In this document: positions 1 through 64,000 of the stretch, piece by piece
Layout: the number at the start of each line of letters is the position of its first letter
How positions within the stretch are numbered: the stretch's first letter is position 1
From: a virus
Lineage: Duplodnaviria > Caudoviricetes
Direction: 5' to 3' (one strand)
Length of the DNA stretch: 64,000 nt
IMG/VR virus record: IMGVR_UViG_3300027759_003166
Position numbers and translations under genes: made by a program
The notes under the pieces: generated by a model
What the model was told of the DNA's origin: nothing
Databases searched by the model: none
The model's input: only the letters and a program-made list of their open reading frames with translations

Positions 1-281
1 AACTTTTCAGCATCCCCACGACTCTTAAATTGCCAACGATCATATGCAATCCTTTGACAGTTGGGCCAAGTTGATAATTGTTCCGTGGCCCAAAAAATAC
101 TTGCATCAAACTCTTTTGAATCCAAATTCCAATCATCATAAATTAGAATTCGAAATTTTCCCGTTATGTCCGGGATCAAATCAATCATAAACTTAGGCTG
201 ACCGTATTCTGCAATGTCTTTATACTTGGCGTACTCCGGTTCAAGTTGCTTGAGCATATGTTTCCACGGATCAGCGGTCAT
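1..281 (-). CDS. Hypothetical protein, runs off the window end; resembles the W..E.F..RW.F...DA..F small-protein family at 45.9-47.1 kb
   Basis: Manual translation from ATG 279-281: MTADPWKHML...FWATEQLSTWPNCQRIAYDRWQFKSRGDAEK; no stop before position 1. Confidence 0.65.
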   Translation of the reverse strand, partial: MTADPWKHMLKQLEPEYAKYKDIAEYGQPKFMIDLIPDITGKFRILIYDDWNLDSKEFDASIFWATEQLSTWPNCQRIAYDRWQFKSRGDAEK

Positions 282-763
282 GCCTTCTTTTTCTTATAGT
301 AAGGACGACGGGCTTTATTAGGTTTTGTTACCAACGGACCATGTTCGCCGTCCTTCTGAGATTGTTCAAGGGCAGCATGAATAGCATCTGGGCTAACTTC
401 ATCCTCATCTGCCATATGTTCTTCAAACCTATCAGTCTCTTCGTTTAATTCTTCATCATCAGAAATAACGACCACTCCAGTCCTTCCTAACATTTTGTGT
501 GCAGCATCAGGGTTACTAAATGCATCTCTAATGCTACCAACGTGTCCATCTTTAGTTTGACTAATAGTATGCCAAGTTCGAATCTCAAGCAACATCTCTA
601 TTTCTGTAGGAATACCAATAACATAATGTGGCTCTTTATTAAATCCATCATAGTCAATGGTAAACACTTTAAGTATTGTACCTTGTGTGGATTTGACATT
701 ATCTCTGCTAATACCGTAAATCCAAACGGTATCGCCTACATTATATTTTTTCTTAACAGTCAT
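278..763 (-). CDS. Hypothetical phage protein with acidic middle and basic tail
   Basis: 161-aa ORF abutting its neighbours. Confidence 0.7.
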   Translation of the reverse strand: MTVKKKYNVGDTVWIYGISRDNVKSTQGTILKVFTIDYDGFNKEPHYVIGIPTEIEMLLEIRTWHTISQTKDGHVGSIRDAFSNPDAAHKMLGRTGVVVISDDEELNEETDRFEEHMADEDEVSPDAIHAALEQSQKDGEHGPLVTKPNKARRPYYKKKKA

Positions 764-933
764 AGTTTATCAGGGCGAGCCTGCTCTTTGCTTTTAACGT
801 CAAGAAGACCAGTAATAAATTTAATAGCCTTGCGATCGGTATCATAAACGTATTCTTGATCTTCATCATCGTCATTACGCAAAGTAACGATAACACCGTT
901 TTTAACTTTGCGTATTTCAATAGATTCAAACAT
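760..933 (-). CDS. Small hypothetical protein (57 aa)
   Basis: Manual translation MFESIEIRKVKNGVIVTLRNDDDEDQEYVY...; its stop overlaps the next ATG. Confidence 0.65.
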   Translation of the reverse strand: MFESIEIRKVKNGVIVTLRNDDDEDQEYVYDTDRKAIKFITGLLDVKSKEQARPDKL

Positions 934-947
934 AAGAATCCTTTCTT

Positions 948-1775
948 TTATTGTTGCGGGACACTCAAATTATAGTTAAAGTGGAAAATACCAATGTGTG
1001 CAATTTCGCGGCTTAGTTCTTGATCACACCACAACTGATATCCTGCCTTCTGTGCTTGTTGACAGAAGAAAATGTCTTCACCAATTTCGAGATTTAAATG
1101 AGGAATGTATTCTTGTAGGTAATGTGGTTGTGGAATCTTTTCATAAACTTCACGTTTGCACAATACCATACCATGTGGTAATACATCAATTAATTCCATT
1201 GCAGGACTATTGTCTGTAGTTTGGAATTCTTGGAATTGGCCAGCGCCACCCATCATACCTGTAAAGTTAGGATTGGGGAAACGACGACGACGATAGTTTG
1301 CACCAACAATGGGTACATTACGGGACAATAGACGCATAGGTGCATCAATGGGGAATTTCATATCGCTGTCAACCCACCAAATATAATCAAAGTCTGATTT
1401 CATAAAGATGTCAACTAGATTACGACGAGCAATAGTAATTACTGATCCAATGTTAAAAGCACAATTAATCTTAATGCCATTGGCAACCATATTAGCACAA
1501 GCCATGGCAAGATGTTGTGCAAATTCTGCATTAACCATTTCCATAGCAGGGACTGCAACCATGATACTTGGACGTTGTCCTCCCTGCATTGGAGCAGGTC
1601 TTGGTTGTCCTTGATTCATAAATGATCGTTGCATATTAGTAGCAGCATTACCAACAGGTGTGTTACGACTTGGGATATTTAATTTAGTCTTTCCGCCTGT
1701 AGCAGGACCATTTGCAACGGAAGGTTCAGCAGTAGGTGCTGTACGACTTGGAATGTTTAATTTACCTTTTTTCAT
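948..1775 (-). CDS. GT-A fold glycosyltransferase-like protein with a disordered N-terminal extension
   Basis: ITIARRNLV...WWVDSDM (DxD) motif and GEDIFFC; N-terminus repeats K(G/T)KLNIPSR twice. Confidence 0.7.
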   Translation of the reverse strand: MKKGKLNIPSRTAPTAEPSVANGPATGGKTKLNIPSRNTPVGNAATNMQRSFMNQGQPRPAPMQGGQRPSIMVAVPAMEMVNAEFAQHLAMACANMVANGIKINCAFNIGSVITIARRNLVDIFMKSDFDYIWWVDSDMKFPIDAPMRLLSRNVPIVGANYRRRRFPNPNFTGMMGGAGQFQEFQTTDNSPAMELIDVLPHGMVLCKREVYEKIPQPHYLQEYIPHLNLEIGEDIFFCQQAQKAGYQLWCDQELSREIAHIGIFHFNYNLSVPQQ

Positions 1776-1800
1776 TTTTTTCCTTATATGTTATTAGGTT

Positions 1801-1833
1801 TTATCGTGGAGCGAATTCTTGTTGTAGTTTGAT
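1801..1833 (-). pseudogene. Orphaned original 3' end of folE (IKLQQEFAPR-stop)
   Basis: Reverse complement reads ATC AAA CTA CAA CAA GAA TTC GCT CCA CGA TAA, a natural continuation of ...KKEFFDN; separated from the body by about 750 bp. Confidence 0.7.
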
Positions 1834-1904
1834 GCCGCTATTTTAACAGCATCCTTTTTAATATTTAACATAAATAAAGTATACACTAAAATTTCTTAAA
1901 GTCA

Positions 1905-2573
1905 ATGTTTTTAGATAACAAATACACAAAAATTTATTATAAATTAATCAATAATGCATTATTGCGAAATCATGTTAAACTACCACATGATGGATTTCAA
2001 GTACATCATATAATACCAAAGTGTATTGGTGGAACCGATAATAAATCAAATCTCGTAACATTACATTTTAAAGAACATAGGGTATGTCATTGTTTATTAA
2101 TCAAAATGCAAATCACTAAATCTGCAGAAATTAAAATGCGACATGCTTATGGTTTTTTTAACAAAAGTAGTCGGTACAATGGACCTAGATATAAACGAGG
2201 TAAGGACAACATTTTCTCCAACCCTAAGATTATTGAGCAAGTTCGAAGTAGAATGATACATAATAATCCTATGAAAAATTCTGCTATACAAGAAAAACGG
2301 TTAGTATCGTGGAAATCTAATCGTGCCGCTAAAAACTTTATACCTCCAAGAATACTTAAAGATAAATTTATTACACCATTTGGTATATTTAAAACTAAAA
2401 AAGAAATACAGAAAGTTTTAAACATACCTGAATGGACTTTAAATACCATCTACAATAATTTAGATTCTTTTCCTATATCAAATGGAAGAAGTAGTAAAAA
2501 GATTGCACATTTAAATATTGATATAAACAAGACTTGGAAAGATAATGGATTTGACTTACTTACCGTTTCTTGA
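1905..2573 (+). mobile_element. Free-standing HNH homing endonuclease inserted antisense into the folE 3' end
   Basis: HHIIPKCIGGTDNKSNLVTLHFKEHRVCH HNH motif; upstream CATAAATA late-type box at 1869-1876. Confidence 0.85.
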
Positions 2574-3350
2574 TTGAAGTAATATATTATCAAAGAACTC
2601 TTTTTTTGTTCCTTTATCAGTATTAAACGCACCTTTAAGTACAGTAGTTTGAGTTAAAGAACTATGTGCCATTATGCCTCTATTGGTGCAGCACCCATGT
2701 TCGGCTTCGAGATAAACAGCTACGTTTTCGCTGTCTGTGGCTTTCATGATTTCACGAGCAATGTCGTTACAAAGTTCTTCTTGTAGAGTACCGCGTCTAG
2801 CACACCATTGTGCGATGCGTGTATACTTACTTAATCCTATTAACTTCTGCGCGGCCAAGATTCCGATATAGGCAACGCCACTAACAGGTTGATGATGATG
2901 ACTACACATTGATTTAAGTTCACTACGAACTACCAACATTCCTTCATACCGTTCATCGCTGTCATTTGGAAATGCAGTTGCATCAGGTGCCGTCTCATAT
3001 CTACCTGCCATAATTTCATTGAAATACATCTTGGCCAAACGACGAGCAGTGCCTTTACTATTAGGATCATTCTCTCGATCAATAAGCAATGTATCCAATA
3101 CAGTTTCAAATGCTTCTGTGGCTTCGTTAATCAAGTGTTCCTTGTCAGATTCTGCAATATAGTCACTGATATTGTCACCAGCCCAAAATCTTTTACCGTC
3201 AAGACGCATACGGCTACGTAACGCCTCGCTCAAATACTTGCCAGGACTATCTTTCTTAGCAAATAATTTATGCCCGTCAACTGGCACATACTCTTGTGCC
3301 GTAATTCCATTTATAGTTGGATCAGGTTTAAATGTTCTATTTTCACTCAA
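2556..3350 (-). CDS. folE: GTP cyclohydrolase I
   Basis: SMCSHHHQP, GLSKYTRI, RGTLQE and EHGCCTNRG motifs. Confidence 0.95.
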   Translation of the reverse strand: MSENRTFKPDPTINGITAQEYVPVDGHKLFAKKDSPGKYLSEALRSRMRLDGKRFWAGDNISDYIAESDKEHLINEATEAFETVLDTLLIDRENDPNSKGTARRLAKMYFNEIMAGRYETAPDATAFPNDSDERYEGMLVVRSELKSMCSHHHQPVSGVAYIGILAAQKLIGLSKYTRIAQWCARRGTLQEELCNDIAREIMKATDSENVAVYLEAEHGCCTNRGIMAHSSLTQTTVLKGAFNTDKGTKKEFFDNILLQSRNGK

Positions 3351-3381
3351 TTATATTCTCCAGTACAGTTATAATACACGA

Positions 3382-4236
3382 TTATTTAGATTCTGTCAAC
3401 CTAAGTAAAGTATTTTTCTTAACTGCCGCATCCAGAACATTCATTACTATCTCATGTTTTTCTGCGTACTTGAGTAATGCGCTGGTATCTTTAGGGAAAC
3501 ACGCTCCACCGAATCCATAATTACCATCTGGCCCAGGTACTTGCATATGGCTAGATCCAATTCGTCGATCCTGTGTAATCATGTACGCAACTTGATTAAA
3601 ATCTACACCGGTCTTTGAACATAGTGTTTCGAGTTCATTCATAAACACAACCTTAGTAGCCATAAATGTATTGATCGCATATTTGGCCATTGCGGCTTCG
3701 GCAATTGTACAATGCTGTATTCTTTTTAAGTTCTTTTGGGATAATTGTATAATACGGTCTGCTTCTCTTATGTAAGCAGGGACTCTTCCACCGATAAAAA
3801 CAAACTCACCATTTGCGTAATCTTTAACGGCATGGGCCGCAGTTAAAAATTCTGGAGCATGGATTAGATTTGGATGCTGTATATTCTGTGCTTCATACCA
3901 ATCAGGTGGTGCTGTACATTTACTAATGATAACACCTGTATATCCACGTCTATGTAACTCATTTAGTATCCCTCCTAATATGCTTGTATCACAGGTACCG
4001 TCGTCGTCTTGAGGAGTTGGTACGCATACAAATATACCACTACACTTCATTAAATCTTGATATGTAGCGTTATGTCCTTTAGCAGGATCCATAACAAAGA
4101 GTTCTGCGTCCATTTCTAAAGCATTCGCAATGGCACCGCCTACAAAGCCAAAGCCTATAATTCCAATTTTTTCCATACGATTATTTTTAAAGATTATTTT
4201 AGCACCGCCCATGGTGCCTGGCATGTTCAAAGTCAT
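3382..4236 (-). CDS. UDP-glucose/GDP-mannose dehydrogenase family protein (probable start 4176)
   Basis: IGIIGFGFVG Rossmann motif, CVPTP, APEFL, FGGACFPKD. Confidence 0.9.
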   Translation of the reverse strand: MTLNMPGTMGGAKIIFKNNRMEKIGIIGFGFVGGAIANALEMDAELFVMDPAKGHNATYQDLMKCSGIFVCVPTPQDDDGTCDTSILGGILNELHRRGYTGVIISKCTAPPDWYEAQNIQHPNLIHAPEFLTAAHAVKDYANGEFVFIGGRVPAYIREADRIIQLSQKNLKRIQHCTIAEAAMAKYAINTFMATKVVFMNELETLCSKTGVDFNQVAYMITQDRRIGSSHMQVPGPDGNYGFGGACFPKDTSALLKYAEKHEIVMNVLDAAVKKNTLLRLTESK

Positions 4237-4267
4237 GCTATCATTATAGCATACTATTTAACTTAGA

Positions 4268-5002
4268 TCAATAGCAGATCCAATCTTTATTGCGATATGG
4301 TTTGCCAATAGCGGCATTTGGGAGATATTGTAAAACTTTCTTCTTTACTTTTTTAATAATTGGATGATTGTGGTCGTGATCAAATGCTTTAAGATACATA
4401 AACCATTCATCATATCTTACTCGTTTATTTTTCTGATCAATGTTTAAATGCCTAACAACATCCTTGGTACTCTTATATTTGTCTAGTAGATCACAGGCAA
4501 TATTAAAACCGTAAGCATCTATTTCATCACTGTTGCCCAAATAACTTTGTTCTAATCTTTTAGATGCTCTACGTGCGGTACTTGGATAATCTGGCAAGTC
4601 TTTAAACTCCCGTCTGCGGAATTGTCGCATATGGATAATCTCATGCAGTATGGTATCTGCAATTACCAAACATATTCTATAAAATTTACGTGTATTGATT
4701 TTTAAGTATATGTCCTTGGGATTGTATAATAATGAAACTTCTATACACGGTTTATCATTTTGATCATGCAAACTATAGTAGCATCCTCCGATCATAACTG
4801 AATTAGTATCTGCCTTGTCATATTTTGATTTGGCTATACGTAATGGAATGTATTTTTTTAAATGCCTATAGATCATACCGTGGAATTGATTAACGGTTAA
4901 CTGTTGATTTATTATCTTTGGAGCCAGTGCCCAAATAAAACCAGCAATACCATGACGATTCACTGATGACCAATCAAACTCTGATCTACTTGCCATAGAC
5001 AT
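4268..5002 (-). CDS. Hypothetical protein with an HEXXH zincin-like motif
   Basis: ILHEIIHMRQ ... YLGNSDEIDAY. Confidence 0.6.
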   Translation of the reverse strand: MSMASRSEFDWSSVNRHGIAGFIWALAPKIINQQLTVNQFHGMIYRHLKKYIPLRIAKSKYDKADTNSVMIGGCYYSLHDQNDKPCIEVSLLYNPKDIYLKINTRKFYRICLVIADTILHEIIHMRQFRRREFKDLPDYPSTARRASKRLEQSYLGNSDEIDAYGFNIACDLLDKYKSTKDVVRHLNIDQKNKRVRYDEWFMYLKAFDHDHNHPIIKKVKKKVLQYLPNAAIGKPYRNKDWICY

Positions 5003-5074
5003 CCTTTATTGTACATCAGTATTTATTAGGTTGTTAAATACATTCGGGTCAAACCAATTAACTATATTAATATT

Positions 5075-5413
5075 ATGAATTACTGGTCAAGAGAACAAAC
5101 TAAAGCGTGGATTACACAATTAGAAGATCGTTTAGAAGATATTGCAGAGTATCTTGAAAAAACAGAAATATGGTGTGATGAAAATGGTATAGACGATGAT
5201 CGAGTAGTATTCATGTGTATGTTCCTCACTTGTATTTGGGTTAGCCAACTACGCGGTGAAGAAATTACCTATGTTGAACTCATGGAAATGTTAGGTGTAG
5301 ATGAATTAGAAGTAGGCGAAGAAAAATTCTATGAATTAGACGATCAATATGCCGGACTTACTCACAAAGAATTATTAGTTGAAGCTGTATCAAATTTTGA
5401 TCCAGAGGATTAA
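5075..5413 (+). CDS. Hypothetical acidic protein
   Basis: 112-aa ORF on the opposite strand to its neighbours. Confidence 0.6.
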
Positions 5414-5739
5414 ACAGAAAAGCTAGATCCACAACCACAAGTGGATTGAGCATTAGGATTTTTAATTATAAAATTTGATCCCATGAGTTCTTCTTTGTAA
5501 TCTATTGTAGCACCTTGTAAGTATTGCATACTTATAGCATCTACCAACACGGTCATGCCTGGTTTTTTAATTACAAAATCGTCTTCATTTTTTTCTTCGT
5601 CAAGAGTGAACCCATAATTAAATCCACTGCATCCGCCACCTTGTACAAAAGTTCTTAACATTATTTTTGGATTATTTTCTTCTGCAAGAATATCTGCAAT
5701 TTTAAGTATTGCAGAGTTAGTGATTTCAATTTGATCCAT
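5410..5739 (-). CDS. erpA: A-type Fe-S carrier, ErpA-like
   Basis: [11 protein letters not shown] and CGCGSSF motifs. Confidence 0.85.
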
Positions 5740-6106
5740 GCTTGCTCCTATAATCAGTTATCGCCGCCTTGATTGCATCTTCTGCAAGTATGCTGCAATG
5801 TATCTTAACTGGAGGGAGGACTAATTCTTCAGCAATTTTTGAATTAGTAATTGTTCCTGCTTGGTCAAGAGTTTTGCCTTTAATCCATTCAGTAACAAGG
5901 CTTGAGCTGGCAATTGCACTTCCACAGCCGTATGTTTTAAACCTTGCATCTGTAATGATTCCGTCTTCTACTTTTATTTGTAATTTCATTACATCCCCAC
6001 ACGCAGGTGCTCCTACCATACCTGTACCTATAGAATCATCTATATCAAACTTACCCACATTACGAGGGTTTTCATAATGATCAATTACAATATCCGAGTA
6101 TGCCAT
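5726..6106 (-). CDS. iscU: Fe-S scaffold IscU (start refined to ATG 6106)
   Basis: [50 protein letters not shown]. Confidence 0.95.
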
Positions 6107-6107
6107 A

Positions 6108-6434
6108 TTAAATCCTAAAACTTTCTCCACAGCCGCAACGATCGCGTTCCTGTGGATTGTTAAAGTCAAACCCTTCATTGAGTCCTTGTTTTTTCCAGTC
6201 TATTTCAAGACCGTTTAGATAAACAGAATCTCTCCCATTTACCCAAACTGTTACTCCATGACTATCGTATTTAAACCAGTCGCGAGTAACCGGTGCTTGA
6301 TCTATATATTCTAATACATAGGCCAATCCCGAGCAACCTGTAGTTCGAACACCAACTTTAAGTCCTATGCCCTTGCCACGTTTAACTAATTGTTGTTTGA
6401 CTTTATTTGATGCTTGTTCAGTCAATGTGATCAT
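6108..6434 (-). CDS. iscA: A-type Fe-S carrier IscA
   Basis: GVRTTGCSGLAY and CGCGESF motifs. Confidence 0.9.
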   Translation of the reverse strand: MITLTEQASNKVKQQLVKRGKGIGLKVGVRTTGCSGLAYVLEYIDQAPVTRDWFKYDSHGVTVWVNGRDSVYLNGLEIDWKKQGLNEGFDFNNPQERDRCGCGESFRI

Positions 6435-6436
6435 TT

Positions 6437-6685
6437 TTAGCTGTAGTCTCTGACTGTGCCACCATGACGAACACTTTTCATCTTCTTACCTTTTAGACGT
6501 ACCCCCGATCCATCAACGCCTTGCTTGCCTGTACCTGCTGTATGTTCGCTGTCATGTGCTAATAAACCATGGCTTACACATTGAGCATATCTAACATTGC
6601 TTAGACGTGAATGCCCAACGGAGCATTGACTGGCTGTAGGAGTAGCTAGATCTTTTTCGGTAAGTAGTTCTATAATTCGCATCAA
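6437..6685 (-). CDS. Hypothetical protein with an MRIIELLTE leader, possible internal virion protein
   Basis: 82-aa ORF with an I/L-x-E N-terminal signature. Confidence 0.55.
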   Translation of the reverse strand: MMRIIELLTEKDLATPTASQCSVGHSRLSNVRYAQCVSHGLLAHDSEHTAGTGKQGVDGSGVRLKGKKMKSVRHGGTVRDYS

Positions 6686-6692
6686 GTATTTA

Positions 6693-7019
6693 TTATTTGA
6701 AAAGGATTAATCCCATAATCAATGTTTGAGCAGCAAATCCTAAGCAAATTGTAGCAATATACAGGAAATTACGTTCAATTAAGCTCTTAAAGAACAAAGT
6801 AAGCAATCCACTCCAGACAAATACCATAAGATCTACAGGTGGTAGCTTGTCACTTTGCGCCATTAGTACAGCTAAAAGCGTGGGAATACTGGCAAAATGT
6901 AGCAGAATAATAGTTACCCAACCCAATGTGTGGGCACTCATATGGCCGAGATGATCTCGGAAAAATACATAAATTTTATTAGGTACACTTCCAACCATCT
7001 CTAAAAATTCTAATTTCAT
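6693..7019 (-). CDS. Hypothetical membrane protein
   Basis: Three hydrophobic segments. Confidence 0.65.
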   Translation of the reverse strand: MKLEFLEMVGSVPNKIYVFFRDHLGHMSAHTLGWVTIILLHFASIPTLLAVLMAQSDKLPPVDLMVFVWSGLLTLFFKSLIERNFLYIATICLGFAAQTLIMGLILFK

Positions 7020-7028
7020 TTTGCTTCC

Positions 7029-7595
7029 TTACTTGTAAAAAATGTGATGTCCAATTTTAGCCACTTGCTCTTTCTTCCAACCAGGATTAATATAATCCGC
7101 ATGGTAGTATAGAGCATTCTTCAAACTAGGTAAACGATAGTCTTCCAGTAGAACCTTTTGAGCAGCAATCATACTTTCGTTATAGTTAGCACGATTAGTA
7201 GGTCTGAATGCTACTTCTCTATCGCATACCCAAGAGAATTGGCATACTACTTTTTCGTAGAATACATTCTTCTGATAAATGACCTTACAAACGTCGCCAG
7301 GAAACTGGCTGCTGTTTACACGGTTCATGGTCACTTGAGCTACAGCGACTTTGCCTTCAAATGGCTCGCTGCCTGCTTCGTGATATATATTTTTAGCAAG
7401 ACACCCTAATTGGCGTTCTCGCATTTCGGCAGTAACCTGTGCTGTTGTGGTTACTCCCACACGGGAAAATTTGTCTGTTACTGCCCAATGTAGCAGCATT
7501 ATACTACTAAGAAATGCTATTGCCATTAACGTAATGTTAAGAATCTTAGCAGCCGATGTACCAGTCTGTTCCCTGTCTAGCGCAATAGTAGTCAT
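7029..7595 (-). CDS. Cell wall hydrolase, SleB/Hydrolase_2 family
   Basis: CLAKNIYHEAGSE...AVAQVTMNRV...QFSW...YYHADY..P.W...IGHHIFY; N-terminal TM segment. Confidence 0.9.
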   Translation of the reverse strand: MTTIALDREQTGTSAAKILNITLMAIAFLSSIMLLHWAVTDKFSRVGVTTTAQVTAEMRERQLGCLAKNIYHEAGSEPFEGKVAVAQVTMNRVNSSQFPGDVCKVIYQKNVFYEKVVCQFSWVCDREVAFRPTNRANYNESMIAAQKVLLEDYRLPSLKNALYYHADYINPGWKKEQVAKIGHHIFYK

Positions 7596-7671
7596 TTAGA
7601 CCTCCTTTTCGTTAGCGGTTAAGTAGTTATCAATAAGTTATTAGTATAAACTATTAATATAATGATGTCAA

Positions 7672-7884
7672 CTATTTGTTTATCCTCATTATCTGCCAAT
7701 TGTTACTGTTGCCTTTAACACCATCGTCGTAGAGTAATTCAACATTACCCCAGAAACTTTCTTCACCATCATAACTTAGACGTTGTTGTATTACAGTGGC
7801 TTCCATTTTAAGTGGTGCTACCCAGACTCTTTCACCAGGTTTCCAAATTGGACCATTTCCGTTGCTATCAACTTCTTTATCCAT
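7672..7884 (-). CDS. Hypothetical protein
   Basis: 70-aa ORF with upstream AAGG. Confidence 0.55.
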   Translation of the reverse strand: MDKEVDSNGNGPIWKPGERVWVAPLKMEATVIQQRLSYDGEESFWGNVELLYDDGVKGNSNNWQIMRINK

Positions 7885-8016
7885 ATTAAATCCTTATGTT
7901 AGAAGTACAAACGTGTTTTTGAGTTACAATAACTTCTGGAATAGTTACTTGGCTCAATAGCAAAAGCCAAAGGAATGTACTAACTCCAAATCCAATTAAG
8001 TATTCTTTATATTTGC

Positions 8017-8220
8017 TCATTCTTCTATTCCAAAATGTTCTTTAATCATTCTAACCATATAGGGTCTATCAGGTGATATTCGAACTACTATTGCAGTACA
8101 TTCGTTGACCACTAATTCTGTAAATTTTAAAATATCAAATGGGTGATTGCGGTCGTAGATGTGAGCATTAATTTTAAATCCACATTGATCAGCAATTTCT
8201 CTAATGCGTTCTTCATTCAT
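8017..8220 (-). CDS. Hypothetical protein (MNERI..HFG.E family)
   Basis: Paralog of 8220-8408 and 47148-47324. Confidence 0.65.
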   Translation of the reverse strand: MNEERIREIADQCGFKINAHIYDRNHPFDILKFTELVVNECTAIVVRISPDRPYMVRMIKEHFGIEE

Positions 8221-8408
8221 TATTCAACACCAAAATGTTTTTTTATTTTCTTTTCAAGAGCTGTATATGTTAAAAACCGTCCATCATTGTTAATAATGGT
8301 TGCACATTCCTGAACAATCAACCTGGCAAATTTTTCATGGTTAAAATTAAGACCAAATTCTGTGTGTTCCCAGCATTGTGGAGCAAGTTCTTTAATTCGT
8401 TCATTCAT
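8220..8408 (-). CDS. Hypothetical protein (MNERI..HFG.E family)
   Basis: PQCWEH.EFGLNFN..KFA.LIV is shared with 47148-47324. Confidence 0.7.
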   Translation of the reverse strand: MNERIKELAPQCWEHTEFGLNFNHEKFARLIVQECATIINNDGRFLTYTALEKKIKKHFGVE

Positions 8409-8420
8409 TTTAATGCCTTG

Positions 8421-9011
8421 TTACATGGTAGGGCCATTGCCATTTTTAAATCCAATGGTTCCACCTTCTTCAATAATACGTTTCTTTACATCTTCAAATA
8501 ATATAGGCGCAAAGTCAGTTTGCTCCACGCATACACAATGATATCGGACATCAATGACAGGTGTGGCAAATTCTCCAGAAGCTGGTCCAGGTTTCATTAC
8601 TCTGTTGGCATGAGTATGCCCGTGTACATTTACACCAAACCTACCTAACGATTCTGTGTGTAATGGGATATGACTAAAAATCATTCCTTCAACTACGTGA
8701 TAGGCACGTAATTCACGGAAGTACTTACGATACTCATCATCTGGAAAGATATCGTGATTGCCGCGGATTAACACCTTGTCGCCGTTTAATCTAGACATAG
8801 TGGGTAAGTGCTTTCGGTTCATAACCACATCGCCTAAGTGATATACTTTATCTTTGGGACCAACACGGTCATTCCAGGCCTTAATCATGGCTTCGTCCAT
8901 TTCTTCAGGACTATCCCAGGGCCTTAATTTGGTCACACCGTCATTCCGTGTGAAATGACATACGCCCTTGTGTCCAAAGTGAGTGTCACTAACTAAAAAT
9001 ACTGCTGGCAT
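8421..9011 (-). CDS. Calcineurin-like metallophosphoesterase
   Basis: SDTHFGH, YHLGD, RGNHD, SHIP and HGHTH motifs. Confidence 0.9.
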   Translation of the reverse strand: MPAVFLVSDTHFGHKGVCHFTRNDGVTKLRPWDSPEEMDEAMIKAWNDRVGPKDKVYHLGDVVMNRKHLPTMSRLNGDKVLIRGNHDIFPDDEYRKYFRELRAYHVVEGMIFSHIPLHTESLGRFGVNVHGHTHANRVMKPGPASGEFATPVIDVRYHCVCVEQTDFAPILFEDVKKRIIEEGGTIGFKNGNGPTM

Positions 9012-9271
9012 TATACGTGCTCCTTTTTAACTCTACCAATACGGCTTGATTTATTCCAATCATAGATAACGCCGTCTGGACATTTACCGTCATTTATGGA
9101 ATCTACTCCAAACATACCGCAGACTTGAAAGTCTGGCCCTGTGATTGTTACGAACCCTCCCCAGTCTTTGGCGAAGCGCATTGCTTGATCTAGAGTATCA
9201 CACTCGTGGAGTTTGTTTCCTATTTTACTTATTACTTTATACATGCCGTAATTATACAGCAGTTTTACCAA
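9011..9271 (-). CDS. Hypothetical protein
   Basis: ORF coupled to its neighbours. Confidence 0.55.
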   Translation of the reverse strand: MVKLLYNYGMYKVISKIGNKLHECDTLDQAMRFAKDWGGFVTITGPDFQVCGMFGVDSINDGKCPDGVIYDWNKSSRIGRVKKEHV

Positions 9272-9275
9272 CTTG

Positions 9276-9512
9276 TCAAGTCTTTGAGCTCATTTTAAGC
9301 AGGTAAAGAGTTACTTCTGGACCATCAACAATTACTACATCGTTGGGATATTTGTTAACACCGTTATACCATATACTGTGCTCGCCTACTTCCCAAACTC
9401 TAACCATTATCTTGTTGAGTTTCTTTACAGTACCAAATTCCAAACTATTACGGTATGGATAACAGACAGCATCGCCAACTTTGATAATGCGTCCTAATTT
9501 ATCTTTATGCAT
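9276..9512 (-). CDS. Hypothetical protein
   Basis: DKLGRIIKVGDAV start typical of small phage SH3-like proteins. Confidence 0.6.
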   Translation of the reverse strand: MHKDKLGRIIKVGDAVCYPYRNSLEFGTVKKLNKIMVRVWEVGEHSIWYNGVNKYPNDVVIVDGPEVTLYLLKMSSKT

Positions 9513-9966
9513 ACCAAATTTCCTTGAAGCCTTCTTCCAAAGTTGGTTCTTCCCAATTACTAATCATATCGTCGATAACATTCTTTGGAATATGTTTTCC
9601 AGGCCGACTACTTAGCCGTACATCTAATTCATCACGTGGGGGTGTTCGAAATACTACAGCAATAGTATAGTACTCAGGCAACATTCGAATCTTCTTTAAA
9701 CGTGAATATATTGTAGTGCTGGTTTGATCCCAAACAATATCTCGCCCTGCTTCACAAGCATGAGCAACATCACCTACCATATACTCCACGCATTTGGGCA
9801 TAACTTCATTAAAGACTTCGCTATAAGTTTTACCCATATTCTTAGCATATTCTTCAACGTAGCGATCTGTGCTGATGTATGCAGCTTCTTGCAACCATTC
9901 TTGATCGCAATGCCACGAACTTTTACCAGAACATGGCACTCCAACTAACATATACAATTTTGGCAT
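9505..9966 (-). CDS. P-loop kinase (AAA_33 / polynucleotide-kinase-like)
   Basis: LVGVPCSGKSS Walker A, ISTD, VWDQT, EEPTLEEGF. Confidence 0.85.
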   Translation of the reverse strand: MPKLYMLVGVPCSGKSSWHCDQEWLQEAAYISTDRYVEEYAKNMGKTYSEVFNEVMPKCVEYMVGDVAHACEAGRDIVWDQTSTTIYSRLKKIRMLPEYYTIAVVFRTPPRDELDVRLSSRPGKHIPKNVIDDMISNWEEPTLEEGFKEIWYA

Positions 9967-10079
9967 TACTTAACTTCTACAATATGATATTTTGAATAAG
10001 GATAGTTTTCATGTAACCATTCTAACAATCCAGGCTCATAGGGTAACTTAATGTCACCACGCAGGTTAGTAATGTACAT
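9966..10079 (-). CDS. Small hypothetical protein (37 aa)
   Basis: Manual translation MYITNLRGDIKLPYEPGLLEWLHENYPYSKYHIVEVK; overlaps the adjacent start and stop. Confidence 0.55.
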   Translation of the reverse strand: MYITNLRGDIKLPYEPGLLEWLHENYPYSKYHIVEVK

Positions 10080-10312
10080 TATACTATTCGACCAGTTACA
10101 TTATAAATTAAATCGTCCAATTGACGTTGATAGTCTTTACTGTTTCGGCGAAGCATCCAAATCTGTTCTACTAGTTCTTTACTATCATATATACCAGTAC
10201 CATTCATGCCCTGCCCACGATCTTCTAATTCCTCAATCAGATCCTCTGTTTCAAAATCTGTAAGATCAACCTCTACTTCAACTTCGGTATAAACGGTTTT
10301 ATACTTGCTCAT
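10079..10312 (-). CDS. Hypothetical protein
   Basis: 77-aa acidic ORF. Confidence 0.65.
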   Translation of the reverse strand: MSKYKTVYTEVEVEVDLTDFETEDLIEELEDRGQGMNGTGIYDSKELVEQIWMLRRNSKDYQRQLDDLIYNVTGRIV

Positions 10313-10472
10313 TGTTTGCCTCTTTCTTTATCATATCTAATGCGTAATTAAACCAACCAGTGAATCCTATAATCCAAGCTGATACTTCGTGATGATCCCA
10401 ATGCCACCATATCATTATAGCAGAGAATATAGTGATTGCAATTGCGACATATTTAAAAATTTTATCTACCAT
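10299..10472 (-). CDS. Small membrane protein (57 aa)
   Basis: Manual translation MVDKIFKYVAIAITIFSAIMIWWHWDHHEVSAWIIGFTGWFNYALDM... Confidence 0.55.
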   Translation of the reverse strand: MVDKIFKYVAIAITIFSAIMIWWHWDHHEVSAWIIGFTGWFNYALDMIKKEANNEQV

Positions 10473-10473
10473 A

Positions 10474-10671
10474 TTAAGCCATCCTATCTACGTTTTGTCC
10501 CGGACGATTCATTCGTCGATTCATTTCAATTCGTTTTTCTTCAGTGTCTTTTTGAACTTCTTTAGCATGACGTTGTTGTTGTAACATTTCGGCATGTCTT
10601 CGATCATCATTTATAATTTGTTGATGATGTTTATATTGGATTGCCTGTGCATTAAGTTTGCTAACATTCAT
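10474..10671 (-). CDS. Hypothetical protein
   Basis: 65-aa ORF just downstream of a promoter with AAAGGA SD. Confidence 0.6.
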   Translation of the reverse strand: MNVSKLNAQAIQYKHHQQIINDDRRHAEMLQQQRHAKEVQKDTEEKRIEMNRRMNRPGQNVDRMA

Positions 10672-10697
10672 AGTTTATGTCCTTTAAACATACTTAT

Positions 10698-10726
10698 ATT
10701 ATACAGTCAAAAAAAAACCCTGTCAA
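10698..10726 (-). promoter_or_regulatory. Sigma70 promoter
   Basis: TTGACA-17 bp-TATAAT. Confidence 0.85.
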
Positions 10727-10741
10727 CCTAAGTTGGCAGGG
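10709..10741 (-). terminator. Intrinsic terminator of the vWA gene, overlapping the next promoter
   Basis: CCCUGCCAAC/GUUGACAGGG stem, 4-nt loop, 9 U. Confidence 0.8.
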
Positions 10742-10765
10742 TTCAAAGTCATATTACTATAACTA

Positions 10766-12187
10766 TTACAGATCGTAGCGCGGAACTAGTACAGTCTTAC
10801 GCATGATGCCTTCTGGAGTGAATTGTTCAACATCCGCACCTAGCAAGCTAGCCATGATTGCTGGACTAAATCCACTTACAAGAGCGGCACCGCTCTTATC
10901 TGCCGCAACTGGTACGTTACCAGAACTGTTTAGGTTCCAGAAAACAACCTGTGGACAAGTGTATCCGGCTGCTTCAAACTTGCGTTCGATCATTTCCATC
11001 GCACTGTCATCGTGGCGAACACAGGCGTTAAATTGCATGTCGCTCAAGATCAAAACCATTGCTGGCATATCACTTTGAGGAGCATTGCCCTTAACTGCTA
11101 CACTTAGAATCTTTTCAAATGCTGCATGTAGATTTGTGCTCATACCCCAGTCGCTCTTGACCATTTGATTCATCTTTTGGACAATGTCGCCCCGAAGAGT
11201 CATCAATTGTGGCTTGTCACTGAATGTCAAGAAAGTGTCCTTGAACACACCCTTGTTCTTATCAGCCAAGTACAAGCCAAGGCTAACAGAAATATCCATA
11301 CAGGTAACACTACCCTTACCGCCCGCCGCACAACTCATAGAGCCGCTTACGTCTACTAGTGGTAGGATGCTAGCATCTCCAACGTAGTTTGGCAAGGCGT
11401 TCCATTGTGCAGTGATGTGATCCAATTCTGTCTTAGACAAAGTCGGACGCATGTATGCGTAAGCATTAACCAGTCCCTTCAACACATCGTGTGGGAAAAT
11501 AGCGTTAGCATTAACCTTCACACCTGCTTCGCCCTTGACCAGTGCAGCCACGTACTCAGCAAACTTAGGAGTGTGACGTCCAAAAGCCTTCTTGTAGTTA
11601 CGTGATGCCACGCTAGGTACGTGGTTGAAGTTGATGTTGTCCCAGTCATTGGCACACATTTGTGTTTCAACAACCTTGGTCAAAGCCACAAGACTCTTAC
11701 GGTAGAACTTTGGGCTCATACCGAAGAACTCACGGACTTCTGCTGCGATCTTGCCCTTACGTGGAGTCCACTTGGCAGCAAGGCCGTTACGAGCACGTAG
11801 AGCATCGCCCAACATGGTGTAAGCAGCAGCCTTCAATACAGGAGTAGTGAAGACAAAGATGTCATCCCAACGACCTACTTCAGGTACCTTCTTCAGCAAA
11901 GCCAAAGCGGCATCTGGGTCAGTCTTTTCTAGATGTACCAGAATTGAACGGAACAATTCCCGTTCGCCCGCTCCACCACGGACATCACGTGCCCATTGTG
12001 CGATACGTAGAGCCAAGTCGAAGTTTTCAACATAGGCCGCAGTAAATGCGGGTACAATGTTCTTACCACGGCTTGCGCCGATGTTGTAGAACAGATCAAC
12101 ACACTTGTTAGCGGTTGATTCACAAGCCTTCATACCATTAGCGGTACGGGCTTCTTGGTTAGCGATTGCGGTTACGAATGCGTTCAT
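10766..12187 (-). CDS. TROVE/Ro60-like protein with a C-terminal vWA domain (DUF2828 type)
   Basis: ARDVRGGAGER, VGRWDD, AAKWTPR; MIDAS DVSGSM; LILSDMQF; VVFWNL. Confidence 0.85.
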   Translation of the reverse strand: MNAFVTAIANQEARTANGMKACESTANKCVDLFYNIGASRGKNIVPAFTAAYVENFDLALRIAQWARDVRGGAGERELFRSILVHLEKTDPDAALALLKKVPEVGRWDDIFVFTTPVLKAAAYTMLGDALRARNGLAAKWTPRKGKIAAEVREFFGMSPKFYRKSLVALTKVVETQMCANDWDNINFNHVPSVASRNYKKAFGRHTPKFAEYVAALVKGEAGVKVNANAIFPHDVLKGLVNAYAYMRPTLSKTELDHITAQWNALPNYVGDASILPLVDVSGSMSCAAGGKGSVTCMDISVSLGLYLADKNKGVFKDTFLTFSDKPQLMTLRGDIVQKMNQMVKSDWGMSTNLHAAFEKILSVAVKGNAPQSDMPAMVLILSDMQFNACVRHDDSAMEMIERKFEAAGYTCPQVVFWNLNSSGNVPVAADKSGAALVSGFSPAIMASLLGADVEQFTPEGIMRKTVLVPRYDL

Positions 12188-12201
12188 TTTAATTTACCTT
12201 T

Positions 12202-12257
12202 CAGAATGTATTTTATTTTCGATATAATTGAAATATAAGATTGCTGTTAACATTCTA
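12202..12257 (-). ncRNA. Family-A structured RNA A1 (in the vWA 5' UTR)
   Basis: UAGAAUGU/ACAUUCUG stem, UAACAGCAA, AUAU-UUCAAUU-AUAU T-loop hairpin. Confidence 0.65.
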
Positions 12258-12265
12258 TTATTCAA

Positions 12266-12370
12266 CAGGATAGTTGTGCCACTTTTTACTGATGTAGCCA
12301 ACAGTTTGATAGGCTGTGAAGTTATCTCTGCCCATCAGTTCATGTAATATGAGTTGCTGAACCTATCCTA
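12266..12370 (-). ncRNA. Family-A structured RNA A2
   Basis: UAGGAUAG/CUAUCCUG stem, UUCAGCAA, internal ACUGAUG/CAUCAGU helix. Confidence 0.65.
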
Positions 12371-12403
12371 AAACTTACTAACAAGTTTCCTTGCTATGTA
12401 TAT

Positions 12404-12432
12404 ATTGTATAACAAAACTCAAGTCTTGTCAA
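12404..12432 (-). promoter_or_regulatory. Sigma70 promoter for the vWA gene
   Basis: TTGACA-17 bp-TACAAT. Confidence 0.8.
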
Positions 12433-12447
12433 TACAATTTGGAAAAG

Positions 12448-12526
12448 CAGGATACCATTATTTTTGGAATTGAACCAAATATCGCATGAAGCGAATTAAC
12501 CAAAGGTTATTGCTGTTAGTATCCTA
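12448..12526 (-). ncRNA. Family-A structured RNA A3 (cloverleaf-like interior)
   Basis: UAGGAUAC/GUAUCCUG stem, UAACAGCAA, three hairpins including UUUGG-UUCAAUU-CCAAA. Confidence 0.7.
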
Positions 12527-12530
12527 AAAT

Positions 12531-12609
12531 TGGATGCGGAGGATGGATTCGAACCACCGATCTGAAGCTTATGAGACTTCCGGGGACGACCAGACTCCCC
12601 CACTCCGCT
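12531..12609 (-). tRNA. trnM: tRNA-Met(CAU), initiator-like
   Basis: Loop CUCAUAA; 1:72 mismatch; R11:Y24; encoded CCA. Confidence 0.8.
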
Positions 12610-12665
12610 GTATTTGGGACACACTACTTTGCCTATTTTACGCCGTGTGCCATGGCGAGATCTTT

Positions 12666-12926
12666 TTATCCAGTACGGTGGATCAAATGATAACCAAACT
12701 GAGTTTGTACAGGTTGACTAATGGCGCCAATTGGAGTTGCCAATGTAGCATCTTCAAATGGTTTAACCATCATGCCTGGTCCAAAATCTCCAAGGTCTCC
12801 GCCGTTGGCTTTACTAGGACATGAACTATATTTCTGTGCCAATTGACCAAAATTTGAAGTATCGGCTTCGGCCAAAATGGCATGTGCTTGTTCTACTGAA
12901 TTTACTAAAATATGACTTGCTTTCAT
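12666..12926 (-). CDS. ppiC: Parvulin peptidyl-prolyl isomerase (start refined to 12926)
   Basis: MKASHILV...FGQLAQKYSSCPSKANGGDLG.F.PGMMVKPFE...TQFGYHLI. Confidence 0.9.
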   Translation of the reverse strand: MKASHILVNSVEQAHAILAEADTSNFGQLAQKYSSCPSKANGGDLGDFGPGMMVKPFEDATLATPIGAISQPVQTQFGYHLIHRTG

Positions 12927-12946
12927 TTTTTCCTCTTTATAAAAAT

Positions 12947-13020
12947 TGGTCTCGGTAGCAGGAATCGAACCTACGCTCCTGCGTCCCAAACGCAGAGTGA
13001 TACCATTTCACCATACCGAG
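12947..13020 (-). tRNA. trnP: tRNA-Pro(UGG)
   Basis: CUGCG-UUUGGGA-CGCAG anticodon arm, CCA. Confidence 0.95.
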
Positions 13021-13025
13021 AATAA

Positions 13026-13107
13026 ACTGGTGGGCAGGACTTGAACCTGCTTCGTCTTGCGACTACCGAGTATGTTTCAACTCCGCCTTTCCCCTTTCAG
13101 GCCAGTT
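13026..13107 (-). ncRNA. Degenerate tRNA-like element
   Basis: Perfect T arm GCAGG-UUCAAGU-CCUGC, GUC-GCAA-GAC variable arm, 8-nt loop, AACUGG/CCAGUU closing stem; no normal acceptor end. Confidence 0.5.
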
Positions 13108-13348
13108 AATCTTTTTTCTTCCTTAACTTCATTCCAACAAACGTGCCACAAAATGCGCCAAGACATGCTGGAATAAGCAGCATATGATCACTAGTATAGT
13201 TGATTACTGCAATACTTGCAATGAAAAAAACTACCACTGACCATACGCTTGATTTAAGTACTTCATCATTTTGTACTGCTCGTAGATAATATGTATAAAA
13301 CACATCAGTGAAAAACAGTGCGAAAAATGTTGTTATGTATTCAATCAT
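13106..13348 (-). CDS. Small membrane protein
   Basis: Three hydrophobic segments and a basic tail. Confidence 0.7.
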   Translation of the reverse strand: MIEYITTFFALFFTDVFYTYYLRAVQNDEVLKSSVWSVVVFFIASIAVINYTSDHMLLIPACLGAFCGTFVGMKLRKKKD

Positions 13349-13355
13349 AAATGTT

Positions 13356-13431
13356 TGGTAGGACGTGACGGGTTCGAACCGCCGACAGCCTGAATGTAAA
13401 TCAGGAACTCTACCAACTGAGTTAACGTCCT
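13356..13431 (-). tRNA. trnV: tRNA-Val(UAC)
   Basis: CCUGA-UUUACAU-UCAGG, CCA. Confidence 0.95.
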
Positions 13432-13472
13432 ATATTTGGTCTAACTAAAGTTTTATTTAATAAATATTTTCC

Positions 13473-13751
13473 ATGCTACAAAAAAAAGAACGCATACCAT
13501 TAAATCTACGCCGTAGAGTCATTGAACGCGATGGCTTCTATTGTGTCTATTGCGATGATGATCTCCGCGATGGTGAAATACACATGGATCATGTTATTCC
13601 AGAATCTCGTGGAGGCGAAACGTCATACAATAATCTTCAGGTAACTTGTAGAAAATGTAACCTGGCTAAAGGTACATTGTCCGAAGATGAATTTACTCGA
13701 AAGCTCAGAACACGAGCACTAAACATATTGAATAGAATTGGAGCGGGATAG
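13473..13751 (+). CDS. HNH endonuclease, antisense within the tRNA array
   Basis: CVYC...HMDHVIPESRGG....NLQVTCRKCNLAKG; ATAAATA box upstream. Confidence 0.9.
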   Translation: MLQKKERIPLNLRRRVIERDGFYCVYCDDDLRDGEIHMDHVIPESRGGETSYNNLQVTCRKCNLAKGTLSEDEFTRKLRTRALNILNRIGAG

Positions 13752-13812
13752 GAGAATCAAACTCCTGACCGAGGATTGGAAATCCGCTATTTTATCATTA
13801 AACTAATCCCGC
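13739..13812 (-). tRNA. trnG: tRNA-Gly(UCC)
   Basis: Loop UUUCCAA, GCGGGAU acceptor, CCA; T loop UUUGAUU. Confidence 0.85.
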
Positions 13813-13818
13813 ACAAAT

Positions 13819-13962
13819 TGGTGGAGAACATTTTTGAGGTATCCCCTATGAAGCAGATCACTGCTCACCTGTTACATTGCTGTCGTGTACTATTACCTGC
13901 CCTAAGGATTAGGTACCTACCTTAGCGACTCATACCGGCGAACGTAACCTCGCCTCTGTTCC
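13819..13962 (-). ncRNA. 144-nt multi-hairpin RNA ending in CCACCA and containing ACAGCAA
   Basis: GGAACA/UGUUCU and GAGG/CCUC closing helices plus four internal hairpins; begins directly after the tRNA-Thr CCA. Confidence 0.6.
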
Positions 13963-14045
13963 TGGTGCTGGAAGTGAGACTCGAACTCACGGAGGTTTCC
14001 CGACGGCTTACAAAACCGTTGCAATTGCCACTATGCGACTCCAGC
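13963..14045 (-). tRNA. trnT: tRNA-Thr(UGU) with a long variable arm
   Basis: ACGGU-UUUGUAA-GCCGU; 12-nt variable region CGGGAAACCUCC; G1-C72, C2-G71, A73. Confidence 0.8.
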
Positions 14046-14053
14046 TTTATTTA

Positions 14054-14230
14054 CTATCCACCTTGTTCACTATCTCGAACTTGTGATTGTTGTTCTTCAA
14101 CTAACCTAAATGCTTCATCTTCATTTTGAGCATCCTCAACTTCACGCGGATCAGGTTTGCGGAAGATAGCATCATAGTTTGAGCTAAACTTATTCAAGTC
14201 AGTTGGTCGTTGTCTTGAACCTTTGCTCAT
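14054..14230 (-). CDS. Small hypothetical protein (58 aa)
   Basis: Manual translation MSKGSRQRPTDLNKFSSNYDAIFRK...; GGAAGG SD. Confidence 0.65.
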   Translation of the reverse strand: MSKGSRQRPTDLNKFSSNYDAIFRKPDPREVEDAQNEDEAFRLVEEQQSQVRDSEQGG

Positions 14231-14231
14231 A

Positions 14232-14456
14232 TCAACGTACCTTCCTTAGGTAATCACGTCCAATATGTCCTGCTTCAATTTCTTGTAGAGCTGTGACAAT
14301 ATGGCTGTTAGGTGAAATGACCATTTTTCTATTACCACGGCCTTGCTTCAACTCACGTGCTCGAACAGCAGCGATTAAAACTAGATCAAATCTGTTGCCA
14401 ACATTGGCCACACATTTTTCTGTATCCACGGAATTAACAAAATCTGGAGTTTTCAT
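14232..14456 (-). CDS. rpoZ: RNA polymerase omega subunit homolog
   Basis: VGNRFDLVLIAAVRARELKQG...IVTALQEIEAG matches the omega signature. Confidence 0.9.
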   Translation of the reverse strand: MKTPDFVNSVDTEKCVANVGNRFDLVLIAAVRARELKQGRGNRKMVISPNSHIVTALQEIEAGHIGRDYLRKVR

Positions 14457-14629
14457 TATTCACCTCGGTTATTACGTTCTTTGGAACTTTTGACAATGGT
14501 ATTACCCATTACTTGAGATTCGATCATCATGTGACGAAATCCGTCTCGTTGATCTTGATCTTTAAAAGGCATCAAGGCCAGGAAACGTTTAGCCTGTTTA
14601 CTCAAACGAAATGCTGCGTTAGTTTTCAT
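14456..14629 (-). CDS. Small basic hypothetical protein (57 aa)
   Basis: Manual translation MKTNAAFRLSKQAKRFLALMPFKDQDQRDGFRHMMIESQV...; AAGGA SD. Confidence 0.6.
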   Translation of the reverse strand: MKTNAAFRLSKQAKRFLALMPFKDQDQRDGFRHMMIESQVMGNTIVKSSKERNNRGE

Positions 14630-14652
14630 ACTTTCCTTTTATTAAAAAACTT

Positions 14653-14736
14653 TGGTGCCCCAGGTCGGACTCGAACCGACACGCCTTTCGACACGAGCTT
14701 CTAAGGCTCGCATGGCTACCATTACATCACCGGGGC
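14653..14736 (-). tRNA. trnL: tRNA-Leu(UAG)
   Basis: CGAGC-CUUAGAA-GCUCG, long variable arm. Confidence 0.95.
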
Positions 14737-14779
14737 ATACTCTTACTATACAATCTATTTTACAGACTGTCAACTATTA

Positions 14780-14854
14780 TGGTGCGACGTGTTGGGAACG
14801 ATCCAACGGCCAAGAAATTATGAGTTTCCTGCTCTACCACTGAGCTAACGTCGC
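14780..14854 (-). tRNA. tRNA(CAU), elongator Met or Ile2
   Basis: Loop CUCAUAA; atypical T loop AUCGUUC. Confidence 0.8.
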
Positions 14855-14863
14855 ACTATTCTT

Positions 14864-14938
14864 TGGTCCGGCGTGCAGGAATCGAACCCACGTTTAGGGA
14901 GTAGAAATCCCCTGTATTTTCCACTATACGAACGCCAG
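14864..14938 (-). tRNA. trnR: tRNA-Arg(UCU)
   Basis: Loop UUUCUAC, CCA. Confidence 0.9.
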
Positions 14939-14945
14939 GAAATCG

Positions 14946-15033
14946 CATATAGAAACACACTGATGTCCTGTAGCTTTAACAGGCCCTAGACTTTTTCAAG
15001 TCTCGCAGTCACACTTCAATGTATTTTTATATA
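14946..15033 (-). ncRNA. Family-B long-stem RNA B1
   Basis: UAUAUAAAAAUACAUUGA/UCAGUGUGUUUCUAUAUG 18-bp stem; two internal hairpins. Confidence 0.65.
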
Positions 15034-15034
15034 C

Positions 15035-15155
15035 CATATTAAAACATACTCCCAACAAGTGTCTTACGCTTGTTGTACCGTGTGCTATGCACATTCTCCG
15101 TATCAAAGGACTCCCTCGGGTTAGGGCAACATAGACGAAAGTATGTTTTAATATG
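15035..15155 (-). ncRNA. Family-B long-stem RNA B2
   Basis: Perfect 16-bp CAUAUUAAAACAUACU/AGUAUGUUUUAAUAUG stem; three internal hairpins; starts at the tRNA-Leu CCA. Confidence 0.65.
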
Positions 15156-15239
15156 GTGCGACTGGCCGGACTCGAACCGGCACGCCCAAGAGCGAGGGAT
15201 TTTAAATCCCTTGCGGCTACCAAATTACGCCACAGTCGC
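15154..15239 (-). tRNA. trnL: tRNA-Leu(UAA)
   Basis: AGGGA-UUUAAAA-UCCCU, long variable arm. Confidence 0.95.
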
Positions 15240-15292
15240 AAAATACTTTTTAACTTTTAAAGAACAGTGTTAATTGCTTAACGTATGCATAT

Positions 15293-15321
15293 AGTATAAC
15301 ATCATTTACTCTATGTGTCAA
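15293..15321 (-). promoter_or_regulatory. Internal sigma70 promoter followed by a boxA-like sequence
   Basis: TTGACA-17 bp-TATACT; downstream TGTTCTTTAAAA at about 15256-15267. Confidence 0.7.
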
Positions 15322-15322
15322 G

Positions 15323-15396
15323 TGGTTCTCCTAACAAGAATCGAACTTGTAATTGCACTTTACCGAAGTGCTGGTATGCCATTTACCTATAGGAGA
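15323..15396 (-). tRNA. trnT: tRNA-Thr(GGU), atypical C33
   Basis: GCACU-UCGGUAA-AGUGC, C2-G71, CCA. Confidence 0.7.
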
Positions 15397-15400
15397 GTAT

Positions 15401-15475
15401 TGGCGGGCCTTGAGAGGATCGAACTCCCACCCTCGGTTTCGAAGACCGAGATGATATCCATTTCACCAAAGGCCC
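15401..15475 (-). tRNA. trnR: tRNA-Arg(UCG)
   Basis: UCGGU-CUUCGAA-ACCGA. Confidence 0.9.
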
Positions 15476-15551
15476 TGGTGGTAGAGGTGGGACTCGAACC
15501 CACGATCTTTTCCGTATGAAGGAACTGCATTAGCCGCTATGCTACTCTACC
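15476..15551 (-). tRNA. tRNA(CAU), probably Ile2 (lysidine) or Met
   Basis: Loop UUCAUAC, CCA. Confidence 0.8.
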
Positions 15552-15554
15552 ATA

Positions 15555-16217
15555 TTATTTTCTAATACAAATTAGATCACTTTCACCAAAGGGATGCGGA
15601 TCTCTTGTTTTAAGAAATTCTGTTTCAAACCCTTGTTGATGGATCCATGATTCAAGATCACTTTTTGGAGCGTGACCCTTATAGTAAGGTTTTAATGCAG
15701 CTTCTGTATGCATTAGTTTAACATCATCGATGAATTTCCCCATACCTTGCAATGCTTTTAATTCATTACCTTGTACATCCATCCAAACAGCATCTACCTT
15801 ATCGACACCAATTTCTGTTAAAACATCATCTATACGTCTTGCTCTAATGCCGGATAATTTTTGAAAGGTACATGGTCTGTGTCCATTCTGCCATCCTGCA
15901 TCTAAGAAATCCTCTGCTGGTTCTAAAATAGAGGATGCACCAACATTTTCATTAACTATCCAAAAATCTACAATATCTTCTTTATCATTACAGGCATATT
16001 CATATACCTCAATGTTAGGATAATTTTTTCCTGCTGCTACACAAATAGGAAACTGATTAGGATTTGGTTCAAATGCAATTATTCTAGTATTAGGAAATGC
16101 CTCAGACATCTGTACACTTTCTTCTAGGTCTCTGCTACCTACATCTAAAATAACTTGTGGGCCTTGATTTCCATAAATTTCTTTTAGTTGTTCTATAAAA
16201 TCACCTGCTACTGCCAT
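15555..16217 (-). CDS. FkbM family methyltransferase
   Basis: ILDVGS, AFEPNP, VWMDVQGNELKALQG. Confidence 0.85.
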   Translation of the reverse strand: MAVAGDFIEQLKEIYGNQGPQVILDVGSRDLEESVQMSEAFPNTRIIAFEPNPNQFPICVAAGKNYPNIEVYEYACNDKEDIVDFWIVNENVGASSILEPAEDFLDAGWQNGHRPCTFQKLSGIRARRIDDVLTEIGVDKVDAVWMDVQGNELKALQGMGKFIDDVKLMHTEAALKPYYKGHAPKSDLESWIHQQGFETEFLKTRDPHPFGESDLICIRK

Positions 16218-16289
16218 AATATTTCTCCATTAAAAGTTTATTATACTGGATATTATTTAATAGTCAACCGTTATCATAGACTGGGTAAT

Positions 16290-16365
16290 TGGTGCAACCT
16301 CCAGGGATCGAACCTGGGACGCCAAACTCTTCAGGCTTGCGCTCTACCAACTGAGCTAAGGTTGC
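16290..16365 (-). tRNA. trnF: tRNA-Phe(GAA)
   Basis: Loop CUGAAGA, CCA. Confidence 0.95.
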
Positions 16366-16386
16366 AAATTATGTTAGAGAAACAAT

Positions 16387-17007
16387 CTATGCTCTTATAA
16401 GTTTAAAAAATTGATTATCACCGCTATTATGACATCCATCAAAAATAAAATGAGTATTCCAATCACCGATGCGATGACTTACATGTCTATACATTGGGTG
16501 CATATCATAATTGTCTCTATAAGGACAAAGATTTTCTCTATTAATTGCTTCAATAAATTGAAATAAGTATTTTTTAGGAAACGCATATAATGCATCTCCT
16601 ACAAACCGATCATTGGTCCAAAATGGTTCAATTTCTTTAAAAAGGAAATTAAATTTATTATAGTCTATATTCCAAGTGTTAACTGGAGTATTGAAATGAA
16701 TATCATATCTAGTAGCAATAATAAAATCTAAATCTTCGTAGATCAATTCTTCCATACTACGCTTATAGGTAGTACGAATCTGACTTCCTTGATATGGGAT
16801 AATAACAGCCTTAGATGCATTGTAATGCTCTATCATTCCTGTTAGTTCAGGATGTGGATATGTTGTGAGATAAACCCCTGCATTAGGAATAACATTAATA
16901 AGTTTTTCTTTTATGTTATCTTTTGCCAGCTTCCAATCTCGATCAGCTTTGGCTGTTCCTACTGCCTGTCCCCACGCGGCACCTGTTAATACTATTCCTA
17001 TTTTCAT
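16387..17007 (-). CDS. Hypothetical glycosyltransferase-associated protein (MKI.....G...R.D family)
   Basis: Similar to 26457, 27843 and 34551; YDxII..RxD motif. Confidence 0.6.
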   Translation of the reverse strand: MKIGIVLTGAAWGQAVGTAKADRDWKLAKDNIKEKLINVIPNAGVYLTTYPHPELTGMIEHYNASKAVIIPYQGSQIRTTYKRSMEELIYEDLDFIIATRYDIHFNTPVNTWNIDYNKFNFLFKEIEPFWTNDRFVGDALYAFPKKYLFQFIEAINRENLCPYRDNYDMHPMYRHVSHRIGDWNTHFIFDGCHNSGDNQFFKLIRA

Positions 17008-17019
17008 TTATGTTTAATC

Positions 17020-17095
17020 TGGAGCGGGTGATCGGAGTCGAACCGACGACAATCACGTTGGCAACGTGGCGCTCTACCAGCTGAGCTACACCCGC
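17020..17095 (-). tRNA. trnG: tRNA-Gly(GCC)
   Basis: Loop UUGCCAA. Confidence 0.95.
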
Positions 17096-17118
17096 ATAAT
17101 TTTATTTACTATCTTAGT

Positions 17119-17196
17119 TGGAGTGCCGGGTCGGATTTGAACCGACGGTTTGACAGTTTTGCAGACTGTTGCGTTGGGCCTCTCCGCCACCGACAC
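17119..17196 (-). tRNA. trnC: tRNA-Cys(GCA)
   Basis: ACAGU-CUGCAAA-ACUGU, U73. Confidence 0.95.
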
Positions 17197-17203
17197 ACTT
17201 ATT

Positions 17204-17278
17204 TGGCGGGCCGCCTAGGACTCGAACCCAGACTTAACAGATTTGGAATCTGCGGTGCAGCCATTACACTAACGACCC
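17204..17278 (-). tRNA. trnW: tRNA-Trp(CCA)
   Basis: Loop UUCCAAA, G73. Confidence 0.9.
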
Positions 17279-17461
17279 TTTTTTCTTTTGAGGAAGTCCA
17301 CCTTTGGACCACTCTGTATTTTCGTATATTGCTAACTCATCTTTTGATATTCGTTTAGCAATAATACCATTGTTTATTAATATTGTTCCTATATTAGCCT
17401 CTGCTACTAGGGATACATATATTTGTTTTATGCAGGTTCTACAAGAAAATTCTTGTACCAT
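17264..17461 (-). CDS. Hypothetical protein
   Basis: 65-aa ORF with a CxxC motif; overlaps neighbours slightly. Confidence 0.4.
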   Translation of the reverse strand: MVQEFSCRTCIKQIYVSLVAEANIGTILINNGIIAKRISKDELAIYENTEWSKGGLPQKKKGSLV

Positions 17462-18087
17462 TCTGCTTCTGTTAACATTTCAACAATTTTATAATTATTA
17501 TTGTTTATCCAACTGTCAAACTCATTGAGATTTGAATTACTCACTTCTACAAACAATAAAGGTCTACATCTTGCTATAGTATCAGCAAGTCCAATGAGTA
17601 CATCCATTTCCATGCCTTCTACATCAATTTTAATCAAATCAATTTTTTTATTATAAAATAAGGCATCGCCTGGTACTTGAGGAATACCCGATATCATCCC
17701 TTGATCTTTTAAACTTGTTGCACCTAAATTATCGTTAAACATTTCTCGAATGCCTGAAAACCCAAATCTAGAACCCATTGCTAGACCTAGAAAATCTATG
17801 TTAACGGATTTGCAATAATTCAATGCTATATTTTGTAATAGTAATTTATAGCTCTGTGCTATTGGCTCAATGACAATTATTTCTTTTGGATTCAGATACC
17901 AATCAAAAAATATAGTGTGATTACCCACATTTGCCCCAACATCTACAATTGTAAGATCTGGAGGAATATATTTTATTAGTTTATCCAATTCATCTCGTTC
18001 ATAAAATTCACATTTAAGATGATGACGTTGAATAGTATCATTACCATTATCTACCATAAATTTTAATTTTCTCATATATGCTTTCAT
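17428..18087 (-). CDS. FkbM family methyltransferase
   Basis: VDVGANVGNHT, IEP, IKIDVEGMEMDVLIG. Confidence 0.9.
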   Translation of the reverse strand: MKAYMRKLKFMVDNGNDTIQRHHLKCEFYERDELDKLIKYIPPDLTIVDVGANVGNHTIFFDWYLNPKEIIVIEPIAQSYKLLLQNIALNYCKSVNIDFLGLAMGSRFGFSGIREMFNDNLGATSLKDQGMISGIPQVPGDALFYNKKIDLIKIDVEGMEMDVLIGLADTIARCRPLLFVEVSNSNLNEFDSWINNNNYKIVEMLTEAEWYKNFLVEPA

Positions 18088-18092
18088 TTATT

Positions 18093-18182
18093 TGGCGGAA
18101 CGACTGAGACTCGAACTCAGAAACCCTCTTTCGAGAGTCGATGGATTAGCAATCCACTCCAATACCATTATGGGACCGTTCC
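18093..18182 (-). tRNA. trnS: tRNA-Ser(GCU)
   Basis: Loop UUGCUAA, long variable arm, G73. Confidence 0.95.
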
Positions 18183-18190
18183 TTAATTCT

Positions 18191-18303
18191 TGGTGCAACC
18201 GGTAGGTCTCGAACCTACAAAGGCGTTGTCTAGGACTTTGCCCCATCACCGGCTTTTCTTTTCAGAAGAAGCGGCAGGTCTGCCATATTCCACTCACGGT
18301 CGC
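18191..18303 (-). ncRNA. 113-nt tRNA-like RNA without a canonical anticodon loop
   Basis: GCGACCG/CGGUUGC-ACCA acceptor, T arm GUAGG-UUCGAGA-CCUAC, Leu-type D region, extended GAAA-capped hairpin and an extra hairpin. Confidence 0.7.
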
Positions 18304-18318
18304 AAGTATATTATATAC

Positions 18319-19056
18319 TTATTCGCCCGCTGTGTCAACTGATTTTACGTGAGCAAGTTCTTTGTTGATAAAGTCCCAAGCTCTTTGCAGTAACCTCTTG
18401 TAGTGAGGATTATCCGTTTTTTCTGGATATATGTCTGCTATATGTTTAACTTCAAATGCTCTATTTAGATATGCTGTCATTTTTGTTCTAAATGCTGCTG
18501 GATCTAAATGAGACAATTTAGGTATCACTGGCGAGATAAAATGTAATGCTTCAATAAAACGTGCATTAATTTCTGCCGGTTGTGCTCTATAAGCGGTATC
18601 TGGATCTTCCCGATCTGCTGGATTTCTTGCTGTACTATAACGTGTACTTTGATTAGCCCTATCCGACGATTTAAAATCGTCCATGGCGTGTCTTAGTTCG
18701 TGTGCAATAATAGTACGCATACGGTTAGAGGACAAGTAATCAGCATTTAAAGATATTGCCTTTTCTGCAGGATCCCATTCACCTAAGTGTGAGTCTGCTC
18801 CTGTTGCTCGTCCATTTAATCTACGTGCTAGATCTACAATAGCTTCATCTGAGGATATTGCCAAACGTATTCTATCCACGGCAGGAATTGGAGTGTCAAA
18901 TAGATCTCCAATGCGTCCAATATGTATTACGCCTGTTTCATCGTAGTCTAACTCTGTATCAGCGTATTGCTGTAGATAATCGTAGATAGTATCAGCAAGG
19001 CTCATAACAGCACGATCTTCTTCAGCAGTTTCAACTAGTAGTTCATGTATTCGCAT
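18319..19056 (-). CDS. Hypothetical zincin-like protein with an MRIHELLVE leader
   Basis: IIAHELRHAMD (HEXXH) and Y...PAEINAR. Confidence 0.65.
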   Translation of the reverse strand: MRIHELLVETAEEDRAVMSLADTIYDYLQQYADTELDYDETGVIHIGRIGDLFDTPIPAVDRIRLAISSDEAIVDLARRLNGRATGADSHLGEWDPAEKAISLNADYLSSNRMRTIIAHELRHAMDDFKSSDRANQSTRYSTARNPADREDPDTAYRAQPAEINARFIEALHFISPVIPKLSHLDPAAFRTKMTAYLNRAFEVKHIADIYPEKTDNPHYKRLLQRAWDFINKELAHVKSVDTAGE

Positions 19057-19068
19057 CTACTTATTTAG

Positions 19069-19156
19069 TGGAGGAAGATGTGAGATTCGAACTCACGGTC
19101 CCTTTCGAGACGACAGTTTTCAAGACTGTTGGTTTAAACCACTCACCCAATCTTCC
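19069..19156 (-). tRNA. trnS: tRNA-Ser(UGA)
   Basis: ACAGU-CUUGAAA-ACUGU, long variable arm. Confidence 0.95.
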
Positions 19157-19164
19157 TTATGTGT

Positions 19165-19239
19165 TGGTGCGTCCGGATGGAATCGAACCACCATTACTAA
19201 GTTCGTAGCCTAGAGTATTCTCCATTATACTACGGACGC
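19165..19239 (-). tRNA. trnR: tRNA-Arg(ACG)
   Basis: Loop CUACGAA. Confidence 0.9.
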
Positions 19240-19246
19240 TTTAATT

Positions 19247-19320
19247 TGGTCCTCTCGACAAGAATCGAACTTGTAATGACCGGTTATCAGCCGATTGTTA
19301 TACCATTTAACTACAAGAGG
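19247..19320 (-). tRNA. trnI: tRNA-Ile(GAU)
   Basis: Loop CUGAUAA. Confidence 0.9.
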
Positions 19321-19326
19321 ATTTCG

Positions 19327-19405
19327 TGGTTGATTTCATCCTGAGCCACCCACTCTATTATACTATGTATAACGTGGGGCTTTGCTACACGACCAGGATC
19401 TGCTC
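19327..19405 (-). ncRNA. 79-nt long-hairpin RNA candidate ending in CCA
   Basis: AUCCUG/CAGGAU, CCCAC/GUGGG and GUUAUAC/GUAUAAU nested helices between tRNA-His and tRNA-Ile. Confidence 0.4.
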
Positions 19406-19482
19406 TGGGGTAACCAATGGGGAACGATCCCATTCTATCACTTTCACAGAGTGAGGTGCTAAACCTTTACACTATGGTCACC
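19406..19482 (-). tRNA. trnH: tRNA-His(GUG)
   Basis: Loop CUGUGAA, G-1:C73; atypical T loop AUCGUUC. Confidence 0.9.
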
Positions 19483-19576
19483 ATATAAAAATACATTCCA
19501 AAAACTTCCGATTAGTTATGTCGGTCATAACGTTTATACAGGATAACTAATTCCTGCAGGAATGTATTTTTATATA
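19482..19576 (-). ncRNA. Family-B long-stem RNA B3
   Basis: UAUAUAAAAAUACAUUCC/GGAAUGUAUUUUUAUAUG stem; possible internal pseudoknot (UUAGUUAU/AUAACUAA). Confidence 0.65.
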
Positions 19577-19580
19577 ATAC

Positions 19581-19659
19581 CATATAGAAACACATTGCTT
19601 CTGTCTCCAAGGACTTCTGATGGACTAGGTCACAGCCTAGGACAATGTGTTTTTATATG
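19581..19659 (-). ncRNA. Family-B long-stem RNA B4
   Basis: CAUAUAAAAACACAUUG/CAAUGUGUUUCUAUAUG; starts at the tRNA-Lys CCA. Confidence 0.65.
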
Positions 19660-19732
19660 GTAGGGGCACCCGGACTCGAACCGGGATAGATCGGGTAAAA
19701 GCCGACTATTCTAGCCTTTGAATTATACCCCC
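19658..19732 (-). tRNA. trnK: tRNA-Lys(UUU)
   Basis: Loop CUUUUAC. Confidence 0.9.
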
Positions 19733-19735
19733 ATA

Positions 19736-19810
19736 TGGTCCACAGCCCCAGAATCGAACTGGGCTCTCTCGGCTTAAGAGGCCGGACTTCGCCAGCAAAG
19801 TTTGCTGTGG
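19736..19810 (-). tRNA. trnK: tRNA-Lys(CUU), atypical core
   Basis: Loop CUCUUAA; A at position 8; compressed D/anticodon junction. Confidence 0.7.
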
Positions 19811-19872
19811 ATGGATTCGTAAATATTTTCTTTTACGTGCCATCCAGGACCATACGGGGGTCTAGGATGACA

Positions 19873-19896
19873 CTATCGTTTCGCTGAACGTTTCAT
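19873..19896 (-). CDS. 7-aa mini-ORF MKRSAKR
   Basis: AAGGAGA SD upstream; followed by a UGUCAUCC/GGAUGGCA hairpin. Confidence 0.4.
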   Translation of the reverse strand: MKRSAKR

Positions 19897-19908
19897 GTCG
19901 TTCTCCTT

Positions 19909-19971
19909 TTAAAGTTTTCTCATAATAAAATACAGAGCACAAAATATAATTACTATCAATAGTAAGACCAT
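19909..19971 (-). CDS. 20-aa hydrophobic peptide MVLLLIVIIFCALYFIMRKL
   Basis: AAGGAG SD; single TM segment plus basic tail. Confidence 0.5.
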   Translation of the reverse strand: MVLLLIVIIFCALYFIMRKL

Positions 19972-19991
19972 AATATGCTCCTTGGTGTGGT

Positions 19992-20066
19992 TGGCAGGGA
20001 CTGAAGGTAACGCTCCTTCTCACCCAGTTTCAAAGACTGGTATCTGCTCTTATCGATTTAATCCCT
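19992..20066 (-). tRNA. trnQ: tRNA-Gln(UUG), atypical
   Basis: CCAGU-CUUUGAA-ACUGG, G73; T loop AGCGUUA, A8. Confidence 0.75.
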
Positions 20067-20162
20067 ATGTTATCTAACTCTTGTTTTGTTAATACAGATA
20101 TTTTTAATTCCGGATGTTGAGTTATTTCCCCTGCCAAACAACACAATGCCCCAACAATAAAA

Positions 20163-20218
20163 CAGGATGCTTATTTTTCAATTAAAAGTTGAATTTAAAA
20201 TTTGCTGTTCGCATCCTA
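20163..20218 (-). ncRNA. Family-A structured RNA A4
   Basis: UAGGAUGC/GCAUCCUG, GAACAGCAA, UUAAA-UUCAACU-UUUAA. Confidence 0.7.
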
Positions 20219-20222
20219 AAAG

Positions 20223-20297
20223 TGGCTCCCTCGGGAAGGATCGAACTTCCGACCAATTGGTTAACAGCCAACTGCTCTACCTCTGAGCTACAAGGGA
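20223..20297 (-). tRNA. trnN: tRNA-Asn(GUU)
   Basis: Loop CUGUUAA, G73. Confidence 0.95.
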
Positions 20298-20305
20298 ATA
20301 ATAAA

Positions 20306-20516
20306 TTTGTAAGTAGTTCCGCCCATATTATCGGAACCATTCACCTTATTATACAAGGCCGGCAAGGTCTCGGTACGTTACTTGGGAGTCCTCCAAATGA
20401 TACGCCAATTGTATACTAGTCTTCCGACCAGCCGGGCATCGAACCCGCATCCTTTTACTGTTTCAGTTGTTCGAACGAACCTAGACAGCGTGACTTCTCT
20501 TGCTAACACTTACAAA
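20306..20516 (-). ncRNA. YrlA-like Y RNA candidate (211 nt) with a permuted tRNA-mimic domain
   Basis: UUUGUAAGU/ACUUACAAA terminal stem; T arm, then loop-closed acceptor stem, then D arm at 20398-20448. Confidence 0.65.
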
Positions 20517-20519
20517 ACT

Positions 20520-20594
20520 TGGAGTCGCATACGGGTTTCGATCCCGTCTAGTCACCTTGAAAGGGTGATGACCTCGCCAGAAGTCTAATGCGAC
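20520..20594 (-). tRNA. trnE: tRNA-Glu(UUC)
   Basis: UCACC-CUUUCAA-GGUGA; T loop AUCGAAA. Confidence 0.85.
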
Positions 20595-20603
20595 ATAATA
20601 AAA

Positions 20604-20663
20604 CAGGATAGCATTTTTTTTCATTAACGTTGAAAGTTTTTTGAGTTTGCTGTTGCTATCCTA
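20604..20663 (-). ncRNA. Family-A structured RNA A5
   Basis: UAGGAUAGC/GCUAUCCUG, AACAGCAA, AAC-UUUCAAC-GUU hairpin. Confidence 0.7.
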
Positions 20664-20668
20664 AAACT

Positions 20669-20715
20669 TGGTGGATAACAGATGCCGACCGTAAGGTATA
20701 AGCACCCGCTTCTCC
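20669..20715 (-). ncRNA. 47-nt minihelix-like RNA with an ACCA end
   Basis: GGAGAA/UUAUCC-ACCA plus GGGUGC/GCAUCU helix; no D or T arm. Confidence 0.45.
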
Positions 20716-20721
20716 ATAATT

Positions 20722-20798
20722 TGGCGCCCCGGACGGGAATCGAACCCGTGACCTCAACCGTGACAGGGTTGCGTGATAAACCGCTACACTACCGGAGC
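20722..20798 (-). tRNA. trnD: tRNA-Asp(GUC)
   Basis: CAACC-CUGUCAC-GGUUG, G73. Confidence 0.95.
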
Positions 20799-20804
20799 TA
20801 AACT

Positions 20805-20880
20805 TGGTGGAGGATAACGGATTCGAACCGTTTGCTCCTGGTTGCAAACCAGGTGTGTTAGCCAAGTATACCAATCCCCC
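20805..20880 (-). tRNA. trnA: tRNA-Ala(UGC)
   Basis: Loop UUUGCAA, G3-U70. Confidence 0.95.
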
Positions 20881-20885
20881 GAATA

Positions 20886-20971
20886 TGGTGGAGGCGGATG
20901 GATTCGAACCACCGTGCTTTTTACGGGCAAGATTTACAGTCTTGTGCAATCAACCTCTCTGCCACGCCTCC
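20886..20971 (-). tRNA. trnY: tRNA-Tyr(GUA)
   Basis: CAAGA-CUGUAAA-UCUUG, long variable arm. Confidence 0.95.
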
Positions 20972-20979
20972 AAAATTGT

Positions 20980-21035
20980 TACACACTCCCGCTACGCTTT
21001 TTGACGCGATTCAAAGTCGCGAAAGAGAATGTGTA
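20980..21035 (-). ncRNA. Family-B-like short element B6
   Basis: UACACAUUCUC/GGGAGUGUGUA 11-bp stem with a CGCGA/UCGCG hairpin inside. Confidence 0.45.
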
Positions 21036-21135
21036 TATTAAAACATACTAATGAAATTGCACTACCTCAGTTTCACGCTGAGTTACCAGTAGTCACGGAG
21101 GCATTGTCCTCCTGCAAATAGTATGCTTTAATATG
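21034..21135 (-). ncRNA. Family-B long-stem RNA B5
   Basis: CAUAUUAAAGCAUACUA/UAGUAUGUUUUAAUAUA; internal GGAGG/CCUCC, ACUAC/GUAGU and CUCAG/CUGAG helices. Confidence 0.65.
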
Positions 21136-21239
21136 ACGAATTTTTTTATCTACAAGAAGATAATCCATCCTCGTCACCGCCCGTTTACCCCATGTTTATA
21201 GTGCAGGGTGTGGTCCTCGTTACCACATATTCACACTCG

Positions 21240-21274
21240 AAAAGCAAAAACCCCAGGGTGTTTAGTCCTAGGGT
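21240..21274 (-). terminator. Attenuator terminator upstream of the tRNA operon
   Basis: ACCCUAGG/CCUGGGGU stem followed by UUUUGCUUUU. Confidence 0.8.
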
Positions 21275-21299
21275 CCTTTGGAGTTAGTGTGTAGTTGTA

Positions 21300-21443
21300 T
21301 TACACTCTGGTCTCCTGGGACCCCTGGCTAATATAGCCCTCTGGTGTGCGATCATTAGATAGACTATCAAACGCCAACCAGCATGAGGGCATCTGCCCTA
21401 ATTTGGCTATCGTATGTTTATAGTTTCTAACTGCTGATTGCAT
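21300..21443 (-). CDS. 47-aa leader peptide containing all 20 amino acids
   Basis: MQSAVRNYKHTIAKLGQMPSCWLAFDSLSNDRTPEGYISQGSQETRV; codons 39-42 are complementary to the terminator 5' strand. Confidence 0.7.
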   Translation of the reverse strand: MQSAVRNYKHTIAKLGQMPSCWLAFDSLSNDRTPEGYISQGSQETRV

Positions 21444-21500
21444 TTTACTTTCCAATTTACCTTTAAATTACTACACGGCATTATTGCTGTGTATGTATGA

Positions 21501-21529
21501 ATTATACATTTATTTAGCCTCGCTGTCAA
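21501..21529 (-). promoter_or_regulatory. Proximal sigma70 promoter of the tRNA operon
   Basis: TTGACA-17 bp-TATAAT, followed by ACATACACAGCAA. Confidence 0.9.
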
Positions 21530-21585
21530 CCTGTTTTTGCCTTTTTGAACAAAATATTTTGACTTTGTTGCTGTGTATGTGACTA

Positions 21586-21614
21586 ATTGTATAGTGATTG
21601 TGTTACCCTGTCAA
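21586..21614 (-). promoter_or_regulatory. Distal sigma70 promoter of the tRNA operon
   Basis: TTGACA-17 bp-TACAAT, followed by ACATACACAGCAA. Confidence 0.85.
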
Positions 21615-21724
21615 CTAGTTTGTTGTATTTTTACAACAGAAGATTTGTCCAAACTGTGTTTCAGTTCTTGACTTTGTTAGGGCAACTGTGTTTAAATAAG
21701 TGCTACTATAACTATAAGGAACGT

Positions 21725-22510
21725 ATGGCAAGAGACCTACTAGTAATTTTACGTAGCTGTACCATTGTACACGCTGCCAGCAACTCAACCAGATACATCA
21801 ATGTTTCTAAACACGAATTAGTCAAACACTGTATCAGCAGTTTGGTTAATAGCATCAATCAAGTAACTAATCATAATATTCGACTAGTTGTCTTAGATGA
21901 TCATAGCAGCCCCGAAGCTGTAGATGATATTAAAACCATAATTGGGCATTGTAAGTTTCCCACAGAATTTATACCTGTGTTAGATGGAACAGGCAATGGA
22001 CATACAATGAAATGTGTCTATGATCAGGTAGAACAGAATTGTACAGATCTATGGTATCACATTGAAGATGACTATCTACACGTACCAGAGGCTATTCAAG
22101 ATATGATCGATTCGGTGGATCAATTTGAATCCAACACAGGTAAATTAGTTGCTATTAATCCTCACGATGACATATGGAGGTATACAAAACAAATTTATCA
22201 TAGTATACTGTTACTTGGTCCATACAGACATTATAGGACAGTTCAACATACTACCTATACTTGTTTGGCCAGCCGTAACCTGTATAATCGTTACCGTAAT
22301 ATTTTCCAAGATTTGGTTAAACTTACTATTAACAAGGAAGGTTGGGTCGAGGACCGGTCAATAAATCAAATTTGGCAACAACCAGATGTTATGTTATTCA
22401 GTCCAATACCTGGTCTAGGATTTCATATTATGGATGAAAGCGGCAAGGATCCTTATTTTGATATTGACGCATTATGGAACAGTGTTCCTAAACTATGGAG
22501 AAAAGAATGA
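21725..22510 (+). CDS. GT-A fold glycosyltransferase (start refined to 21725)
   Basis: VVLDDHSS, GNG, YHIEDDYLH; AAGGA SD. Confidence 0.8.
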   Translation: MARDLLVILRSCTIVHAASNSTRYINVSKHELVKHCISSLVNSINQVTNHNIRLVVLDDHSSPEAVDDIKTIIGHCKFPTEFIPVLDGTGNGHTMKCVYDQVEQNCTDLWYHIEDDYLHVPEAIQDMIDSVDQFESNTGKLVAINPHDDIWRYTKQIYHSILLLGPYRHYRTVQHTTYTCLASRNLYNRYRNIFQDLVKLTINKEGWVEDRSINQIWQQPDVMLFSPIPGLGFHIMDESGKDPYFDIDALWNSVPKLWRKE

Positions 22511-23349
22511 AAGTATATGACTGTTTTACATTTTTCAATGAGTTAGATCTATTAGAAGTGCGTTTAAACGAACTTTATAATAGCGTAGATTATTTTGTCA
22601 TTGCTGAGGCTAATATGAGTCACAGTGGCAAACCCAAAGAATATGTATTAGAACAAAATTGGGAAAGATTTAAACCTTTCCACGATAAGATACGTTATCT
22701 TAAGATTGATGACTTTCCTGTAACCAACAATAGTTGGGTACGTGAGAAGTTTCAACGTGATGCTCTTAAGCGTGGAATCACTGATAAACAAGCAGATGAT
22801 TTGATCATAATTAGTGATCTTGACGAAATTCCACGTGGAGATATTATAGAATTGATCAAAGAAGATGAGAACAAATATGAACGTTATGTATTATGTGTTC
22901 CATTATTTAGATACAAGTTTAATTTCTTAAAATGGCATCACCCTGTGATCAATCAACAAATGATTGTAACTAGGGCTCACGTATTCACTAACCCTGAAAA
23001 AGAACGTGATTTTACTCATGCCTGGCTACCACCCGCGCCCGATGTTGTTTATCTACATCATGCTGGTTGGCACTTTAGCTACTTAGGTGATGATAAGAAT
23101 GCAGTACATAAATTACAAAACTTTGCTCATACAGAACAAAATATACCTGAAATTGTTGATGTGTTCAATATTGATCGAATGATAGAAGAAAAATGTGGAC
23201 CAAATCCTGCTGACATTGAAAAGTTTGAATACGTTCAACTTGATGATTATTTTCCTAAATGTGTAGTTGATAATCAAGAAAAATACAAAGATTTAATTAT
23301 TCCAAACGCTACTATACCAATCTTTAAATTCTATCCGGAGGACGTATAA
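22507..23349 (+). CDS. GT17 (beta-1,4-GlcNAc transferase-like) glycosyltransferase
   Basis: YDCFTFFNELDLLEVRL...E.FQR...ISDLDEIP...GWHFSY. Confidence 0.9.
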   Translation: MKVYDCFTFFNELDLLEVRLNELYNSVDYFVIAEANMSHSGKPKEYVLEQNWERFKPFHDKIRYLKIDDFPVTNNSWVREKFQRDALKRGITDKQADDLIIISDLDEIPRGDIIELIKEDENKYERYVLCVPLFRYKFNFLKWHHPVINQQMIVTRAHVFTNPEKERDFTHAWLPPAPDVVYLHHAGWHFSYLGDDKNAVHKLQNFAHTEQNIPEIVDVFNIDRMIEEKCGPNPADIEKFEYVQLDDYFPKCVVDNQEKYKDLIIPNATIPIFKFYPEDV

Positions 23350-24233
23350 TGAAAGTTTATGATATGTTTTCATTCTATAATGAATTTGAAATTTTAGAAA
23401 TAAGATTAAAAGAATTATGGGATACAGTAGATTATTTTGTATTAGTTGAGTCTAACACTACTTTTACAGGATTACCCAAGGAATACTTCTTTGAAAATAA
23501 TAAAGAAAGATTTGCTCCATATTTAGAAAAAATTCGTCATATTAAACTTGATGACTCAATTGAGGAACAACGCAGAGTATTGCCTGGGCAAATAGATGAT
23601 ACCTGGGTACGTGAAAAATATCAACGTTACATAGCTTATAAAGAGCTATCAGATGTTTCTCCTGAGGATCTTTTGATAATCAGTGATTGTGATGAAATAC
23701 CACGTGCTGACATGATTGAAATGATCAAGGAGGATGAAAACGATTATGATCGTTATATCATATATATAGCTCAATTTAATTACAAAATTAACTATATGAA
23801 AATACAACATCCTAGTAGCCATCCTGCAATTATAACTGTTAGAGGTCGTGTATTTACAAATCCTCAACAAGAAAGAGAATATTCATTCTATTGGAACCCA
23901 AAACCAAATAATACAATATCAGTACATCATGGCGGCTGGCACTTTACCTATTTTGGTAATGAAGATCATTGTTTGAACAAAATTAAAAGTTTTGCTCATA
24001 CTGAACAAAATGTTGGAAAAATTGTTGATGAATATAATATTTCATGGATGATTCGAAACAAATACGGTCATGAAGGAATTAATAGTAAGCATAACGAAAG
24101 ATTTGAGTATGTATTAGTTGATGACTATTTTCCTAAATGCATAACAGAAAATTTAGATAAGTGGGATCATATGATCATACCAGATGCGGTGTTCAGAGTT
24201 GATGACCTTTACAGAGAAAATGAAAAATATTAA
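23349..24233 (+). CDS. GT17 glycosyltransferase, paralog 2
   Basis: Same motifs (SDCDEIP, GGWHFTY). Confidence 0.9.
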   Translation: MKVYDMFSFYNEFEILEIRLKELWDTVDYFVLVESNTTFTGLPKEYFFENNKERFAPYLEKIRHIKLDDSIEEQRRVLPGQIDDTWVREKYQRYIAYKELSDVSPEDLLIISDCDEIPRADMIEMIKEDENDYDRYIIYIAQFNYKINYMKIQHPSSHPAIITVRGRVFTNPQQEREYSFYWNPKPNNTISVHHGGWHFTYFGNEDHCLNKIKSFAHTEQNVGKIVDEYNISWMIRNKYGHEGINSKHNERFEYVLVDDYFPKCITENLDKWDHMIIPDAVFRVDDLYRENEKY

Positions 24234-24975
24234 TATGACTAATTTAAGAACACCTCCAACTGCTAAACCCCATAATCCAACATCCGATCAAGAAACATCA
24301 ATTAAATTTGCTGGTGAATGGGATTCTGAACTAGCGGTTAAAATTCAAAATGCATGGTTTAGTTCAATTTCTATGGAATTCAAATTACCAGAATGGGTTC
24401 GTTATATGGATGGTGCCAGTGGAAAAAAATATAGATATTTTATTAACAACATGATTCAATCCCTGGACGATGCTAGATATTTAGAAATTGGGACCTGGGC
24501 AGGATCGACTGCATGTTCTGCTCTATATGGAAACAAGGTTAAAACAACCTGTGTTGATAATTGGGCAGAGTTCGGCGGCCCAAAAGATTTATTCTTTTCA
24601 AATATAGACAAATTAAAATCTCCAGACATTGATTTTTCTTTTATAGAAAATGATTTTAATCTTATAGATTATACATCTATAGGAAAATTTAACGTGTATA
24701 TGTATGATGGAGCTCATTCTGAAGAAAATCAATACAACGGAGTTGCTAGGGTATTACCTGCATTAGATGACACCTTCTTACTGGTTGTTGATGATTGGAA
24801 TTGGAATGCTGTTAGATCAGGAACACTTAATGCTATTAACGATAAAAATCTCAGCATAGTATGCAGTATAGAAATTCGAACAATGCAACAAGAGGTATGG
24901 TGGGCTCCTGATATTTTAGGATCCGACAGCGACTGGCATAATGGATACTTTATAGCATTAATTAAAAAAGGATAA
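24184..24975 (+). CDS. Class I SAM methyltransferase (Methyltransf_24-like)
   Basis: YLEIGTWAGST, YMYDGAH, VVDDWNW. Confidence 0.85.
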   Translation: MRCSELMTFTEKMKNINMTNLRTPPTAKPHNPTSDQETSIKFAGEWDSELAVKIQNAWFSSISMEFKLPEWVRYMDGASGKKYRYFINNMIQSLDDARYLEIGTWAGSTACSALYGNKVKTTCVDNWAEFGGPKDLFFSNIDKLKSPDIDFSFIENDFNLIDYTSIGKFNVYMYDGAHSEENQYNGVARVLPALDDTFLLVVDDWNWNAVRSGTLNAINDKNLSIVCSIEIRTMQQEVWWAPDILGSDSDWHNGYFIALIKKG

Positions 24976-24977
24976 CA

Positions 24978-25757
24978 ATGACAACATTTTCACATTCAGG
25001 AACTACAGGTGATACATTTTGTGCCTTAGTAATTCCAAAAATATTTGGCGAAGGAGAAGTATATCTCAAGTTGAATAACCTAGAACATGTAATAAACACT
25101 AAATTAGGGTGGAGCAATAAAGGAAATCGGCATGAAGGTCGTATGACTGAAAATGATTATGAAGTAATGCGTGAATTAATTTTACATCAAAAATACATTA
25201 CTAAATTTGAAATTTGGAATGGTCAAGGAATTGATTATGAATTAGAAGATGCATACGATCATTTAGAGACAGGATTCTTTCCTAGAAATTTTAGCAATCA
25301 ATATGCATTAGCTGCCGGAATAGATCCTAAGAAGCATGAAAAAGAATTACAAATGCTTCCGTGGTTGGAGTGCCGAGAGCCCCGTAAATTTCCTGGAAGA
25401 CCTATTGTTATACATCGTAGTCCTAATTACCAAGAAGGTAATCCAGTAGATAGCCCACATTGGAGAAAAATTATAGATCGAGGTTTAGCAGATCAAGCGG
25501 TATTTGTAGGCGCTGATAGCGATCACGATTACTTTGAAAATCTTTACAAAATACGTGTACCTTATTATAGAACTCCAGACTGGATGGAATTAGCCCGTGT
25601 AATACAAGGTAGTGAACTTATGATTACTAGCATGGGAGGTCCAAGTGCTTTATGTTTATGTCTTGGAAAAACAATGATGCTAGAACCTCGCAAAAATGAA
25701 CCACACGAAAGATTAGAAATCAACTATCCTCTCAGAGTTAATATACAATATTTTTAA
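24978..25757 (+). CDS. GT-B/GT9-like hypothetical protein
   Basis: FSHSGTTGD, VFVG, ARVIQGSELMI pattern. Confidence 0.55.
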   Translation: MTTFSHSGTTGDTFCALVIPKIFGEGEVYLKLNNLEHVINTKLGWSNKGNRHEGRMTENDYEVMRELILHQKYITKFEIWNGQGIDYELEDAYDHLETGFFPRNFSNQYALAAGIDPKKHEKELQMLPWLECREPRKFPGRPIVIHRSPNYQEGNPVDSPHWRKIIDRGLADQAVFVGADSDHDYFENLYKIRVPYYRTPDWMELARVIQGSELMITSMGGPSALCLCLGKTMMLEPRKNEPHERLEINYPLRVNIQYF

Positions 25758-25767
25758 AAGGTAAATT

Positions 25768-26433
25768 ATGACAATAGAAATTAAATGGACAGGTGATTTA
25801 AATTCTCCAGATGGAGAAAAATTAATCGATGCCTTTAAACAAGCATATAGAATGAATCATAAATTATCTGATTTTGTATTGAATATGCGTGGAATGAGCG
25901 GTAAAAAATATAGAGTATTAATTAACACATTGATTGAAAACACGTCTGATGTTAGATATTTAGAAATAGGATCTTATAAAGGATCAACCGCTTGTGCAGC
26001 AATCTATGGCAATGATGCAAAATTATCTTGTATTGATACATTCATATGGAGCTCTAGTCAAGAGCTAAAAGATAACATTGCTCTGGCTTCAACTAAAAAT
26101 GTAGATTTTAAATTATTTGAGCAAGATTTTAGAACCATTGACTATTCTAACATTGGAAAATATAATGTATATATGTACGACGGCCCTCACGATGAGAGAG
26201 ATCAGTTTGACGGAATTTTAATTGCACAACCAGCTTTGGAAGATAAATTTTTATTAATAGTTGATGATTGGAATGGGTCTCACGTGCAGAACGGTACAAT
26301 AAATGCCATGAAATATCTAGGGTTAAATGTGTTAGCAAGCGTGGAGATTTTTTCACCCAACGAACCAATCACAGATGAAAAAAGTGATTGGCATTTTGGA
26401 TATTTCATAGGTTACGTTGAAAAATCTCAGTAA
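25768..26433 (+). CDS. Class I SAM methyltransferase, paralog of 24184
   Basis: YLEIGSYKGST, YMYDGPH, IVDDWN. Confidence 0.85.
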   Translation: MTIEIKWTGDLNSPDGEKLIDAFKQAYRMNHKLSDFVLNMRGMSGKKYRVLINTLIENTSDVRYLEIGSYKGSTACAAIYGNDAKLSCIDTFIWSSSQELKDNIALASTKNVDFKLFEQDFRTIDYSNIGKYNVYMYDGPHDERDQFDGILIAQPALEDKFLLIVDDWNGSHVQNGTINAMKYLGLNVLASVEIFSPNEPITDEKSDWHFGYFIGYVEKSQ

Positions 26434-26456
26434 CCAATTCATTAAACTTTTACAGA

Positions 26457-27176
26457 ATGAAAATAGCAATAATAATATGTGGACAGCCTAGGTTTACTGA
26501 TGATTTTAAAAACACCTTAACTAATCTTAAAGGTTATACTCATGCCGATTGGTTTTGTTATTTCACAGGCAACAATCAAGGAATCCCATCTAATAAACTT
26601 CCTTCAGAGTTTTGGAGAGAAATTACTGATACAAAATTAGCAGCAAATACTCTTCAATCTATGTTACCACCGACTAATTTTATTAGATCATTTGAATTGT
26701 CTGATAGTGACTATATTGAACTACCAAAAGAACCTCTAGAAGTTCCTACGCCTGCTTATAAAATGTGGTATAATTTATTTCAAGTTAATCAACTTCGACT
26801 TAACTATGAAAAACAAAATAACATTATATACGATATGGTTGTACGCATACGTCCTGATGCAGGGTTAGTAGATGAAGTAGATCTAAATAATCTAATGGAA
26901 CATATTAATCACTCGGTAATAACTCCTATAAACAAAATTGCAGGACACCTTAACCTTAGTCCCGACTCTCCTCAAATGTGTGATTGTCTTGCTATTGCTT
27001 CTCCAGAAAATATGAATATATATTGTGATATGATTCACGACGCTCATAACAATTTCTTTACTCAAACTAGGTATACTTGGCATACAGAAAGTGCTCATGC
27101 ATTACATTTAAAAAATCATAATGTTACTATAACACCGTGTAATTTTAAAATATCAATACGCGGTGATGCTAATTAA
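26457..27176 (+). CDS. Hypothetical glycosyltransferase-associated protein
   Basis: MKIAIIICGQPR...YDMVVRIRPD. Confidence 0.65.
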   Translation: MKIAIIICGQPRFTDDFKNTLTNLKGYTHADWFCYFTGNNQGIPSNKLPSEFWREITDTKLAANTLQSMLPPTNFIRSFELSDSDYIELPKEPLEVPTPAYKMWYNLFQVNQLRLNYEKQNNIIYDMVVRIRPDAGLVDEVDLNNLMEHINHSVITPINKIAGHLNLSPDSPQMCDCLAIASPENMNIYCDMIHDAHNNFFTQTRYTWHTESAHALHLKNHNVTITPCNFKISIRGDAN

Positions 27177-27219
27177 GCATCCAATAAATATTCAGATTAT
27201 TAAATAGAAAGACAATAAA

Positions 27220-27846
27220 ATGCCAAATACAATATACATTGATAGTACATACTGCCCTACAGATTTATGTCTTATTGGATCAGACTGTAATACCGATAAG
27301 GCTCCCTACTCTTTAAACAGTGTTTGTTCAAAAGCACGAAAGGGATATACCGCAGTTTACGAGCTATTATTTTCATCTATGCGAAACAAAGAAATTAATT
27401 TTTGTGAGATAGGAATAGAGGCTGGCGCATCAGTTCAGATGTGGGAACAATATTTCTCTAAGGCTAATTTATTTGCATTTGAATATGATGAGAATAAAAT
27501 TGAATTATGTAAAAAATTAGCACCTAACACTAATTTTTTAAAAACTGATGTATCAAATGAACAAATCTTACATCAAACATTTAAAGATACAGATAAAATG
27601 TTTGACATAATTATTGATGATTCAAATCACCATCAACCGGATCAACTTAAAATAATAAAAGTATCTGTTGATTATTTAAAGCCTGGTGGTATACTAATTA
27701 TTGAAGATATTTACAGAGAGTATACAGAAGATATTTTTGATTCAGTTATTGGTGATGAGTGGGCATTTAAAGCATTTATTATTTGTGATCATCAAAACAG
27801 AAGCGGGCATGACAATGATAAAATATGGGTAGGTATTAAAAAATGA
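27220..27846 (+). CDS. SAM methyltransferase
   Basis: CEIGIEAGAS, DIIIDDSNH, LKPGGILIIED. Confidence 0.85.
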   Translation: MPNTIYIDSTYCPTDLCLIGSDCNTDKAPYSLNSVCSKARKGYTAVYELLFSSMRNKEINFCEIGIEAGASVQMWEQYFSKANLFAFEYDENKIELCKKLAPNTNFLKTDVSNEQILHQTFKDTDKMFDIIIDDSNHHQPDQLKIIKVSVDYLKPGGILIIEDIYREYTEDIFDSVIGDEWAFKAFIICDHQNRSGHDNDKIWVGIKK

Positions 27847-28610
27847 AAGTAGCATTGGTAACTGGGGGACTTCCTAGATTCACAGTTGACTTTGTAAAGT
27901 TAATGAATCAATTAAAAGGATTTGACTCTGCTGATATTTACATGACATTATGGTCCACTGACTGGGCGATATCAGCAGAAGAGGCCAGGGCTAAAATAGA
28001 AAAAATATTACCACCTCAATATAATCTAGCTAAAATAACCATCGTTGATCAACCAGAATATGAACTACCACCTCATTCTACAAATTTGTCACCACCAGTT
28101 GATTCAAAATATATAACATGGTGGTATAAGCGTTTATATCTAGGATCTCTTGGACTTTCCTGGGCACATGATCTTATAGATAAAGAATACGACGCTGTTG
28201 TTGTATTTAGATTAGATGTTTCTGCAGATAGGGAGATTGATCTAAGTACCTATGATTTTTCAAATAAACAATTAATATGTTCTAACAATGGACATTCTGG
28301 ATTTCCAGATTATAAAATCAATGATCAATTAGTGTTTGGTTCTCAGGAATCTATAAAACTTTTATGTGACATGGGAAAAAATGTTAAAGAATTAGTTCCT
28401 TTATCTGATCCACAGTGGTCAAAAACAGATATAATAGATGGATCTGTATGGACCTGGAGCAGAGAGTGTTTAATAGGGTATTACATGAAACAAGTTGATG
28501 TACCGTTGATATATGGTAATTTTAATGTAGTAATGAACTCTCAAGGTAGATCACGATTTACGGATAAACATTTTCATCATCCTGTTTCAATAGATCCTAC
28601 AGAAATTTAA
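27843..28610 (+). CDS. Hypothetical glycosyltransferase-associated protein
   Basis: MKVALVTGGLPRF...YDAVVVFRLD. Confidence 0.65.
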   Translation: MKVALVTGGLPRFTVDFVKLMNQLKGFDSADIYMTLWSTDWAISAEEARAKIEKILPPQYNLAKITIVDQPEYELPPHSTNLSPPVDSKYITWWYKRLYLGSLGLSWAHDLIDKEYDAVVVFRLDVSADREIDLSTYDFSNKQLICSNNGHSGFPDYKINDQLVFGSQESIKLLCDMGKNVKELVPLSDPQWSKTDIIDGSVWTWSRECLIGYYMKQVDVPLIYGNFNVVMNSQGRSRFTDKHFHHPVSIDPTEI

Positions 28611-28615
28611 AAATT

Positions 28616-29338
28616 ATGAATATATTAATACCTATGGCAGGATTAGGGTCGAGATTTTTGACCAAAGGTTTTCATCAACCTAAACCATTAATTGATGTAA
28701 ACGGTACTCCTATGATTATAAGAGCAATAGAAAGTCTTGGTATCGATAATGCCAGATACTTATTTGTTATATCAAAAAATGAATATTCAGAAAGTGTTAA
28801 AAAAGAAATTTCAAAATATGTAAATTGTAATTTCATTGAAATTAATTATATTACAGAAGGACCTGCCTGTTCTGCATTATTGTTCAAAGATCAAATTAAC
28901 AACGATGATGAATTAATTATTGCCAACTGTGATCAAATTATGGAATGGAGTGCAGATTTATTTTTATTAAATGTTCGGCAATACGATGGTGCAGTAGTAA
29001 CCTATCACGAAACAACTGATAAAAATAGTTATGCTAAGGTTAATAAACAAGGTCAGGTTATAGAGATACAAGAAAAAAATGTAATAAGTAATATATCATT
29101 AAACGGAATACATTATTGGAAAAATGGTAGCTACTTTGTTGATAGCGCTCAAGAAATGATCGATGATGATTATAGGGCTCCTAATGGAGAATTCTATGTT
29201 GGACCATCGTACAATTATATGATTAAAAACAGATTAACAGTAGGTATATATCATATACCTAATCAGATGCATCACCCAGTGGGTGTACCAGACGATTTAG
29301 AAAAATTTATTAAATATGAAAATTCAAAAATTAGATAA
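28616..29338 (+). CDS. Sugar nucleotidyltransferase
   Basis: IPMAGLGSRF...PKPLI, TEGPACS, IANCDQ. Confidence 0.9.
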   Translation: MNILIPMAGLGSRFLTKGFHQPKPLIDVNGTPMIIRAIESLGIDNARYLFVISKNEYSESVKKEISKYVNCNFIEINYITEGPACSALLFKDQINNDDELIIANCDQIMEWSADLFLLNVRQYDGAVVTYHETTDKNSYAKVNKQGQVIEIQEKNVISNISLNGIHYWKNGSYFVDSAQEMIDDDYRAPNGEFYVGPSYNYMIKNRLTVGIYHIPNQMHHPVGVPDDLEKFIKYENSKIR

Positions 29339-29639
29339 CATGTGGAGAGGATGGTTTATTGGCAACTTTGAACCAACTGTATTAAAAACTAAAGACTTTG
29401 AAGTAGGTATATTAACACACAAGAAAGATGAAGTATGGCCAGAACATTATCATGCCATTGCTACAGAATATAATGTATTAATAAGCGGGCACATGACAGT
29501 ATGTGGAGAAGAACTACATTCTGGAGATATTTTTATTATAGAACCCAACGAAATAGCAAGACCTGTGTTCCATGAAGATTGTATAATAGTATGTGTAAAA
29601 ACACCAAGTGTACCAAAGGATAAGTATGAAGTTTTTTAG
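29316..29639 (+). CDS. Cupin-fold protein
   Basis: GWFIGNFEP, HYHAIATEYN. Confidence 0.75.
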   Translation: MKIQKLDNMWRGWFIGNFEPTVLKTKDFEVGILTHKKDEVWPEHYHAIATEYNVLISGHMTVCGEELHSGDIFIIEPNEIARPVFHEDCIIVCVKTPSVPKDKYEVF

Positions 29640-30819
29640 AAACAGAGAAGAAATAGATATAAACAAATACTTCATAGCAACATATGTTATGAAATCGTCA
29701 ACTTCACTTAAAGATGCTGCGTGGAATCTTGCTATAGGTCAAAGTGTAGGAAATCCTAGTGTTCGTAATGAATGGGAAACTGATGACTTATTTGAAAATC
29801 ACAGTTGTATCATTTTAGGTGATGAAAGCTATATGTCCACACAGATCTCGGGTATTGTAGAAATTGCATTTCCTGTAGCAAACATTGATTGGGATACAGA
29901 CGGAATTAGTCAACTTCTTTGCCACCTGATGGGAGGACAAGTTGATATTGATATTATTAAAAAATGTCGTTTGATAAAACTTGAATTGCCAAACAATGTT
30001 ACTCAGCATTTTTTAGGTCCTAAATTTGGAATTACAGGTTTTAGACAATTCACAGGACAATACAATAAACCATTATTTGGTGGTATCATTAAACCAAAGA
30101 TTGGAGTTTCTCCAGAAGTATTGCTAGAAATGGTTAAGCAAATGGTCGATGGTGGAGTTGATTTTATTAAAGAAGATGAAATCATGAGCAATCCCGTATG
30201 TGCTCCATTGGAACATAGGGTAGACATGATTGCTAACTATCTAGCCAAACAAAGTCGTAAAGTTGTATTCTGTCACACCATTAATGCAGATCCACATATT
30301 ATTATAGACCGTGTTAAGCGTGTACATGAGTTAGGTGGTAATGGAGTTCACGTTAATGTGTTTAGTGGAATTGGTGTGTATAATAGTATTCGCAAATTAG
30401 ATCTACCTTTATATCTACATTATCAAAGTAGCGGAGCGAAATTACTAACTGATGTAAATCACAGGTTTAGTATTAGTTGGCCAGTAATGTGCCAGTTAGC
30501 AACACTAATGGGTGTTGATACTATACAAACTGGCATGGTTGGAGGATATAGTAATGATGATCCAGTGGAGATTAAAGAATGTTTAGAAATATTAAGAGCA
30601 GGTAATACTGTGCCTGCACTTAGTTGTGGAATGCATCCCGGATTAGTTAATAAGGTCACCGAACTTGCAGGGTTAGATTATTTGGCCAATGCAGGTGGAG
30701 CAGTTCATGGTCACCCTGGCGGTACAGTTGCAGGTGCGCGAGCCATGAGACAAGCAATAGATAAAACGCATAATACAGAATATGATCAAGCAATTAACAA
30801 ATGGGGATTAATAATATGA
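29626..30819 (+). CDS. RuBisCO-like protein (form IV; start refined to 29626)
   Basis: GGIIKPKIG, GVDFIKEDE, PALSCG, AGGAVHGHPGG; residues equivalent to R295, H327 and K334 are absent. Confidence 0.9.
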   Translation: MKFFRNREEIDINKYFIATYVMKSSTSLKDAAWNLAIGQSVGNPSVRNEWETDDLFENHSCIILGDESYMSTQISGIVEIAFPVANIDWDTDGISQLLCHLMGGQVDIDIIKKCRLIKLELPNNVTQHFLGPKFGITGFRQFTGQYNKPLFGGIIKPKIGVSPEVLLEMVKQMVDGGVDFIKEDEIMSNPVCAPLEHRVDMIANYLAKQSRKVVFCHTINADPHIIIDRVKRVHELGGNGVHVNVFSGIGVYNSIRKLDLPLYLHYQSSGAKLLTDVNHRFSISWPVMCQLATLMGVDTIQTGMVGGYSNDDPVEIKECLEILRAGNTVPALSCGMHPGLVNKVTELAGLDYLANAGGAVHGHPGGTVAGARAMRQAIDKTHNTEYDQAINKWGLII

Positions 30820-31661
30820 GAATTATTGATAATTTCTTATTTCATAATGAGTTTGATCTTTTAGAGATTCGATTAAGTACACATTATGATTATGTGGATC
30901 AATTTACCATTGTAGAATGCAATCATACATTCACTGGTATACATAAAGGATTTAATCTAATTGAACAAAAAGAAAGATATGCTCCTTGGTGGGATAAGGT
31001 TAACTTAGTACAACCGGATAAGCCGCCTCACAATGATTCCTGGAATGCAGAACATTGGATGCGTAATCATTTCCAAACACAATGGGACAACTTAACCAAA
31101 GATGATGTTGTTATTATTGCTGACTTAGATGAAATAATTCGACCAGAAGCATTACAATTTATTAGAGAAACGGATTATGATTTTTATAAATTAGGAATGC
31201 CATTCTTTAATTTAAAATTTAATTATCTAAATTTAGTTCCTCATAATCCGTGGCCATCCGTTAAAGCATTTCGAGGATACTATGTTGAAGGAATGGATGG
31301 TATGAGAAATGTACATAGTGTTCCAGGAGGACGGCAAGTAGATCTACATCACTCAGGATGGCATTTTAGTTACCTCGGAGATGAAGAATATTGCAGGAAT
31401 AAATTACGCAGTTTTTCTCATAGTGAATGGAATCTTCCACATATTACTGATAATTTTAATGTTTCAAAAGCTATAGAAAATGGCCAAGATATTTTAGCAA
31501 GGCCTGGTTTTGTTTTTTGTCCAGTTAAACTTGATAATTATTTTCCAAAATATATTATTGATAATAAAGAAAAATTCAAAAATTACATATTACAAGATGG
31601 TGAAAAATCTGTATTAGACCATATACCCGGAAACGTACCGCAAGTATTATCCGTATTTTAA
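30816..31661 (+). CDS. GT17 glycosyltransferase, paralog 3
   Basis: FHNEFDLLEIRL, IADLDEI, GWHFSY. Confidence 0.85.
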   Translation: MRIIDNFLFHNEFDLLEIRLSTHYDYVDQFTIVECNHTFTGIHKGFNLIEQKERYAPWWDKVNLVQPDKPPHNDSWNAEHWMRNHFQTQWDNLTKDDVVIIADLDEIIRPEALQFIRETDYDFYKLGMPFFNLKFNYLNLVPHNPWPSVKAFRGYYVEGMDGMRNVHSVPGGRQVDLHHSGWHFSYLGDEEYCRNKLRSFSHSEWNLPHITDNFNVSKAIENGQDILARPGFVFCPVKLDNYFPKYIIDNKEKFKNYILQDGEKSVLDHIPGNVPQVLSVF

Positions 31662-31683
31662 AAATTTATAAAGGAAAATAATA

Positions 31684-32295
31684 ATGCAATGGGAACAAGA
31701 TTTAATTAGAGATATTCGTACAGGTACTGATTATGATAACAAAGATGGCGATGGTGGAATACCACATCCCGATATGAGTCGGTGGCCTTGGAGAGAAGTT
31801 ACCGAAGATAACAGAGTTGCCTTTACTGAAAGATTTTTAAAAGTTCGAGATAATTGCCAATCTGTACTTGAAATAGGAGTTTGTAATAATCTTGATGAAT
31901 CAATAACGTATAGATTTTTAGAAAATAAAAAACCAGAAACAATTTATTTTGGCATTGATATTCTAGACAAATCTTTCTTAAATGATACTACAAAAAATAT
32001 ATATACAATTCAGGGCTCTAGTAGTCAAGTAGAAGAAAATATAGAAAAAATGAAATCACTAGGTGTTAAAGAATTTGGTTTTATTTTTATTGATGGGTGG
32101 CATAGTATTAATCAATGTTTAATTGATTGGGAATATACTAAATTATTAGCACCTAACGGTATTGTAGGATTTCATGATACTTCTGTACATCCAGGGCCTT
32201 ACCATTTTATAAAGGCATTAAACAAAGATATATGGGAAGTAGAAGAAAATGTATGTACCAGCGACTGGGGTATAGGATTTGCTCGCAAAAAATAA
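31684..32295 (+). CDS. SAM methyltransferase-like protein
   Basis: VLEIGV, IFIDGWHS, GIVGFHDT. Confidence 0.75.
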   Translation: MQWEQDLIRDIRTGTDYDNKDGDGGIPHPDMSRWPWREVTEDNRVAFTERFLKVRDNCQSVLEIGVCNNLDESITYRFLENKKPETIYFGIDILDKSFLNDTTKNIYTIQGSSSQVEENIEKMKSLGVKEFGFIFIDGWHSINQCLIDWEYTKLLAPNGIVGFHDTSVHPGPYHFIKALNKDIWEVEENVCTSDWGIGFARKK

Positions 32296-32308
32296 TATTA
32301 GATAATCT

Positions 32309-33187
32309 ATGAATATTTTATTATTAGGAGATTCACATACCGATATACTTGTTGGAACCATCCCTAACAGATTTGAAATGGGACAATGCCACTCATCGGT
32401 ATTTACATTGCATAGATTTATGAATCAAGATGATTTAGATCTTTGGTCTAATCTTGAACCATGGTTGCAGAAAAATTCTAACAATAAATCTTCATTAATT
32501 ATCACAGGTGGAGAAATTGATGTAAGAGCACATTTCTGGAGACATATTCCTAGATTATATACTGAACCTAAAGACATAATAAATTATATCTCAAATAAAG
32601 CATTAAAATTTTATCAGGCGTTATGTTTGATACAAGAAAAATATCAATTAGAAAAAATTGTTATTTGGGGTGCACCTGTTGCTGGTGAACGTGCTGACTA
32701 TAATTATCACGTTCCTTTTGTTGGATCTTCACAAACTAGAAATATATTAATACATTTATGGAATAAATCTTTATTAGAATGTATTAATAATGATTCTAAG
32801 ATTTCTTTTGCAACTGCATATTATAATTTTATTGATACTATTAATTATAACACAACCCCAAACCCTTCGCCAGATGGCGTACATTGGGATTATGGGCATG
32901 GATCATTTGGTCCAATGTGTTGTAATCAATTAATATTCCCTGCATTAAATGGTGGGTCAATGTTAGATGATAATTTTAATATTATGAAAGATGATCAATT
33001 TGGAATTACAGAATCATTTTCAAATGGTATTCAAAAATATGACACCTGGGCACGTACTGACCAACTTACTAGCAATATAGATGAAAGGACAGTTTTAATT
33101 AATAATACTTCGTATTCATGGATAAAAGCTGACCAGCGATCATTATTGCCAGAACAATATAAAGAACTCACAATACAAAAAATATGA
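32309..33187 (+). CDS. SGNH/GDSL-like hypothetical protein
   Basis: LLGDSH, GGEID.R, DGVH. Confidence 0.6.
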   Translation: MNILLLGDSHTDILVGTIPNRFEMGQCHSSVFTLHRFMNQDDLDLWSNLEPWLQKNSNNKSSLIITGGEIDVRAHFWRHIPRLYTEPKDIINYISNKALKFYQALCLIQEKYQLEKIVIWGAPVAGERADYNYHVPFVGSSQTRNILIHLWNKSLLECINNDSKISFATAYYNFIDTINYNTTPNPSPDGVHWDYGHGSFGPMCCNQLIFPALNGGSMLDDNFNIMKDDQFGITESFSNGIQKYDTWARTDQLTSNIDERTVLINNTSYSWIKADQRSLLPEQYKELTIQKI

Positions 33188-34554
33188 ACAAACTTATTAT
33201 ATTTGACCTCGATGGAGTATTGATCGAAAGTAGAGAATTACATTATCAAAGTCTAAATGATGCTTTAAAAAGTATAGACCCTAAATATGTCATCTCTCGT
33301 GATGAACATTTATCAATTTATGATGGATTAAACACCACACGTAAATTACAGTTATTATCTGAATCAAAACAATTACCCATAGAATACCATGATATGGTTT
33401 GGCAACGTAAACAATTAGCCACATTTGAATTGATAAAAGAATTTCCTATAGATAAAAAATTAGTAGATATATTTTCAAAACTTAAATCTACAGGATATTC
33501 AATTGCTGTTGCAAGTAACAGTATTAGGGAAACCGTTAAACTTAGTTTATTAAAAATTGGTGTAATGGAATATGTTGATTACTACGTTAGTAATCAAGAT
33601 GTAGTACATCCTAAACCATATCCAGAAATGTATTGGCAATGTATGATAGCAATGAAAGCATTGCCTAAAGATACACTAATTATTGAAGATAGTCATATTG
33701 GTAGACAAGCAGCAATAGATAGCGGTGCTATATTATTGGCTGTAGAAAACTCCTACGATGTAACATGGGAAAAAATTAATTCAAGATTACAACATATGAA
33801 TTCTCAGATGACATCAACTACTATACCTTGGAAGGATAGTAGATTAAATGTATTAGTACCAATGGCCGGTGCAGGAAGTAGATTTGCTCAACAAGGTTAT
33901 ACATTTCCAAAACCGTTAATTGAAGTTAATGGTAAACCTATGATACAAGTAGTTGTAGAAAATTTAAATATAGAAGCGCATTATATTTTTATTGTTCAAC
34001 AAGATCATTATGAAAAATATAATCTTAAATATCTTCTCAATCTTATAGCACCCGGGTGCGATATTGTACAAGTTAATGGTATTACAGAAGGTGCAGCATG
34101 TAGCACATTATTAGCCAAAGATTATATTAATAATGATTCTCCTTTAGTAATGGCCAATAGTGATCAATACGTTGAATGGAACAGCAATGAATGTATGTAT
34201 TCTTTTAGTGCCGACGAGATTGACGGAGGCATAGTTACATTTGAAGCCACACATCCTAAATGGAGTTACGCATTAGTAGGTGATGACGGGTTTGTTAAAG
34301 AAGTTGCAGAAAAGAAAGTAATTAGTAACGAGGCAACTGTGGGAATTTATTATTGGAAGAAAGGCAGTGACTACGTTAAGTATGCTGAAGAAATGATTGA
34401 TAAAAATATCAGAGTCAATAATGAATTTTATGTATGCCCTGTCTTTAATCAAGCCATTGAAGACAATAAGAGAATTAAAATTAAACGTGTTAATCGTATG
34501 TGGGGTATTGGTACTCCCGAAGATCTTGATAATTTTTTAAAGAATCATAAATGA
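33184..34554 (+). CDS. HAD phosphatase fused to a nucleotidyltransferase
   Basis: FDLDGVL, KPYPE, IEDS, then PMAGAGSRF...PKPLI. Confidence 0.9.
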   Translation: MNKLIIFDLDGVLIESRELHYQSLNDALKSIDPKYVISRDEHLSIYDGLNTTRKLQLLSESKQLPIEYHDMVWQRKQLATFELIKEFPIDKKLVDIFSKLKSTGYSIAVASNSIRETVKLSLLKIGVMEYVDYYVSNQDVVHPKPYPEMYWQCMIAMKALPKDTLIIEDSHIGRQAAIDSGAILLAVENSYDVTWEKINSRLQHMNSQMTSTTIPWKDSRLNVLVPMAGAGSRFAQQGYTFPKPLIEVNGKPMIQVVVENLNIEAHYIFIVQQDHYEKYNLKYLLNLIAPGCDIVQVNGITEGAACSTLLAKDYINNDSPLVMANSDQYVEWNSNECMYSFSADEIDGGIVTFEATHPKWSYALVGDDGFVKEVAEKKVISNEATVGIYYWKKGSDYVKYAEEMIDKNIRVNNEFYVCPVFNQAIEDNKRIKIKRVNRMWGIGTPEDLDNFLKNHK

Positions 34555-35306
34555 AAACAGCTTTATTATTATCTGGGCATGCCAGATTTTGTGCCGAGTT
34601 TGATATGCAAATAGATAACTTAAAGAATAGTCATATAGATTGGTTTGTAGTATTGTGGACCAGACGGTATGGTGATGGATCGGAGAGAAATGAATTAATG
34701 CCTCCTAGTTGGCAAGCAACGACTGCCGAAGAAGCTAGAACTATAATAGAATCTAAACTTCCACCGGGCCATAGACTTGCACACATAGAATTAGTAGACC
34801 CTACGGAATTTCCACCTTTAACCAAACAATATAAACGAATAGACTGTACTGTAGAAAACTTATTTCAACAATATTGGATGTTAAAAAAGTGTGATCAAGC
34901 AAGACTACAATCAGGAAATAATTATGATTTAGTTATTCGATCCAGACCTGATATAGGTATAGATGCTTCCTTGGATCTTGTTCGTGTGCATAATTTTTTA
35001 GAACAAAATCCAAATTATATAATAACTCCTAGTAATCATAGAAATTGTGGATTTAACGATATGTTTGCAATAGGATTACCTAATACAATAAAAACTTATT
35101 GTGAAGCAGTTGATCATATTGATCATTTTAATCTTAATCTTAATGTACAATTACATTCTGAATTGATGATTTCTACTATATTAGGATCGCAAGGTTTGCA
35201 GTGGCCAATGACTAATTTTAAAGTTTCGTTAAGAAAAATGGGTACAGGCAGCGATGTTGCTGAGGATAATGATCCGTTTATTCCTTATTTTGGAAAGTGG
35301 GCTTAA
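34551..35306 (+). CDS. Hypothetical glycosyltransferase-associated protein
   Basis: MKTALLLSGHARF...YDLVIRSRPD. Confidence 0.65.
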   Translation: MKTALLLSGHARFCAEFDMQIDNLKNSHIDWFVVLWTRRYGDGSERNELMPPSWQATTAEEARTIIESKLPPGHRLAHIELVDPTEFPPLTKQYKRIDCTVENLFQQYWMLKKCDQARLQSGNNYDLVIRSRPDIGIDASLDLVRVHNFLEQNPNYIITPSNHRNCGFNDMFAIGLPNTIKTYCEAVDHIDHFNLNLNVQLHSELMISTILGSQGLQWPMTNFKVSLRKMGTGSDVAEDNDPFIPYFGKWA

Positions 35307-35307
35307 T

Positions 35308-35745
35308 ATGAAAATAATTGCACATAGAGGGCTAGTAAATGGTCCTGACAGTAACCTAGAAAATCTTCCCGGGCAAATACTCTTAAGTTTGCAAGCAGGA
35401 TATGATTGTGAAATCGATGTTAGATATATTGATGGTAAATGGATGTTAGGACATGATAATCCAGATTACGAAATACCATTTGAGTTTTTAGAACAACCGG
35501 GTCTTTGGATACACGCCAAGAACCTCAAAGCTCTATATGAGCTAGGTAAAACAAATTTAGTTTACTTCTGGCATCAAGAAGATGATTTTACATTAACCAG
35601 CAACGGTTATATTTGGACCTATCCTGGAAGAATTTTAACAGATAAGAGTATTATGGTTTTGCCTGAATGGGAAGATAAAACATTAAGCAATGTAAAAGAT
35701 TGCTATGGTGTTTGTACAGACTTTGTTAATCTATTGCGCCATTAA
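35308..35745 (+). CDS. Glycerophosphodiester phosphodiesterase-like protein (start refined)
   Basis: IIAHRG, EN, CEIDV, LGHD, WIHAKN, GVCTD. Confidence 0.8.
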   Translation: MKIIAHRGLVNGPDSNLENLPGQILLSLQAGYDCEIDVRYIDGKWMLGHDNPDYEIPFEFLEQPGLWIHAKNLKALYELGKTNLVYFWHQEDDFTLTSNGYIWTYPGRILTDKSIMVLPEWEDKTLSNVKDCYGVCTDFVNLLRH

Positions 35746-36387
35746 TTTATTGGCAAATTTTAGTAATAGTTTATGATGTGTGCCATCATGCCAATGTGGT
35801 ACCATCCTTCGATAACTGTCATACCAAAACTTTTCACTTTCTGGATGACATCCAATTAACCCAAGATTGTTTTGTATTATAGCCATGGGTTCGCCATTTG
35901 AGTAAGTAGCAATTGTTTCATACTTTTTGTTATTACCTACAAACGTACATCCATCATTGAAGAACATTTTCTCATCCCGGTTATTCCAGGTTACCGGCAT
36001 TGCTTTGGTATGTGGACGTCTTGTACAAGCTGTGGGTCTTTTGTAGTATTGTACAGCATCAGCACCTTCTAACAAATTGAAGTAATGGCTACCTGCCCAA
36101 TATGCACCCATACATATTCCAAGATATTTTCCACCGCGATTAACAAATTCTTGTATAGGATCGCCATTGATTCTAAGTAAGTAGTCGTAGCTATCAGAAT
36201 TACCAAACCCGCCTGGAAATGCCAGCATATCCACATCGTCGAAGAAGCTGTATTCTAACTCGTGTTTGGTAAAGATTTTAAAATTGTAGTGAGATTTAAG
36301 TGAATTGATTATACCGTTGCCTGATTGTATGCTACACATCGGCTGATGCAGGAACAAAGCTATAGTGGGTTTTACCATACAATTCAC
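35731..36387 (-). CDS. BPL_N-type glutamine-amidotransferase-like protein
   Basis: FPGG.G, YLGICMGAY, GCHPE. Confidence 0.8.
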   Translation of the reverse strand: MNCMVKPTIALFLHQPMCSIQSGNGIINSLKSHYNFKIFTKHELEYSFFDDVDMLAFPGGFGNSDSYDYLLRINGDPIQEFVNRGGKYLGICMGAYWAGSHYFNLLEGADAVQYYKRPTACTRRPHTKAMPVTWNNRDEKMFFNDGCTFVGNNKKYETIATYSNGEPMAIIQNNLGLIGCHPESEKFWYDSYRRMVPHWHDGTHHKLLLKFANKLMAQ

Positions 36388-36412
36388 CTTTATATACTAC
36401 TATTTAGCAATA

Positions 36413-36433
36413 GAAAAGAGCCTTGCGGCTCTT
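36413..36433 (-). terminator. Intrinsic terminator
   Basis: AAGAGCC-GCAA-GGCUCUU followed by U residues. Confidence 0.65.
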
Positions 36434-36515
36434 TATACTGGTTACGAGGGTCCAGCGACACTCTATTTTGTGCCCGATTTAAAAAGACTTCCAAAGAAAC
36501 TTCGGAAGCCAGATA

Positions 36516-37160
36516 TTACTTCCCCAATAGGCCATCAACCTTTGCTTCAGCAACATTCAAACGTGCTTCGATAGCGTCCAATGCTGGATCAGCTGGAGCA
36601 GAAACTGCTTCAACTATGTCAGCGTGAACTTCAGGAGCAACTTCTTCACCTGTAGCTGTGGCAATAACCTGAGCAACTGCTGCTGCTACTTCATCTGCTA
36701 CTTCTGGTGCTGGAGTTGGCATTTCGGCAACTGCGTCTAGAATAGCGGCTGTGATTGCAACTGAATCAACAACAACTTCTGGCTCTGCTGTAACAACTGC
36801 CATAACTGCTGCGGAAACAATATCAGCAACTTCTGAGTGCTCAACTAACTCTGATTCTACCTGTGCTGTAATTACATCAGCAACAATGTCAGCTGCTTCT
36901 GCGTGGTCAGCACTTGGGGAAAGTGCAACTACATCTTCAACTTCTACAGGTGCGTCACCGGCTGGTGCTGCAACGATAGCATCGATGTGCTCTTGAGTGT
37001 GAACAGCGATCAAATGATCAACTTGAACTTCAACAATGGATAATCTTGCGTCTAATTCTTCAATGCTTGTGGCATTGTCTGTATTAACTTCGGTACCAGT
37101 TAGTGTTGCTAACTTGGCTTCTACGGCTACTAATCTCGCGGCTAAGTCTTCGAATCTCAT
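36516..37160 (-). CDS. Very acidic Ala/Val/Glu-rich protein with three short coiled-coil repeats
   Basis: LAARLVAVEAKL / LDARLSIVEVQV / IEARLNVAEAKV; AAAGGAG SD. Confidence 0.75.
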   Translation of the reverse strand: MRFEDLAARLVAVEAKLATLTGTEVNTDNATSIEELDARLSIVEVQVDHLIAVHTQEHIDAIVAAPAGDAPVEVEDVVALSPSADHAEAADIVADVITAQVESELVEHSEVADIVSAAVMAVVTAEPEVVVDSVAITAAILDAVAEMPTPAPEVADEVAAAVAQVIATATGEEVAPEVHADIVEAVSAPADPALDAIEARLNVAEAKVDGLLGK

Positions 37161-37240
37161 GGGTTGCTCCTTTTTATGAGTGTATGTACCATTCTGGCAC
37201 GTAATTATTTAAGCATAATAATATTACGCTATTATTACAA

Positions 37241-37951
37241 TTAATCCCAATACTTGCTATTGTCTAAGCTATCCCAATATTGTTTATTGTTGCGATTGAT
37301 AAAATTCTTTACTAGATATTTGGTCATTCCCATATACCCCATCTTTTTGAATCTACGACTATCTTGTCCAAAGTGATGTTTAACTATTCTAAACTTTCTT
37401 GGACTATACTTTCTAGATAAAAAGTAGTCTTCTGAAGTCGAGAACTGTTCAGGAAACCCGCCATATTCTTCAAACTTATCTCTACGTGTTAGCATAAATG
37501 CTCCAACTGCAAAAGGAGAGATGAATTTTAATATATGATTGATGCCATTAAAAATCATAAACCCAAGCATTGCTCTTTTGTCATTGTCATAACACTTGAT
37601 GTTTAGTCCTATTAAATCTAAGTTCTTGGATTCAATCTCATTAACTGCATCACGAATAACTGTGTCATTAAAGAAACGAACATCGGCGTCAATGAATAAG
37701 ATGTATGGAGTAGTGGCTAGTTTTGCACCATTGTTCTTAGCAATTGATACAGGCCCGCCATCAATAACTTCGACATTTAAGTTACCCTTCATCAATTGAA
37801 TAACTTCACGGGTATTATCTGTAGAACAATCTGCAATAATGATTCTAGTGCTACCTATCATTTGATTGCGTAAATGCAGCAATAGATATGGAATATAGTT
37901 TTCCTCATTTTTGCAAGGAATTACAATAGTAATTTTATCACTGAATATCAT
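37241..37951 (-). CDS. GT2 glycosyltransferase
   Basis: IVIPCKNEE, ADCSTD, FIDAD, SED. Confidence 0.9.
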   Translation of the reverse strand: MIFSDKITIVIPCKNEENYIPYLLLHLRNQMIGSTRIIIADCSTDNTREVIQLMKGNLNVEVIDGGPVSIAKNNGAKLATTPYILFIDADVRFFNDTVIRDAVNEIESKNLDLIGLNIKCYDNDKRAMLGFMIFNGINHILKFISPFAVGAFMLTRRDKFEEYGGFPEQFSTSEDYFLSRKYSPRKFRIVKHHFGQDSRRFKKMGYMGMTKYLVKNFINRNNKQYWDSLDNSKYWD

Positions 37952-38699
37952 TGTTTTTCTCCTTAGCCCACGTAACTATTTCCCAACGTCCGTCATGATG
38001 TTCCACCAGTGCTGTACAACTTTCTACCCAGTCACCATCGTTCATATATTTAATACCATCGATGTCTTTGATCTCAGCATGGTGGATGTGTCCACAGATT
38101 ACGCCATCAAACCCACGCTTCTTACAATATGCAGCAAGATTCTTTTCAAAGTGGAATATAAAGTCCACTGCTTTCTTTACTCTTGTTTTGAGATATTGAC
38201 TAAGACTAAAGTACCCAAAACCAAAGCGATGGCGTATCCAATTGTATTTGCTATTAAGCGATAAAATAACATCATATGCTTTGTCTCCTAAAAAACTTAT
38301 CCAGGGTGCTAGTCTGGTTATACCGTCAAACATATCTCCGTGTACTACAAGATAGTGTTTACCGTCGGCACCTATATGTTCTATTTGATTATGTATCTCA
38401 ACGAGTCCAAAACTGAACCCATATGGAATCATAGGTCTTAAAAATTCGTCGTGATTGCCTGCAATATAAACAACACGAGTACCGCGTTTAGCATGACCGA
38501 GAACACGACGGACCACATTAGTGTGGCTCTGTTTCCACCGCCATTTGTTTTGTTGAATTCTCCAGGCATCAATTATATCTCCTACAAGGTATAGTGTGTC
38601 ACAAGAGTTATGTTTAAGAAAATTGTTAAGCTGCTCTGCTTTACAATCTCTTGTACCGAGATGAACGTCGCTAACGAAGATGGATCGGTATGTCTTCAT
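37938..38699 (-). CDS. UDP-2,3-diacylglucosamine diphosphatase-like (LpxH family)
   Basis: SDVHLG, VGDIID, AGNHDE, VHGD, CGHIH, NDGDWVE. Confidence 0.85.
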   Translation of the reverse strand: MKTYRSIFVSDVHLGTRDCKAEQLNNFLKHNSCDTLYLVGDIIDAWRIQQNKWRWKQSHTNVVRRVLGHAKRGTRVVYIAGNHDEFLRPMIPYGFSFGLVEIHNQIEHIGADGKHYLVVHGDMFDGITRLAPWISFLGDKAYDVILSLNSKYNWIRHRFGFGYFSLSQYLKTRVKKAVDFIFHFEKNLAAYCKKRGFDGVICGHIHHAEIKDIDGIKYMNDGDWVESCTALVEHHDGRWEIVTWAKEKNNDIQ

Positions 38700-38743
38700 A
38701 CCAATATTTACTAGTGTAATTAATTTTTAATATTACAATAGTA

Positions 38744-39058
38744 TTACAAATTTAGTTTTTTCTTATCAAGATTCAATACTTTAGATTCGTCACCTACACC
38801 TAATACACAACCAACACCTGGAGTAAATTGTATGAGTGTCCAAGTACCTGATTCTTTATTAATCAATAACATAAACTTAGTCTTTTCTTCGGAGCCACCC
38901 CATACAGGTACTTCTTTATAGTCGCCGTTCATTAACTCGTTGACTATTTTTTTAGTATCGTCGCAGACCAAAGTTTTTTCTATTTTAAATGATGTAGACT
39001 GTGCTGTTGCCACTGTTGTTAATAATGTGGCAACCAGTATGGTTATCAATTTTTTCAT
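38744..39058 (-). CDS. Secreted hypothetical protein
   Basis: Signal peptide MKKLITILVATLLTTVATA. Confidence 0.7.
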   Translation of the reverse strand: MKKLITILVATLLTTVATAQSTSFKIEKTLVCDDTKKIVNELMNGDYKEVPVWGGSEEKTKFMLLINKESGTWTLIQFTPGVGCVLGVGDESKVLNLDKKKLNL

Positions 39059-40731
39059 TATACGCCTTCTGGTGGAATTTCTTGACCCATTGGTATTTTA
39101 GCACCAATTTGTTTTGTTTGATTTTGTATGCCAGCAGGAACCGGTGCTTTAGTTTTAGTAGGTGCTACTGGTTGGGTAGGTGATACTTCTGGTTGAGCAG
39201 GTGTGGGAGGTTGTTGTTCTACTTTTTCAATATAATTTGCAATGTCAGAAATATCTTTTAGTAAGCCGCCCATTGCGGTCATATTTCTAACTGTGCCGTC
39301 TTTAAATTGAGATTTTAATTCTACTAACTTATTACCAGCATCTTTTCTACCTGCTGGAACAAATCTTTTACCAATAGTTCCTACAGGATATCCATAAATT
39401 GAAATAATATGTGCCTTACCATCCATATTTTCAACAACAACTAATTGTAATTGTCTCATTGCTTTTTCAAATTCTGGACCAAAACTTAATTCTCTAAATG
39501 CTTTCTTGTCATCAGGATCAAGAATAACCATTTCAACACCCTCTTCTTTTCTTGTAAGGTGTTGTAATAATCCCTGATATATATCTTCAACCAACCCCGG
39601 TTGATCAGATCTTGCTTTTGCTTTTAGAGTTTTGGCTGCATCTTGGTAAGCAGCAAACATTCCGCTATTAAAATTGTGTTGTTTTTCCTCGTCTGATCCA
39701 CGAGCTCCTTTTGCAATTTCATAAAAGTATTTTTTAATTGTCGGAGATAGTGCAACATTAAATGAACCAAAGAACTCAGTAACATGTTCAAAATTAGCAC
39801 CAACCACTTGTCCAAACTGTGCCACATCGCCTGCCTTAATACTTAATAGGCGTTTAGCAAGAGGTTGCCCATCAACTAAAATTTTTAAATCAACTTTAGT
39901 TGTACTTTGATTTGCTTTTTCTCCACCGTCACTGATAACATCTACCCTGTTGTTTCTTGGATCATCCTGGGCTACTTTTATTGCATCCGCAACACGTTTA
40001 GAAGTATTAGCATATTCTACAGCAATTCTTGCTCTTCTTTCTATTAAGTCTATAGATTCCTGGGGCACTTTATAATCTTGTAGAGTTTTACGACCTTCGC
40101 CTAACCAAGCATAAAAGATTTTTTTATCTAAAAAAGGAATAGACACTTTAAATTCAAGTGTATCTTTGCCTGCCGCAACACTAATAACTCCACCATTTTG
40201 AGCTAGTTGTTTGCCCATATCTGCTAAGTTTTTTTCAGTAATGTTACCACCATTACTAACAAATTTAGCCGCTACAGCACATCCTATTAAGGCTTCTGAT
40301 ACATTGCCCATATTGGGTTTTATTTCGCCTTTAATTTTTTCATCTTTATAGATGTTGTTTAATCTTACATTATCAACTACTTCTCCCGTTGGTTCGTTGG
40401 TGTCGTCATCTACAACATTAACTGAAAATAAAACATTGGACCAATTATCAGTTTTTAATGCACGTTTAATACTTGCTTTTAATGTGTTTGGGTCAGCAAT
40501 TGTTCCTAAAAAGTTTGTTCCCGGGTTAGGAGCAATTCCTTTCTGTTTATTTGCAGGTCTAAACCCAGTATTAAAAGCATATACTTGTCCGGGTGACATA
40601 CCGTCTCCTATATTGTCAAGGAACGGATTTAAATATTTTTCTATGGTTCTCGGAGCCGTCCAGTCTTTGCCTTGCATAAGACCTTCAAGTACGGATGACT
40701 TTGATTCGGTGATAAACTCTCTTGCTCTCAT
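39058..40731 (-). CDS. Large hypothetical protein with an MRAREFITE leader; possible PD-(D/E)xK nuclease core
   Basis: E...TTKVDL...LSIKAG; Pro-rich tail. Confidence 0.6.
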   Translation of the reverse strand: MRAREFITESKSSVLEGLMQGKDWTAPRTIEKYLNPFLDNIGDGMSPGQVYAFNTGFRPANKQKGIAPNPGTNFLGTIADPNTLKASIKRALKTDNWSNVLFSVNVVDDDTNEPTGEVVDNVRLNNIYKDEKIKGEIKPNMGNVSEALIGCAVAAKFVSNGGNITEKNLADMGKQLAQNGGVISVAAGKDTLEFKVSIPFLDKKIFYAWLGEGRKTLQDYKVPQESIDLIERRARIAVEYANTSKRVADAIKVAQDDPRNNRVDVISDGGEKANQSTTKVDLKILVDGQPLAKRLLSIKAGDVAQFGQVVGANFEHVTEFFGSFNVALSPTIKKYFYEIAKGARGSDEEKQHNFNSGMFAAYQDAAKTLKAKARSDQPGLVEDIYQGLLQHLTRKEEGVEMVILDPDDKKAFRELSFGPEFEKAMRQLQLVVVENMDGKAHIISIYGYPVGTIGKRFVPAGRKDAGNKLVELKSQFKDGTVRNMTAMGGLLKDISDIANYIEKVEQQPPTPAQPEVSPTQPVAPTKTKAPVPAGIQNQTKQIGAKIPMGQEIPPEGV

Positions 40732-40741
40732 AATAGTATAT

Positions 40742-41413
40742 TTATACTACTTCTGGAAACAATACTTCACGTACAAATCTCTTGATAACAGGTTCTGCCA
40801 CACCCATGCTAACCATACTGCGTATAACATGTGGATTCTGCTTTTGATAGTGACAATAACGATTCTGCGCCATATGATAATCCGCTGCATCTTGCTGCGT
40901 ATTTCCTACGTTTTTTACATAATAATCTAAACTATCCAGGGCTAATTGACATAAATCGTCGAGTTCTTTGCCTTCTTGTACATTACCCGCAGCAACCATG
41001 TTATCGCTAAAGATGTTACGTGCCCATTCTGGAAGTTCTCTAGACTTTTGCCATCCGTATTTTTTAGTCTCAATACCAAACCAACGCATCATGTCATGGT
41101 TAGAATCACCTGCCGAACTGAAATCACAGAAAGCACCTGTGATCTTATTAGGGCCACATACAGCATCAAATCCCCAAATTGGACTTGGATCGTTAAAATG
41201 TGGGAATATGGTACAATGTAATATATAGATTTTGTGAGTTTCTCTATTATCTACAATTTCTATATGTGCTCTACGATAACGCGGACTTGACCAAAGTTGA
41301 TTATGCCAGTTATAGTCTGTGCCCACGGTGCTATCTATAGGTTCACCTGTAGTATTGAATCGATCTTCAATCTGTTTGGCTAATTGCTCAATTTTGTTCC
41401 AAACTACTGTCAT
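40742..41413 (-). CDS. Ferredoxin-dependent bilin reductase (PcyA/PcyX-like)
   Basis: RRAHIEIVD, ILHCTIFP, PIWGFDAVCG, FSDNM, YCHYQKQNPH. Confidence 0.85.
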   Translation of the reverse strand: MTVVWNKIEQLAKQIEDRFNTTGEPIDSTVGTDYNWHNQLWSSPRYRRAHIEIVDNRETHKIYILHCTIFPHFNDPSPIWGFDAVCGPNKITGAFCDFSSAGDSNHDMMRWFGIETKKYGWQKSRELPEWARNIFSDNMVAAGNVQEGKELDDLCQLALDSLDYYVKNVGNTQQDAADYHMAQNRYCHYQKQNPHVIRSMVSMGVAEPVIKRFVREVLFPEVV

Positions 41414-41933
41414 ATGATTCCATTATTTTAATTGCCCATTCAAAGGCTATATTGGCTTCAACAGCCATATCGTCTGACAACATGGTACGTACAGTTTTAA
41501 TTAACTCGGCACGATCTTCAAACTCTAAATGTGTATGTGGTGCTTCAACAATCTTCTTGATCATTTGTCCACCATGCAAGTCACCCATATGCCATGTATA
41601 AAGATGTGCCATAACACGAGTAGGATCACCTAATGTTCGTATATAACTAACATACTCTTTGGTCACTTCTTTATAGGTATTGAAACTGCCTACAGGTTTA
41701 TCCATGGATTCGTAGTCATCCATGATTAATCCTGCACGTTCAAAGCCCGGCGGCAATGCATTTAACAATCCTGCTTTACGAGCAGCATGTTCAATTTCTT
41801 TATACCAAAGTTGTTTTTGATATGTAAAGTCTACCCATACATCATAGGGTAGAGTTTTGGCAAATACCGCTTTCATAAAAAGGGTATCTTCCGCTTTTTG
41901 ATGTTTATCAGCGGTTAAATCTTTTAGGCTCAT
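41388..41933 (-). CDS. Heme oxygenase
   Basis: LKDLTADKHQKAE, HLYTWHMGDLHGGQMIKK. Confidence 0.9.
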   Translation of the reverse strand: MSLKDLTADKHQKAEDTLFMKAVFAKTLPYDVWVDFTYQKQLWYKEIEHAARKAGLLNALPPGFERAGLIMDDYESMDKPVGSFNTYKEVTKEYVSYIRTLGDPTRVMAHLYTWHMGDLHGGQMIKKIVEAPHTHLEFEDRAELIKTVRTMLSDDMAVEANIAFEWAIKIMESYDSSLEQN

Positions 41934-41942
41934 AGTAGTTCC

Positions 41943-42248
41943 TTATTCGGGTTCTACTTTAATTATCAAAGGATACCCCTGTGCTCTGGCTAAATTGGTT
42001 CCGTCAACAGCTTTTTGTTCTGCTACTTCAAAACTATAAATTCCTGCCACAGCACTACCTTTATTATGTATTGCCAGAGTTAATGCAATAGCAGACTTTT
42101 CATTATGCTTGAATATTGACACAAGCATGGCAATTACAAATTCCACAGAAGTTTGATCATCATTACACACAATGACTTTATACTTGCTGGGTTCTTTAAG
42201 TTTGGCAGTAGTCTTAGACTTTTTGTCTACAATGATATCAGTGGTCAT
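41943..42248 (-). CDS. clpS: N-end-rule adaptor ClpS
   Basis: YKVIVCNDDQTSVEFVI, IHNKGSAVAG, YPL. Confidence 0.9.
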   Translation of the reverse strand: MTTDIIVDKKSKTTAKLKEPSKYKVIVCNDDQTSVEFVIAMLVSIFKHNEKSAIALTLAIHNKGSAVAGIYSFEVAEQKAVDGTNLARAQGYPLIIKVEPE

Positions 42249-42259
42249 AATCTTATTTT

Positions 42260-42280
42260 ATAGAGGGGGCCGAAGCCCCC
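42260..42280 (-). terminator. Intrinsic terminator after hsp20
   Basis: GGGGGC-UUCG-GCCCCC. Confidence 0.75.
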
Positions 42281-42285
42281 AAACT

Positions 42286-42720
42286 TTATTCGCCCTTGAG
42301 TTTAAGGACACGTGGTTTCAAAGCATCAGGAACGATACGCTTTAATTTAATGGTAAGCACACCATTCTTGATAGTTCCATCTCCAACTTCCATATGTTCA
42401 GCTAATGTCCAGCTACGTGTAAAGTCTCGGAATGCAAGTCCACGATGTAAAAATTCAGCAGTTACATCATTGCTTTTATCTCGAATGCCTTTGACAATGA
42501 GTTGATTTTGATCAATCTCAACTGTAACTTCGTCCTTAGCAAACCCTGTAACAGCAATTTCAATCTCGTAAGAGGTGTCGTCGTGTTTAATAATGTTGTA
42601 AGGGGGATAGTTGTCTTTAAGTTGATTTGCAAAACGATGTTCAAAATCTTCAAACATTGTATCAAATCCCAGAAGTGCTCTGTTGAGAGCGTTGGTGTCG
42701 AAACGAGTTAATTGTGTCAT
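42286..42720 (-). CDS. Small heat shock protein, Hsp20/IbpA family
   Basis: YPPYNII, EIAVTGF, FLHRGLA.RDF, GVLTIKL. Confidence 0.9.
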   Translation of the reverse strand: MTQLTRFDTNALNRALLGFDTMFEDFEHRFANQLKDNYPPYNIIKHDDTSYEIEIAVTGFAKDEVTVEIDQNQLIVKGIRDKSNDVTAEFLHRGLAFRDFTRSWTLAEHMEVGDGTIKNGVLTIKLKRIVPDALKPRVLKLKGE

Positions 42721-42795
42721 AATTTTTCTCCTTTAAAAGTAAGACAATTTTGGGCACTATGCCCTAAAGTGGGACCCTTAATAGGTGTCCCACAA
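42721..42795 (-). promoter_or_regulatory. Three-hairpin 5' UTR, ROSE-like RNA thermometer candidate (hsp20)
   Basis: GGGCA-UAG-UGCCC hairpin, then UCUUACUU paired over AAGGAGA. Confidence 0.6.
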
Positions 42796-42804
42796 TATTA
42801 TTTA

Positions 42805-44706
42805 TTATACAGTCTCTTGAACGTCGGCTGCAACCACGCCATCTTCCGCATCTTTTTTAGCCTGTTCTTCAGCTTTTTTAGCTGCTTCTTCGGCTTCGTG
42901 CTTCTTGGCTGTAATTGGACCCATTGCTTGATAAAGTTTTGGAACGCTGTCTTGAATGATTTTAGGATCATCACCTTTGATAGCATCACGAATTGCCTGT
43001 GCTGCATCGTCGGCATTGGCCTTTTCTTCTTCAGTAACTTGATCACCAAACTTATCAATATCTGCTTGGAATTCATTTAGGGTAGATTCTGCGCTATTAC
43101 GTGCTTCAATAAGCTCACGTAGTTTCTTATCTGATTCGGCATTAGCTTCGGCGTCTTGAACCATACGTTCAATTTCGTCTTTGCTAAGTCCGCTATCGGA
43201 TTTGATAGTGATCTTATTTTCTTGGCCGGTGCCTTGATCCTTGGCACTAATATTCATAATACCATTGGCGTCAATATCCAAAGTAACTTCAATTTGCGGA
43301 GTACCTTTACGTGCTGGAGGAATTCCACTTAATTTAAATTCACCAAGCAATTTATTGTATTGAACAAAATCACGCTCTCCCTGGAATACTTTAATATCCA
43401 CAGCAGGTTGATTGTCTTCGGCTGTACTAAACACTTGACTATGTTTGGTAGGAATGGTTGTATTCTTTTGAATCAACTTAGCCATTACACCGCCCTGTGT
43501 TTCAATACCAAGACTTAGTGGAGTAACGTCCAGCAATAGAACGTCTGTACGTCCACCACCTAATACGTCACCCTGGATAGCAGCACCAGCGGCAACTGCT
43601 TCGTCTGGGTTAACATCCTTACGTGGTGCCTTGCCGAATAGTTTCTCAACTGTTTCGATAACCTTAGGCATACGTGTCATACCACCGACTAAGATAACTT
43701 CGTCGATGTCGCTGGCAGTAACACCTGCATCTGCCATAGCAGTTTTGCAAGGCTCAATACTACGTTGGATCAACTCGTCAACAAGCTGTTCCAACTTCGC
43801 ACGAGTGATCTTAACATTCATATGTTTAGGACCACTTGCGTCTGCTGTGATGTAAGGCAAGTTAACATCTGTTTGTGCTGAACTTGACAATTCAATCTTA
43901 GCTTTCTCAGCAGCTTCTTTCAAACGCTGGAGTGCCAACATATCCTTCTTAAGATCAACGCCGTTGTCTTTCTTGAATTCATCGACCAAGAAATCCATAA
44001 TACGTTGGTCAAAGTCTTCACCACCTAAGAATGTATCACCGTTAGTAGATAGAACTTCAATTTGTTTGTCGCCATCAACGTTGGCAATTTCAATAATAGA
44101 TACGTCAAATGTACCACCACCTAGGTCATAGACAGCAATCTTACGATCACGCTTGTCTGCTTTATCCATACCATAGGCAAGAGCAGCGGCAGTTGGTTCG
44201 TTGATAATACGTAGAACTTCAAGTCCTGCGATTTTACCAGCATCTTTAGTTGCTTGACGTTGCTGGTCATTGAAGTAAGCAGGTACGGTAATAACTGCCT
44301 GTGTAACTTCATGTCCAAGATAGTCTTCAGCTGTGAGTTTCATCTTACGAAGAACTTCGGCTGAAATTTGTGGAGGGGCAAGTTCTTGATCATTTGCACT
44401 AACCCAAGCATCACCATTGCTGGCTTCGATGATTTTGTAGGGCATTAGATCAATGTCCTTCTGCACAGCTTGTTCTTTAAACTTACGTCCAATTAGACGC
44501 TTGGCTGCATAGATTGTATTTTTTGGATTAGTAACTGCCTGGCGTTTTGCACTGGCACCTACAAGGATTTCATCGTTAGCATAGGCAATAATACTAGGAG
44601 TAGTTCTTGCACCTTCGCTGTTTTCGATTACTTTGGGGATACCGTTTTCAATAACGGCTACACATGAATTGGTTGTACCGAGATCGATACCGATTACTTT
44701 ACTCAT
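42805..44706 (-). CDS. dnaK: Chaperone DnaK (Hsp70)
   Basis: [34 protein letters not shown]. Confidence 0.98.
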
Positions 44707-44778
44707 TATTTCTCCTTTGATTAAGTAAGATTTTTTTGGGCACTATGCCCGATAAGATATCCAATATAGGTATATCGT
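44707..44778 (-). promoter_or_regulatory. Three-hairpin 5' UTR, ROSE-like RNA thermometer candidate (dnaK)
   Basis: Same GGGCAUAGUGCCC and UCUUACUU/AAGGAGA as the hsp20 UTR. Confidence 0.6.
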
Positions 44779-44800
44779 GCATTTATTTATTATAGATAGA

Positions 44801-45079
44801 TCATGTATCTGTGTCAACATGATCGGCAGCTTTTGCTACATTTTTCATTATTTCTATATATTTTTTACTACTCTGCTCCGAATCAAAATTGGATATCCTT
44901 TGTTCACCTAATGTTTTTAACATTGGATGAATTAACTTTTCTGTGATCCTACGACTCATATTTTCTAAAACCGTGTCTATGTCTTCGCCCTGGGCAATTT
45001 TTTGCATAGCACGACCTGTTTCAAACATTTGAACACGACCGGCCCATGACTCCATAGACTCACCGGGTTTAATTTTCAT
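44801..45079 (-). CDS. Stand-alone protein resembling the glutamyl-tRNA reductase C-terminal dimerisation domain
   Basis: AMQKIAQGEDIDTVLENMSRRITEKLIHP resembles the HemA tail A..L..G.D...+...L...LT.+L+H.P. Confidence 0.6.
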   Translation of the reverse strand: MKIKPGESMESWAGRVQMFETGRAMQKIAQGEDIDTVLENMSRRITEKLIHPMLKTLGEQRISNFDSEQSSKKYIEIMKNVAKAADHVDTDT

Positions 45080-45885
45080 TACAAATCAAATACCAATGTA
45101 CTAGTAATCTTAGGGGTAGGCATAGGTTCCACATCCATACTTAGTAGATCACCTACCACACGGCTGCGATTCTTGACATTGGTTTGCCCGAGAACAACTA
45201 CTCCAAATAATTCTTTATTCTTTTCCACTAGCATAAGCACACAGCGTCCTGCCGGATTGGTAAATCCAGTTTTGCTGATTAGAATATTATCGTAGACGAA
45301 TATATCCGGATTGGTATTTCGTATATTAATATGAATTACTTTTTTACCTCGAGGAATATTCAATACAGCATTACGTTCGTTGGCTATTTTTCTAATCACT
45401 GGTTCGTCTTTGATTTTATACAAGAACTCAATAAGTTCACGGGCTGTACTCTTATTACCTTCTTTAAGACCTGTGCTATCTACAATTGTAGTATTTTCTA
45501 ATGTAATATCTTTGACATAGTTATTGACATCTGACAAGAATTTATCAAAGCCGCCCGGATGATGATAGGCTAATGTTTCTGCTGCTCTGTTATCACTGCT
45601 GATTATCATTGATCGCATTAGATCCATACGAGTCATGTATACACCTCTGGGTACATGACCTTTGCTCCGACCGTCAACAAATATCTTCTCGTTAAGATCC
45701 GCACCACTACGTATCACAGTTATAGCTGTGAATAATTTTGTAATGCTGGCAATGCTGCGTACTTCCATATGGTTGTATCTCACAGCATACATGGCTGCGT
45801 TATAATCATAAAGGGCATAGGATCCAGTTTCTCCGTATGCCGACAAGGACATTAACATTGAAAGTATAATAAAGAGTTTTTTCAT
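45079..45885 (-). CDS. Peptidase S11, D-Ala-D-Ala endo/carboxypeptidase (PBP7-like)
   Basis: Signal peptide; SITK (SxxK), SDN and KTG motifs. Confidence 0.9.
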   Translation of the reverse strand: MKKLFIILSMLMSLSAYGETGSYALYDYNAAMYAVRYNHMEVRSIASITKLFTAITVIRSGADLNEKIFVDGRSKGHVPRGVYMTRMDLMRSMIISSDNRAAETLAYHHPGGFDKFLSDVNNYVKDITLENTTIVDSTGLKEGNKSTARELIEFLYKIKDEPVIRKIANERNAVLNIPRGKKVIHINIRNTNPDIFVYDNILISKTGFTNPAGRCVLMLVEKNKELFGVVVLGQTNVKNRSRVVGDLLSMDVEPMPTPKITSTLVFDL

Positions 45886-46097
45886 ATTGAGTATTTAAGT
45901 GCAAAAAAAGTAGCGAATTTTTCAGTATTGAATGCAAAGATAGCATGTCGAGGCCTAGGTGAGTCTGTTATAGTAAATTCAGTAGAGCTCACATAAGTAA
46001 ACTCAAAGTCTATACCTTGTATCATACCTTGCTGTCTAAGTTCTCTAACTATTTCCATAGTTCTTTGGGCATCTATGTATAAGGTAACGGTCTTCAA
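45882..46097 (-). CDS. Small paralog-family protein 1
   Basis: Ends ...KFATFFALKYS. Confidence 0.6.
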   Translation of the reverse strand: MKTVTLYIDAQRTMEIVRELRQQGMIQGIDFEFTYVSSTEFTITDSPRPRHAIFAFNTEKFATFFALKYSI

Positions 46098-46390
46098 GAG
46101 TACCTCAATATAAACATAGTCGCATCTTTTTCATCTTTGAAATAGAATTTTTTATCCTTCTCAAACCAACGTGCGCCACTCTTGCCGAAGTGTTCTCTAC
46201 ACCAAGCCAGAGCAGGAGTGACTATATCATCGTATTTGTTCTTATCAGTAACAGGCAGTGATACCCAATGATATTCGCCAAGCCAACTTTTGGCCGTGCC
46301 TTTCTTCATTGGTGTAAGTTCAGGCTCCAATGTGACACCATTAAATGGGCTTGTATTAAAAACAGGAATTGTTGTTGCCATTATGACCAC
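46094..46390 (-). CDS. Small paralog-family protein 2
   Basis: WCREHFG...KDEKDATMFILRYS. Confidence 0.65.
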   Translation of the reverse strand: MVIMATTIPVFNTSPFNGVTLEPELTPMKKGTAKSWLGEYHWVSLPVTDKNKYDDIVTPALAWCREHFGKSGARWFEKDKKFYFKDEKDATMFILRYS

Positions 46391-46608
46391 CTTAATATAA
46401 ACATAGTGTAATCTTTATCTTCGTTCCAAATACACCATTCAAAATCATCATCAACTAAAATATTAAATTTACCTAACAATTCTCTTGATACCGCCCTAGT
46501 TCTTTTTTCTTGCGGCAATTCCATCATATCAGACACTAATGGGTCCAATTGCCTTAGTAGCCTTGAAAAATTATTTAGTTCATGATATGGAGTTTTAATC
46601 ATGACCAC
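46381..46608 (-). CDS. Small paralog-family protein 3
   Basis: Ends ...EDKDYTMFILRWS. Confidence 0.65.
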   Translation of the reverse strand: MVMIKTPYHELNNFSRLLRQLDPLVSDMMELPQEKRTRAVSRELLGKFNILVDDDFEWCIWNEDKDYTMFILRWS

Positions 46609-46916
46609 CTCAATATAAACATAGTACGATCACGTTCTTCACAGAACCAATACTTACGATCACTGCCAACCCAACGAGCATTTTCTTTGAGCCAATCAGA
46701 TTCTCCCATAGTATCCGCCATCCACTCACCCATCTCATACCACTCTCCGGAATCGTAGTTGTATGGTCGAACCCAATAGGGCCATTTAGGTTGATTATCA
46801 GCATAGCCAGTTTCAAGGCGTTTCATGTTGATTTCGTTTATCCATTCGTCGGCCATGTCGGATATCCATCTATCTTTGGCCATAGCACGTTTCTTAAGCA
46901 TTAAATATTTTCCCAA
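46599..46916 (-). CDS. Small paralog-family protein 4
   Basis: Ends ...EERDRTMFILRWS. Confidence 0.65.
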   Translation of the reverse strand: MGKYLMLKKRAMAKDRWISDMADEWINEINMKRLETGYADNQPKWPYWVRPYNYDSGEWYEMGEWMADTMGESDWLKENARWVGSDRKYWFCEERDRTMFILRWS

Positions 46917-47148
46917 CGTGTTCTACAGTGAGATCATCGTTGGGCACAATAGGAGCGTTCCACATCAAGGCCATTAGCAATGCGTCTTTATTGCTTTTGA
47001 AAACAAAATCCATATAGTTGACATTGGCATGACTTTGGAATCTATCACCAGGCAAGCCAAAATGTTCAATAGCCCATGCACATACGTCGTTCCATTGTTC
47101 CGAGTTTCCAAAATCTCGACTCCATGATATGCGTACTGTACTTGACAT
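46894..47148 (-). CDS. Small paralog-family protein 5
   Basis: WAIEHFG...FKSNKDALLMALMW. Confidence 0.65.
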   Translation of the reverse strand: MSSTVRISWSRDFGNSEQWNDVCAWAIEHFGLPGDRFQSHANVNYMDFVFKSNKDALLMALMWNAPIVPNDDLTVEHVGKIFNA

Positions 47149-47324
47149 TATTCAACTCCGAAATGTTGTTTAATCAAATCCGAAGCAAGGAATGGTTCTG
47201 CGGTATCGGCAATCTCGGCACATTTGAGAACAATCAACTCAGCAAACTTTTGGTAATTGAAGTTAAGTCCAAATTCATTGTGTTCCCAACATTGGGGTTC
47301 AATTTCTTTGATTCGATTGTTCAT
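47148..47324 (-). CDS. Small hypothetical protein (58 aa), paralog of 8220-8408
   Basis: Manual translation MNNRIKEIEPQCWEHNEFGLNFNYQKFAELIVLKCA...IKQHFGVE. Confidence 0.7.
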   Translation of the reverse strand: MNNRIKEIEPQCWEHNEFGLNFNYQKFAELIVLKCAEIADTAEPFLASDLIKQHFGVE

Positions 47325-47418
47325 TCTATATATCTCCTAGAATCTTCATTAGAGCGATAACACATATATAATACTCCTACAATATATCCAATTAAAAATC
47401 CAAAGAATAAATCCCAGG

Positions 47419-47766
47419 TCATTTTGTTTTCCTACGTTTAAGCATTTTTTGATATTGCTCTTCAGTTAATGAATGGCTAGTATCACAATCACCATTTGGA
47501 TCTAAGGTACGACCGCAATGACAAGACCCATTCATATCTATTAATCGTGTCATACCTTTCATTGGTACTGATACAATATATCTAATTTGTTCTTCTACTC
47601 TAAGAGGTAGATCAGAATGTACAAGTACATTATCTTCAACTTGTCTTATAACCATTCCAACTATGGGCACTTTGTTTAATCGAGCAAATACTCTATCTCC
47701 ATAGTTGTATTTGGGTTTAGGCAAGTGTGCATCTCTTTGTAGAAATTGATCAGTTTGTGTTACCAT
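47419..47766 (-). CDS. Hypothetical protein with a C-terminal CDGSH-like metal-binding motif
   Basis: CHCGRTLDPNGDCDTSH. Confidence 0.55.
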   Translation of the reverse strand: MVTQTDQFLQRDAHLPKPKYNYGDRVFARLNKVPIVGMVIRQVEDNVLVHSDLPLRVEEQIRYIVSVPMKGMTRLIDMNGSCHCGRTLDPNGDCDTSHSLTEEQYQKMLKRRKTK

Positions 47767-47773
47767 ATCATTC

Positions 47774-48169
47774 TTAATACAAAACAGGTTCTACTGTATG
47801 CTCACCTTTTAGGGCCATCCATACTTCTTCTTTTTCAGTGAATACAAGCCCGCGGTTTTCTAAAATAGGTCGACGCATAGCCGATGTTATATCACACCAT
47901 GCATCTACGTTAGCATAACTGCCATATGCTACCGTTGGACAGCATTCGTTGATCCAACCAGCCAAATTCTTAAATGCCTCAATACTATTAGAAGGATGGC
48001 TACTACGCATAGCACCTAAAAAGTCATTGGCTAATACAGCAGTAAAAAAACTGCCAGATGGATATCCATAGACCAAATAGTTAGCAATGGTATCGGCAAA
48101 TTCTCTAGGAACATCCCACCGTTCGAATGTTTCGTACAAACGATTTCGACTATAAACAGTTATATTCAT
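47774..48169 (-). CDS. Hypothetical protein (start refined to 48169)
   Basis: YLVYGYPSGSFFTAVLANDF. Confidence 0.65.
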   Translation of the reverse strand: MNITVYSRNRLYETFERWDVPREFADTIANYLVYGYPSGSFFTAVLANDFLGAMRSSHPSNSIEAFKNLAGWINECCPTVAYGSYANVDAWCDITSAMRRPILENRGLVFTEKEEVWMALKGEHTVEPVLY

Positions 48170-48170
48170 A

Positions 48171-48986
48171 CTACACCTCAAAGTAAAAGTCAGGTTTAAA
48201 ACCACTGGTATCTTCGTGTCCAATGTAGCCACGTGGATTACTAACCACTCGTGTATTACCAATCATATAGTCAACTGGATCGTGCATATGGCCATGAACA
48301 AAGTATTTGATGTTAGGAAAATCTAAAATCATTTCACTTAGGTCGCTGGTGTATCCCCCATTCATAGTTTGATCGTTCTTATATTTGTCATTGATACTTG
48401 CATAACTAGGACCGTGATGAGTAATGACAACAAAGGGTTTGTCACGATTCATTTCCAATACGGTTTTAAAGTATTGTTTAGTCTTAAAATGTACCCCAGC
48501 AGTATGCTCAGGTGTTAGTTTATGATACACATCTTTAGCAGGATAATGATTAGTTATAAGTTTGTAATCATTCATGAACTGCTTGAGAGTAAATGCTGTA
48601 ATGCTATCACCTTTGTTAAGGTCGGTCCATAGCGTAGCACCCATAAACATAACACCCTTGTAATTAACAACTTCGTTTTCTAACAAGGTAACATTCTTAG
48701 GTAGGATGCTTTTTAGCTCATCATAGGTTTTATCAAACCGATTGTGATAATGCTCATGATTACCAAGCACCATAAACACTTGGTCATACTTGGCACACTC
48801 CCATTTGAAGAACTCGGAACACCGGAATTCTTCAATAGGAGTATCTTGTACTAGTTTAGTGCTGTGGTGATGCTTGCGGATGCTACGTGCCTCGGCAATA
48901 TCTCCGGCCAAGATGAGTACCTCACCACCGGGAAGTTCTTGGTAGCCGAATTCTAAATGTAGATCTGATACTAAACTGACTCTCAT
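48171..48986 (-). CDS. Metallophosphoesterase
   Basis: SDLHLE, AGDI, GNHE, THH, HGHMH, NPRGY. Confidence 0.9.
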   Translation of the reverse strand: MRVSLVSDLHLEFGYQELPGGEVLILAGDIAEARSIRKHHHSTKLVQDTPIEEFRCSEFFKWECAKYDQVFMVLGNHEHYHNRFDKTYDELKSILPKNVTLLENEVVNYKGVMFMGATLWTDLNKGDSITAFTLKQFMNDYKLITNHYPAKDVYHKLTPEHTAGVHFKTKQYFKTVLEMNRDKPFVVITHHGPSYASINDKYKNDQTMNGGYTSDLSEMILDFPNIKYFVHGHMHDPVDYMIGNTRVVSNPRGYIGHEDTSGFKPDFYFEV

Positions 48987-49348
48987 GTTATCTTGACCTG
49001 ATTTTTTACTCGATCACTATATAATTTATGCCCACGTTCTCTAATCAGATCAGCAGTCTCTTGTGGGTGTTCCTCCCACTGTTCTCTCCAAAACGCTTCA
49101 TCCATTCCTTCAGTACAATCAATGGCATAGATTTCATAATGACGTTGCGGATTAAATCTAGCCCGCAATAACAAATTTTTAACAATGCTATTAAGAGGGT
49201 TTGGAATACGCGGTTGATCCCTTAACAATCGCATGGTATTTTCTTGATCGTGAAACTCATATTGACTAATGGGTACAATAGAGTCAATGCCCAAATGATC
49301 CCAAGTAAAGATGAATGCGTTCTTTGTTGCCATACTGATATTATACAC
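48983..49348 (-). CDS. Hypothetical protein
   Basis: 121-aa coupled ORF. Confidence 0.6.
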   Translation of the reverse strand: MYNISMATKNAFIFTWDHLGIDSIVPISQYEFHDQENTMRLLRDQPRIPNPLNSIVKNLLLRARFNPQRHYEIYAIDCTEGMDEAFWREQWEEHPQETADLIRERGHKLYSDRVKNQVKIT

Positions 49349-49406
49349 TAAACTGGTAAATTTGTCAAGTGGTTTTCAAACCGTTAAATAGTTAAAAGGA
49401 TTGATA

Positions 49407-49826
49407 ATGGAAAAGATTAAGAAAGCACTTTGGTTTACAGCGGGTATTTTATTTTTAGGGTTAGCCTATATTGGTATGGTTGTGCCCGGAATTCCATGGT
49501 CTACCCCATCCTTACTTGCTACCTACTGCTTTGCTCGCAGCAGTAAAAAGTTTCATGATTATATGTTAAATCATAAGTTATTTGGTCCATTCATCAAAGA
49601 TTGGCAAGCAGGCAGTGTATTTCCATCTAGAGCCAAATGGTTCATGTTTATAAGCATGGATGTTAGTTTGGTTATTTTTTGGTTCGCTACACAGAATTGG
49701 AAAGCCACAATAGGCATGGGTATATTCTTTGCACTAGTTATACTATGGGCAAGTAGATTGCCAGGTAGTAGGGAAGAAAGTGATAGAAGAAAAGCCGCAG
49801 GTGAGAAGTTAGGATGGTTTGGTTAA
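49407..49826 (+). CDS. YbaN/DUF454 inner-membrane protein
   Basis: GMVVPGIPWSTPSLLATYCFARSSKKFH...HKLFGPFI.DW. Confidence 0.85.
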   Translation: MEKIKKALWFTAGILFLGLAYIGMVVPGIPWSTPSLLATYCFARSSKKFHDYMLNHKLFGPFIKDWQAGSVFPSRAKWFMFISMDVSLVIFWFATQNWKATIGMGIFFALVILWASRLPGSREESDRRKAAGEKLGWFG

Positions 49827-50575
49827 AGCCGTTGTTCATAATGTACTTCTGCCCATTTAAAATTGTTCCAGGGAGAGTTTATTGCCATTGAAGTTTTTTC
49901 ACGTATATCGTGAAAGAACAATTTAGCATCAGTTTGTACGCTATCAACTAAACAATGGAAACTACTAGGTACGCAATGTATTTCTTCAGCACATTGAATT
50001 AATTTAGTAAACTGCATCATATCATCAGTAATGCCTTCCTTAATTTCAATAATTTTTATATCTTCTCTTAATCCTTGATGCTTTCTAAATTCATTAATGT
50101 TTATAGGAATACCTTCTGGGTTATCTCCTGTATACCTATGCACTAAAATATAAGGCTGGCCGTTGCTAAGAGATTGATATAGTTCTTCTGATCCTGCTAT
50201 GTATTTAGGTAATCTAAAATTTGAATATCTTAATTCAAAGGATAATTCATAGTTTGAATAATGTTGTATATCCCACATAGGGATAATCTGATAACTTCTT
50301 ATATTACTTTGTACAAGAGGTATTGCTAGTAATCTAGAAAGTCCATGCGCTTTGGCATATTGAGCATGATGCTCTTCTATAGGTTCTAGTGCAACTACTT
50401 TTATGTTAGGATGATCTTGATACAATGTTTTTGTAGTTTTGTAGAAACTTGGTCGTGCAGGGAGATGTAATTCCTGGCATCTATCAGCATAATGATTTAT
50501 CATACCGCTTTGTACAAAGCTATCACCTAATCCAACTGATCCTAGAAAAAATAATCTATCAAATATCTTTATCAT
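49823..50575 (-). CDS. Hypothetical, glycosyltransferase-like protein
   Basis: GLGDSF...AEEIHCVPSSFHCLVD. Confidence 0.55.
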   Translation of the reverse strand: MIKIFDRLFFLGSVGLGDSFVQSGMINHYADRCQELHLPARPSFYKTTKTLYQDHPNIKVVALEPIEEHHAQYAKAHGLSRLLAIPLVQSNIRSYQIIPMWDIQHYSNYELSFELRYSNFRLPKYIAGSEELYQSLSNGQPYILVHRYTGDNPEGIPININEFRKHQGLREDIKIIEIKEGITDDMMQFTKLIQCAEEIHCVPSSFHCLVDSVQTDAKLFFHDIREKTSMAINSPWNNFKWAEVHYEQRL

Positions 50576-51105
50576 TAACGTTCTCTGATATTTAATTTAC
50601 GATACATATTTTGTACACCCACTGCCTGACGGATAGCATCTTCCAACGCATCGTGTTTCCCACCTGTGGGCATATCTGGATCAAAACCAAGATCAAACAA
50701 TGTTCGTGTATCACGCAATTGCCAAAAGTTCCAGGGCAACGGTTTGTTTAAAGAACGATAAATGTGTTCAAGTATAACCAAATCGAAGGTAGCACCATGG
50801 CTCCAGAAGGCGCTACAGCCCCACGCAAACTTATGAAACTGATTAATAGCATCTACTAAAGGAACACGATTGTCTGAACTAAATGCTTCTTCCATAATAG
50901 CAGGATCTTGTTTTGACCACCACTCAATGGTCAGGGGATCTACTTCTCTATTTAGAGCATCTTGGTCATCGATGTTGATACGGAAATAGATCTTATCTGA
51001 ATAACCTGTTCCATATGGATTGAAGTGTACTGCTCCTAATGTAAGGACAACAGCGTTTGGAGAAACTGCCATTGTTTCTAAGTCGACCATAAGGTGCTTT
51101 GCCAT
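50575..51105 (-). CDS. DEDDh 3'-5' exonuclease (exodeoxyribonuclease VIII-like)
   Basis: MVDLET, WSHGATFD, RDTRT, HDALEDA. Confidence 0.9.
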   Translation of the reverse strand: MAKHLMVDLETMAVSPNAVVLTLGAVHFNPYGTGYSDKIYFRINIDDQDALNREVDPLTIEWWSKQDPAIMEEAFSSDNRVPLVDAINQFHKFAWGCSAFWSHGATFDLVILEHIYRSLNKPLPWNFWQLRDTRTLFDLGFDPDMPTGGKHDALEDAIRQAVGVQNMYRKLNIRER

Positions 51106-51142
51106 AATTGCTTTCTATTAAATTACTATTTTACATTAAAAA

Positions 51143-51709
51143 TTAATCTTTGTCAATAACAAGATGCTTAAAATAATCAAAGTGTTTTTCCAGTGTCCAT
51201 GCTTTAGGATCAACTGTAGTTCCATCATGTGTTTCAAAATTAGCCTTAAACACATTTGAATAACGTAAAAAAGGCAACCACATATCTGGTGTATGACTAG
51301 ACCATCCTGCTTCTTTTAACTCATGATGTTTACTACGGCTCAAACGTACAGTAGGTGCATTGAGTGCCTGATCTGTAGTAATTACTCCTGCCAACAATAA
51401 ATCTCTAATACGAGAGGCAGGAATAAGATGTTCAAAGTCGGTGTCGTCGTCAGCACCAATTTCGTGATAGTGAGCCATCATTCCATCACGCTGTTTAATA
51501 CAGTATTCATGATATCGTCGTAGATAGTAGTCAATATCATTACGAACTTCTCGCAGCCATTGTTGATCATTTTTAATTGTCTGATATTCTATTACCAAAC
51601 GATTTAAATGATCGGAGCAATGACGAGCTACTGTTTTATAAGTAGCGGCAGTGCGTTTAGTCTTACCATACACAGGCGGTGTAAAGTTTTCAAGTGCTTC
51701 TTTAAGCAT
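51143..51709 (-). CDS. Hypothetical protein
   Basis: 188-aa ORF with DFEHLIP. Confidence 0.6.
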   Translation of the reverse strand: MLKEALENFTPPVYGKTKRTAATYKTVARHCSDHLNRLVIEYQTIKNDQQWLREVRNDIDYYLRRYHEYCIKQRDGMMAHYHEIGADDDTDFEHLIPASRIRDLLLAGVITTDQALNAPTVRLSRSKHHELKEAGWSSHTPDMWLPFLRYSNVFKANFETHDGTTVDPKAWTLEKHFDYFKHLVIDKD

Positions 51710-52769
51710 TTACTTCATCCACAGCTTTTTCAGGAATCAATCCTTCAGCAATATTGCCTTCGATAATACCCATTGTAGAACCAGCGCCGTGGAATGGTAA
51801 GTTCAATGTGCCGCCTGAAAATACATAGATTTCACGCAAGAAGTTACTCATTGCTTCTGGAGCACTCCAACTTGCACCTGGGCGAACATGTGCCCATTGC
51901 ACTTTGGACTTAGAGTGAATCAATGCTGAACTCTTATAAGTTCCTTTAATAGTAGTTAAAACTTCCTTCATCCATCCTATGGGCAACGGTGATGTTTCTG
52001 CTTTTGCTAATTTGTACAATTCCAATAGTCCAATATAAACACCTTGATCAATTTCTTCCTGCAAAGGAAATACTGATTTAATAGAATTTAAAATTTCTAA
52101 TAGAACTTTCCCTTTTTCATCAACTTCGATGCCCTTCTGTGCATACTTGAAGTGACTAAAGAAGTAGTCATTACTACCCCGCAGATTATCGCTAGCACGG
52201 CTACCTTTGTCTTGAAGATCAATTTTAGCGGCATCAAATTGGTCTTGCATGGTTTTAGCACTAACAACCTTTTTATCTCGGCTACCATTTTTATAACGCA
52301 CCAACGCATTACGATGCAGGTCGCCGGGTGTTAATCGTTTAACACCAGTATCGTTAAGCAATTCAAATGCATAGCTGGCAAAATTAGGATCGTCGGTTTC
52401 TACTACAGCACACGGTACTTCTGTGAAACCTAGCAATCCTGCTGCAATTGTACGATGTTGTGCATCATACAAATAAGTATGTGGACGGTTAATAATACGA
52501 CATGCAGATCCGGTAGAACAGATACGCGGATCCCATTTCCTCATAATATTAATAATGTGTTTATGTATCACATCACGTTGAACTTCATAGTCAATCCAAA
52601 GATCTTCAATTTTGATCATTGCACTAACAGGAAATTTATGTGATAATGCCTGAGCACGAGCTCGCCATGCATTGAGGTCTTTTTGAGTCACACCATAGTG
52701 TGCTTTGAGTTGTTTTTCAACTTCAGAAATTACATCCGTAAGTTTACGTGTGAGTCGTTTAGCTGCCAT
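51702..52769 (-). CDS. ParB/Srx-like N-terminal domain protein (start refined to 52769)
   Basis: LWIDYEVQR...YLYDAQHRTIAA...VPCAV. Confidence 0.65.
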   Translation of the reverse strand: MAAKRLTRKLTDVISEVEKQLKAHYGVTQKDLNAWRARAQALSHKFPVSAMIKIEDLWIDYEVQRDVIHKHIINIMRKWDPRICSTGSACRIINRPHTYLYDAQHRTIAAGLLGFTEVPCAVVETDDPNFASYAFELLNDTGVKRLTPGDLHRNALVRYKNGSRDKKVVSAKTMQDQFDAAKIDLQDKGSRASDNLRGSNDYFFSHFKYAQKGIEVDEKGKVLLEILNSIKSVFPLQEEIDQGVYIGLLELYKLAKAETSPLPIGWMKEVLTTIKGTYKSSALIHSKSKVQWAHVRPGASWSAPEAMSNFLREIYVFSGGTLNLPFHGAGSTMGIIEGNIAEGLIPEKAVDEVNA

Positions 52770-52875
52770 TTTAAGTTTCCTTTTTACCGGACACAATGCC
52801 GGATTGGTTAAAAATATAACTCAACTATTTAAGTTATGTATATATTATAGCAAGGTTTTACCTCTATGTCAACCT

Positions 52876-53109
52876 TTAATACATCTTTTTGGGTAATTGC
52901 TGGTCACGTAGCTTTTTACGCCAGCGGGCTTTGGCTGCACCTTTGGCTCTTTTTCGGACAGTTGTAGGTTTTTCGTAGAATTCTTTGGCTCGATAGTCGT
53001 CCAAAAGTCCAGAATCTTCCACCTTTTGTTTTAGTTTTCTTAATGCTACGGCTATGGGTAGATCGCCAACAATAACTTTATTTCCGAATACTCTATTTGG
53101 TTTGCTCAT
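52876..53109 (-). CDS. rpsU: Ribosomal protein bS21 (start refined to 53109)
   Basis: [15 protein letters not shown]...[12 protein letters not shown]. Confidence 0.9.
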
Positions 53110-54325
53110 TTTTATTCTTATCAAAAATCATAATGGCCGACTCGCCATTCACAGTATTCTTACTTATCCGAATTAATGATAAACCGCGTTCTACAAGTTC
53201 AACAGCGTCAAATTGATAGGGCAATAATATCTTTTCAATGATATTTTTCAATCCACGAGCATTAGTTTTAAGTTCTTTAGCCTTGGCAGCAATTTCCTTT
53301 AGTGCATCTTTCTCAAATTCTAATTTAATACTGTCTAATTTAAACATATATTGATATTGTTTAACTGGACTGTTCTTTGTTTCTAATAAAATTTCTACAA
53401 GTTGTTCTTCTGTAAGTTCATCTACATTAATAATAAGTCCAAAGCGTCCAACAAATTCAGGTATCAACCCATATTTAATTAAGTCTTTAGTATTCAAATC
53501 TTTATAAACAGCATTGCTATCTTCCTTGGTGTCTACATTAGCATGAAATCCCACTGATCTGGCATCTGTACGTTGTTTAATAATTTTATCAATGCCCACA
53601 AATGCACCGCCACAAATAAACAATATACCGCGTGTATCAATCTCCTGCATTTCACCACCAGGATGTTTACGTTTACTAGTAGCAGGTATACGCATAATGC
53701 TACCTTCAATCATTTTTAACAATGCTTGCTGTACACCTTCGCCGCTAACATCTCTGGTAATACTAGTGCTTTCACCTTTCTTGGCAATTTTATCAATTTC
53801 ATCAATGTAAACAATACCACGAGAGGCTTTTTCAAGATCTCCATCTGCTTCACTGATTAAACGTGTAAGAATACTTTCTACATCATCACCAACATATCCC
53901 GCTTCAGTGATACCAGTAGCATCACAAATAGCAAAGGGAAGATCTAAGTAATCGGCGATCTTACGTGCCATCATAGTTTTGCCACATCCTGTAGGACCTA
54001 GCATAAGCACATTAGTCTTTTCAATCTCTATATCGGGACTAGGATTGTTAATACGTTTGAAGTGTTGACTAACTGCTACACTAAGAGCAATCTTAGCATC
54101 TTCTTGTCCTATTACATAGTCGTCAAGATAATCTTTAATCTTAACAGGATTTAATAGTTTGGCCTGTTCGGTTGGCGCTTTGATTTTTTCATCAACTAAA
54201 ATGTCATTGCAGAGATTAACACAGTCATTGCATATGGCTGCGTGTTCACCTACAATTAATTTTTCAACATCTTCTTTACTTTTTCCGCAAAAGTCACAGG
54301 AGTGATGATCTTTAAGTTTTGTCAT
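53093..54325 (-). CDS. clpX: ATP-dependent Clp protease ATPase subunit ClpX
   Basis: CDFCGK zinc finger, [36 protein letters not shown]. Confidence 0.97.
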
Positions 54326-54707
54326 TAAATGCTTTCTCTAAGAATGTTTCTATGTTAGTAATTCTATTTTGATTAATGTAATGGCATATTGCCGATACAT
54401 TTTCATCTGTGGTTTTGTAGTAAGTATTTTTCTTACCTAATATATAACCATTCAAAACAGAGCTAACGTTATTTAACTCATCCAAGTTAATATACTTATA
54501 TTCGGCAACAGCCATGGCATGAAAAAACCATGTTAGTTCAGTCTCCCCGGAATAGAAATATATGTTAATATTTTCTTTAATATCAGCAGTGGCTAACCAA
54601 CGACTAACAGCCTCTTGGTCTTCCTCACTTAGATGTATGAATAGAATACTATAGGATTCATTTTCAAAAACATCCGGGGGCGTGATAAGCGTAATCTTAC
54701 CTTCCAT
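54312..54707 (-). CDS. Hypothetical protein
   Basis: ITLITPPD start, coupled ORF. Confidence 0.6.
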   Translation of the reverse strand: MEGKITLITPPDVFENESYSILFIHLSEEDQEAVSRWLATADIKENINIYFYSGETELTWFFHAMAVAEYKYINLDELNNVSSVLNGYILGKKNTYYKTTDENVSAICHYINQNRITNIETFLEKAFNDKT

Positions 54708-55954
54708 TATACTCGTGCTCTGACTTCATCAGCAATATCAACTGGAACGTGATGCATACTAACTTCTTTATTTTTTACACGATTTACCCATTGATTTATA
54801 ATCAATTCACGTTTACGTTCTTCGCTAACTTCGGCATATTCGGTTTGTGTAATTGTATTAGACCAAACACTACTTTCTTTCTGTTCTTCATTTTGAACAT
54901 ATCCGTCTGTTACTGTTTCAGTTAATGATACATCGTTAGGCTCAATTACCTGTGTTATACCACATTCTGTATTAGGACAATGTAATCCAATGTTAGGAGC
55001 ATCTACTAATTCAGTACCACACTTGCTACAATTAATAGGTTCAAATTCTGTACCTTCAGTAACCTTTACAGCTGGCATAGGAACATAAGGCACTGGTTCT
55101 TCTTTAACTTCTGTCTTGGGCATTCTAAGCCCAACAATGGTGCCATTGCTATCTTTAAGTACACCCGGTTTGCCTTCGCGTTCTCTGAAATCTTGAAAAC
55201 TCATTTGGCTGGCCAACAATAGAATAACTGCTAACGGATCAAATACAACAATCAATGTAATGATAACCCAGGTAACTGCTTTCTCTAAAATAGTTTCATC
55301 AGTGCTGCCATAAAAGAAAGCGGCTATATATTTTATCGGTCCAACCTCTGCCTCCACTTTTCTAACCTCGGCGGCAATAGGCGCACGTTCATTGTTAAGT
55401 TCCGCGATAGACTTCTGCGACTGTAGTATTTCATTTTGAAGGCGAGTACGTTCTTTCTGCTGGGACTTTCGCATAGCCACAGCTTTTTCGGCACCCGTTT
55501 CTGTTGTTGAGCGGCCCAATACTTGGTCCACTCCCTCATCCATTTGTTTAAGTGCCTTGCGGTTTGCTTCAATATTCTCTTTTTCGGTTTTAATTTTTTC
55601 ATCATATATTGCAATTTTACTTGTAACATCCCCACTGACTAGATTTTGATCACTATGTGCTTTACTAAGGAATCCAAAGATACCCATACTAGTGATAATC
55701 ATTAATACTACAATAGCTGTAAAGAGATATGTTTTGATCAGTAGTGGAGCAGTCTTCCAATTTTGTTTAAGCCATACTGTGGCCACCAACTTACTAACCT
55801 CTAAGGTAGTTCCCATAATAATAATAGGAACAACGGCGGCGGCGAAAATAGCTGTAAGTCCTACCACGCTATAGTAGACTGCCACTGCTGAAATACTTAG
55901 ACCACTTAGTAGTGCGAGATATGCTATAAATTTTTCGTTAAGTGTTGGTTTCAT
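54707..55954 (-). CDS. Membrane-anchored coiled-coil protein
   Basis: Three N-terminal TM segments, coiled coil, EVGPIKYIA, IVVFDPLAV. Confidence 0.75.
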   Translation of the reverse strand: MKPTLNEKFIAYLALLSGLSISAVAVYYSVVGLTAIFAAAVVPIIIMGTTLEVSKLVATVWLKQNWKTAPLLIKTYLFTAIVVLMIITSMGIFGFLSKAHSDQNLVSGDVTSKIAIYDEKIKTEKENIEANRKALKQMDEGVDQVLGRSTTETGAEKAVAMRKSQQKERTRLQNEILQSQKSIAELNNERAPIAAEVRKVEAEVGPIKYIAAFFYGSTDETILEKAVTWVIITLIVVFDPLAVILLLASQMSFQDFREREGKPGVLKDSNGTIVGLRMPKTEVKEEPVPYVPMPAVKVTEGTEFEPINCSKCGTELVDAPNIGLHCPNTECGITQVIEPNDVSLTETVTDGYVQNEEQKESSVWSNTITQTEYAEVSEERKRELIINQWVNRVKNKEVSMHHVPVDIADEVRARV

Positions 55955-55962
55955 AAGAATAT

Positions 55963-56355
55963 TTACCGTCGCATCCTTGAAATGTCAATGGCCTCTTCGT
56001 CACTAAACACCGGAACAGCATTGCTCTTATGCATAGTAGCAATACCTTTAACCTTGGTACCAGTATATACCTTAGCTGGTGCCAATGTAGCAACACCTAG
56101 TCCACTATTAAGACTAGGGATATGTTTGGTGTTAGTACGACCCACTGGTGTCTCAAGTTTATATACGAGAGGTTCAGCCGCCATGGCACGCCGACGTTTG
56201 CGTTCCTCTTGTTCTACACCTTGACGTTTGAGAAGGTCTTTCCATCCAGCATCTAACTCACGTGCTCGTTGAGCTTCAGCAGCATTACGGAATTTAAACT
56301 TGCCCTTCTTCTTTCCAGTCGTGGTCAAGGCAGGGCCACATAGGTGCATAGACAT
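55963..56355 (-). CDS. Conserved phage hypothetical protein
   Basis: YTGTKVKGIATMHKSNAVPVF motif. Confidence 0.75.
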   Translation of the reverse strand: MSMHLCGPALTTTGKKKGKFKFRNAAEAQRARELDAGWKDLLKRQGVEQEERKRRRAMAAEPLVYKLETPVGRTNTKHIPSLNSGLGVATLAPAKVYTGTKVKGIATMHKSNAVPVFSDEEAIDISRMRR

Positions 56356-56669
56356 TATGCTACTTCTTTAGTAGTTAACGTTTGTAATGATCGTTGTTCA
56401 ACAGCACGCCAGTTTTCTTTAGTAAGACCAGTGAATCGAAGAATAGTACCATTGGTTGCAATCTTGAAACTACCAGCGACAACCCAGATCTGAAAACCAG
56501 TAGAATCAACTCCTGCAAGTTTTCGAACCACGCCGTTGACTTCACCAGACGCTGTATCACGTCCACGATTCCAATGATAGGTACTTTTATTACCTTTCCA
56601 TCTTTGAGAATCACCAGAAGATTCTGTACAAAATTGGGCCAGTGATTGCATAGTAAGTTCTGAGGACAT
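56355..56669 (-). CDS. Hypothetical protein
   Basis: 104-aa coupled ORF downstream of a promoter-like region. Confidence 0.6.
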   Translation of the reverse strand: MSSELTMQSLAQFCTESSGDSQRWKGNKSTYHWNRGRDTASGEVNGVVRKLAGVDSTGFQIWVVAGSFKIATNGTILRFTGLTKENWRAVEQRSLQTLTTKEVA

Positions 56670-56740
56670 AATAACTCCTTTGTTGATATGTTATTATTAT
56701 ACGGTAATTCCACTCAAAGAGCAAGTGTAGATTTTACCAA

Positions 56741-56763
56741 AAGAAAAGGCCCCGAAGGGCCTT
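56741..56763 (-). terminator. Intrinsic terminator after the porin gene
   Basis: AAGGCCC-UUCG-GGGCCUU followed by U tract. Confidence 0.8.
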
Positions 56764-56784
56764 GGTTACAATTCTAATTTTGGA

Positions 56785-57672
56785 TTAGAAATTGTATTCT
56801 AGACCAGCACCATAACGTGTGGTATCTGTAGCGGAGCTCTCTTTAACATAGCGAGCAAGTACTTTGGTGTTTTTGCCCAAAGCATAATTTGCACCTAAGT
56901 TATAAGACTTAAGAGGACCATTCTCACCATAGCTTGCCATAGCAACTAAAGTTGGAGTTACTGTTTGGTTTAGACCAACACTCTTACCTTGGTTTGCTAC
57001 ATTGGCTACTTTGCTATCGGAATATAATCCAAATACAGTTGTACCAGTTTTGGCAAGACTAAACTTAGCACCATAAACATCAGTTGTGCTAGTTACGCCG
57101 TTGTCAAAACGAGCCCAGGTAGCAGCAACAGGTCCAGTGGAATAAACCAAACTAGCAGTGTATGGATTTGGAGTACCAGCTATTTCACTGTTAGATAGTT
57201 CATACTTACCAACCAGTCCCTGAACAAGTGTAGCAGATACAAATACTGTATTGCTCAAACGTGCTCCTTGATAGGAGTGAATAGCTGCGGCGCTGGAACC
57301 ATACAAATCTCCACCCATGGCATCAAAGCCGTCAATGGATTTAGTTAGAGCGGTTTTGTCACGGCCAAGCCCAATTGATCCTGTCTTGTTTGATAGGCCA
57401 ACAAGTGCTGCGCGATCTCCAAGTGTGCTAGCTGCTGGAGCATCTACACCTACATTGGTTTCAACTGTAACGAATGCAGTTAAACCATTGCCAATGTTGT
57501 CAGAGGCTTTGATACCAATCCGGCTTTTGTCATTGACCATAGATGTTACAGATGCTGCTGTGCCAACAGTAGATGATTCTTCATAGACACGAGCCATTCC
57601 ATAAACGGAGACATCGGCCTGGGCGAATCCCATTAGGCCGATTGATAATGCAAATATTGCAAGTTTTTTCAT
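56785..57672 (-). CDS. Gram-negative general porin
   Basis: Signal peptide, VSVYG, SRIGIKASDNIGNGL, C-terminal GLEYNF. Confidence 0.9.
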   Translation of the reverse strand: MKKLAIFALSIGLMGFAQADVSVYGMARVYEESSTVGTAASVTSMVNDKSRIGIKASDNIGNGLTAFVTVETNVGVDAPAASTLGDRAALVGLSNKTGSIGLGRDKTALTKSIDGFDAMGGDLYGSSAAAIHSYQGARLSNTVFVSATLVQGLVGKYELSNSEIAGTPNPYTASLVYSTGPVAATWARFDNGVTSTTDVYGAKFSLAKTGTTVFGLYSDSKVANVANQGKSVGLNQTVTPTLVAMASYGENGPLKSYNLGANYALGKNTKVLARYVKESSATDTTRYGAGLEYNF

Positions 57673-57761
57673 ATTAAATTTCCTTTAGTTTTGTATAGTC
57701 TAGAAGACATACTATATTATGTATCTCTTTGAGACAAAGGTCAAGAAAAAAGGCTATCAAA

Positions 57762-58028
57762 TTAGCCTTTTTCCTCAGTTTGTACCTCACGATACCGATG
57801 TATGGCCTTTAAACGAGCCAATGCCAAACGTACAGTAATGTAGTCTGATAACTCATCTTCACCAATGTGATGACATTTATCATCACATGGTATTAGACTT
57901 GGACGACGATATGCAACATGAAAATCAATGTCATCATATCCATCATCGTCGCCGTCGTCTATTTCAGATGGATTACTTCTTTGCAGGCTCAGTAGTTTTT
58001 GCTGCGTCCTTGGTAGCAGGCGCTTCAC
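57762..58028 (-). CDS. Hypothetical protein (start uncertain)
   Basis: Overlaps 57973-58215 at its 5' end. Confidence 0.4.
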   Translation of the reverse strand: MKRLLPRTQQKLLSLQRSNPSEIDDGDDDGYDDIDFHVAYRRPSLIPCDDKCHHIGEDELSDYITVRLALARLKAIHRYREVQTEEKG

Positions 58029-58215
58029 TTTTGACAGGCGTAGCTTCTGCTTTCTTTTCTACTTTCTTCTCATCCTTCTTTGCAGGTGCTGCTGGAGTAG
58101 CAGGAGCAGTTGCGGCCACAGCTGGTGTAGCAGGTGCTGCTGGAGTCTTAGCAGGCTCAGTAGCAAAAGCAGATACGGCAACAAGGCCAGCAATTAGAGT
58201 TAAGATTGATTTCAT
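57973..58215 (-). CDS. Small secreted Ala/Pro/Lys-rich protein
   Basis: Signal peptide and low-complexity tail; AAAGGA SD. Confidence 0.8.
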   Translation of the reverse strand: MKSILTLIAGLVAVSAFATEPAKTPAAPATPAVAATAPATPAAPAKKDEKKVEKKAEATPVKSEAPATKDAAKTTEPAKK

Positions 58216-58306
58216 GATAAGTTTCCTTTTGGTTAATGTACAGAAATTATTTGCTGTACATATATATAACGCGGTAGCTCAAAGGAAAGTTTACAAGATT
58301 ATAAAA

Positions 58307-58441
58307 TTATATTTTCAATTCTTCGTAATCGTCTTTACTTACACCACAGTCTGGACAGCAGAAGTTATCATCTAAATCTTCCCATTTACCTTCAGTTTCT
58401 TCATCGTGGACATGGCCACATACTAAACAAACGTGTTCCAT
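58307..58441 (-). CDS. Rubredoxin (44 aa, absent from the ORF track)
   Basis: Manual translation MEHVCLVCGHVHDEETEGKWEDLDDNFCCPDCGVSKDDYEELKI. Confidence 0.9.
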   Translation of the reverse strand: MEHVCLVCGHVHDEETEGKWEDLDDNFCCPDCGVSKDDYEELKI

Positions 58442-58890
58442 TATAGTTTCTCCAATACTTCTTGATATGCTGCTGCGTGACGTTGCTCGACTTTTTGTAA
58501 TGCTGCAAAACGCTTTTCTGCTCTGGAAAGAATTACAGCAAATTCTTTAGCGTGTTGTTTGCTTTCGTCAATTTGCTCAGATATTGTTTCTAATATAGTT
58601 AATGTTCCTTCGATTATAGCATCCTTTTTAAACTCTGGATACATTACTGTATACTCATAAGTTTCTCCTTCGATGGCTTTTTCCAAACATTCTCTAGTAC
58701 TTGGTTTACCAATAAGTAATTCCAAATGACTCCAGGCGTGTAGCAATTCTTGATCTGCTGTATGTTCAAAGTGTTTAGCAACATCCTCAAACCCTTCTTC
58801 GCGGGCAATTTTGGCAAAATAACGATATTTGATATGTGCCTGGCTTTCTCCTGACAAAGCACTTTCAAGATTTTTTAATGTAACTGACAT
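58441..58890 (-). CDS. Rubrerythrin (ferritin-like domain only)
   Basis: NLESALSGESQAHIKYRYFA, ELLHA, GETYEYTVMYPEF, EKQHA. Confidence 0.9.
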   Translation of the reverse strand: MSVTLKNLESALSGESQAHIKYRYFAKIAREEGFEDVAKHFEHTADQELLHAWSHLELLIGKPSTRECLEKAIEGETYEYTVMYPEFKKDAIIEGTLTILETISEQIDESKQHAKEFAVILSRAEKRFAALQKVEQRHAAAYQEVLEKL

Positions 58891-58989
58891 TGTGTGTCTC
58901 CTTGTAAAATTATATTGTACTTTTATTTAATACAGAAATCAACTATAAAACAATATTTTTCAATTGTAATTTCCTATTATGATTATAGG

Positions 58990-59013
58990 ATAAAGAAACC
59001 CGCCGAAGCGGGT
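58990..59013 (-). terminator. Terminator after the tmRNA gene
   Basis: ACCCGC-UUCG-GCGGGU followed by UUCUUU. Confidence 0.85.
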
Positions 59014-59014
59014 C

Positions 59015-59270
59015 CTTGGTTGTTTTGGTAATAAGGTATTTCCTACCTCACCTTAGCCTCAAGCGGCTATGGAATATAAACTATCGTTTGCCTTTAGTTT
59101 GATTTGCTTGATTTACGGTCATCGCCTACCGAGTTGCCGTCGCTGACTATTTGCCCAATCGATTACCAGAGCACCCCCACCTAAATATAAATTATACACT
59201 TAGGTGGAGGTGGCCGGATTCGAACCGGCGTCTTGAACACATCATCTTTGAAGGGATTACAACTATTCTT
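59015..59270 (-). ncRNA. ssrA: Circularly permuted (two-piece) tmRNA; tag peptide (A)ANDSLYSIAA
   Basis: T arm and CACCUCC-ACC first (to 59203), then an intervening hairpin, then GGGGGUG (59178); G3-U70; tag frame 59091-59059. The 5' boundary is approximate. Confidence 0.9.
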
Positions 59271-59274
59271 TTAT

Positions 59275-59589
59275 TTAACGCTGAAAGCAATTACGCTCAC
59301 GATAAATTTGTCCATCTGGAGTCTGGATCTCTTTCCAATCAGTACAAACAGTTGTGGGTTGTTGAACAATCACAGGACGTTGAACAACTACCGGTTGTTG
59401 TTGCACTACGGTTTGAGGTTGATTAGCATTGGCAATAACGGCTCCTGCAATTCCACCGAGTATCAACGGACCTACCCAATCATTGTTGCGTTCAACAATG
59501 ACAGTACGTTCTGGATAACGATGATGCCATTGGGCGTTTGCTGCCGTGGCTGCTACCAACATAGTAATTACCAATACAAGTTTTTTCAT
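59275..59589 (-). CDS. Secreted glycine-zipper-like protein
   Basis: Signal peptide; WVGPLILGGIAGAVIA. Confidence 0.75.
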   Translation of the reverse strand: MKKLVLVITMLVAATAANAQWHHRYPERTVIVERNNDWVGPLILGGIAGAVIANANQPQTVVQQQPVVVQRPVIVQQPTTVCTDWKEIQTPDGQIYRERNCFQR

Positions 59590-59644
59590 TTCTATCTCCT
59601 GTTAGTTAAATAACGCCTTAGAACACTGTTGTGTTGACATAATT

Positions 59645-60286
59645 TTACTTGTTTGCTAGAGGATTGTCAATAGCTTTCTGTATCTTTTGGTCAAGTTCCT
59701 TCTTCAATGTTTCCACATCTTTGGTAACTTCTTTCTTTAATGCCTGTGTTTCACTACTAATTTCTCTACGTGCTTGAGCCATTTCAGTTCGGACAGCATT
59801 AGCTTCTGCACGGGCTTTGTCCAAATCTTCTCTAACACCTTTACGCATTTCACGCATTTCCCCTTCGGAATCACGTTGGGCTGCTTTAACAAAACGTTCA
59901 ACTTGCTCGGTTACACTTTCGTTTCTGCGTAGATCACTCTTTAAGTCATTTTTAATATCACGTGTATATCCATTTGCTTCTGTAACTGAATCTTCTGCTT
60001 TCTTAATCTTTTGATCAAGTATGGATATACGTTTATCAAACTCAGTTAGGTCTGGTGCTGAATATTCAGATATCTTTTTCTTCATACCCACATAGTCTTT
60101 ATAGACTTCAAAGGCTCCGTAAAGCCCCCCCAGTATAGATGATACAATAGTAAATGCCACCATTAGTTTTGCTGGTGTAAATTCATAACCACCAATACTA
60201 ATAACAGTATCTTTACTAGCATACTTTTTTGCTGCTGCTTCAAGTTCGTCAACTTTGGCATCTACACTTTTAATTTCTTCTGTCAT
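59645..60286 (-). CDS. Membrane-anchored coiled-coil protein
   Basis: One TM segment followed by heptad repeats. Confidence 0.7.
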   Translation of the reverse strand: MTEEIKSVDAKVDELEAAAKKYASKDTVISIGGYEFTPAKLMVAFTIVSSILGGLYGAFEVYKDYVGMKKKISEYSAPDLTEFDKRISILDQKIKKAEDSVTEANGYTRDIKNDLKSDLRRNESVTEQVERFVKAAQRDSEGEMREMRKGVREDLDKARAEANAVRTEMAQARREISSETQALKKEVTKDVETLKKELDQKIQKAIDNPLANK

Positions 60287-60297
60287 TTTTATTCTCC

Positions 60298-62769
60298 TTA
60301 TTTGTATTGCATATCAATCATTTGTTTATGCAAACTATCACTACTCATTTGTCTTAATGCTCTTGCATTATCAACCACTGTTTGTCCCTTATAAACTTCC
60401 TTGGGTTCATAAAAGGCTGCATCCCTTAATGCAACACTATATACTTCAAACCCTTTTGGTTGTAGGGCCATTGATGCAATATCAACGCTGCCTGCTAGAT
60501 CATTCGGTTGTACATTTCTATTAACTGTGCTGGTTTGTTGTTGTATATTTTCTTGCATCATTTCAAAACGTTGTTGCATTAAATCTGATAGTGGACTACC
60601 TGCACGAGCATTTCCAAAACTGGCTATTTGTATTGCAGGTACTTCTACTTCATTTACTTTTGTTTCATTACGTAGTTGATATGTAGAAGCAGATTGTGCA
60701 GTTGGTTGTGTATTGGCAGAACTTGCTACATTGAATAAGTTAAGTCCAATTGGGTTATTTTTTCCAATAACTAATCCAGTACCACTATTAGTTTGGGTAA
60801 CACTTTCTGGTATTGGCGGTGCAGGCGGTTTTAACATACTTGAACTGCCTGCAGATGTATCTTGTTGTTGAACATTGATATTAGATGACATCATTGATAA
60901 TGTAATTACTCCAGAGGCTGCTTGTTGTACTTGTTGAGTTTCCTGTACTTGTTGTGTGGCACGATAAGAATTATTTGATTGTCCTTGTTGACCAGACGAC
61001 TGATTAACCTGTTGCGTTTGTTGCATTGTTGTCTGTGATGTTCCTATAGATGCTTGAGTTGATTGGCTAGAAAACTGTGCTGCGGCCGCTGCACTATTAG
61101 CACTCATATCATTTAATGATGCAATGGCTGCGGCTGCCGTAGCCTGTGATTGCTGTGTAGATCCTTCTACTATTCTAGCAGCATTTTGTACCGCCATCTG
61201 TTGTGTGGCCTTATCTCTCTCCTGCGCAGCCCTTGCTACATTTAATGCAGCACCTGGCGTCATTCTAGGACCATCTGCTCTACTTGGACCTGCTTGTTGT
61301 GACCCAGAACTTGTAGGTGGTGCAGACTGTGCTGTCTGTGGAGGACCGCCTGCAGGTTGTGGAGTTGTAGGTGCTGGTCCTGCTTGTTGTGGACTAGGCT
61401 GTGCTGGATTATCTTGTGCTACCACTGGATTCTGATTTGGATCTTGTCCAGTACTTGCCGACTGTTGTTGCGGTGATTGCTGGGCGGGTTGCTGTTGTGC
61501 TTGTTGTTGTGCAGGATCAGGACTTGCTAATGCTGGGGCGCTGGCACTTGCTACAGTTGAACCTAAGATCATATTTTTAGCATAGGCAACGGCATAACCA
61601 GGGCAAGTGGTACTTGACAAAGGATTAGTCACACACGGGTCTGGTTTATAAAGAGCATTAACATACATATTTTGAATTGCCGCATTACCCGATGTACTAG
61701 CACCTAGTGTAAAATTACCTAATGATAATGAATTTGTTGTACTGGCAAGTAAGAACTGATATGAAACATTTTCAGCAGTATTAGGAGTACTTCTACTTTG
61801 TGTGGCAGTATAAATTACATCATTGCTACTGTTGGTTAATCGTACTCTCATAGTAGCATTCGGATTGTTAGTTAAGTAGGCGCCGCAGGTAAAAGCATTA
61901 TCCCAACTTACACATTCGTTGGTCCTTGTACCATTGCCTAAACTATAATTATAACCATAGTTGAAACCGTATACTTCAACACCTGCTCCAGAACTTTTAA
62001 GTGCTGTATTGATAGCAAATGAATTGTAAACTATATCACCGTTGGACATTAAATTTGAATTTACTAAATTACCACTAGTGACTACGCTACTAAATCCTGA
62101 GCAATTAGGACTGTATGCAGGATTAAGACTACAAGGATCAACTCGATATTTCAAACTAAAACTAACGTTGGTAATTTCTGGACCATAATTACCAGCCCAA
62201 AAGTTATTGTCCTTACCAACAAAGCCAACTCGTGCATTGCTATAGTTTGTAGCCGCTATAGGATTGGCAAATGTTTCACTAAAGTTGAAATCAGTCCAGT
62301 TGTATTTGGCGTTAGTATGACTTAGGTAATCATATGCGGCAACCTGGGTACCGGCGGTATTATAAAACTTAACATAAGCATCTAAATAATCTTGCCTACC
62401 GTCATCCCAGCCGTTGCCGTTTTTAGCACGAAATCCAAAATTAAAACCACTTAGTTGTACTCCACTACCACCTGCGGCCAATGCTCGATTTATATTAACA
62501 ACTTGATTTAAGTCTATTTGACCATAACTGAAATTGATACTGCCGTCGGGTCTAACACTGGGATTAGGGCCGCAATTGCCAGGTTGGCCAGCCTGGAAAC
62601 ATATTTGACTAACGTACACACCATTGTTCCAAATGCTGGTTGTATCTGTAGGTGTAGTACCGGTATTGATTAAATTACCGGTAGTAGGATCAACAGTTTG
62701 GGCTTTAGAATGACTTATAAACGATAGCGCCAAGCAAAGCACCAAGGCCCATTTTAGTATACGTGTCAT
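60298..62769 (-). CDS. Large secreted protein: two beta-rich domains with CxxxPxxSxxC linkers, then a Gln/Ser/Ala-rich region
   Basis: Signal peptide; DPCSLNPAYSPNC and DPCVTNPLSSTTC repeats. Confidence 0.75.
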   Translation of the reverse strand: MTRILKWALVLCLALSFISHSKAQTVDPTTGNLINTGTTPTDTTSIWNNGVYVSQICFQAGQPGNCGPNPSVRPDGSINFSYGQIDLNQVVNINRALAAGGSGVQLSGFNFGFRAKNGNGWDDGRQDYLDAYVKFYNTAGTQVAAYDYLSHTNAKYNWTDFNFSETFANPIAATNYSNARVGFVGKDNNFWAGNYGPEITNVSFSLKYRVDPCSLNPAYSPNCSGFSSVVTSGNLVNSNLMSNGDIVYNSFAINTALKSSGAGVEVYGFNYGYNYSLGNGTRTNECVSWDNAFTCGAYLTNNPNATMRVRLTNSSNDVIYTATQSRSTPNTAENVSYQFLLASTTNSLSLGNFTLGASTSGNAAIQNMYVNALYKPDPCVTNPLSSTTCPGYAVAYAKNMILGSTVASASAPALASPDPAQQQAQQQPAQQSPQQQSASTGQDPNQNPVVAQDNPAQPSPQQAGPAPTTPQPAGGPPQTAQSAPPTSSGSQQAGPSRADGPRMTPGAALNVARAAQERDKATQQMAVQNAARIVEGSTQQSQATAAAAIASLNDMSANSAAAAAQFSSQSTQASIGTSQTTMQQTQQVNQSSGQQGQSNNSYRATQQVQETQQVQQAASGVITLSMMSSNINVQQQDTSAGSSSMLKPPAPPIPESVTQTNSGTGLVIGKNNPIGLNLFNVASSANTQPTAQSASTYQLRNETKVNEVEVPAIQIASFGNARAGSPLSDLMQQRFEMMQENIQQQTSTVNRNVQPNDLAGSVDIASMALQPKGFEVYSVALRDAAFYEPKEVYKGQTVVDNARALRQMSSDSLHKQMIDMQYK

Positions 62770-64000
62770 CTATTTTTTCCTCTTCCACTGCTGGAACTTT
62801 TTCTTTGTTTTCTTCCCAGGCTAGTTTGGCTTGTTCGCCAATCTTACCTTCGTATGGGCAAGGTGTTCCTGCTGCCATCATAGCATCAAATATACGACGG
62901 TCTTGACACATAGTAGCCACCGCTGCTACCTTCATACCCATATCATATAATGTTTTGGCCAACTTTAATCTTTCGCAATTCATATCACGTATGGTACCGC
63001 CACCACTTACGCCGAAGATCTGTGTCTGTACACTACCACTGGATCCTGTGGTACATAGATCACCATTGCCGCCACTCATCATTGATGGTGCAACTGCTGT
63101 AGGTGGAGGTTGAATAACACGCTGTGTAATATCACTGGTATTAACATTGTTATTAGTCATTGTACCACTGTTGATATTTTGATTAACATTGTTGTTAGAA
63201 TTGGTGCTAGCACTGGTAGATGAGTTAACATTATTATTATTGTTGGTCATACTACCACTTTGAACGTTGTTGTTAGTCATTGTACCACTGTTGATATTGG
63301 TATTAACATTATTACTAGTTGATGAATTTTGATTAATATTATTATTGTTATTAGTCATCGTACCACTATTAATGTTAGTGTTGGTACTAACATTGGTGTT
63401 GACATTGTTATTGTTATTGGTCATTGTACCAGAATTAATATTGTTGTTGGTATTAACGCTGGTGCTAGAGTTAACATTATTATTGTTATTAGTTGCGGTA
63501 CTTGTACTAGCATTATTATTGTTGTAGGTCATTGTACCAGTATTAACATTATTATTTGTATTAACACTGGTGCTAGCGTTGACATTATTATTGTTGTAGG
63601 TCATTGTACCTGTGTTAACATTGTTGTTGGTATTAACGCTGGTACTGGTACTAACATTGTTATTATTATTGGTCATCGTACCGGTATTAACGTTATTGTT
63701 ATTAAACGTTTGAGTTCCGCTATTAACGTTGTTATTATTGTTGGTATACGTAACTGACCCTGACATAACATTATTGTTGTTATTGTTATTGGTCATTGTA
63801 CCCGTATTAACATTATTATTGTTATTGGTATTAACACTAGTGCTACCAACTGTGGTTTGGTTAATATTGGTTATGGTACCACTATTAACGTTATTGGTAT
63901 TAATAGTACTTGTGCTGGTAGATGTACTATTGGTATCTACTAAACTTTTAGAATCGTAACCACCTTGGTTAATTACAGTTTGTGCCCAAACTGTAGATAT
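62705..64000 (-). CDS. Secreted Asn-rich repeat protein, 5' end beyond the window
   Basis: Frame stays open from 63796 to 64000 (...ISTVWAQTVINQGG); GTMT(N/Y)NNNNVN repeats; Cys-rich C-terminal domain. Confidence 0.8.
   Translation of the reverse strand: MSTVWAQTVINQGGYDSKSLVDTNSTSTSTSTINTNNVNSGTITNINQTTVGSTSVNTNNNNNVNTGTMTNNNNNNNVMSGSVTYTNNNNNVNSGTQTFNNNNVNTGTMTNNNNNVSTSTSVNTNNNVNTGTMTYNNNNVNASTSVNTNNNVNTGTMTYNNNNASTSTATNNNNNVNSSTSVNTNNNINSGTMTNNNNNVNTNVSTNTNINSGTMTNNNNNINQNSSTSNNVNTNINSGTMTNNNVQSGSMTNNNNNVNSSTSASTNSNNNVNQNINSGTMTNNNVNTSDITQRVIQPPPTAVAPSMMSGGNGDLCTTGSSGSVQTQIFGVSGGGTIRDMNCERLKLAKTLYDMGMKVAAVATMCQDRRIFDAMMAAGTPCPYEGKIGEQAKLAWEENKEKVPAVEEEKIDDTYTKMGLGALLGAIVYKSF

Follow-up and report, generated by a model that had tools for sequence, protein, structure and literature searches.

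Described Ro60/Rsr systems consist of a ring-plus-vWA protein encoded beside one or several small Y RNAs, with RNA-repair genes nearby. The Y RNAs combine a terminal helix and a short conserved single-stranded box by the 5' strand with a variable module able to mimic tRNA, and the comparators considered here are bacterial and phage YrlA (RF02553; PMC4201824) and the Thermus phage phiLo Ro60 with Yrl1/Yrl2 (PMC12135203). The canonical binding motif of Ro60/Rsr is GNCGAA or CGAA (PMC4201824; PMC12135203). Among phages, the Ro60-like protein Bas63 gp130, encoded directly upstream of a tRNA array, is reported to counter the Ppl defence, and the authors proposed, as a guess, that some of the 'tRNA genes' are Y RNAs, although that work gave no RNA partner, motif or mechanism (preprint 10.1101/2024.10.10.617714). 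In Listeria phage CKA15, a homologue of the protein described below is found in large amounts in virion preparations, and transcription is strongest in regions no more than 2 kb upstream of its gene (PMC12282133). A further system that bears comparison is that of the Dictyostelium Class I RNAs, which carry an 11-nt box with invariant U3, C6, C9, A10 and A11 and a 3' CUGU, and whose known binder is the RRM protein Rnp1A (PMC7919456).

The window analysed in the current study is a single stretch of 64,000 nt from an uncultured freshwater phage (Duplodnaviria; Caudoviricetes; IMG/VR record IMGVR_UViG_3300027759_003166), which encodes a Ro60-like protein of 473 amino acids at 10766-12187 on the minus strand. 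Bas63 gp130 is a Felix O1-type homologue of this protein with the same position upstream of a tRNA array, and the window protein is about 37-38% identical to Felix O1-group proteins. A preliminary description had assigned it to the TROVE/vWA proteins, yet the Pfam search returned DUF7788 (4.6e-47) and DUF2828 (1.8e-27) alone and no TROVE match. Moreover, phmmer against the PDB gave no match, and a profile built from 101 homologues reached Ro60 chains at E 0.03-0.07 only. The structural comparison with Ro60 proposed earlier was more informative: in a search of the PDB with the AF2 model (pLDDT 93.6, pTM 0.92), the top 13 matches were all Ro60, Rsr or Thermus-phage Ro60 (E about 1e-7, TM 0.5-0.66 across the full length), while the Swiss-Prot models matched included Ro60 of five species, Tetrahymena p80 and TEP1. 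A helical DUF2828 domain lies N-terminal to a DUF7788 vWA domain in which the MIDAS motif (DxSxS...T...D) is complete, its residues D279, S281, S283, T351 and D383 being unchanged across the 101 homologues. As modelled, the product of the DUF2828/DUF7788 gene adopts the Ro60 fold of a helical ring joined to a MIDAS-bearing vWA domain, so that its TROVE likeness is confined to the predicted fold and absent at the Pfam level; unlike Ro60/Rsr, the phage protein belongs to a separate sequence family.

Five RNA elements, here called A1 to A5, lie upstream of this gene and in the tRNA array, and they share a handle in which three bases separate a covarying terminal helix from an (A/U)CAGCAA box that is single-stranded, while the 3' side consists of an A-rich strand and a CUG, which is followed by U in most handle elements. 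The invariance of CAGCAA holds by construction of the element definition, the place of Class I U3 is taken by U or A, and the second pair of the helix is an invariant G-C (110 of 110 alignment rows). The pattern TAGRAT-N3-WW-CAGCAA has exactly five matches in the window, all on the minus strand and coincident with the five elements of one architecture recognised before, whereas 0.01 matches are expected in shuffles for a pattern of similar information content. A1 (12202-12257; covariance model 62.9 bits, with fold support) ends 14 nt ahead of the ATG, abutting the ribosome-binding site AAAGG, and nearly all related loci have this copy equally far from the start codon, with an almost invariant helix. 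A2 (12266-12370), identified by the motif pattern and its fold (z-score -3.7), has a UCAGCAA box and a multi-hairpin cargo within its 105 nt. A sigma-70-like promoter of the Ro60-like gene, TTGACA-17-TACAAT, is predicted at 12432-12404 on the minus strand from 11 of 12 consensus matches only; because this site falls between A3 and A2, both A2 and A1 would lie in the mRNA leader and A3 (12448-12526; 31 bits, fold z-score -4.2) upstream of the promoter, in agreement with the placement previously suggested. Lake metatranscriptome contigs cover the leader, but such contigs cannot give RNA ends and may include DNA carry-over.

The array itself comprises 28 tRNA genes at 12531-20971 on the same strand as the Ro60-like gene, and HNH endonuclease genes are also present within it. 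A3, A4 and A5 are embedded in this array together with a sixth, divergent member. A3 begins 4 nt past the 3' end of tRNA-Met, A4 (20163-20218; 61.8 bits) begins 4 nt past tRNA-Asn, and A5 (20604-20663; 57 bits, fold z-score -4.3), which has a 9-bp helix, ends 9 nt ahead of tRNA-Glu, and A4 and A5 are the tRNA spacers noted before. The sixth member occupies 20306-20516, also on the minus strand, and was recognised from its fold and 15 aligned homologues. It has a 9-bp terminal helix, 2 nt and then UAGCAA (CAGCAA in about half of its relatives), and its interior, judged by eye and fold, includes a T arm, an acceptor-like stem-loop and a D arm. Box and helix are conserved among the 15 homologues, in whose alignment an insertion on one strand has its match on the other. 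This RNA probably belongs to the handle family, with less certainty than A1-A5 because the AG...CUG signature is absent.

The minimum-energy structure of each of A1-A5 contains the closing helix, with z-scores from -2.6 to -4.3, and the compensatory changes reported initially were recovered in two sets of sequences. In 49 short relatives, 94% of the cells are paired and both-sided changes occur at three of seven pairs, a result reached by none of 500 shuffles. In 128 model hits from diverse phages, an alignment that was fitted to the covariance model, 96.9% are paired against 23-50% in slid controls, and both-sided changes extend to six of the seven pairs. A1-A5 are therefore a real covarying RNA family whose helix is maintained by compensatory changes.

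The handle is found on the gene strand beside Ro60-like homologues in at least 150 metagenomic loci. All 128 covariance-model hits at E<=0.01 in 0.96 Mb were on the gene strand, a rule-based scan gave 282 hits on this strand against 8 on the opposite one, and in 75 further loci the same scan gave 235 against 5, with a hit in 70 of the 75. The rule-based scan yields 392 unique elements with 58 distinct helix sequences, though many of the counted elements are homologous copies in related phages, so that the large counts overstate independence. The handle is also present in Felix O1, KVP40, RSP15, a cyanophage, a Listeria phage, a mycobacteriophage, Aeromonas phage Ahp1 and GAP32. Whole-record searches matched nothing but the tRNA or gene region in Felix O1, KVP40, BUCT-ZZ01, RSP15, LMTA-57, Loadrie, Ahp1 and GAP32, and these eight phages all encode PF11443 or a homologue. 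The co-occurrence with DUF2828 genes anticipated from the window was complete in the phage records compared, the handle being found in nine of nine with the gene and in none of seven without it (T4, T5, phAPEC8, SPO1, phiKZ, S-PM2 and rV5, where whole-record searches found neither gene nor handle, apart from a single phiKZ model hit at E 0.84). Among the records examined, the handle is confined to phages with the DUF2828 gene family and lies on the strand of that gene, and this pairing of protein and RNA is shared by phages of widely differing kinds.

The resemblance of these RNAs to Y RNAs is one of architecture rather than sequence, because the handle box, CAGCAA at three bases past the helix, differs from the GNCGAA found in the 5' strand of the YrlA terminal helix and from CGAA. 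The YrlA model RF02553 (gathering score 69 bits) gave no hit on A1-A5, and no handle element reaches that score. An interior like its tRNA-like domain is discernible by eye and by fold in the sixth member and in mycobacteriophage Loadrie, where three tandem handle RNAs follow the gene and the middle one encloses a YrlA-type domain scoring 21 bits in the tRNA-like core only; such a domain is absent from A1, A2, A4 and A5, and A3 has a cloverleaf-like fold. Handle RNAs also differ from Y RNAs in occurring in many copies per genome, with swappable cargoes that include bare anticodon arms. As to whether the motif was already catalogued, Rfam 15 has no family for the handle RNAs, and the sole matching model was Dictyostelium Class I RF01414, which matched weakly and on handle elements only, in four phage lineages (gathering score 41.5 bits; 17.9-20.1 bits for A1, A3, A4 and A5 and, in three other phages, 21-24 bits). 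In both groups a short terminal helix with an invariant 5' G encloses a variable interior, the 3' strand is rich in A and CUG(U) stands at the 3' end; ACAGCAA lies 3-4 nt past the 5' strand, the invariant C6, C9, A10 and A11 of Class I are all kept, and a short class measures about 55-60 nt. They differ by one base in register and in setting, since Class I RNAs are eukaryotic, have a DUSE promoter and are reported to be unique to Dictyostelia, whereas transcription of the phage handle RNAs would use sigma-70-like promoters or the tRNA-array transcript.

What the elements enclose is far more variable than the handle. A T-loop-like UUCAA hairpin had been described in four of the five elements; the string does occur in four, but a convincing T-arm-like hairpin is formed in A3 only (loop UUCAAUU), where it is one of three hairpins enclosed by the helix, which bears out the cloverleaf-like look of that interior. 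In A1 the UUCAA is not conserved among relatives, and in A4 covariation with its relatives favours another hairpin with a 5-bp stem and a 7-nt anticodon-like loop (CUUUUAA, Lys-UUU-like). Across 393 elements, anticodon-arm-like hairpins were found in 104, compared with 11 in shuffles, and T-arm-like hairpins in 51, compared with 1.2. The common denominator is thus the handle (helix, CAGCAA, A-rich strand and CUG) and not the T-loop, and the interiors appear to be interchangeable cargoes, namely anticodon-arm mimics, T-arm or tRNA-like bodies, and others. Phage tRNA arrays can serve as counter-measures against tRNA-cleaving defences such as PARIS, retron-PtuAB and PrrC. Handle RNAs resemble such tRNAs in standing within an array and in having cargoes that copy the tRNA parts recognised by anticodon nucleases; unlike array tRNAs, they are not chargeable and have a putative protein handle in place of the acceptor end.

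Taken together, these comparisons confirm what was first observed in this DNA and partly support how it was interpreted. We consider it likely that A1-A5, probably with 20306-20516, are the small-RNA partners of the phage Ro60-like protein, in a role like that of Y RNAs. Since the pairing recurs in phages that differ widely, the system probably represents a viral form, hitherto undescribed, of the Ro60/Y-RNA particle, with predicted binding, in which the handle would be the binding site for the Ro60-like protein. Enzymes responsible for maturing the adjacent tRNAs could excise the RNAs from the mRNA leader and from the transcript of the tRNA array; given that elements directly adjoin tRNA ends, it is plausible that they are set free as small RNAs. 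The ring might then display the variable cargo to tRNA-acting enzymes, for example anticodon nucleases of the host, other nucleases of defence systems, or enzymes of repair, which would be decoyed or tethered. A bolder extension, which we regard as unlikely in its entirety, is that ring and handle RNAs form a programmable display particle that traps or redirects host tRNA-directed defence nucleases, and that Class I RNAs belong to the same type of RNP. If true, its cargoes would include anticodon arms like those of Lys, Arg, Thr, Asn, Tyr, Cys and Ser, T arms and tRNA-like bodies, the orphan Class I RNAs in Dictyostelium would pair, in the manner of Y RNAs, with a protein from the same superfamily, and this RNP type would span phages, bacteria and amoebae.

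Recognition of the handle by some other factor, be it another protein of the phage or a conserved RNA-binding protein of the host, with the DUF2828 link reflecting a shared pathway, would suit the binding of the look-alike Class I RNA by the RRM protein Rnp1A (PMC7919456) and the position of the RNAs in GAP32 and Ahp1, where they are far from the gene and the linkage is genome-wide only. It is improbable given the perfect presence/absence match across the 16 phage records, the RNAs directly adjoining the gene in at least five lineages, and the Ro60 fold, that of a dedicated small-RNA binder. Slightly harder to sustain is the view that the elements do not bind the Ro60-like protein and instead govern how the transcript of the tRNA array is processed or stabilised, for instance as spacers that direct RNase E, RNase III or RNase P or shield tRNA precursors. 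A3, A4, A5 and the sixth member do abut tRNA ends, and elements lie within the tRNA arrays of Felix O1, RSP15, KVP40 and GAP32; yet all seven phages without the handle have tRNA genes, the copies in the Listeria phage, the cyanophage and the mycobacteriophage adjoin the gene and do not lie between tRNAs, and the box is unchanged among phages of Actinobacteria, Firmicutes, Proteobacteria and cyanobacteria despite their differing RNases.

The fixed distance of A1 against the ribosome-binding site in its clade, together with its almost invariant helix, could also mean that gene-near copies are purely cis-acting leader structures (attenuators or translational operators) and the array copies unrelated look-alikes. 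A single covariance model recovers leader and array copies alike, and all copies are placed after the gene in Felix O1 and Loadrie and far away in GAP32, which makes this reading very improbable. We give hardly any credence to a DNA-level repeat, whether a miniature mobile element, a homing-endonuclease target or a recombination site: a multi-copy family and HNH genes in the array would fit, but the strict strand bias, the compensatory changes that maintain an RNA helix with G-U-compatible patterns included, the asymmetric single-stranded box, the unrelated interiors and conservation across phage families all argue against it.

Within the reading of the RNAs as partners of the Ro60-like protein, A1 may additionally serve as an autoregulatory operator, through which the protein would repress its own translation; this suggestion draws on the fixed position of A1 relative to the Shine-Dalgarno in this phage clade, and lineages outside the clade place their RNAs after the gene or far off. 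Examples of repair enzymes that the cargo could meet are encoded nearby on the minus strand, by a polynucleotide-kinase-like P-loop kinase gene (AAA_33, 1.4e-13) at 9505-9966, two genes downstream of the Ro60-like gene, and a calcineurin-like metallophosphoesterase gene at 8421-9011 (6e-5, near the Pfam cut-off), which together form a possible RNA end-healing context.

Five elements with one architecture, as the preliminary description had claimed, are present on the minus strand of the window: A1 (12202-12257), A2 (12266-12370), A3 (12448-12526), A4 (20163-20218), and A5 (20604-20663). Each begins with a U and AG(G/A)AU plus two to four more bases, which make up the 5' half of a terminal helix, followed by three bases and the box CAGCAA (ACAGCAA in A1, A3, A4, and A5; UCAGCAA in A2), and continues through a variable interior and an A-rich run to the complement of the 5' half and a G. 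We call the conserved outer part the handle and the variable interior the cargo. The pattern TAGRAT-N3-WW-CAGCAA matched the window exactly five times, always on the minus strand, against 0.01 matches expected for a pattern of similar information content, and all five elements fold with the handle helix closing the molecule (z-scores of -2.6 to -4.3). The five handle elements are thus a real feature of this phage.

Conservation of the handle was evaluated in 80 IMG/VR loci, whose Ro60-like proteins are 78-92% identical, and in 75 more reaching down to 63% identity. A simple pattern matched 240 times, never on the strand opposite the gene; a rule-based scan (AG plus 5 nt, a spacer of 1-5 nt, CAGCAA, and the complement plus G within 320 nt) returned 282 matches on the gene strand vs. 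8 on the other; for the 75 new loci the corresponding counts were 235 and 5, with at least one match in 70 of the 75. Relaxing the rule to AGCAA and any 7-bp helix gave 61 vs. 37 matches across strands, which was too noisy for use. The 392 unique elements contain 58 different helix sequences, and a 3-nt spacer occurs in 376 of them, a U before the AG in 83%, and a U after the CUG in most. In a set of 49 short elements, 94% of the helix cells pair and three pairs have changed on both sides, a result reached by none of 500 shuffles. Moreover, a covariance model of the handle RNAs (R1), run over 0.96 Mb, gave 128 matches at E<=0.01, none of them on the strand opposite the gene; in its alignment 96.9% of the cells pair and double changes occur at six of seven pairs, compared with 23-50% pairing in slid controls, and although these numbers overstate independence, because the alignment is fitted to the model and homologous copies make up many of its rows, the direction is clear and the helix covaries. 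The second helix pair is G-C in all 110 rows of that alignment. A DNA-level search of phages returned tRNA and short gene matches only.

The gene beside A1 (10766-12187, minus strand) encodes a 473-amino acid protein with Pfam matches to DUF7788 (4.6e-47) and DUF2828 (1.8e-27). It had been described as a TROVE/vWA protein resembling Ro60, and the structural half of that claim stood while the domain name did not: no TROVE match was found in Pfam, a PDB sequence search with the protein found nothing, and a profile of 101 homologues reached Ro60 chains in the PDB at E-values of 0.03-0.07 only. The AlphaFold model built on the 101-homologue alignment (pLDDT 93.6, pTM 0.92) has as its 13 best PDB structure matches Ro60, Rsr, or the Ro60 of a Thermus phage, over the full length, with E-values of about 1e-7 and TM-scores of 0.5-0.66, and its matches among Swiss-Prot models include Ro60 from five species, Tetrahymena p80, and TEP1. 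In addition, none of the 101 homologues deviates at the MIDAS residues (D-x-S-x-S, T, and D). Judged from its predicted fold, the protein belongs structurally to the Ro60 superfamily, yet it forms a separate sequence family, as the sequence-level searches indicate. With 6122 clusters at 50% identity and 710 phage records, the DUF2828 family is large; its carriers include Felix O1, KVP40, P100-like Listeria phages, phages of Campylobacter, Staphylococcus, Enterococcus, and Bacillus, and mycobacteriophages, whose homologues are annotated as 'Ro-like RNA binding protein'. The family was assembled by exhaustive protein search, the homologues retrieved by word index being all close relatives with little diversity.

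Handle RNAs, recovered with R1 and with the scan, accompany this gene across distant phages, always on the gene strand. Three tandem copies lie just upstream of the gene in Listeria phage LMTA-57, one lies about 100 nt upstream in cyanophage BUCT-ZZ01, with others in the tRNA array, six are distributed in the tRNA array around the gene of Ralstonia phage RSP15, four occur between the first tRNAs after the gene in Felix O1, two long copies, missed by R1 and found by the rule-based scan, are in the array of KVP40, and three tandem copies follow the gene directly in mycobacteriophage Loadrie. When the whole records of these six phages were searched, all matches fell within the gene/tRNA regions. 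Neither R1 nor PF11443, the Pfam model used for the gene, was found in the whole records of T4, T5, phAPEC8, SPO1, phiKZ, S-PM2, and rV5, where the sole match was in phiKZ at E 0.84, whereas Aeromonas phage Ahp1 and Cronobacter phage GAP32, whose status was not known beforehand, have both. The handle was therefore present in nine of nine records with the gene and in none of seven without it, in line with the expected co-occurrence with DUF2828. In GAP32 (NC_019401) about eight handle-RNA matches are located at 305-312 kb and the DUF2828 gene at 106 kb, some 200 kb away on the same strand, showing that the pairing of RNA and gene is not always local; the distance between RNAs and gene in GAP32 and Ahp1 argues for action in trans.

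A link to Y RNAs is provided by Loadrie, in which the three tandem handle RNAs (positions 9471-9728 of the locus) are followed by a GC-rich terminator. Their first helix pair is flipped (UG...CA-G, not AG...CU-G), a further compensatory change that explains why the strict scan missed them. Within the middle element are a T arm, an acceptor-like stem-loop, and a D arm, a core that the Rfam YrlA model matches locally at 21 bits. The same YrlA-type core occurs in the window within a 211-nt spacer (20306-20516, minus strand), where a 9-bp closing helix is followed by GU and UAGCAA. Its homologues carry the CAGCAA box in 7 of 15 cases and include a helix insertion matched on both strands; we count it as a sixth, divergent handle RNA, an assignment that is less certain as it is without the AG...CUG signature. 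The box also sets these RNAs apart from the ligands of canonical Ro60/Rsr, which recognises GNCGAA or CGAA (PMC4201824; PMC12135203) instead of CAGCAA.

The cargo frequently resembles parts of tRNAs. Hairpins like an anticodon arm (at least 5 bp, with a 7-nt loop of the form pyrimidine-U-NNN-purine-N) were found in 104 of 393 unique elements, compared with 11 in shuffles, mostly in the class of up to 70 nt, while T-arm-like hairpins occur in 51 of the 393 (1.2 in shuffles), chiefly among elements of 71-140 nt. The most frequent loops read CU-NNN-AA, in which NNN is UCU, UUU, UGU, GCA, UGA, GUU, or GUA. The preliminary description had read a T-loop-like UUCAA hairpin in four of the window elements. 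This holds for A3, which has a genuine T-arm-like hairpin within a fold that supports the cloverleaf-like interior also claimed for it. In relatives of A4 the stem varies (UUCAA/UUGAA, UUGAA/UUCAA, UUUGA/UCAAA, and UUAGA/UCUAA) around a constant CUUUUAA loop, which favors an anticodon arm over a UUCAACU loop, and the UUCAA of A1 is not conserved in its relatives, so that the T-loop was rejected as a feature common to the elements.

Whether the elements belong to an RNA already catalogued was assessed with Rfam 15, in which no family matched A1-A5 at the gathering threshold. At E<=10 the sole family matching them was RF01414, the Dictyostelium Class I RNA, a weak match that covers the full model length in A1, A3, A4, and A5 at 17.9-20.1 bits, the gathering score being 41.5; elements of the cyanophage, the Listeria phage, and Loadrie scored 21-24 bits, and nothing else in those loci was matched. 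Class I RNAs (PMC7919456) share with the window elements a length of about 60 nt and a terminal helix that starts with an invariant G. Next to the 5' strand of this helix both have ACAGCAA, in which the invariant C6, C9, A10, and A11 are retained; in both the interior varies, the 3' side is rich in A, and the 3' end is CUGU. They have been reported as unique to Dictyostelia, and their known binder is an RRM protein (PMC7919456). The handle RNAs were assigned neither to YrlA nor to Class I because both gathering scores were missed, and the resemblance to Class I is taken as a lead and not as membership. It would be the first outside lead on RNAs that have been without relatives for 20 years.

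The arrangement of the locus suggests how the elements may be expressed. The strand carrying the elements also encodes 28 tRNAs and a tmRNA within the window; A3 and A4 start 4 nt past tRNA 3' ends, and A5 ends 9 nt before tRNA-Glu. A promoter-like site, TTGACA-17-TACAAT, lies between A3 and A2 (12432-12404), which would place A2 and A1 in the mRNA leader. The 3' end of A1 is 14 nt before the ATG, with AAAGG directly next, and autoregulation through A1 is conceivable. Contigs from lake metatranscriptomes cover the gene together with its leader, one of them, 329 nt long, being identical to 12177-12505, but they are silent on ends, strand, and true transcription. A hairpin with a T-run, read from the sequence alone, follows the stop codon of the gene and was not called by the terminator scan owing to its long loop. 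A perfect TTGACA-17-TATAAT promoter of the next genes (10698-10750, minus strand) overlaps this hairpin, so that terminator and promoter share sequence. Just downstream of the Ro60-like gene are a P-loop kinase and a metallophosphoesterase, and in LMTA-57 and RSP15 the homologues have RtcB or phosphoesterases nearby; these neighbors fit a setting of RNA damage or repair.

Two previous studies touch on this system. According to a preprint on the Felix O1-type phage Bas63, the Ro60-like gp130, encoded directly upstream of tRNA genes, counters the Ppl defence, and some of the 'tRNAs' were guessed to be Y RNAs (10.1101/2024.10.10.617714). For Listeria phage CKA15, a multi-omics study detected the homologue in preparations of virions, located the three regions of highest transcription no more than 2 kb upstream, and suggested Y RNAs (PMC12282133). 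In the related LMTA-57 the corresponding stretch holds the three handle RNAs along with a drum RNA and a ROOL RNA close to threshold. The ROOL-like RNA (locus L085, 6470-7021; 88.5 bits, just below the gathering score of 99.1) and the drum RNA (3983-4081; 50.2 bits, above gathering) are both flanked by the tRNA array and the DUF2828 gene, and the former is probably the ~490-nt 'most transcribed region' of CKA15 (PMC12282133). Neither the Bas63 nor the CKA15 paper defines the handle RNA family, and no description was found in the literature on DUF2828, DUF7788, ACAGCAA, Ro-like proteins, or anticodon decoys; as far as we could find, the family is unpublished.

Taken together, A1-A5 are members of a widespread small-RNA family that carries the handle and is tied to the DUF2828 proteins, a branch of the Ro60 superfamily. 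These RNAs most likely act in a particle resembling that of Ro60 and Y RNA, in which they would display parts of tRNAs; we infer that the Ro60-like protein binds the handle RNAs, which may serve as decoys or in anti-defence. DUF2828 proteins are common in phages, including model and therapeutic ones (Felix O1, KVP40, P100-like Listeria, Campylobacter, and mycobacteriophages), and one homologue is reported to act against a bacterial defence. Now that the RNA handle is defined, the mechanism can be tested directly. Handle RNAs also account for spacers of phage tRNA arrays that are highly transcribed and carry no annotation, and could provide a natural scaffold for the display of tRNA fragments.

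Other features of the window were also recorded. The tRNA-Met beside A3 (12531-12609, minus strand) may be atypical or non-canonical: it measures 79 nt, its anticodon lies at position 37, and no other tRNA of the array scores as low in Rfam (46.2 bits). The 58-nt spacer that separates tRNA-Asp from A5 (20664-20721, minus strand) has CCACCA at its end and might fold into a small, acceptor-like minihelix, although neither ARAGORN nor Rfam calls it. The protein genes within the array (15555-16217, 17428-18087, and 12666-12989 on the minus strand; 13473-13751 on the plus strand) encode two methyltransferases of the FkbM type, one of which weakly matches TRM5/TYW2, a parvulin-type PPIase, and an HNH endonuclease. 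The phage tmRNA (58991-59314, minus strand) matches both the beta_tmRNA model (149.9 bits) and that of permuted tmRNA (126 bits), and BUCT-ZZ01 likewise has a tmRNA (locus L083, 3737-4137).

What the first reader, a model, noticed from the sequence alone, without database searches (positions are those of the whole stretch)
14946..21135. Second RNA family: tandem pairs of long-stem RNAs abutting tRNA ends
Seen in sequence: six elements, five of them with a 16-18 bp terminal stem of consensus YAUAU(A/U)AAA..(C/U)A(C/U)...; B6 is a shorter relative. They enclose unrelated but structured 35-90 nt interiors and occur as three tandem pairs: B2-B1 between Leu(UAA) and Arg(UCU), B4-B3 between Lys(UUU) and His, and B5-B6 before Tyr. 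B2 and B4 start inside the CCA of the preceding tRNA, and B3 ends at G-1 of tRNA-His. Most stem mismatches are G-U on the minus strand, which points to selection on RNA; B1 and B4 share one A-C mismatch. Inference: tRNA processing releases a set of small RNAs with a common handle and variable payload, for example as scaffolds, decoys or guides.
Basis: partly seen in the sequence, partly recalled or inferred. Interest (0 to 1): 0.75.

Follow-up and report, generated by a model that had tools for sequence, protein, structure and literature searches.

The report
Stem-clamped small RNAs in phage tRNA arrays
Between the tRNA genes of this lake phage sit six small RNA genes that all close with the same long stem but carry different folded interiors; hundreds of related phages swap such interiors like cassettes, I found no description of the family, and its function is unknown.

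Summary
B1-B6 lie where stated, on the tRNA strand. B2 and B4 start on A76 of tRNA-Leu(UAA) and tRNA-Lys(UUU). B3 ends at G-1 of tRNA-His.

The stem is strongly conserved in relatives. Together they gave 242 loci with 359 distinct elements, all in tRNA arrays of uncultured, mostly freshwater, T4-type phages.

Consensus: (A)CC-AUAUAAAAACACAUU...payload...AGUGUGUUUCUAUAU-GG(U). At four stem positions, wobble pairs on the tRNA strand outnumber A.C/C.A pairs 294 to 2. One A.C mismatch is kept in about 60% of elements.

The payloads fall into 223 sequence classes with covarying internal helices. About 10% carry a canonical T-arm.

- 79% of tRNA-abutting elements follow Lys(UUU), Glu(UUC) or Gln(UUG).
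- Identical payloads occur between unrelated flanks, and unrelated payloads occur between identical flanks.
- Nothing matched in Rfam, GenBank phages or the papers searched.
- The neighbouring Ro60-like gene is not required: five of five complete element-bearing genomes lack it.

Best reading: these are tRNA-processing-released, stem-clamped small RNAs with exchangeable payloads. Release and function are inferred, not shown. The scan has described the same family before on other DNA (e1-5367156).

The parts
15033..15157 (-). B2: 20-bp closing stem (ACCAUAUUAAAACAUACUUU / GGGAGUAUGUUUUAAUAUGGU) around an 85-nt multi-hairpin payload. Its 5' ACCA is the 3' end of tRNA-Leu(UAA).
   Evidence: MFE -43.8 kcal/mol, z -5.2
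14945..15034 (-). B1: closing stem with an A.C mismatch at position 6 and three U.G pairs. Payload class shared with L015 and L065, with compensatory changes. It ends 6 nt before tRNA-Arg(UCU).
19579..19661 (-). B4: closing stem with the A.C mismatch. It starts on A76 of tRNA-Lys(UUU). The whole element is 100% identical to one in L121 behind tRNA-Glu, and 98% identical to one in L053.
19482..19576 (-). B3: perfect 17-bp AU-rich closing stem. Its last paired base is G-1 of tRNA-His. Payload class shared with L078.
21033..21137 (-). B5: closing stem (AUAUUAAAGCAUACUA / UAGUAUGUUUUAAUAU, G.U at position 9) at the head of the array, with no tRNA upstream.
   Evidence: A contig in run X18 that matches the window's flanks at about 92% keeps both arms but has a different 30-nt interior.
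20981..21034 (-). B6: shorter relative that keeps only the inner half of the handle (ACACAUUCUC / GGGAGUGUGU). It abuts B5 and lies 9 nt before tRNA-Tyr.
15154..15239 (-). tRNA-Leu(UAA), whose 3' ACCA forms the first pairs of the B2 stem
19658..19732 (-). tRNA-Lys(UUU), whose 3' ACCA forms the first pairs of the B4 stem. This is the commonest upstream neighbour of the family.
19406..19481 (-). tRNA-His. Its G-1 (19482) is the last paired base of B3.

Best explanation
B1-B6 are genes for members of a large, apparently undescribed family of phage small RNAs of about 70-150 nt. They are transcribed within the polycistronic tRNA precursor.

The two ends of each RNA pair into a 17-20-bp AU-rich helix, the clamp or handle. 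The helix begins on the 3'-terminal (A)CCA of the RNA gene upstream. In about a quarter of the first 200 elements it ends one base before the next tRNA.

Inferred mechanism:
1. The nucleases that make tRNA ends also free the element. An RNase E-type cut falls at the AU-rich start, just after CCA. RNase P cuts at the next tRNA, leaving a U at position -1.
2. The released RNA has both termini locked in the clamp. This should protect it from exonucleases and let the payload fold independently of its tRNA neighbours.
3. The near-invariant clamp sequence, with its preferred A.C (position 6) and U.G (position 14) pairs, may be a recognition surface for a factor not yet identified. Alternatively it may be kept uniform because it serves as the homology arm in recombination.

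The payloads are the variable, selectable part. There are more than 200 classes, each with conserved loops and covarying stems, and some are tRNA T-arm mimics. They are exchanged between phages as cassettes at fixed sites, above all behind tRNA-Lys(UUU).

Shown here: the anatomy, RNA-level selection, conservation, positional rules and cassette exchange. Inferred: release, stability, the nucleases involved, and any function in trans.
For: Anatomy in the window.

Spread of the family: at least 240 viral loci and 359 distinct elements, all in tRNA arrays on the tRNA strand.

RNA-level selection:
- With a strand-symmetric anchor, wobble pairs at positions 9, 10, 12 and 14 number 294, against 2 A.C/C.A pairs.
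- Position 5 covaries: A-U 195, U-A 97, G-C 13.
- Position 6 is A.C in 176 of 309 elements.

Positional rules:
- 191 of 359 elements start exactly on A76 of a tRNA.
- Another 75 follow other sequence ending in CC before the element's first A. In 4 of 5 loci that upstream RNA is GOLLD.
- 51 of 200 end 1 nt before a tRNA.

Payloads look functional:
- 223 classes.
- Conserved single-stranded blocks with compensatory stem changes.
- GGTTC T-loop words occur in 22 of 123 classes against 5.6 expected. A canonical T-arm occurs in 22 of 223 classes.

Cassette exchange:
- Same-class elements are 89% identical, against 60% for their flanks. Of 58 pairs at 95% or more, 43 have both flanks below 80%.
- B4 is 100% identical to the L121 element, while the one tRNA that aligns between the two contigs is 83% identical.
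- 14 of 18 pairs with both flanks at 88% or more carry unrelated payloads.
- Contigs in runs X18 and X19 diverge from the window at the inner arm boundaries.
Against: - There is no direct evidence of transcription, processing or stability. Only assembled contigs from RNA libraries could be laid, and these may contain DNA.
- No partner was found for the handle. The five complete element-bearing genomes share only T4-type core genes.
- A leader that is paired right up to position -1 could slow RNase P rather than help it.
- A few handles have almost no payload, so the clamp may have a role of its own.
- The bias towards tRNA-Lys/Glu/Gln is not explained by this model. It may simply reflect a few ancestral sites that are reused by recombination.
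Confidence: 0.55

Rival explanations
1. The element is a cis-acting 3' trailer module. The clamp exists to handle the upstream tRNA, mainly Lys(UUU), Glu(UUC) and Gln(UUG). It might pair with the ACCA end to protect it, to time its maturation, or to insulate folding. On this view the interior is mostly tolerated filler that only has to fold compactly.
For: - The helix starts exactly on A76 and includes the CC of CCA in about 80% of elements.
- 58% of tRNA-Lys(UUU) genes in the loci are followed by an element, 15-17% of Glu(UUC) and Gln(UUG) genes, and none of the Pro, Asp, His, Asn, Cys, Trp or Lys(CUU) genes.
- Near-empty handles exist.
- In L331 and L314 a genuine tRNA-His is bracketed by a comparable AU-rich leader/trailer helix directly after the tRNA-Lys CCA.
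Against: - Payload classes keep invariant unpaired blocks and covarying stems.
- Identical payloads persist in divergent contexts.
- 24 of 68 multi-member classes sit behind two or more different tRNA species.
- Elements that are second in a tandem pair or at the head of an array (B1, B3, B5, B6) have no tRNA upstream.
Confidence: 0.2
2. The clamp is a host RNase III processing stem, as in rRNA operons. Cleavage in the middle of the roughly 20-bp helix separates the neighbouring tRNAs and leaves the payload as a by-product or short-stemmed hairpin.
For: With the ACC/GGU extension the helix is 17-20 bp, about the minimal size of an RNase III substrate (the size rule is established knowledge of E. 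coli RNase III). A conserved internal mismatch could set or limit the cleavage site.
Against: - RNase III sites are not normally this conserved in sequence.
- The exact abutment to A76 and to tRNA +1 would be unnecessary if cleavage fell mid-helix.
- No phage-encoded RNase III was found in 23 element-bearing records.
- Most tRNAs in the same arrays are separated by 5-10 nt with no such stem.
Confidence: 0.1
3. The element acts mainly at the DNA level. The arms would be terminal inverted repeats of a MITE-like mobile element, or target or recombination sites (for example for the HNH endonucleases common in these arrays) that drive cassette movement.
For: - Identical elements occur in divergent genomes, and unrelated payloads occur between identical flanks.
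- The left and right arms differ consistently at two positions, as IRL and IRR do in transposons.
- HNH genes are frequent neighbours.
Against: - The wobble pattern is strand-specific, 294 to 2, and orientation relative to tRNA transcription is constant.
- There is no target-site duplication: the flanks are complementary C/G, not direct repeats.
- The window's six elements all have unrelated interiors rather than being near-identical copies, and complete genomes carry only 1-4 elements.
- No transposase was seen, and interior helices covary.
- DNA-level exchange through the arms is compatible with, and already part of, the best explanation.
Confidence: 0.08
4. The elements are Y RNAs, that is, stem-plus-module partners of the Ro60-like (DUF2828/DUF7788) protein encoded at 10766-12187, beside the array.
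For: - The architecture is Y-RNA-like: the ends pair into a conserved helix with a non-Watson-Crick feature, the module is variable, and there are several paralogues.
- A Ro-like gene lies within 3 kb of the array. It also occurs in 11 of 123 loci.
Against: - The Ro-like protein is absent from 18 of 23 long element-bearing records, including 5 of 5 that are at least 94% complete.
- TROVE (PF05731) is found in 0 of 5 of those genomes, while the control genomes are detected.
- The Rfam YrlA model does not hit any B element.
- Earlier scan notes assign a different RNA family (ACAGCAA hairpins) to this protein. That is a lead I did not test.
Confidence: 0.05

Closest known systems
Phage T4 species 1 and species 2 stable RNAs (rnaC, rnaD)
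   Same: These are small non-tRNA RNAs of 139 and 119 nt encoded in the tRNA cluster of a T4-type phage. They form a tandem pair that starts 1 nt after the CCA of tRNA-Arg. In rnaC the ends pair and a canonical T-arm lies next to the 3' strand, as in the T-arm payload classes here. From my own knowledge, not checked here: their function is still unknown.
   Different: They have no conserved AU-rich clamp and no sequence similarity. The predicted closing stems are short, and rnaD ends in a free ACCA. No cassette diversity is known for them.
Y RNAs of bacteria and phages (YrlA/YrlB, Rfam RF02553) with Ro60/Rsr
   Same: The 5' and 3' ends form a conserved stem carrying a non-Watson-Crick feature. 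The modules are variable and some mimic tRNA. Several paralogues occur per genome. In this window a Ro-like gene lies nearby.
   Different: No Ro or TROVE protein is present in 5 of 5 complete element-bearing genomes. The stem sequence is different, and RF02553 does not hit the elements. The elements abut tRNA ends.
Spacer-derived small RNAs of tRNA transcripts: E. coli 3'ETS-leuZ, and the tRNA-miRNA (TMER) transcripts of murine gammaherpesvirus 68 (both from my own knowledge, not checked here)
   Same: A small RNA is made from the sequence directly 3' of a tRNA, with its 5' end set by tRNA 3' processing. TMERs carry one or two hairpins in tandem behind a tRNA-like unit.
   Different: Those systems have no universal closing stem and no exchangeable payload library. 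The organisms and downstream pathways are different.
GOLLD and ROOL RNAs of phage tRNA islands (Rfam RF02032; bioRxiv 10.1101/2024.12.08.627333)
   Same: They share the same genomic niche, lake phage tRNA islands, and their function is also unknown. GOLLD is present in 5 of 14 related loci.
   Different: GOLLD is one conserved RNA family whose matches here are about 460 nt long and which assembles into cages. The B elements are small, with one short conserved stem and hundreds of unrelated interiors. In 4 of 5 loci a B-type element simply follows the 3' end of GOLLD.

Membership tests
Y RNA (YrlA/YrlB, RF02553) | Match to the family's covariance model, including the Ro-binding stem | tested here: not met
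   In a cmscan at E<=1 over 12000-22500, the only YrlA hit (26 bits against a gathering score of 69) lies on two tRNAs. No B element is hit.
Y RNA (YrlA/YrlB, RF02553) | Co-occurrence with a Ro60/TROVE protein gene | tested here: not met
   The window has a DUF2828 Ro-like gene. However, 5 of 5 complete element-bearing genomes lack both it and PF05731.
Y RNA (YrlA/YrlB, RF02553) | Physical binding to Ro60 | not testable with these tools
   This needs a pull-down or a gel shift.
T4-type stable RNAs of tRNA clusters (rnaC/rnaD) | Encoded in the tRNA cluster on the tRNA strand, directly after the 3' end of a tRNA | tested here: met
   The T4 layout is shown.
T4-type stable RNAs of tRNA clusters (rnaC/rnaD) | Sequence or structure homology to rnaC or rnaD | tested here: not met
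   The T4 RNAs have no AU-rich clamp, their folds differ, and blastn of the window's elements against GenBank phages finds nothing.
T4-type stable RNAs of tRNA clusters (rnaC/rnaD) | Accumulate as stable processed RNAs during infection | not testable with these tools
   Only contigs could be laid, not raw reads.
MITE-like mobile element | Terminal inverted repeats | tested here: met
MITE-like mobile element | Target-site duplication, either orientation, and near-identical copies within a genome | tested here: not met
   The flanks are complementary (C upstream, G downstream), not direct repeats. The wobble asymmetry shows a single orientation, 294 to 2. The window's six elements have unrelated interiors, and complete genomes carry only 1-4 elements.
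RNase III processing stem | About 20 bp of dsRNA formed by sequences flanking the processed RNA | tested here: met
   17-20 bp including the ACC/GGU extension.
RNase III processing stem | Cleavage by RNase III | not testable with these tools
   No phage RNase III gene in 23 records. The host enzyme cannot be assessed.

The most novel reading that the evidence does not exclude
Freshwater T4-type phages maintain a shared, recombination-swappable library of several hundred small structured RNAs. Each is displayed on one universal clamp and expressed from fixed 'slots' behind tRNA-Lys(UUU), tRNA-Glu(UUC) and tRNA-Gln(UUG). Their U-rich-anticodon host counterparts include tRNA-Lys, which anticodon nucleases such as PrrC cleave (my own knowledge, not checked here). 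On this reading the payloads, many of them tRNA-part mimics, are accessory counter-defence or host-takeover RNAs under diversifying selection. This would be an RNA counterpart of the protein anti-defence gene islands of phages, with the clamp serving both as stability and recognition handle and as the homology arm for cassette exchange.
Probability: 0.2. Interest if true: 0.9.

Novelty: new variant of a known kind. Interest (0 to 1): 0.78.

Why it matters
Phage tRNA islands are known to hold enigmatic RNAs, such as T4 species 1 and 2, GOLLD and ROOL, whose functions remain open. This family adds a very common component. It is present in 43 of 77 tRNA arrays that were sampled independently of it, and it has clear sequence rules:

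- one universal 17-20-bp clamp;
- a start on the CCA of the upstream RNA;
- a strong preference for three tRNAs;
- payloads that are exchanged like gene cassettes.

These rules make it experimentally tractable. One short conserved stem can serve as bait for a partner, and hundreds of natural payload variants are available for comparison.

If the payloads act in trans, this would be a large, fast-evolving RNA toolkit of phages. If they do not, the clamp still reveals an unrecognised way of organising and processing polycistronic tRNA transcripts. The clamp may also be useful as a natural scaffold for expressing stable small RNAs.

Tried and rejected
- **Rfam.** A scan of the region at E<=1 and of 14 related loci at gathering score found only tRNA, tmRNA and GOLLD (the listing of the 14-locus scan was cut at 150 of 329 rows). 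Nothing falls on the window's elements.
- **GenBank phages.** Megablast and blastn with the region, B4, and B2+B1 gave only a tRNA-Asn match or nothing.
- **Literature.** Searches by arm sequence, by 'tRNA array', by T4 stable RNAs and by GOLLD found no description.
- **Ro60-like partner.** Rejected as a general partner.
- **Phage RNase III.** None found.
- **YkuK-like RNase H-fold gene (PF04308).**
  - It lies 1-3.5 kb from the element in 4 of 5 complete genomes.
  - It is missing from the 364-kb genome.
  - It is associated with tRNA arrays in general: 77 of 79 loci hold arrays, and only 43 of those hold an element.
  - It therefore remains a candidate only.
- **Shared genes.** Proteins shared by five complete element-bearing genomes are only T4-type core functions. 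No candidate handle-binding protein emerged.
- **Antisense targets.** The longest complement between a payload and either strand of the window is 8-12 nt, the same as for shuffled payloads.
- **Anticodon-loop mimicry.** No Lys, Glu or Gln anticodon loop appears among the commoner predicted 7-nt payload loops.
- **RNA evidence.**
  - The three RNA runs hold only small shares of the stretch and are kept as contigs.
  - They cannot show ends, strand or expression level.
  - What they add is contigs that diverge from the window at the inner arm boundaries.
- **Nearest held virus record.** G001 does not contain the region.

Full report
**What is in the window**

ARAGORN finds 28 tRNA genes, all on the minus strand between 12.5 and 21.0 kb.

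- B2 (15033-15157) and B1 (14945-15034) lie between tRNA-Leu(UAA) and tRNA-Arg(UCU).
- B4 (19579-19661) and B3 (19482-19576) lie between tRNA-Lys(UUU) and tRNA-His.
- B5 (21033-21137) and B6 (20981-21034) lie ahead of tRNA-Tyr.

With at most one mismatch, the arm motif occurs exactly ten times in the 64 kb. These are the five arm pairs of B1-B5. Each element folds with its ends paired. Fold z-scores are -3.4 to -6.5, and none of 200 shuffles folds as well.

The first A of B2 and of B4 is the terminal A76 of the preceding tRNA. The preceding ACC pairs with a GGU after the 3' arm. The last paired base of B3 is G-1 of tRNA-His. B1 and B4 share an A.C mismatch at stem position 6. The other non-canonical pairs are G.U on the minus strand.

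**The stem is conserved far beyond this phage**

I scanned viral contigs with a two-arm pattern, ATATWAAARYAYAY, a gap, then RTGTRTTTYWATAT.

- With gaps of 66-96 nt it stopped at the limit again.
- The same pattern in 596 Gb of prokaryote genomes gave 13 hits. Six are tRNA-rich fragments binned into MAGs, most of them from fresh water, and are probably phage. Seven look like chance AT-rich matches.

Chance therefore explains almost none of the viral hits.

The pooled set has 242 loci, 3,646 tRNA genes and 359 distinct elements. The consensus is (A)CC-AUAUAAAAACACAUU...AGUGUGUUUCUAUAU-GG(U).

Sequencing runs that hold parts of the stretch are mostly freshwater or lake metagenomes. Five complete element-bearing genomes of 100-364 kb share only T4-type core genes: gp46/47-like proteins, T4 RNase H, UvsW, lysis genes, and PhoH in four of five. 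The carriers are thus uncultured T4-type phages, mostly from fresh water.

I found no match in Rfam, in GenBank phage records or in the searchable literature.

My analysis was made independently and agrees with it.

**Selection acts on RNA of the tRNA strand**

I counted pair types using an anchor pattern that reads the same on both strands, so the count cannot favour either strand.

| Stem position | Pair counts |
|---|---|
| 9, 10, 12, 14 combined | 294 G.U or U.G wobble pairs on the tRNA strand; 2 A.C or C.A |
| 14 | U.G 205, C-G 66, U-A 36 |
| 5 | A-U 195, U-A 97, G-C 13 (full covariation) |
| 6 | A.C 176 of 309, otherwise mostly A-U or G-C, a few C.A, C-C, U-U |

On the opposite strand those 294 wobble pairs would all be mismatches. 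A non-Watson-Crick pair is clearly preferred at position 6.

With one representative per payload class (223 classes) the picture is the same. The two bases before the first A are C-G paired in 83-86% of classes. The helix thus includes the CC of the upstream CCA and runs for 17-20 bp.

Nine stem positions are almost invariant. That is more conservation than pairing alone requires.

**Positional rules**

- 191 of the 359 elements start exactly on A76 of a tRNA.
- 15 follow another element within 12 nt.
- 75 others are preceded by CC that belongs to other RNA-like sequence. In four of five loci that RNA is GOLLD.
- On the 3' side the rule is looser. 51 of the first 200 elements end one base before a tRNA, most often Met or His.

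The upstream tRNA is far from random. Lys(UUU) accounts for 99 elements, Glu(UUC) for 26 and Gln(UUG) for 25. Together that is 79% of the abutting cases, although these three species make up 13.5% of the tRNAs in the loci.

| Upstream tRNA species | Share of its genes followed by an element |
|---|---|
| Lys(UUU) | 58% |
| Glu(UUC), Gln(UUG) | 15-17% |
| Pro, Asp, His, Asn, Cys, Trp, Lys(CUU) | 0% |

Seventy-three different payload classes occur behind Lys(UUU).

Complete genomes usually carry one to four elements. The six in this window are at the high end, and tandem pairing is not a general rule.

**The payloads**

The interiors fall into 223 BLAST classes, of which 155 are singletons, so the pool has not been exhausted.

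Within classes, stems change by compensation while loops and junctions stay fixed. Class 0 has 10 members and class 1 has 8 members with a covarying T-stem. The window's B1, B3 and B4 belong to classes seen elsewhere.

T-loop words are enriched across independent classes: GGTTC occurs in 22 of 123 classes against 5.6 expected. Twenty-two of the 223 classes carry a canonical GGTTC(G/A)ANTCC T-arm. In about half of the elements with a T-loop-like motif, the motif ends 7-10 nt before the 3' arm, so the T-arm would stack on the clamp as it stacks on an acceptor stem.

The commoner predicted 7-nt loops include no Lys, Glu or Gln anticodon loop. The window's payloads show no complementarity to the window beyond chance.

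**Cassette behaviour**

- Same-class elements in different loci are on average 89% identical, while their 80-nt flanks are 60% identical. Of 58 pairs at 95% or more, 43 have both flanks below 80%.
- B4 is 100% identical over 84 nt to an element that sits behind tRNA-Glu in L121. The only tRNA that aligns between the two contigs is 83% identical.
- Conversely, among 18 pairs of loci whose flanks on both sides are at least 88% identical, 14 carry unrelated payloads. L062 and L091 have 100% identical flanks on both sides.
- Contigs in runs X18 and X19 break away from the window at the inner edges of the arms. One keeps both B5 arms around a different 30-nt interior.

Payloads are therefore replaced at fixed sites, with the arms as boundaries. 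This is what homologous exchange through the conserved arms would produce. It also offers a non-functional reason for the tRNA-Lys bias, namely that new payloads land where a handle already exists. It could contribute to the uniformity of the handle as well.

**Partners tested**

- The Ro60-like gene beside the array (DUF2828 plus DUF7788, 10766-12187) made a Y-RNA reading attractive. It is absent from 18 of 23 long element-bearing records, including all five that are at least 94% complete. TROVE is absent from those five too, while the control genomes are detected.
- No phage RNase III was found in 23 records.
- A YkuK-like RNase H-fold gene (PF04308; uncharacterised according to PMC3985635) lies 1-3.5 kb from the element in four of the five complete genomes.
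  - It goes with tRNA arrays in general: 77 of 79 of its loci hold arrays, and 43 of those hold an element.
  - It is missing from the 364-kb genome.
  - That sample also shows how common the element is in arrays that were not selected for it.

**Mechanism, and what is inferred**

The geometry needs no special nuclease. A cut at or just after A76 in the AU-rich start of the 5' arm is the kind of site RNase E uses when it separates tRNAs. RNase P cleavage at the next tRNA leaves a U at position -1, which bacterial RNase P is known to favour. Both points rest on established knowledge of E. coli tRNA processing, not on tests made here.

Together these cuts would leave an RNA whose two ends are locked in a helix with at most a one-base overhang. 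I regard release as a stem-clamped, exonuclease-resistant small RNA carrying an exchangeable payload as the best-supported reading (confidence about 0.55).

The rivals, in order of weight:
1. A cis-acting trailer that serves the upstream tRNA (0.2). The strict A76 start, the tRNA bias, rare near-empty handles, and tRNA-His bracketed by a similar leader/trailer helix in L331 and L314 favour it. Payload conservation and mobility argue against it.
2. An RNase III site (0.1).
3. A primarily DNA-level mobile or recombination element (0.08).
4. Y RNAs for the Ro-like protein (0.05).

**Comparison with what is known**

The nearest precedent is the pair of T4 stable RNAs rnaD and rnaC. They follow tRNA-Arg in tandem, and rnaC has paired ends and a T-arm next to its 3' strand. 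They lack the clamp and any known cassette diversity.

I therefore file the finding as a new variant of a known kind: small stable RNAs embedded in phage tRNA clusters. It has three features I did not find described:
- a universal clamp that starts on the upstream CCA;
- a strong preference for three tRNAs;
- a large payload library exchanged between phages.

Noticed in passing
window 18191-18303 (-): A tRNA-like RNA that ARAGORN does not call. It has a 7-bp acceptor stem (GCGACCG/CGGUUGC), an encoded ACCA and a canonical T-arm (GUAGGUUCGAGACCUAC), but no normal anticodon arm. It lies just upstream of tRNA-Ser(GCU). I saw this in the sequence, and an earlier scan note also lists it.
   Followed up: no
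window 20298-20520 (-): Non-coding stretch between tRNA-Glu and tRNA-Asn with a T-arm-like GCGGGUUCGAUGCCCGG. It is 81-94% identical to stretches in L118 and L121, although little else aligns between these contigs. It is probably another conserved array RNA.
   Followed up: partly
window 20160-20222 and 20597-20668 (-): Two hairpin elements with an (A)ACAGCAAA motif, each followed by GUUUUAUU. This is the scan's 'first RNA family', which other agents link to the Ro-like protein. I did not examine them.
   Followed up: no
window 10766-12187 (-): A 473-aa protein matching DUF2828 and DUF7788 (phrog_850, 'RNA-binding protein'; Ro60-like according to an earlier scan note, not tested here) lies next to the tRNA array. 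Homologues at 63-89% identity occur in 11 of 123 related loci.
   Followed up: partly
L204, L185, L226, L231, L177: GOLLD RNA (RF02032, 189-225 bits) sits inside 5 of 14 related tRNA arrays. In 4 of the 5, a clamp element or a variant handle (AUUCUAAAACACAUU) starts a few bases after the GOLLD 3' end (in L226 directly on its ...CCACCA).
   Followed up: partly
L331 and L314 (downstream of tRNA-Lys(UUU)): A genuine tRNA-His is bracketed by an 11-13-bp AU-rich leader/trailer helix that starts right after the tRNA-Lys CCA. Its sequence differs from the B handle, but the layout is the same.
   Followed up: no
L362, L372; L175, L380, L305: L362 and L372 have a variant handle whose outer half is changed with compensation (UUUAUCUUGAAGCACACU / AGUGUGUUUCAAAAUAAA). 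L175, L380 and L305 have near-empty handles whose payload is only a 7-12-nt loop.
   Followed up: partly
G016:145646-146077, G013:148289-148723, G019:26043-26474, G014:91176-91607; L303-L381: A YkuK-like RNase H-fold gene (PF04308, biochemically uncharacterised) is embedded in phage tRNA arrays in 77 of 79 loci.
   Followed up: partly
window 15555-16217 and 17428-18087 (-); 18319-19056 (-); 14232-14456 (-): ORFs interspersed in the array: two FkbM-type methyltransferases, a 245-aa protein with an HELRH (HExxH-like) motif, and a small RNA polymerase Rpb6/omega-like protein.
   Followed up: no
L118, L121, L226: tmRNA genes (ARAGORN; L226 also matches Rfam permuted tmRNA) lie inside the related phage tRNA arrays.
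   Followed up: no

What the first reader, a model, noticed from the sequence alone, without database searches (positions are those of the whole stretch)
20306..20516. YrlA-like Y RNA: circularly permuted tRNA mimic inside a 211-nt RNA
Seen in sequence (minus strand): GCGGG-UUCGAUG-CCCG (T arm) is followed at once by CUGGUC-GGAA-GACUAG (an acceptor-like stem closed by a tetraloop), then U-A, then UAC-AAUUGGC-GUA (D arm with GG). A flanking AAAGGA/UCAUUU helix sits in the anticodon-stem position and a UUUGUAAGU/ACUUACAAA stem joins the ends. The segment GGCUGGUCGGAAG also differs by one base from the Y-RNA 5' sequence GGCUGGUCCGAAG, which may be chance. Established: the T, loop-closed acceptor, D order is the hallmark of bacterial YrlA Y RNAs, the partners of Ro60/Rsr. 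Inference: this is a long, divergent Y RNA for the DUF2828-type protein.
Basis: partly seen in the sequence, partly recalled or inferred. Interest (0 to 1): 0.8.

Follow-up and report, generated by a model that had tools for sequence, protein, structure and literature searches.

The report
Sealed tRNA-mimic RNA in phage tRNA array

Summary
Window 20298-20519 (minus strand) encodes a ~222-nt RNA. Its T arm, loop-closed 7-bp acceptor-like hairpin, D arm and terminal stem are all supported by compensatory changes in 91 distinct relatives from more than 120 viral contigs. Only the proposed AAAGGA/UCAUUU helix fails; a helix in another register takes its place. The RNA starts right after the CCA of the upstream tRNA and is single copy. 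Nothing in Rfam matches it, including the YrlA model.

The T, sealed acceptor, D order is indeed that of YrlA. The DUF2828 protein 8 kb downstream does fold like Ro60. But six near-complete phage genomes that carry this RNA have no DUF2828 or TROVE gene. One near-complete genome has the gene without the RNA. The small CAGCAA-handle RNAs, which this scan has noted beside DUF2828 genes in many other genomes, do track that gene. This 222-nt family was not reported before in the scan.

Best reading: a new family of phage RNAs released by tRNA processing. A conserved pseudoknotted scaffold displays a sealed tRNA elbow and acts as an adaptor or decoy. The partner is unknown.

The parts
20298..20519 (-). 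Whole RNA cassette (~222 nt), from the base after the CCA of tRNA-Glu to the base before tRNA-Asn. Mature ends were not measured.
   Evidence: Full-length homologs in 118 loci, 91 distinct. CCA directly precedes AGUUUUG in 69 of 81 distinct contexts.
20508..20516 (-). P1 terminal stem, 5' strand (RNA nt 4-12)
   Evidence: Pairs with 20306-20314. Covaries, and a 2-nt insertion is matched on both strands.
20306..20314 (-). P1 terminal stem, 3' strand (nt 206-214)
20495..20507 (-). P2 5' strand (GUYA, nt 13-16), overlapping the near-invariant YAGCAAGAGAA block (nt 15-25)
   Evidence: The Y of YAGCAA covaries with the R of AAGURRC: CG 52, UA 30, UG 7, CA 1. The block is invariant in 27 sequences.
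20377..20380 (-). P2 3' strand (URRC, nt 140-143)
20492..20494 (-). P3 5' strand (GUC, nt 26-28). It pairs with GAC at 20388-20390 in this copy, placed by homology because MAFFT misplaces it here.
   Evidence: GUC/GAC, GAC/GUC and AAC/GUU seen in relatives
20457..20489 (-). 5' hairpin in two segments, with an invariant UUCGAA tip (20470-20475)
   Evidence: 9 of 11 pairs vary, 7 of them on both sides. UUCGAA is invariant.
20448..20452 (-). 5' strand of the helix in the anticodon-stem position (nt 68-72). It pairs with 20395-20399.
Evidence: Pair 69-124 is GC 73, AU 11. The variable part is weakly supported.
20433..20447 (-). T arm: 4-bp stem and 7-nt loop UUCGAUG
20415..20432 (-). Acceptor-like hairpin: 7 bp closed by the GNRA loop GGAA, with no CCA and no free end
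   Evidence: All 7 pairs change on both sides. Absent or shortened in 11 of the 91 relatives.
20400..20414 (-). D arm: 4-bp stem, loop AAUUGGC with the conserved GG
   Evidence: All 4 pairs change on both sides. GG is present in 55 and 61 of 64 sequences.
20342..20373 (-). P5 hairpin. Its loop starts with a covarying 6-nt palindrome NNCGNN (20358-20363, GCCGGC here).
   Evidence: Stem. Palindrome pairs 157-162 (GC 38, CG 30, UA 21) and 158-161 (CG 66, UA 25).
20316..20337 (-). P6 hairpin. A loop base (nt 193) covaries with nt 149 in the joiner before P5, so a tertiary pair is possible.
10766..12187 (-). Context, not shown to be a partner: DUF2828/DUF7788 protein with a Ro60 fold, at the downstream end of the tRNA array
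   Evidence: Co-occurrence with the RNA fails.

Best explanation
Window 20298-20519 (minus strand) encodes a single-copy, ~220-nt non-coding RNA. It belongs to a large undescribed family that sits inside the tRNA gene arrays of big freshwater phages (genomes of 124-364 kb). It has no promoter or terminator of its own. It is transcribed with the tRNAs from the array promoters about 1 kb upstream. The tRNA-processing enzymes release it: its first base follows the encoded CCA of the upstream tRNA, and RNase P cutting the next tRNA would make its 3' end. It folds into a conserved, probably pseudoknotted scaffold: P1, P2 overlapping a YAGCAAGAGAA block, P3, a 5' hairpin with an invariant UUCGAA tip, and two 3' hairpins. 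The scaffold holds out a four-way junction built like a tRNA opened at the anticodon loop and sealed at the acceptor end: T arm, 7-bp GNRA-capped acceptor-like hairpin, D arm with GG. The T-loop/D-loop elbow is the conserved core of that module. The RNA cannot be charged and cannot decode. Inferred mechanism: it acts in trans as an adaptor or decoy. The sealed elbow engages a factor that recognises tRNA shape. The scaffold binds a second partner, or a second copy of the RNA through the covarying palindromic loop. This is the building plan of YrlA-type Y RNAs. The family does not need a phage Ro60-like gene, so in this phage the DUF2828 protein is at most an optional partner. Shown: sequence, covarying structure, family, flanks, distribution. 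Inferred: processing enzymes, trans action, any partner. I put about 0.95 on it being a real structured RNA with a tRNA-like module. The 0.45 below is for the mechanism.
For: Structure: 49 pairs of the whole RNA are 98.9% paired against 86.9% in shuffles, 24 have changes on both sides, and no shuffle in 500 reaches the observed values. For the module, 97.0% against 72.0%, and 13 of 15 pairs compensatory. Elbow determinants (UUCRA, the G:C closing the T loop, GG in the D loop) are nearly invariant. Single copy in five near-complete genomes. Only three MAG contigs among 185,579 species genomes. Flanks: the upstream tRNA ends within 1 nt in about 88 loci and the downstream tRNA starts 4-7 nt after in about 75, with many different neighbouring tRNAs. 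CCA precedes the RNA in 69 of 81 contexts. Two strong promoters lie at 21501-21529 and 21586-21614, none at the RNA, and there is no terminator. Modularity: the scaffold is kept while the module ranges from full (61 of 91) through T+D only (9) to reduced or absent. A near-identical 3' half carries a different module in L141 and L120. Independence from Ro60. The topology is the same as YrlA (PMC4201824).
Against: No experiment shows a discrete transcript. The metatranscriptome contigs only show that parts of the RNA or of relatives are present in RNA libraries. No partner is identified. 11 of 91 members lack a canonical T loop and 9 lack the acceptor hairpin, so mimicry of a whole tRNA cannot be essential to the family; the T loop may be architecture only. 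The module has almost no linker bases (no U8/N9, no variable loop) and a 4-bp T stem, so an L shape is plausible but unproven. The module alignment was fitted to the model, which favours pairing counts. Genome completeness figures are CheckV estimates; only one genome has terminal repeats.
Confidence: 0.45

Rival explanations
1. One reading: a long, divergent YrlA-type Y RNA whose dedicated partner is the phage's Ro60-like DUF2828 protein. The scaffold or YAGCAA block binds the ring, and the tRNA-like module recruits an effector such as PNPase or an RNA-repair enzyme.
For: The protein has a full-length Ro60 fold (13 best PDB matches, E 1e-8 to 4e-6; model pLDDT 92.9). In every locus that holds both, the gene lies on the same strand, 0.9-9.5 kb downstream. 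The permuted tRNA-like module is as in YrlA. The block (U)YAGCAA sits just after the closing stem, at the same spacing as in the small CAGCAA-handle RNAs that cluster at the gene. A kinase (AAA_33) and a metallophosphoesterase lie next to the gene, an RNA end-healing pair. A CGAA core is invariant in the 5' hairpin; this motif was used to spot Y-like RNAs of Thermus phage phiLo (PMC12135203).
Against: Six near-complete genomes with the RNA have no DUF2828 (protein and profile searches, with positive controls at E 1e-208) and no TROVE gene. One 96%-complete genome has the gene and the small handle RNAs but not this RNA. The YAGCAAGAGAA block is equally conserved in genomes without the gene. The YrlA covariance model does not match. 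The Y of YAGCAA is base-paired in P2, unlike in the small elements.
Confidence: 0.2
2. A complex-fold RNA, such as a ribozyme, a ligand or protein aptamer, or a self-assembling RNA. The T loop and the GG loop are only a tertiary building block, as T loops are in RNase P RNA and rRNA. The likeness to tRNA is then a by-product of descent from a tRNA gene in the array.
For: The most conserved bases lie in the joiners of the scaffold, not in the module. The family tolerates loss of the acceptor hairpin and of the canonical T loop. There is a long-range covarying pair between the joiner and the P6 loop (149-193). A 6-nt palindrome is kept self-complementary by covariation, and it cannot pair within one strand as a normal hairpin.
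Against: No match to any Rfam ribozyme or riboswitch at E<=10. The full cloverleaf-like junction with a 7-bp GNRA-capped helix is kept in 61 of 91 members, with heavy compensatory change; that is more than a T-loop contact needs. No cleavage site or ligand is suggested by the data.
Confidence: 0.2
3. A cis-acting element of the polycistronic tRNA precursor, for example a folding insulator or processing platform that helps RNase P or RNase E mature the neighbouring tRNAs, with no function once released.
For: It always abuts tRNAs at fixed distances. The invariant AGUUUUG start resembles an RNase E site (my own knowledge of the RN/WUU consensus, not tested here).
Against: There is one copy per array of up to 39 tRNAs. 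Its position in the array and its neighbours vary. A 220-nt covarying pseudoknotted fold is far more than a spacer needs.
Confidence: 0.08
4. A decaying remnant of a permuted tmRNA or of a rearranged tRNA gene, with no function.
For: The gene order T arm, acceptor hairpin, D-type loop is also that of the two-piece tmRNA gene carried by this phage and its relatives.
Against: Single-copy conservation across phages of 124-364 kb, with 24 compensatory pairs. No CCA after the acceptor strand, no tag reading frame, and no match to the tmRNA models.
Confidence: 0.02

Closest known systems
YrlA, the tRNA-like bacterial and phage Y RNA (Rfam RF02553; Chen et al. 2014, PMC4201824)
   Same: A tRNA-like domain in permuted order (T arm, loop-closed acceptor stem, D arm) with tRNA-type T and D loops, carried on a stem formed by the two RNA ends. 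Modular plan of a conserved part plus a tRNA mimic. Also found in phages.
   Different: No match to the YrlA model at E<=10. Twice as long, with a large extra scaffold (5' hairpin, P5, P6, long-range helices). No V arm, and almost no junction linkers. No GNCGAAN0-1G motif in a 5'/3' stem (only UUCGAA at a hairpin tip). Lies inside a tRNA array instead of next to a Ro60 gene. Occurs in genomes with no Ro60-like gene.
Small CAGCAA-handle RNAs beside DUF2828 (Ro60-like) genes of phages
   Same: They sit in the same tRNA array and begin with (G)UUUU after a tRNA's CCA. A closing stem of about 9 bp is followed at the same spacing by (A/U)YAGCAA. Their payloads mimic tRNA parts.
   Different: The small elements follow the DUF2828 gene (3-8 per gene-bearing genome, clustered at the gene; 0-2 scattered chance-like matches without it). 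This RNA does not. Here the Y and A of the motif are paired in P2. It is much larger, with its own conserved domains.
tRNA-like domain of two-piece (permuted) tmRNA (Rfam RF04321), also encoded at 58991-59314 of this window
   Same: Gene order T arm, then acceptor helix closed at the gene level, then D-type loop, closed by long-range helices.
   Different: In tmRNA the acceptor loop is cut out to give a CCA end that is charged with alanine, and a tag reading frame follows. Here a GNRA tetraloop seals the helix. There is no CCA and no reading frame, and there is a true D stem.
Yrl1 and Yrl2 of Thermus phage phiLo with its Ro60 (PMC12135203)
   Same: Phage-encoded structured RNAs with a CGAA core, considered partners of a phage Ro60-type ring.
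   Different: Those lie directly upstream of a canonical TROVE gene, are short stem-bulge-stem RNAs, and binding was shown by experiment. None of this holds here.
Stable RNAs of the phage T4 tRNA cluster (species 1 and 2; from my own knowledge, not checked here)
   Same: Non-tRNA stable RNAs encoded among phage tRNA genes and matured with them. Function unknown.
   Different: No sequence or structure comparison was made here.

Membership tests
YrlA (Rfam RF02553) | Scores at or above the family's covariance-model threshold (69 bits) | tested here: not met
   The model is in the library. There is no YrlA match in 20200-20620 even at E<=10 with permissive filters, and none at gathering score in the window.
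YrlA (Rfam RF02553) | tRNA-like domain in the order T arm, loop-closed acceptor stem, D arm | tested here: met
   Three helices, 15 pairs, 97% paired, 13 pairs with compensatory change
YrlA (Rfam RF02553) | T and D loops carry the conserved tRNA bases that allow the tertiary elbow | tested here: met
   UUCRA, the closing G:C and GG are nearly invariant in 64 distinct sequences. The Levitt pair and U8 contacts could not be placed because the junction has no linkers.
YrlA (Rfam RF02553) | GNCGAAN0-1G motif near the 5' end (proposed Ro60 contact) | tested here: inconclusive
   An invariant UUCGAA(G/C) is present at nt 45-51. Its first base is U, not G, and it forms the tip of a hairpin, not a strand of the end stem.
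YrlA (Rfam RF02553) | Encoded within about 4 kb of, and on the same strand as, a Ro60 (TROVE) gene | tested here: not met
   Same strand, but 8.1 kb from a DUF2828 gene here, and 0.9-9.5 kb in relatives. Six near-complete genomes with the RNA have no DUF2828 or TROVE gene.
YrlA (Rfam RF02553) | Bound by Ro60/Rsr; modified by tRNA enzymes | not testable with these tools
   Needs pull-down, gel-shift and modification mapping.
Metazoan-type Y RNA (bulged end stem with GGUCCGA) | Conserved Ro-binding helix at the paired 5' and 3' ends | tested here: not met
   No Y RNA match in Rfam at E<=10. The GGCUGGUCGGAAG likeness lies in the variable acceptor-like hairpin and is not conserved.
tRNA (RF00005) | Cloverleaf with a free acceptor end and an anticodon loop | tested here: not met
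   No call by ARAGORN or by the tRNA model inside 20298-20519. The acceptor helix is closed by GGAA and there is no anticodon loop.
Permuted tmRNA (RF04321) | Match to the model; CCA after the acceptor strand; tag reading frame | tested here: not met
   No match at E<=10. GGAA follows the acceptor strand directly.
CAGCAA-handle RNAs linked to DUF2828 | Closing stem followed by (A/U)CAGCAA | tested here: inconclusive
   UYAGCAA follows P1 at matching spacing: C in 53 and U in 37 of 90 sequences, UUAGCAA in this window. But the Y and A are paired in P2.
CAGCAA-handle RNAs linked to DUF2828 | Occurs with a DUF2828 gene | tested here: not met
Ro60/TROVE (for the protein at 10766-12187) | Ring of helical repeats followed by a vWA domain with a MIDAS motif | tested here: met
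   The AlphaFold model (pLDDT 92.9) matches 13 Ro60/TROVE chains over about 500 columns. The best profile matches in the PDB are Ro60, at the DxSxS motif (E about 0.05). Pfam names it DUF2828 + DUF7788, not TROVE.

The most novel reading that the evidence does not exclude
A new class of ornate phage RNA that works without any Ro60-type protein. It is cut out of the tRNA precursor. It pairs with a second copy through a covarying palindromic loop (or locks its two halves by a loop-loop contact of the two CG-centred tips). It then presents sealed tRNA elbows as a decoy or scaffold for a host factor that reads tRNA shape, for example a processing enzyme or a tRNA-directed defence protein.
Probability: 0.3. 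Interest if true: 0.8.

Novelty: new variant of a known kind. Interest (0 to 1): 0.6.

Why it matters
Large phages carry long tRNA arrays, now seen as tools against host defences that cut tRNAs. This work shows that the arrays also hide a widespread, single-copy, heavily covarying 220-nt RNA that no database or paper I could search describes. Its module repeats the design of YrlA, a tRNA opened at the anticodon and sealed at the acceptor end, yet it occurs in complete phage genomes with no Ro60-type protein. Either this design has a use beyond Ro60 particles, or the host supplies the partner. It gives RNA biologists a well-defined target with 91 natural variants and natural deletions of each module arm. 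It also corrects a tempting gene-neighbourhood inference: in these phages the small CAGCAA-handle RNAs track the Ro60-like gene, and this RNA does not.

Tried and rejected
Rfam at gathering score and at E<=10 gave only the two flanking tRNAs and a chance sroE match.

BLAST of the RNA against 50,697 phage records gave no match. The nearest held virus record also gave nothing useful.

nhmmer with the family profile found nothing but tRNA T arms in Synechococcus phage BUCT-ZZ01 and Felix O1-like phage E9. Model R1 gave no match in either locus.

Reads: contigs of four RNA libraries cover parts of the stretch or of relatives. Contigs cannot show ends, strand or level, so I draw no conclusion on expression, and none from uncovered parts.

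The Pfam PF11443 search of genomes rang nowhere, not even in controls, so I do not count it. The conclusion rests on the protein and profile searches, which had positive controls.

A 16-mer pattern match in G009 proved spurious. One extra R1 match (L065:4201-4278) is an ordinary tRNA 3' half.

Considered and dropped:
- An RNase P-like core. GAGAAAGUC resembles the P4 strand from memory, but the helix order does not fit and Rfam gives no match.
- An 11-nt tetraloop receptor formed by CCCAAG and UAUGG. It is not conserved outside this copy.
- A link to the phage tmRNA. It is present in all nine genomes tested, including the one without the RNA.

The single-sequence fold is not significant on its own (z = -1.7). 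The support comes from covariation.

Full report
Context. The window comes from a large phage. On the minus strand it carries 28 tRNA genes between 12531 and 20971 and a permuted tmRNA at 58991-59314. It also encodes DnaK, ClpX and a RuBisCO-like protein. The finding lies between tRNA-Glu (20520-20594) and tRNA-Asn (20223-20297). The 222 bases 20298-20519 are not called a tRNA by ARAGORN or Rfam. They match no Rfam family even at E<=10; the only listed match is a chance one to sroE.

The observation. The fold of the single sequence is not special on its own (z = -1.7), so the test had to come from relatives. On a MAFFT alignment of 27 copies, the RNAalifold structure has 49 pairs in 10 helices. 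They are 98.9% paired, against 86.9% in shuffles and 31-46% with slid partners. 24 pairs change on both sides.

For the middle part I built a covariance model of T arm, closed acceptor-like hairpin and D arm and aligned 75 matches to it. 97.0% of cells pair, against 72.0% in shuffles. 13 of 15 pairs show changes on both sides, among them all 7 of the acceptor-like helix and all 4 of the D stem. That alignment is fitted to the model, which favours it; the slid controls (33-56%) and the many pair types argue that the signal is real. The T loop reads UUCRA in 61-64 of 64 distinct sequences. The G:C pair closing it is invariant, and the D loop keeps GG.

The terminal stem covaries, and in many relatives it is 2 bp longer on both strands. 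One described helix fails. AAAGGA/UCAUUU pairs no better than shuffles (40.6%), and one of its pairs is mismatched in 62 of 64 sequences. A helix in a different register takes its place (nt 68-72 with 121-125; the pair 69-124 covaries GC 73, AU 11). In this copy the four helices meet without linker bases. The likeness of GGCUGGUCGGAAG to metazoan Y RNA lies in the freely varying acceptor-like hairpin and is chance.

How the RNA is made. In about 88 loci the upstream tRNA ends within one base of the RNA. In about 75 loci the next tRNA starts 4-7 bases after it. The neighbours are many different tRNAs. CCA directly precedes the invariant AGUUUUG in 69 of 81 distinct contexts. Two near-consensus promoters lie about 1 kb upstream, at the head of the array. 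There is none at the RNA and no terminator. So the RNA is a cassette within the polycistronic tRNA precursor. Inference: the enzymes that mature the tRNAs set its ends. It is single copy in five near-complete genomes. Among 185,579 species genomes it turns up on only three short MAG contigs from three different bacterial lineages, probably misbinned phage DNA. Contigs from four lake or viral RNA libraries cover parts of it or of relatives, which shows presence only.

Anatomy beyond the module. The best conserved bases lie in the scaffold. These are the start AGUUUUG, the block GUGUYAGCAAGAGAA, and the joiners around CUGGAC, AGUAUCCCAAGU, CGUACCGAG and GUGAAUGG. The Y of YAGCAA pairs with a purine 125 nt downstream (CG 52, UA 30, UG 7, CA 1).

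The module is variable. 61 of 91 copies have T arm, acceptor-like hairpin and D arm. Two have a 3-bp hairpin, nine have T and D arms only, eight keep a T arm with a reduced GG loop, and eleven have no canonical T loop. Copies with a nearly identical 3' half carry different modules. So the scaffold is the constant core and the tRNA-like part is an exchangeable display whose elbow is its most constant feature.

Two further features are unexplained. The P5 loop begins with a 6-nt palindrome NNCGNN that is kept self-complementary by covariation (GC 38, CG 30, UA 21 for the outer pair). The tip of the 5' hairpin is the invariant palindrome UUCGAA. These suggest a dimer or a loop-loop contact. A base of the P6 loop covaries with a base of the joiner before P5.

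Comparison with YrlA. Chen et al. (PMC4201824) define YrlA by four features:
- a tRNA-like domain in the order V, T, closed acceptor stem, D;
- nearly invariant T and D loops;
- a GNCGAAN0-1G motif near the 5' end;
- a position within 4 kb of a Ro60 gene, on the same strand.

Here the order and the loops are met. The motif is present only as UUCGAA at a hairpin tip. The Rfam model RF02553, which is in the library, does not match. The gene-neighbourhood criterion fails, as the following paragraphs show. So the RNA works like a YrlA in design but is not a member of that family.

The protein. The 473-aa product of 10766-12187 matches Pfam DUF2828 and DUF7788. A profile of 66 relatives finds Ro60 chains as its best, weak PDB matches, at the MIDAS motif. 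The AlphaFold model (pLDDT 92.9) matches 13 Ro60/TROVE structures over its full length, among them the Ro60 of Thermus phage phiLo (E 1e-8 to 4e-6, TM up to 0.65). Homologs occur in 710 phage records, and mycobacteriophage ones are annotated 'Ro-like RNA binding protein'. Next to it lie a P-loop kinase and a metallophosphoesterase.

The link between RNA and protein does not hold. Where one locus holds both, the gene lies downstream on the same strand, 0.9-9.5 kb away. This is what synteny among related phages would also give. I therefore searched whole records. Six near-complete genomes carry the RNA (CheckV 93-100%; one has direct terminal repeats). None has a match to the protein. None matches a profile of the family, which found the gene at E 1e-208 in two positive controls. 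None matches Pfam TROVE, whose control rang in Deinococcus. Conversely, a 96%-complete genome with the gene has no copy of the RNA by BLAST, by model R1 or by pattern.

The small RNAs with a closing stem and (A/U)CAGCAA behave differently. Earlier notes of this scan report them beside DUF2828 genes in many genomes. I saw them in this window, in a Felix O1-like phage and in a cyanophage. They do follow the gene: 3-8 copies in each of six gene-bearing genomes, clustered at the gene, against 0-2 scattered, atypical matches in the six genomes without it. This RNA shares with them the (G)UUUU start, a closing stem and UYAGCAA at the same spacing. That may reflect common descent, but the block is just as conserved where the gene is absent.

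Mechanism. Shown: a conserved, covarying, single-copy RNA cassette in tRNA arrays, with a sealed cloverleaf-like module and a constant scaffold. Inferred, about 0.45: after release by tRNA processing it acts in trans as an adaptor or decoy. The elbow engages something that reads tRNA shape. The scaffold binds another partner or a second copy.

The rivals:
- A dedicated Y RNA of the DUF2828 protein (0.2). This needs the host, or an unseen protein, to stand in where the gene is missing.
- A complex-fold RNA in which the T loop is only architecture (0.2).
- A cis-acting processing element (0.08).
- A decaying remnant (0.02), which the covariation excludes.

Novelty. I found no Rfam family and no paper that describes this RNA. 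The jumbo-phage survey by Iyer et al. only notes TROVE proteins with a tRNA-like partner in some phages (PMC7824862). A look-up by sequence shows that this scan had not reported the 222-nt family on other DNA; it had reported the DUF2828 and CAGCAA-handle pairing many times. I class it as a new variant of a known kind: tRNA-mimicking, Y-like modular RNAs.

Limits. No experiment, no RNA 3D model and no host are available. Completeness values are estimates. The module alignment is model-fitted. Several junction pairs and the tertiary contacts rest on few changes.

Noticed in passing
window 12202-12526, 20163-20218, 20604-20663 (minus strand): Five small RNAs, each with a UAGRAU...AUYCUG closing stem followed by (A/U)CAGCAA. 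In 12 related genomes this element type follows the DUF2828 gene: 3-8 copies, clustered at the gene, in gene-bearing genomes, against 0-2 scattered atypical matches in genomes without it. They are better candidates for partner RNAs of the Ro60-like protein than the 222-nt RNA.
   Followed up: partly
window 20358-20363 and 20470-20475 (minus strand): Two CG-centred palindromes at hairpin tips of the RNA. NNCGNN in the P5 loop is kept self-complementary by covariation. UUCGAA at the 5' hairpin tip is invariant. This hints at dimer formation or a loop-loop contact.
   Followed up: partly
window 8421-9011 and 9505-9966 (minus strand): A calcineurin-like metallophosphoesterase and an AAA_33 P-loop kinase lie just downstream of the Ro60-like gene. 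Together they form a possible RNA end-healing pair.
   Followed up: no
window 15555-16217 and 17428-18087 (minus strand): Two FkbM-type methyltransferase genes sit inside the tRNA array. One also has a weak TRM5/TYW2 match.
   Followed up: no
window 58991-59314 (minus strand): A phage-encoded permuted (two-piece) tmRNA. A tmRNA of this type is present in all nine related phage genomes tested, and in Synechococcus phage BUCT-ZZ01.
   Followed up: partly
window 21501-21529 and 21586-21614 (minus strand): Two near-perfect sigma-70 type promoters (12 of 12 and 11 of 12 matches) at the head of the tRNA array.
   Followed up: no
L202:7709-7959 (Escherichia phage vB_EcoM_E9, Felix O1-like): The unannotated 250-nt gap between tRNA-Glu and tRNA-Asn, just after the DUF2828 gene, holds two CAGCAA-handle elements and a tRNA-like sequence with a normal T arm and CCA end that the tRNA model does not call. 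The same two tRNAs flank the 222-nt RNA in the window.
   Followed up: no
L211, L212, L213 (MAG contigs labelled Crocinitomicaceae, Planctomycetia, Kapaibacterium): The only matches to the RNA in the species-genome collection are short contigs of metagenome bins from three different bacterial lineages. They are most likely phage contigs binned by mistake.
   Followed up: partly
L141 and L120 compared with window 20298-20400: The 3' half of the RNA is almost identical in the window, L141 and L120, while the module and parts of the 5' half differ. This suggests exchange of the module by recombination.
   Followed up: no
window 29608-30819 (plus strand): A 403-aa protein with a RuBisCO large-chain catalytic domain match (E 1e-36) in a phage genome.
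   Followed up: no
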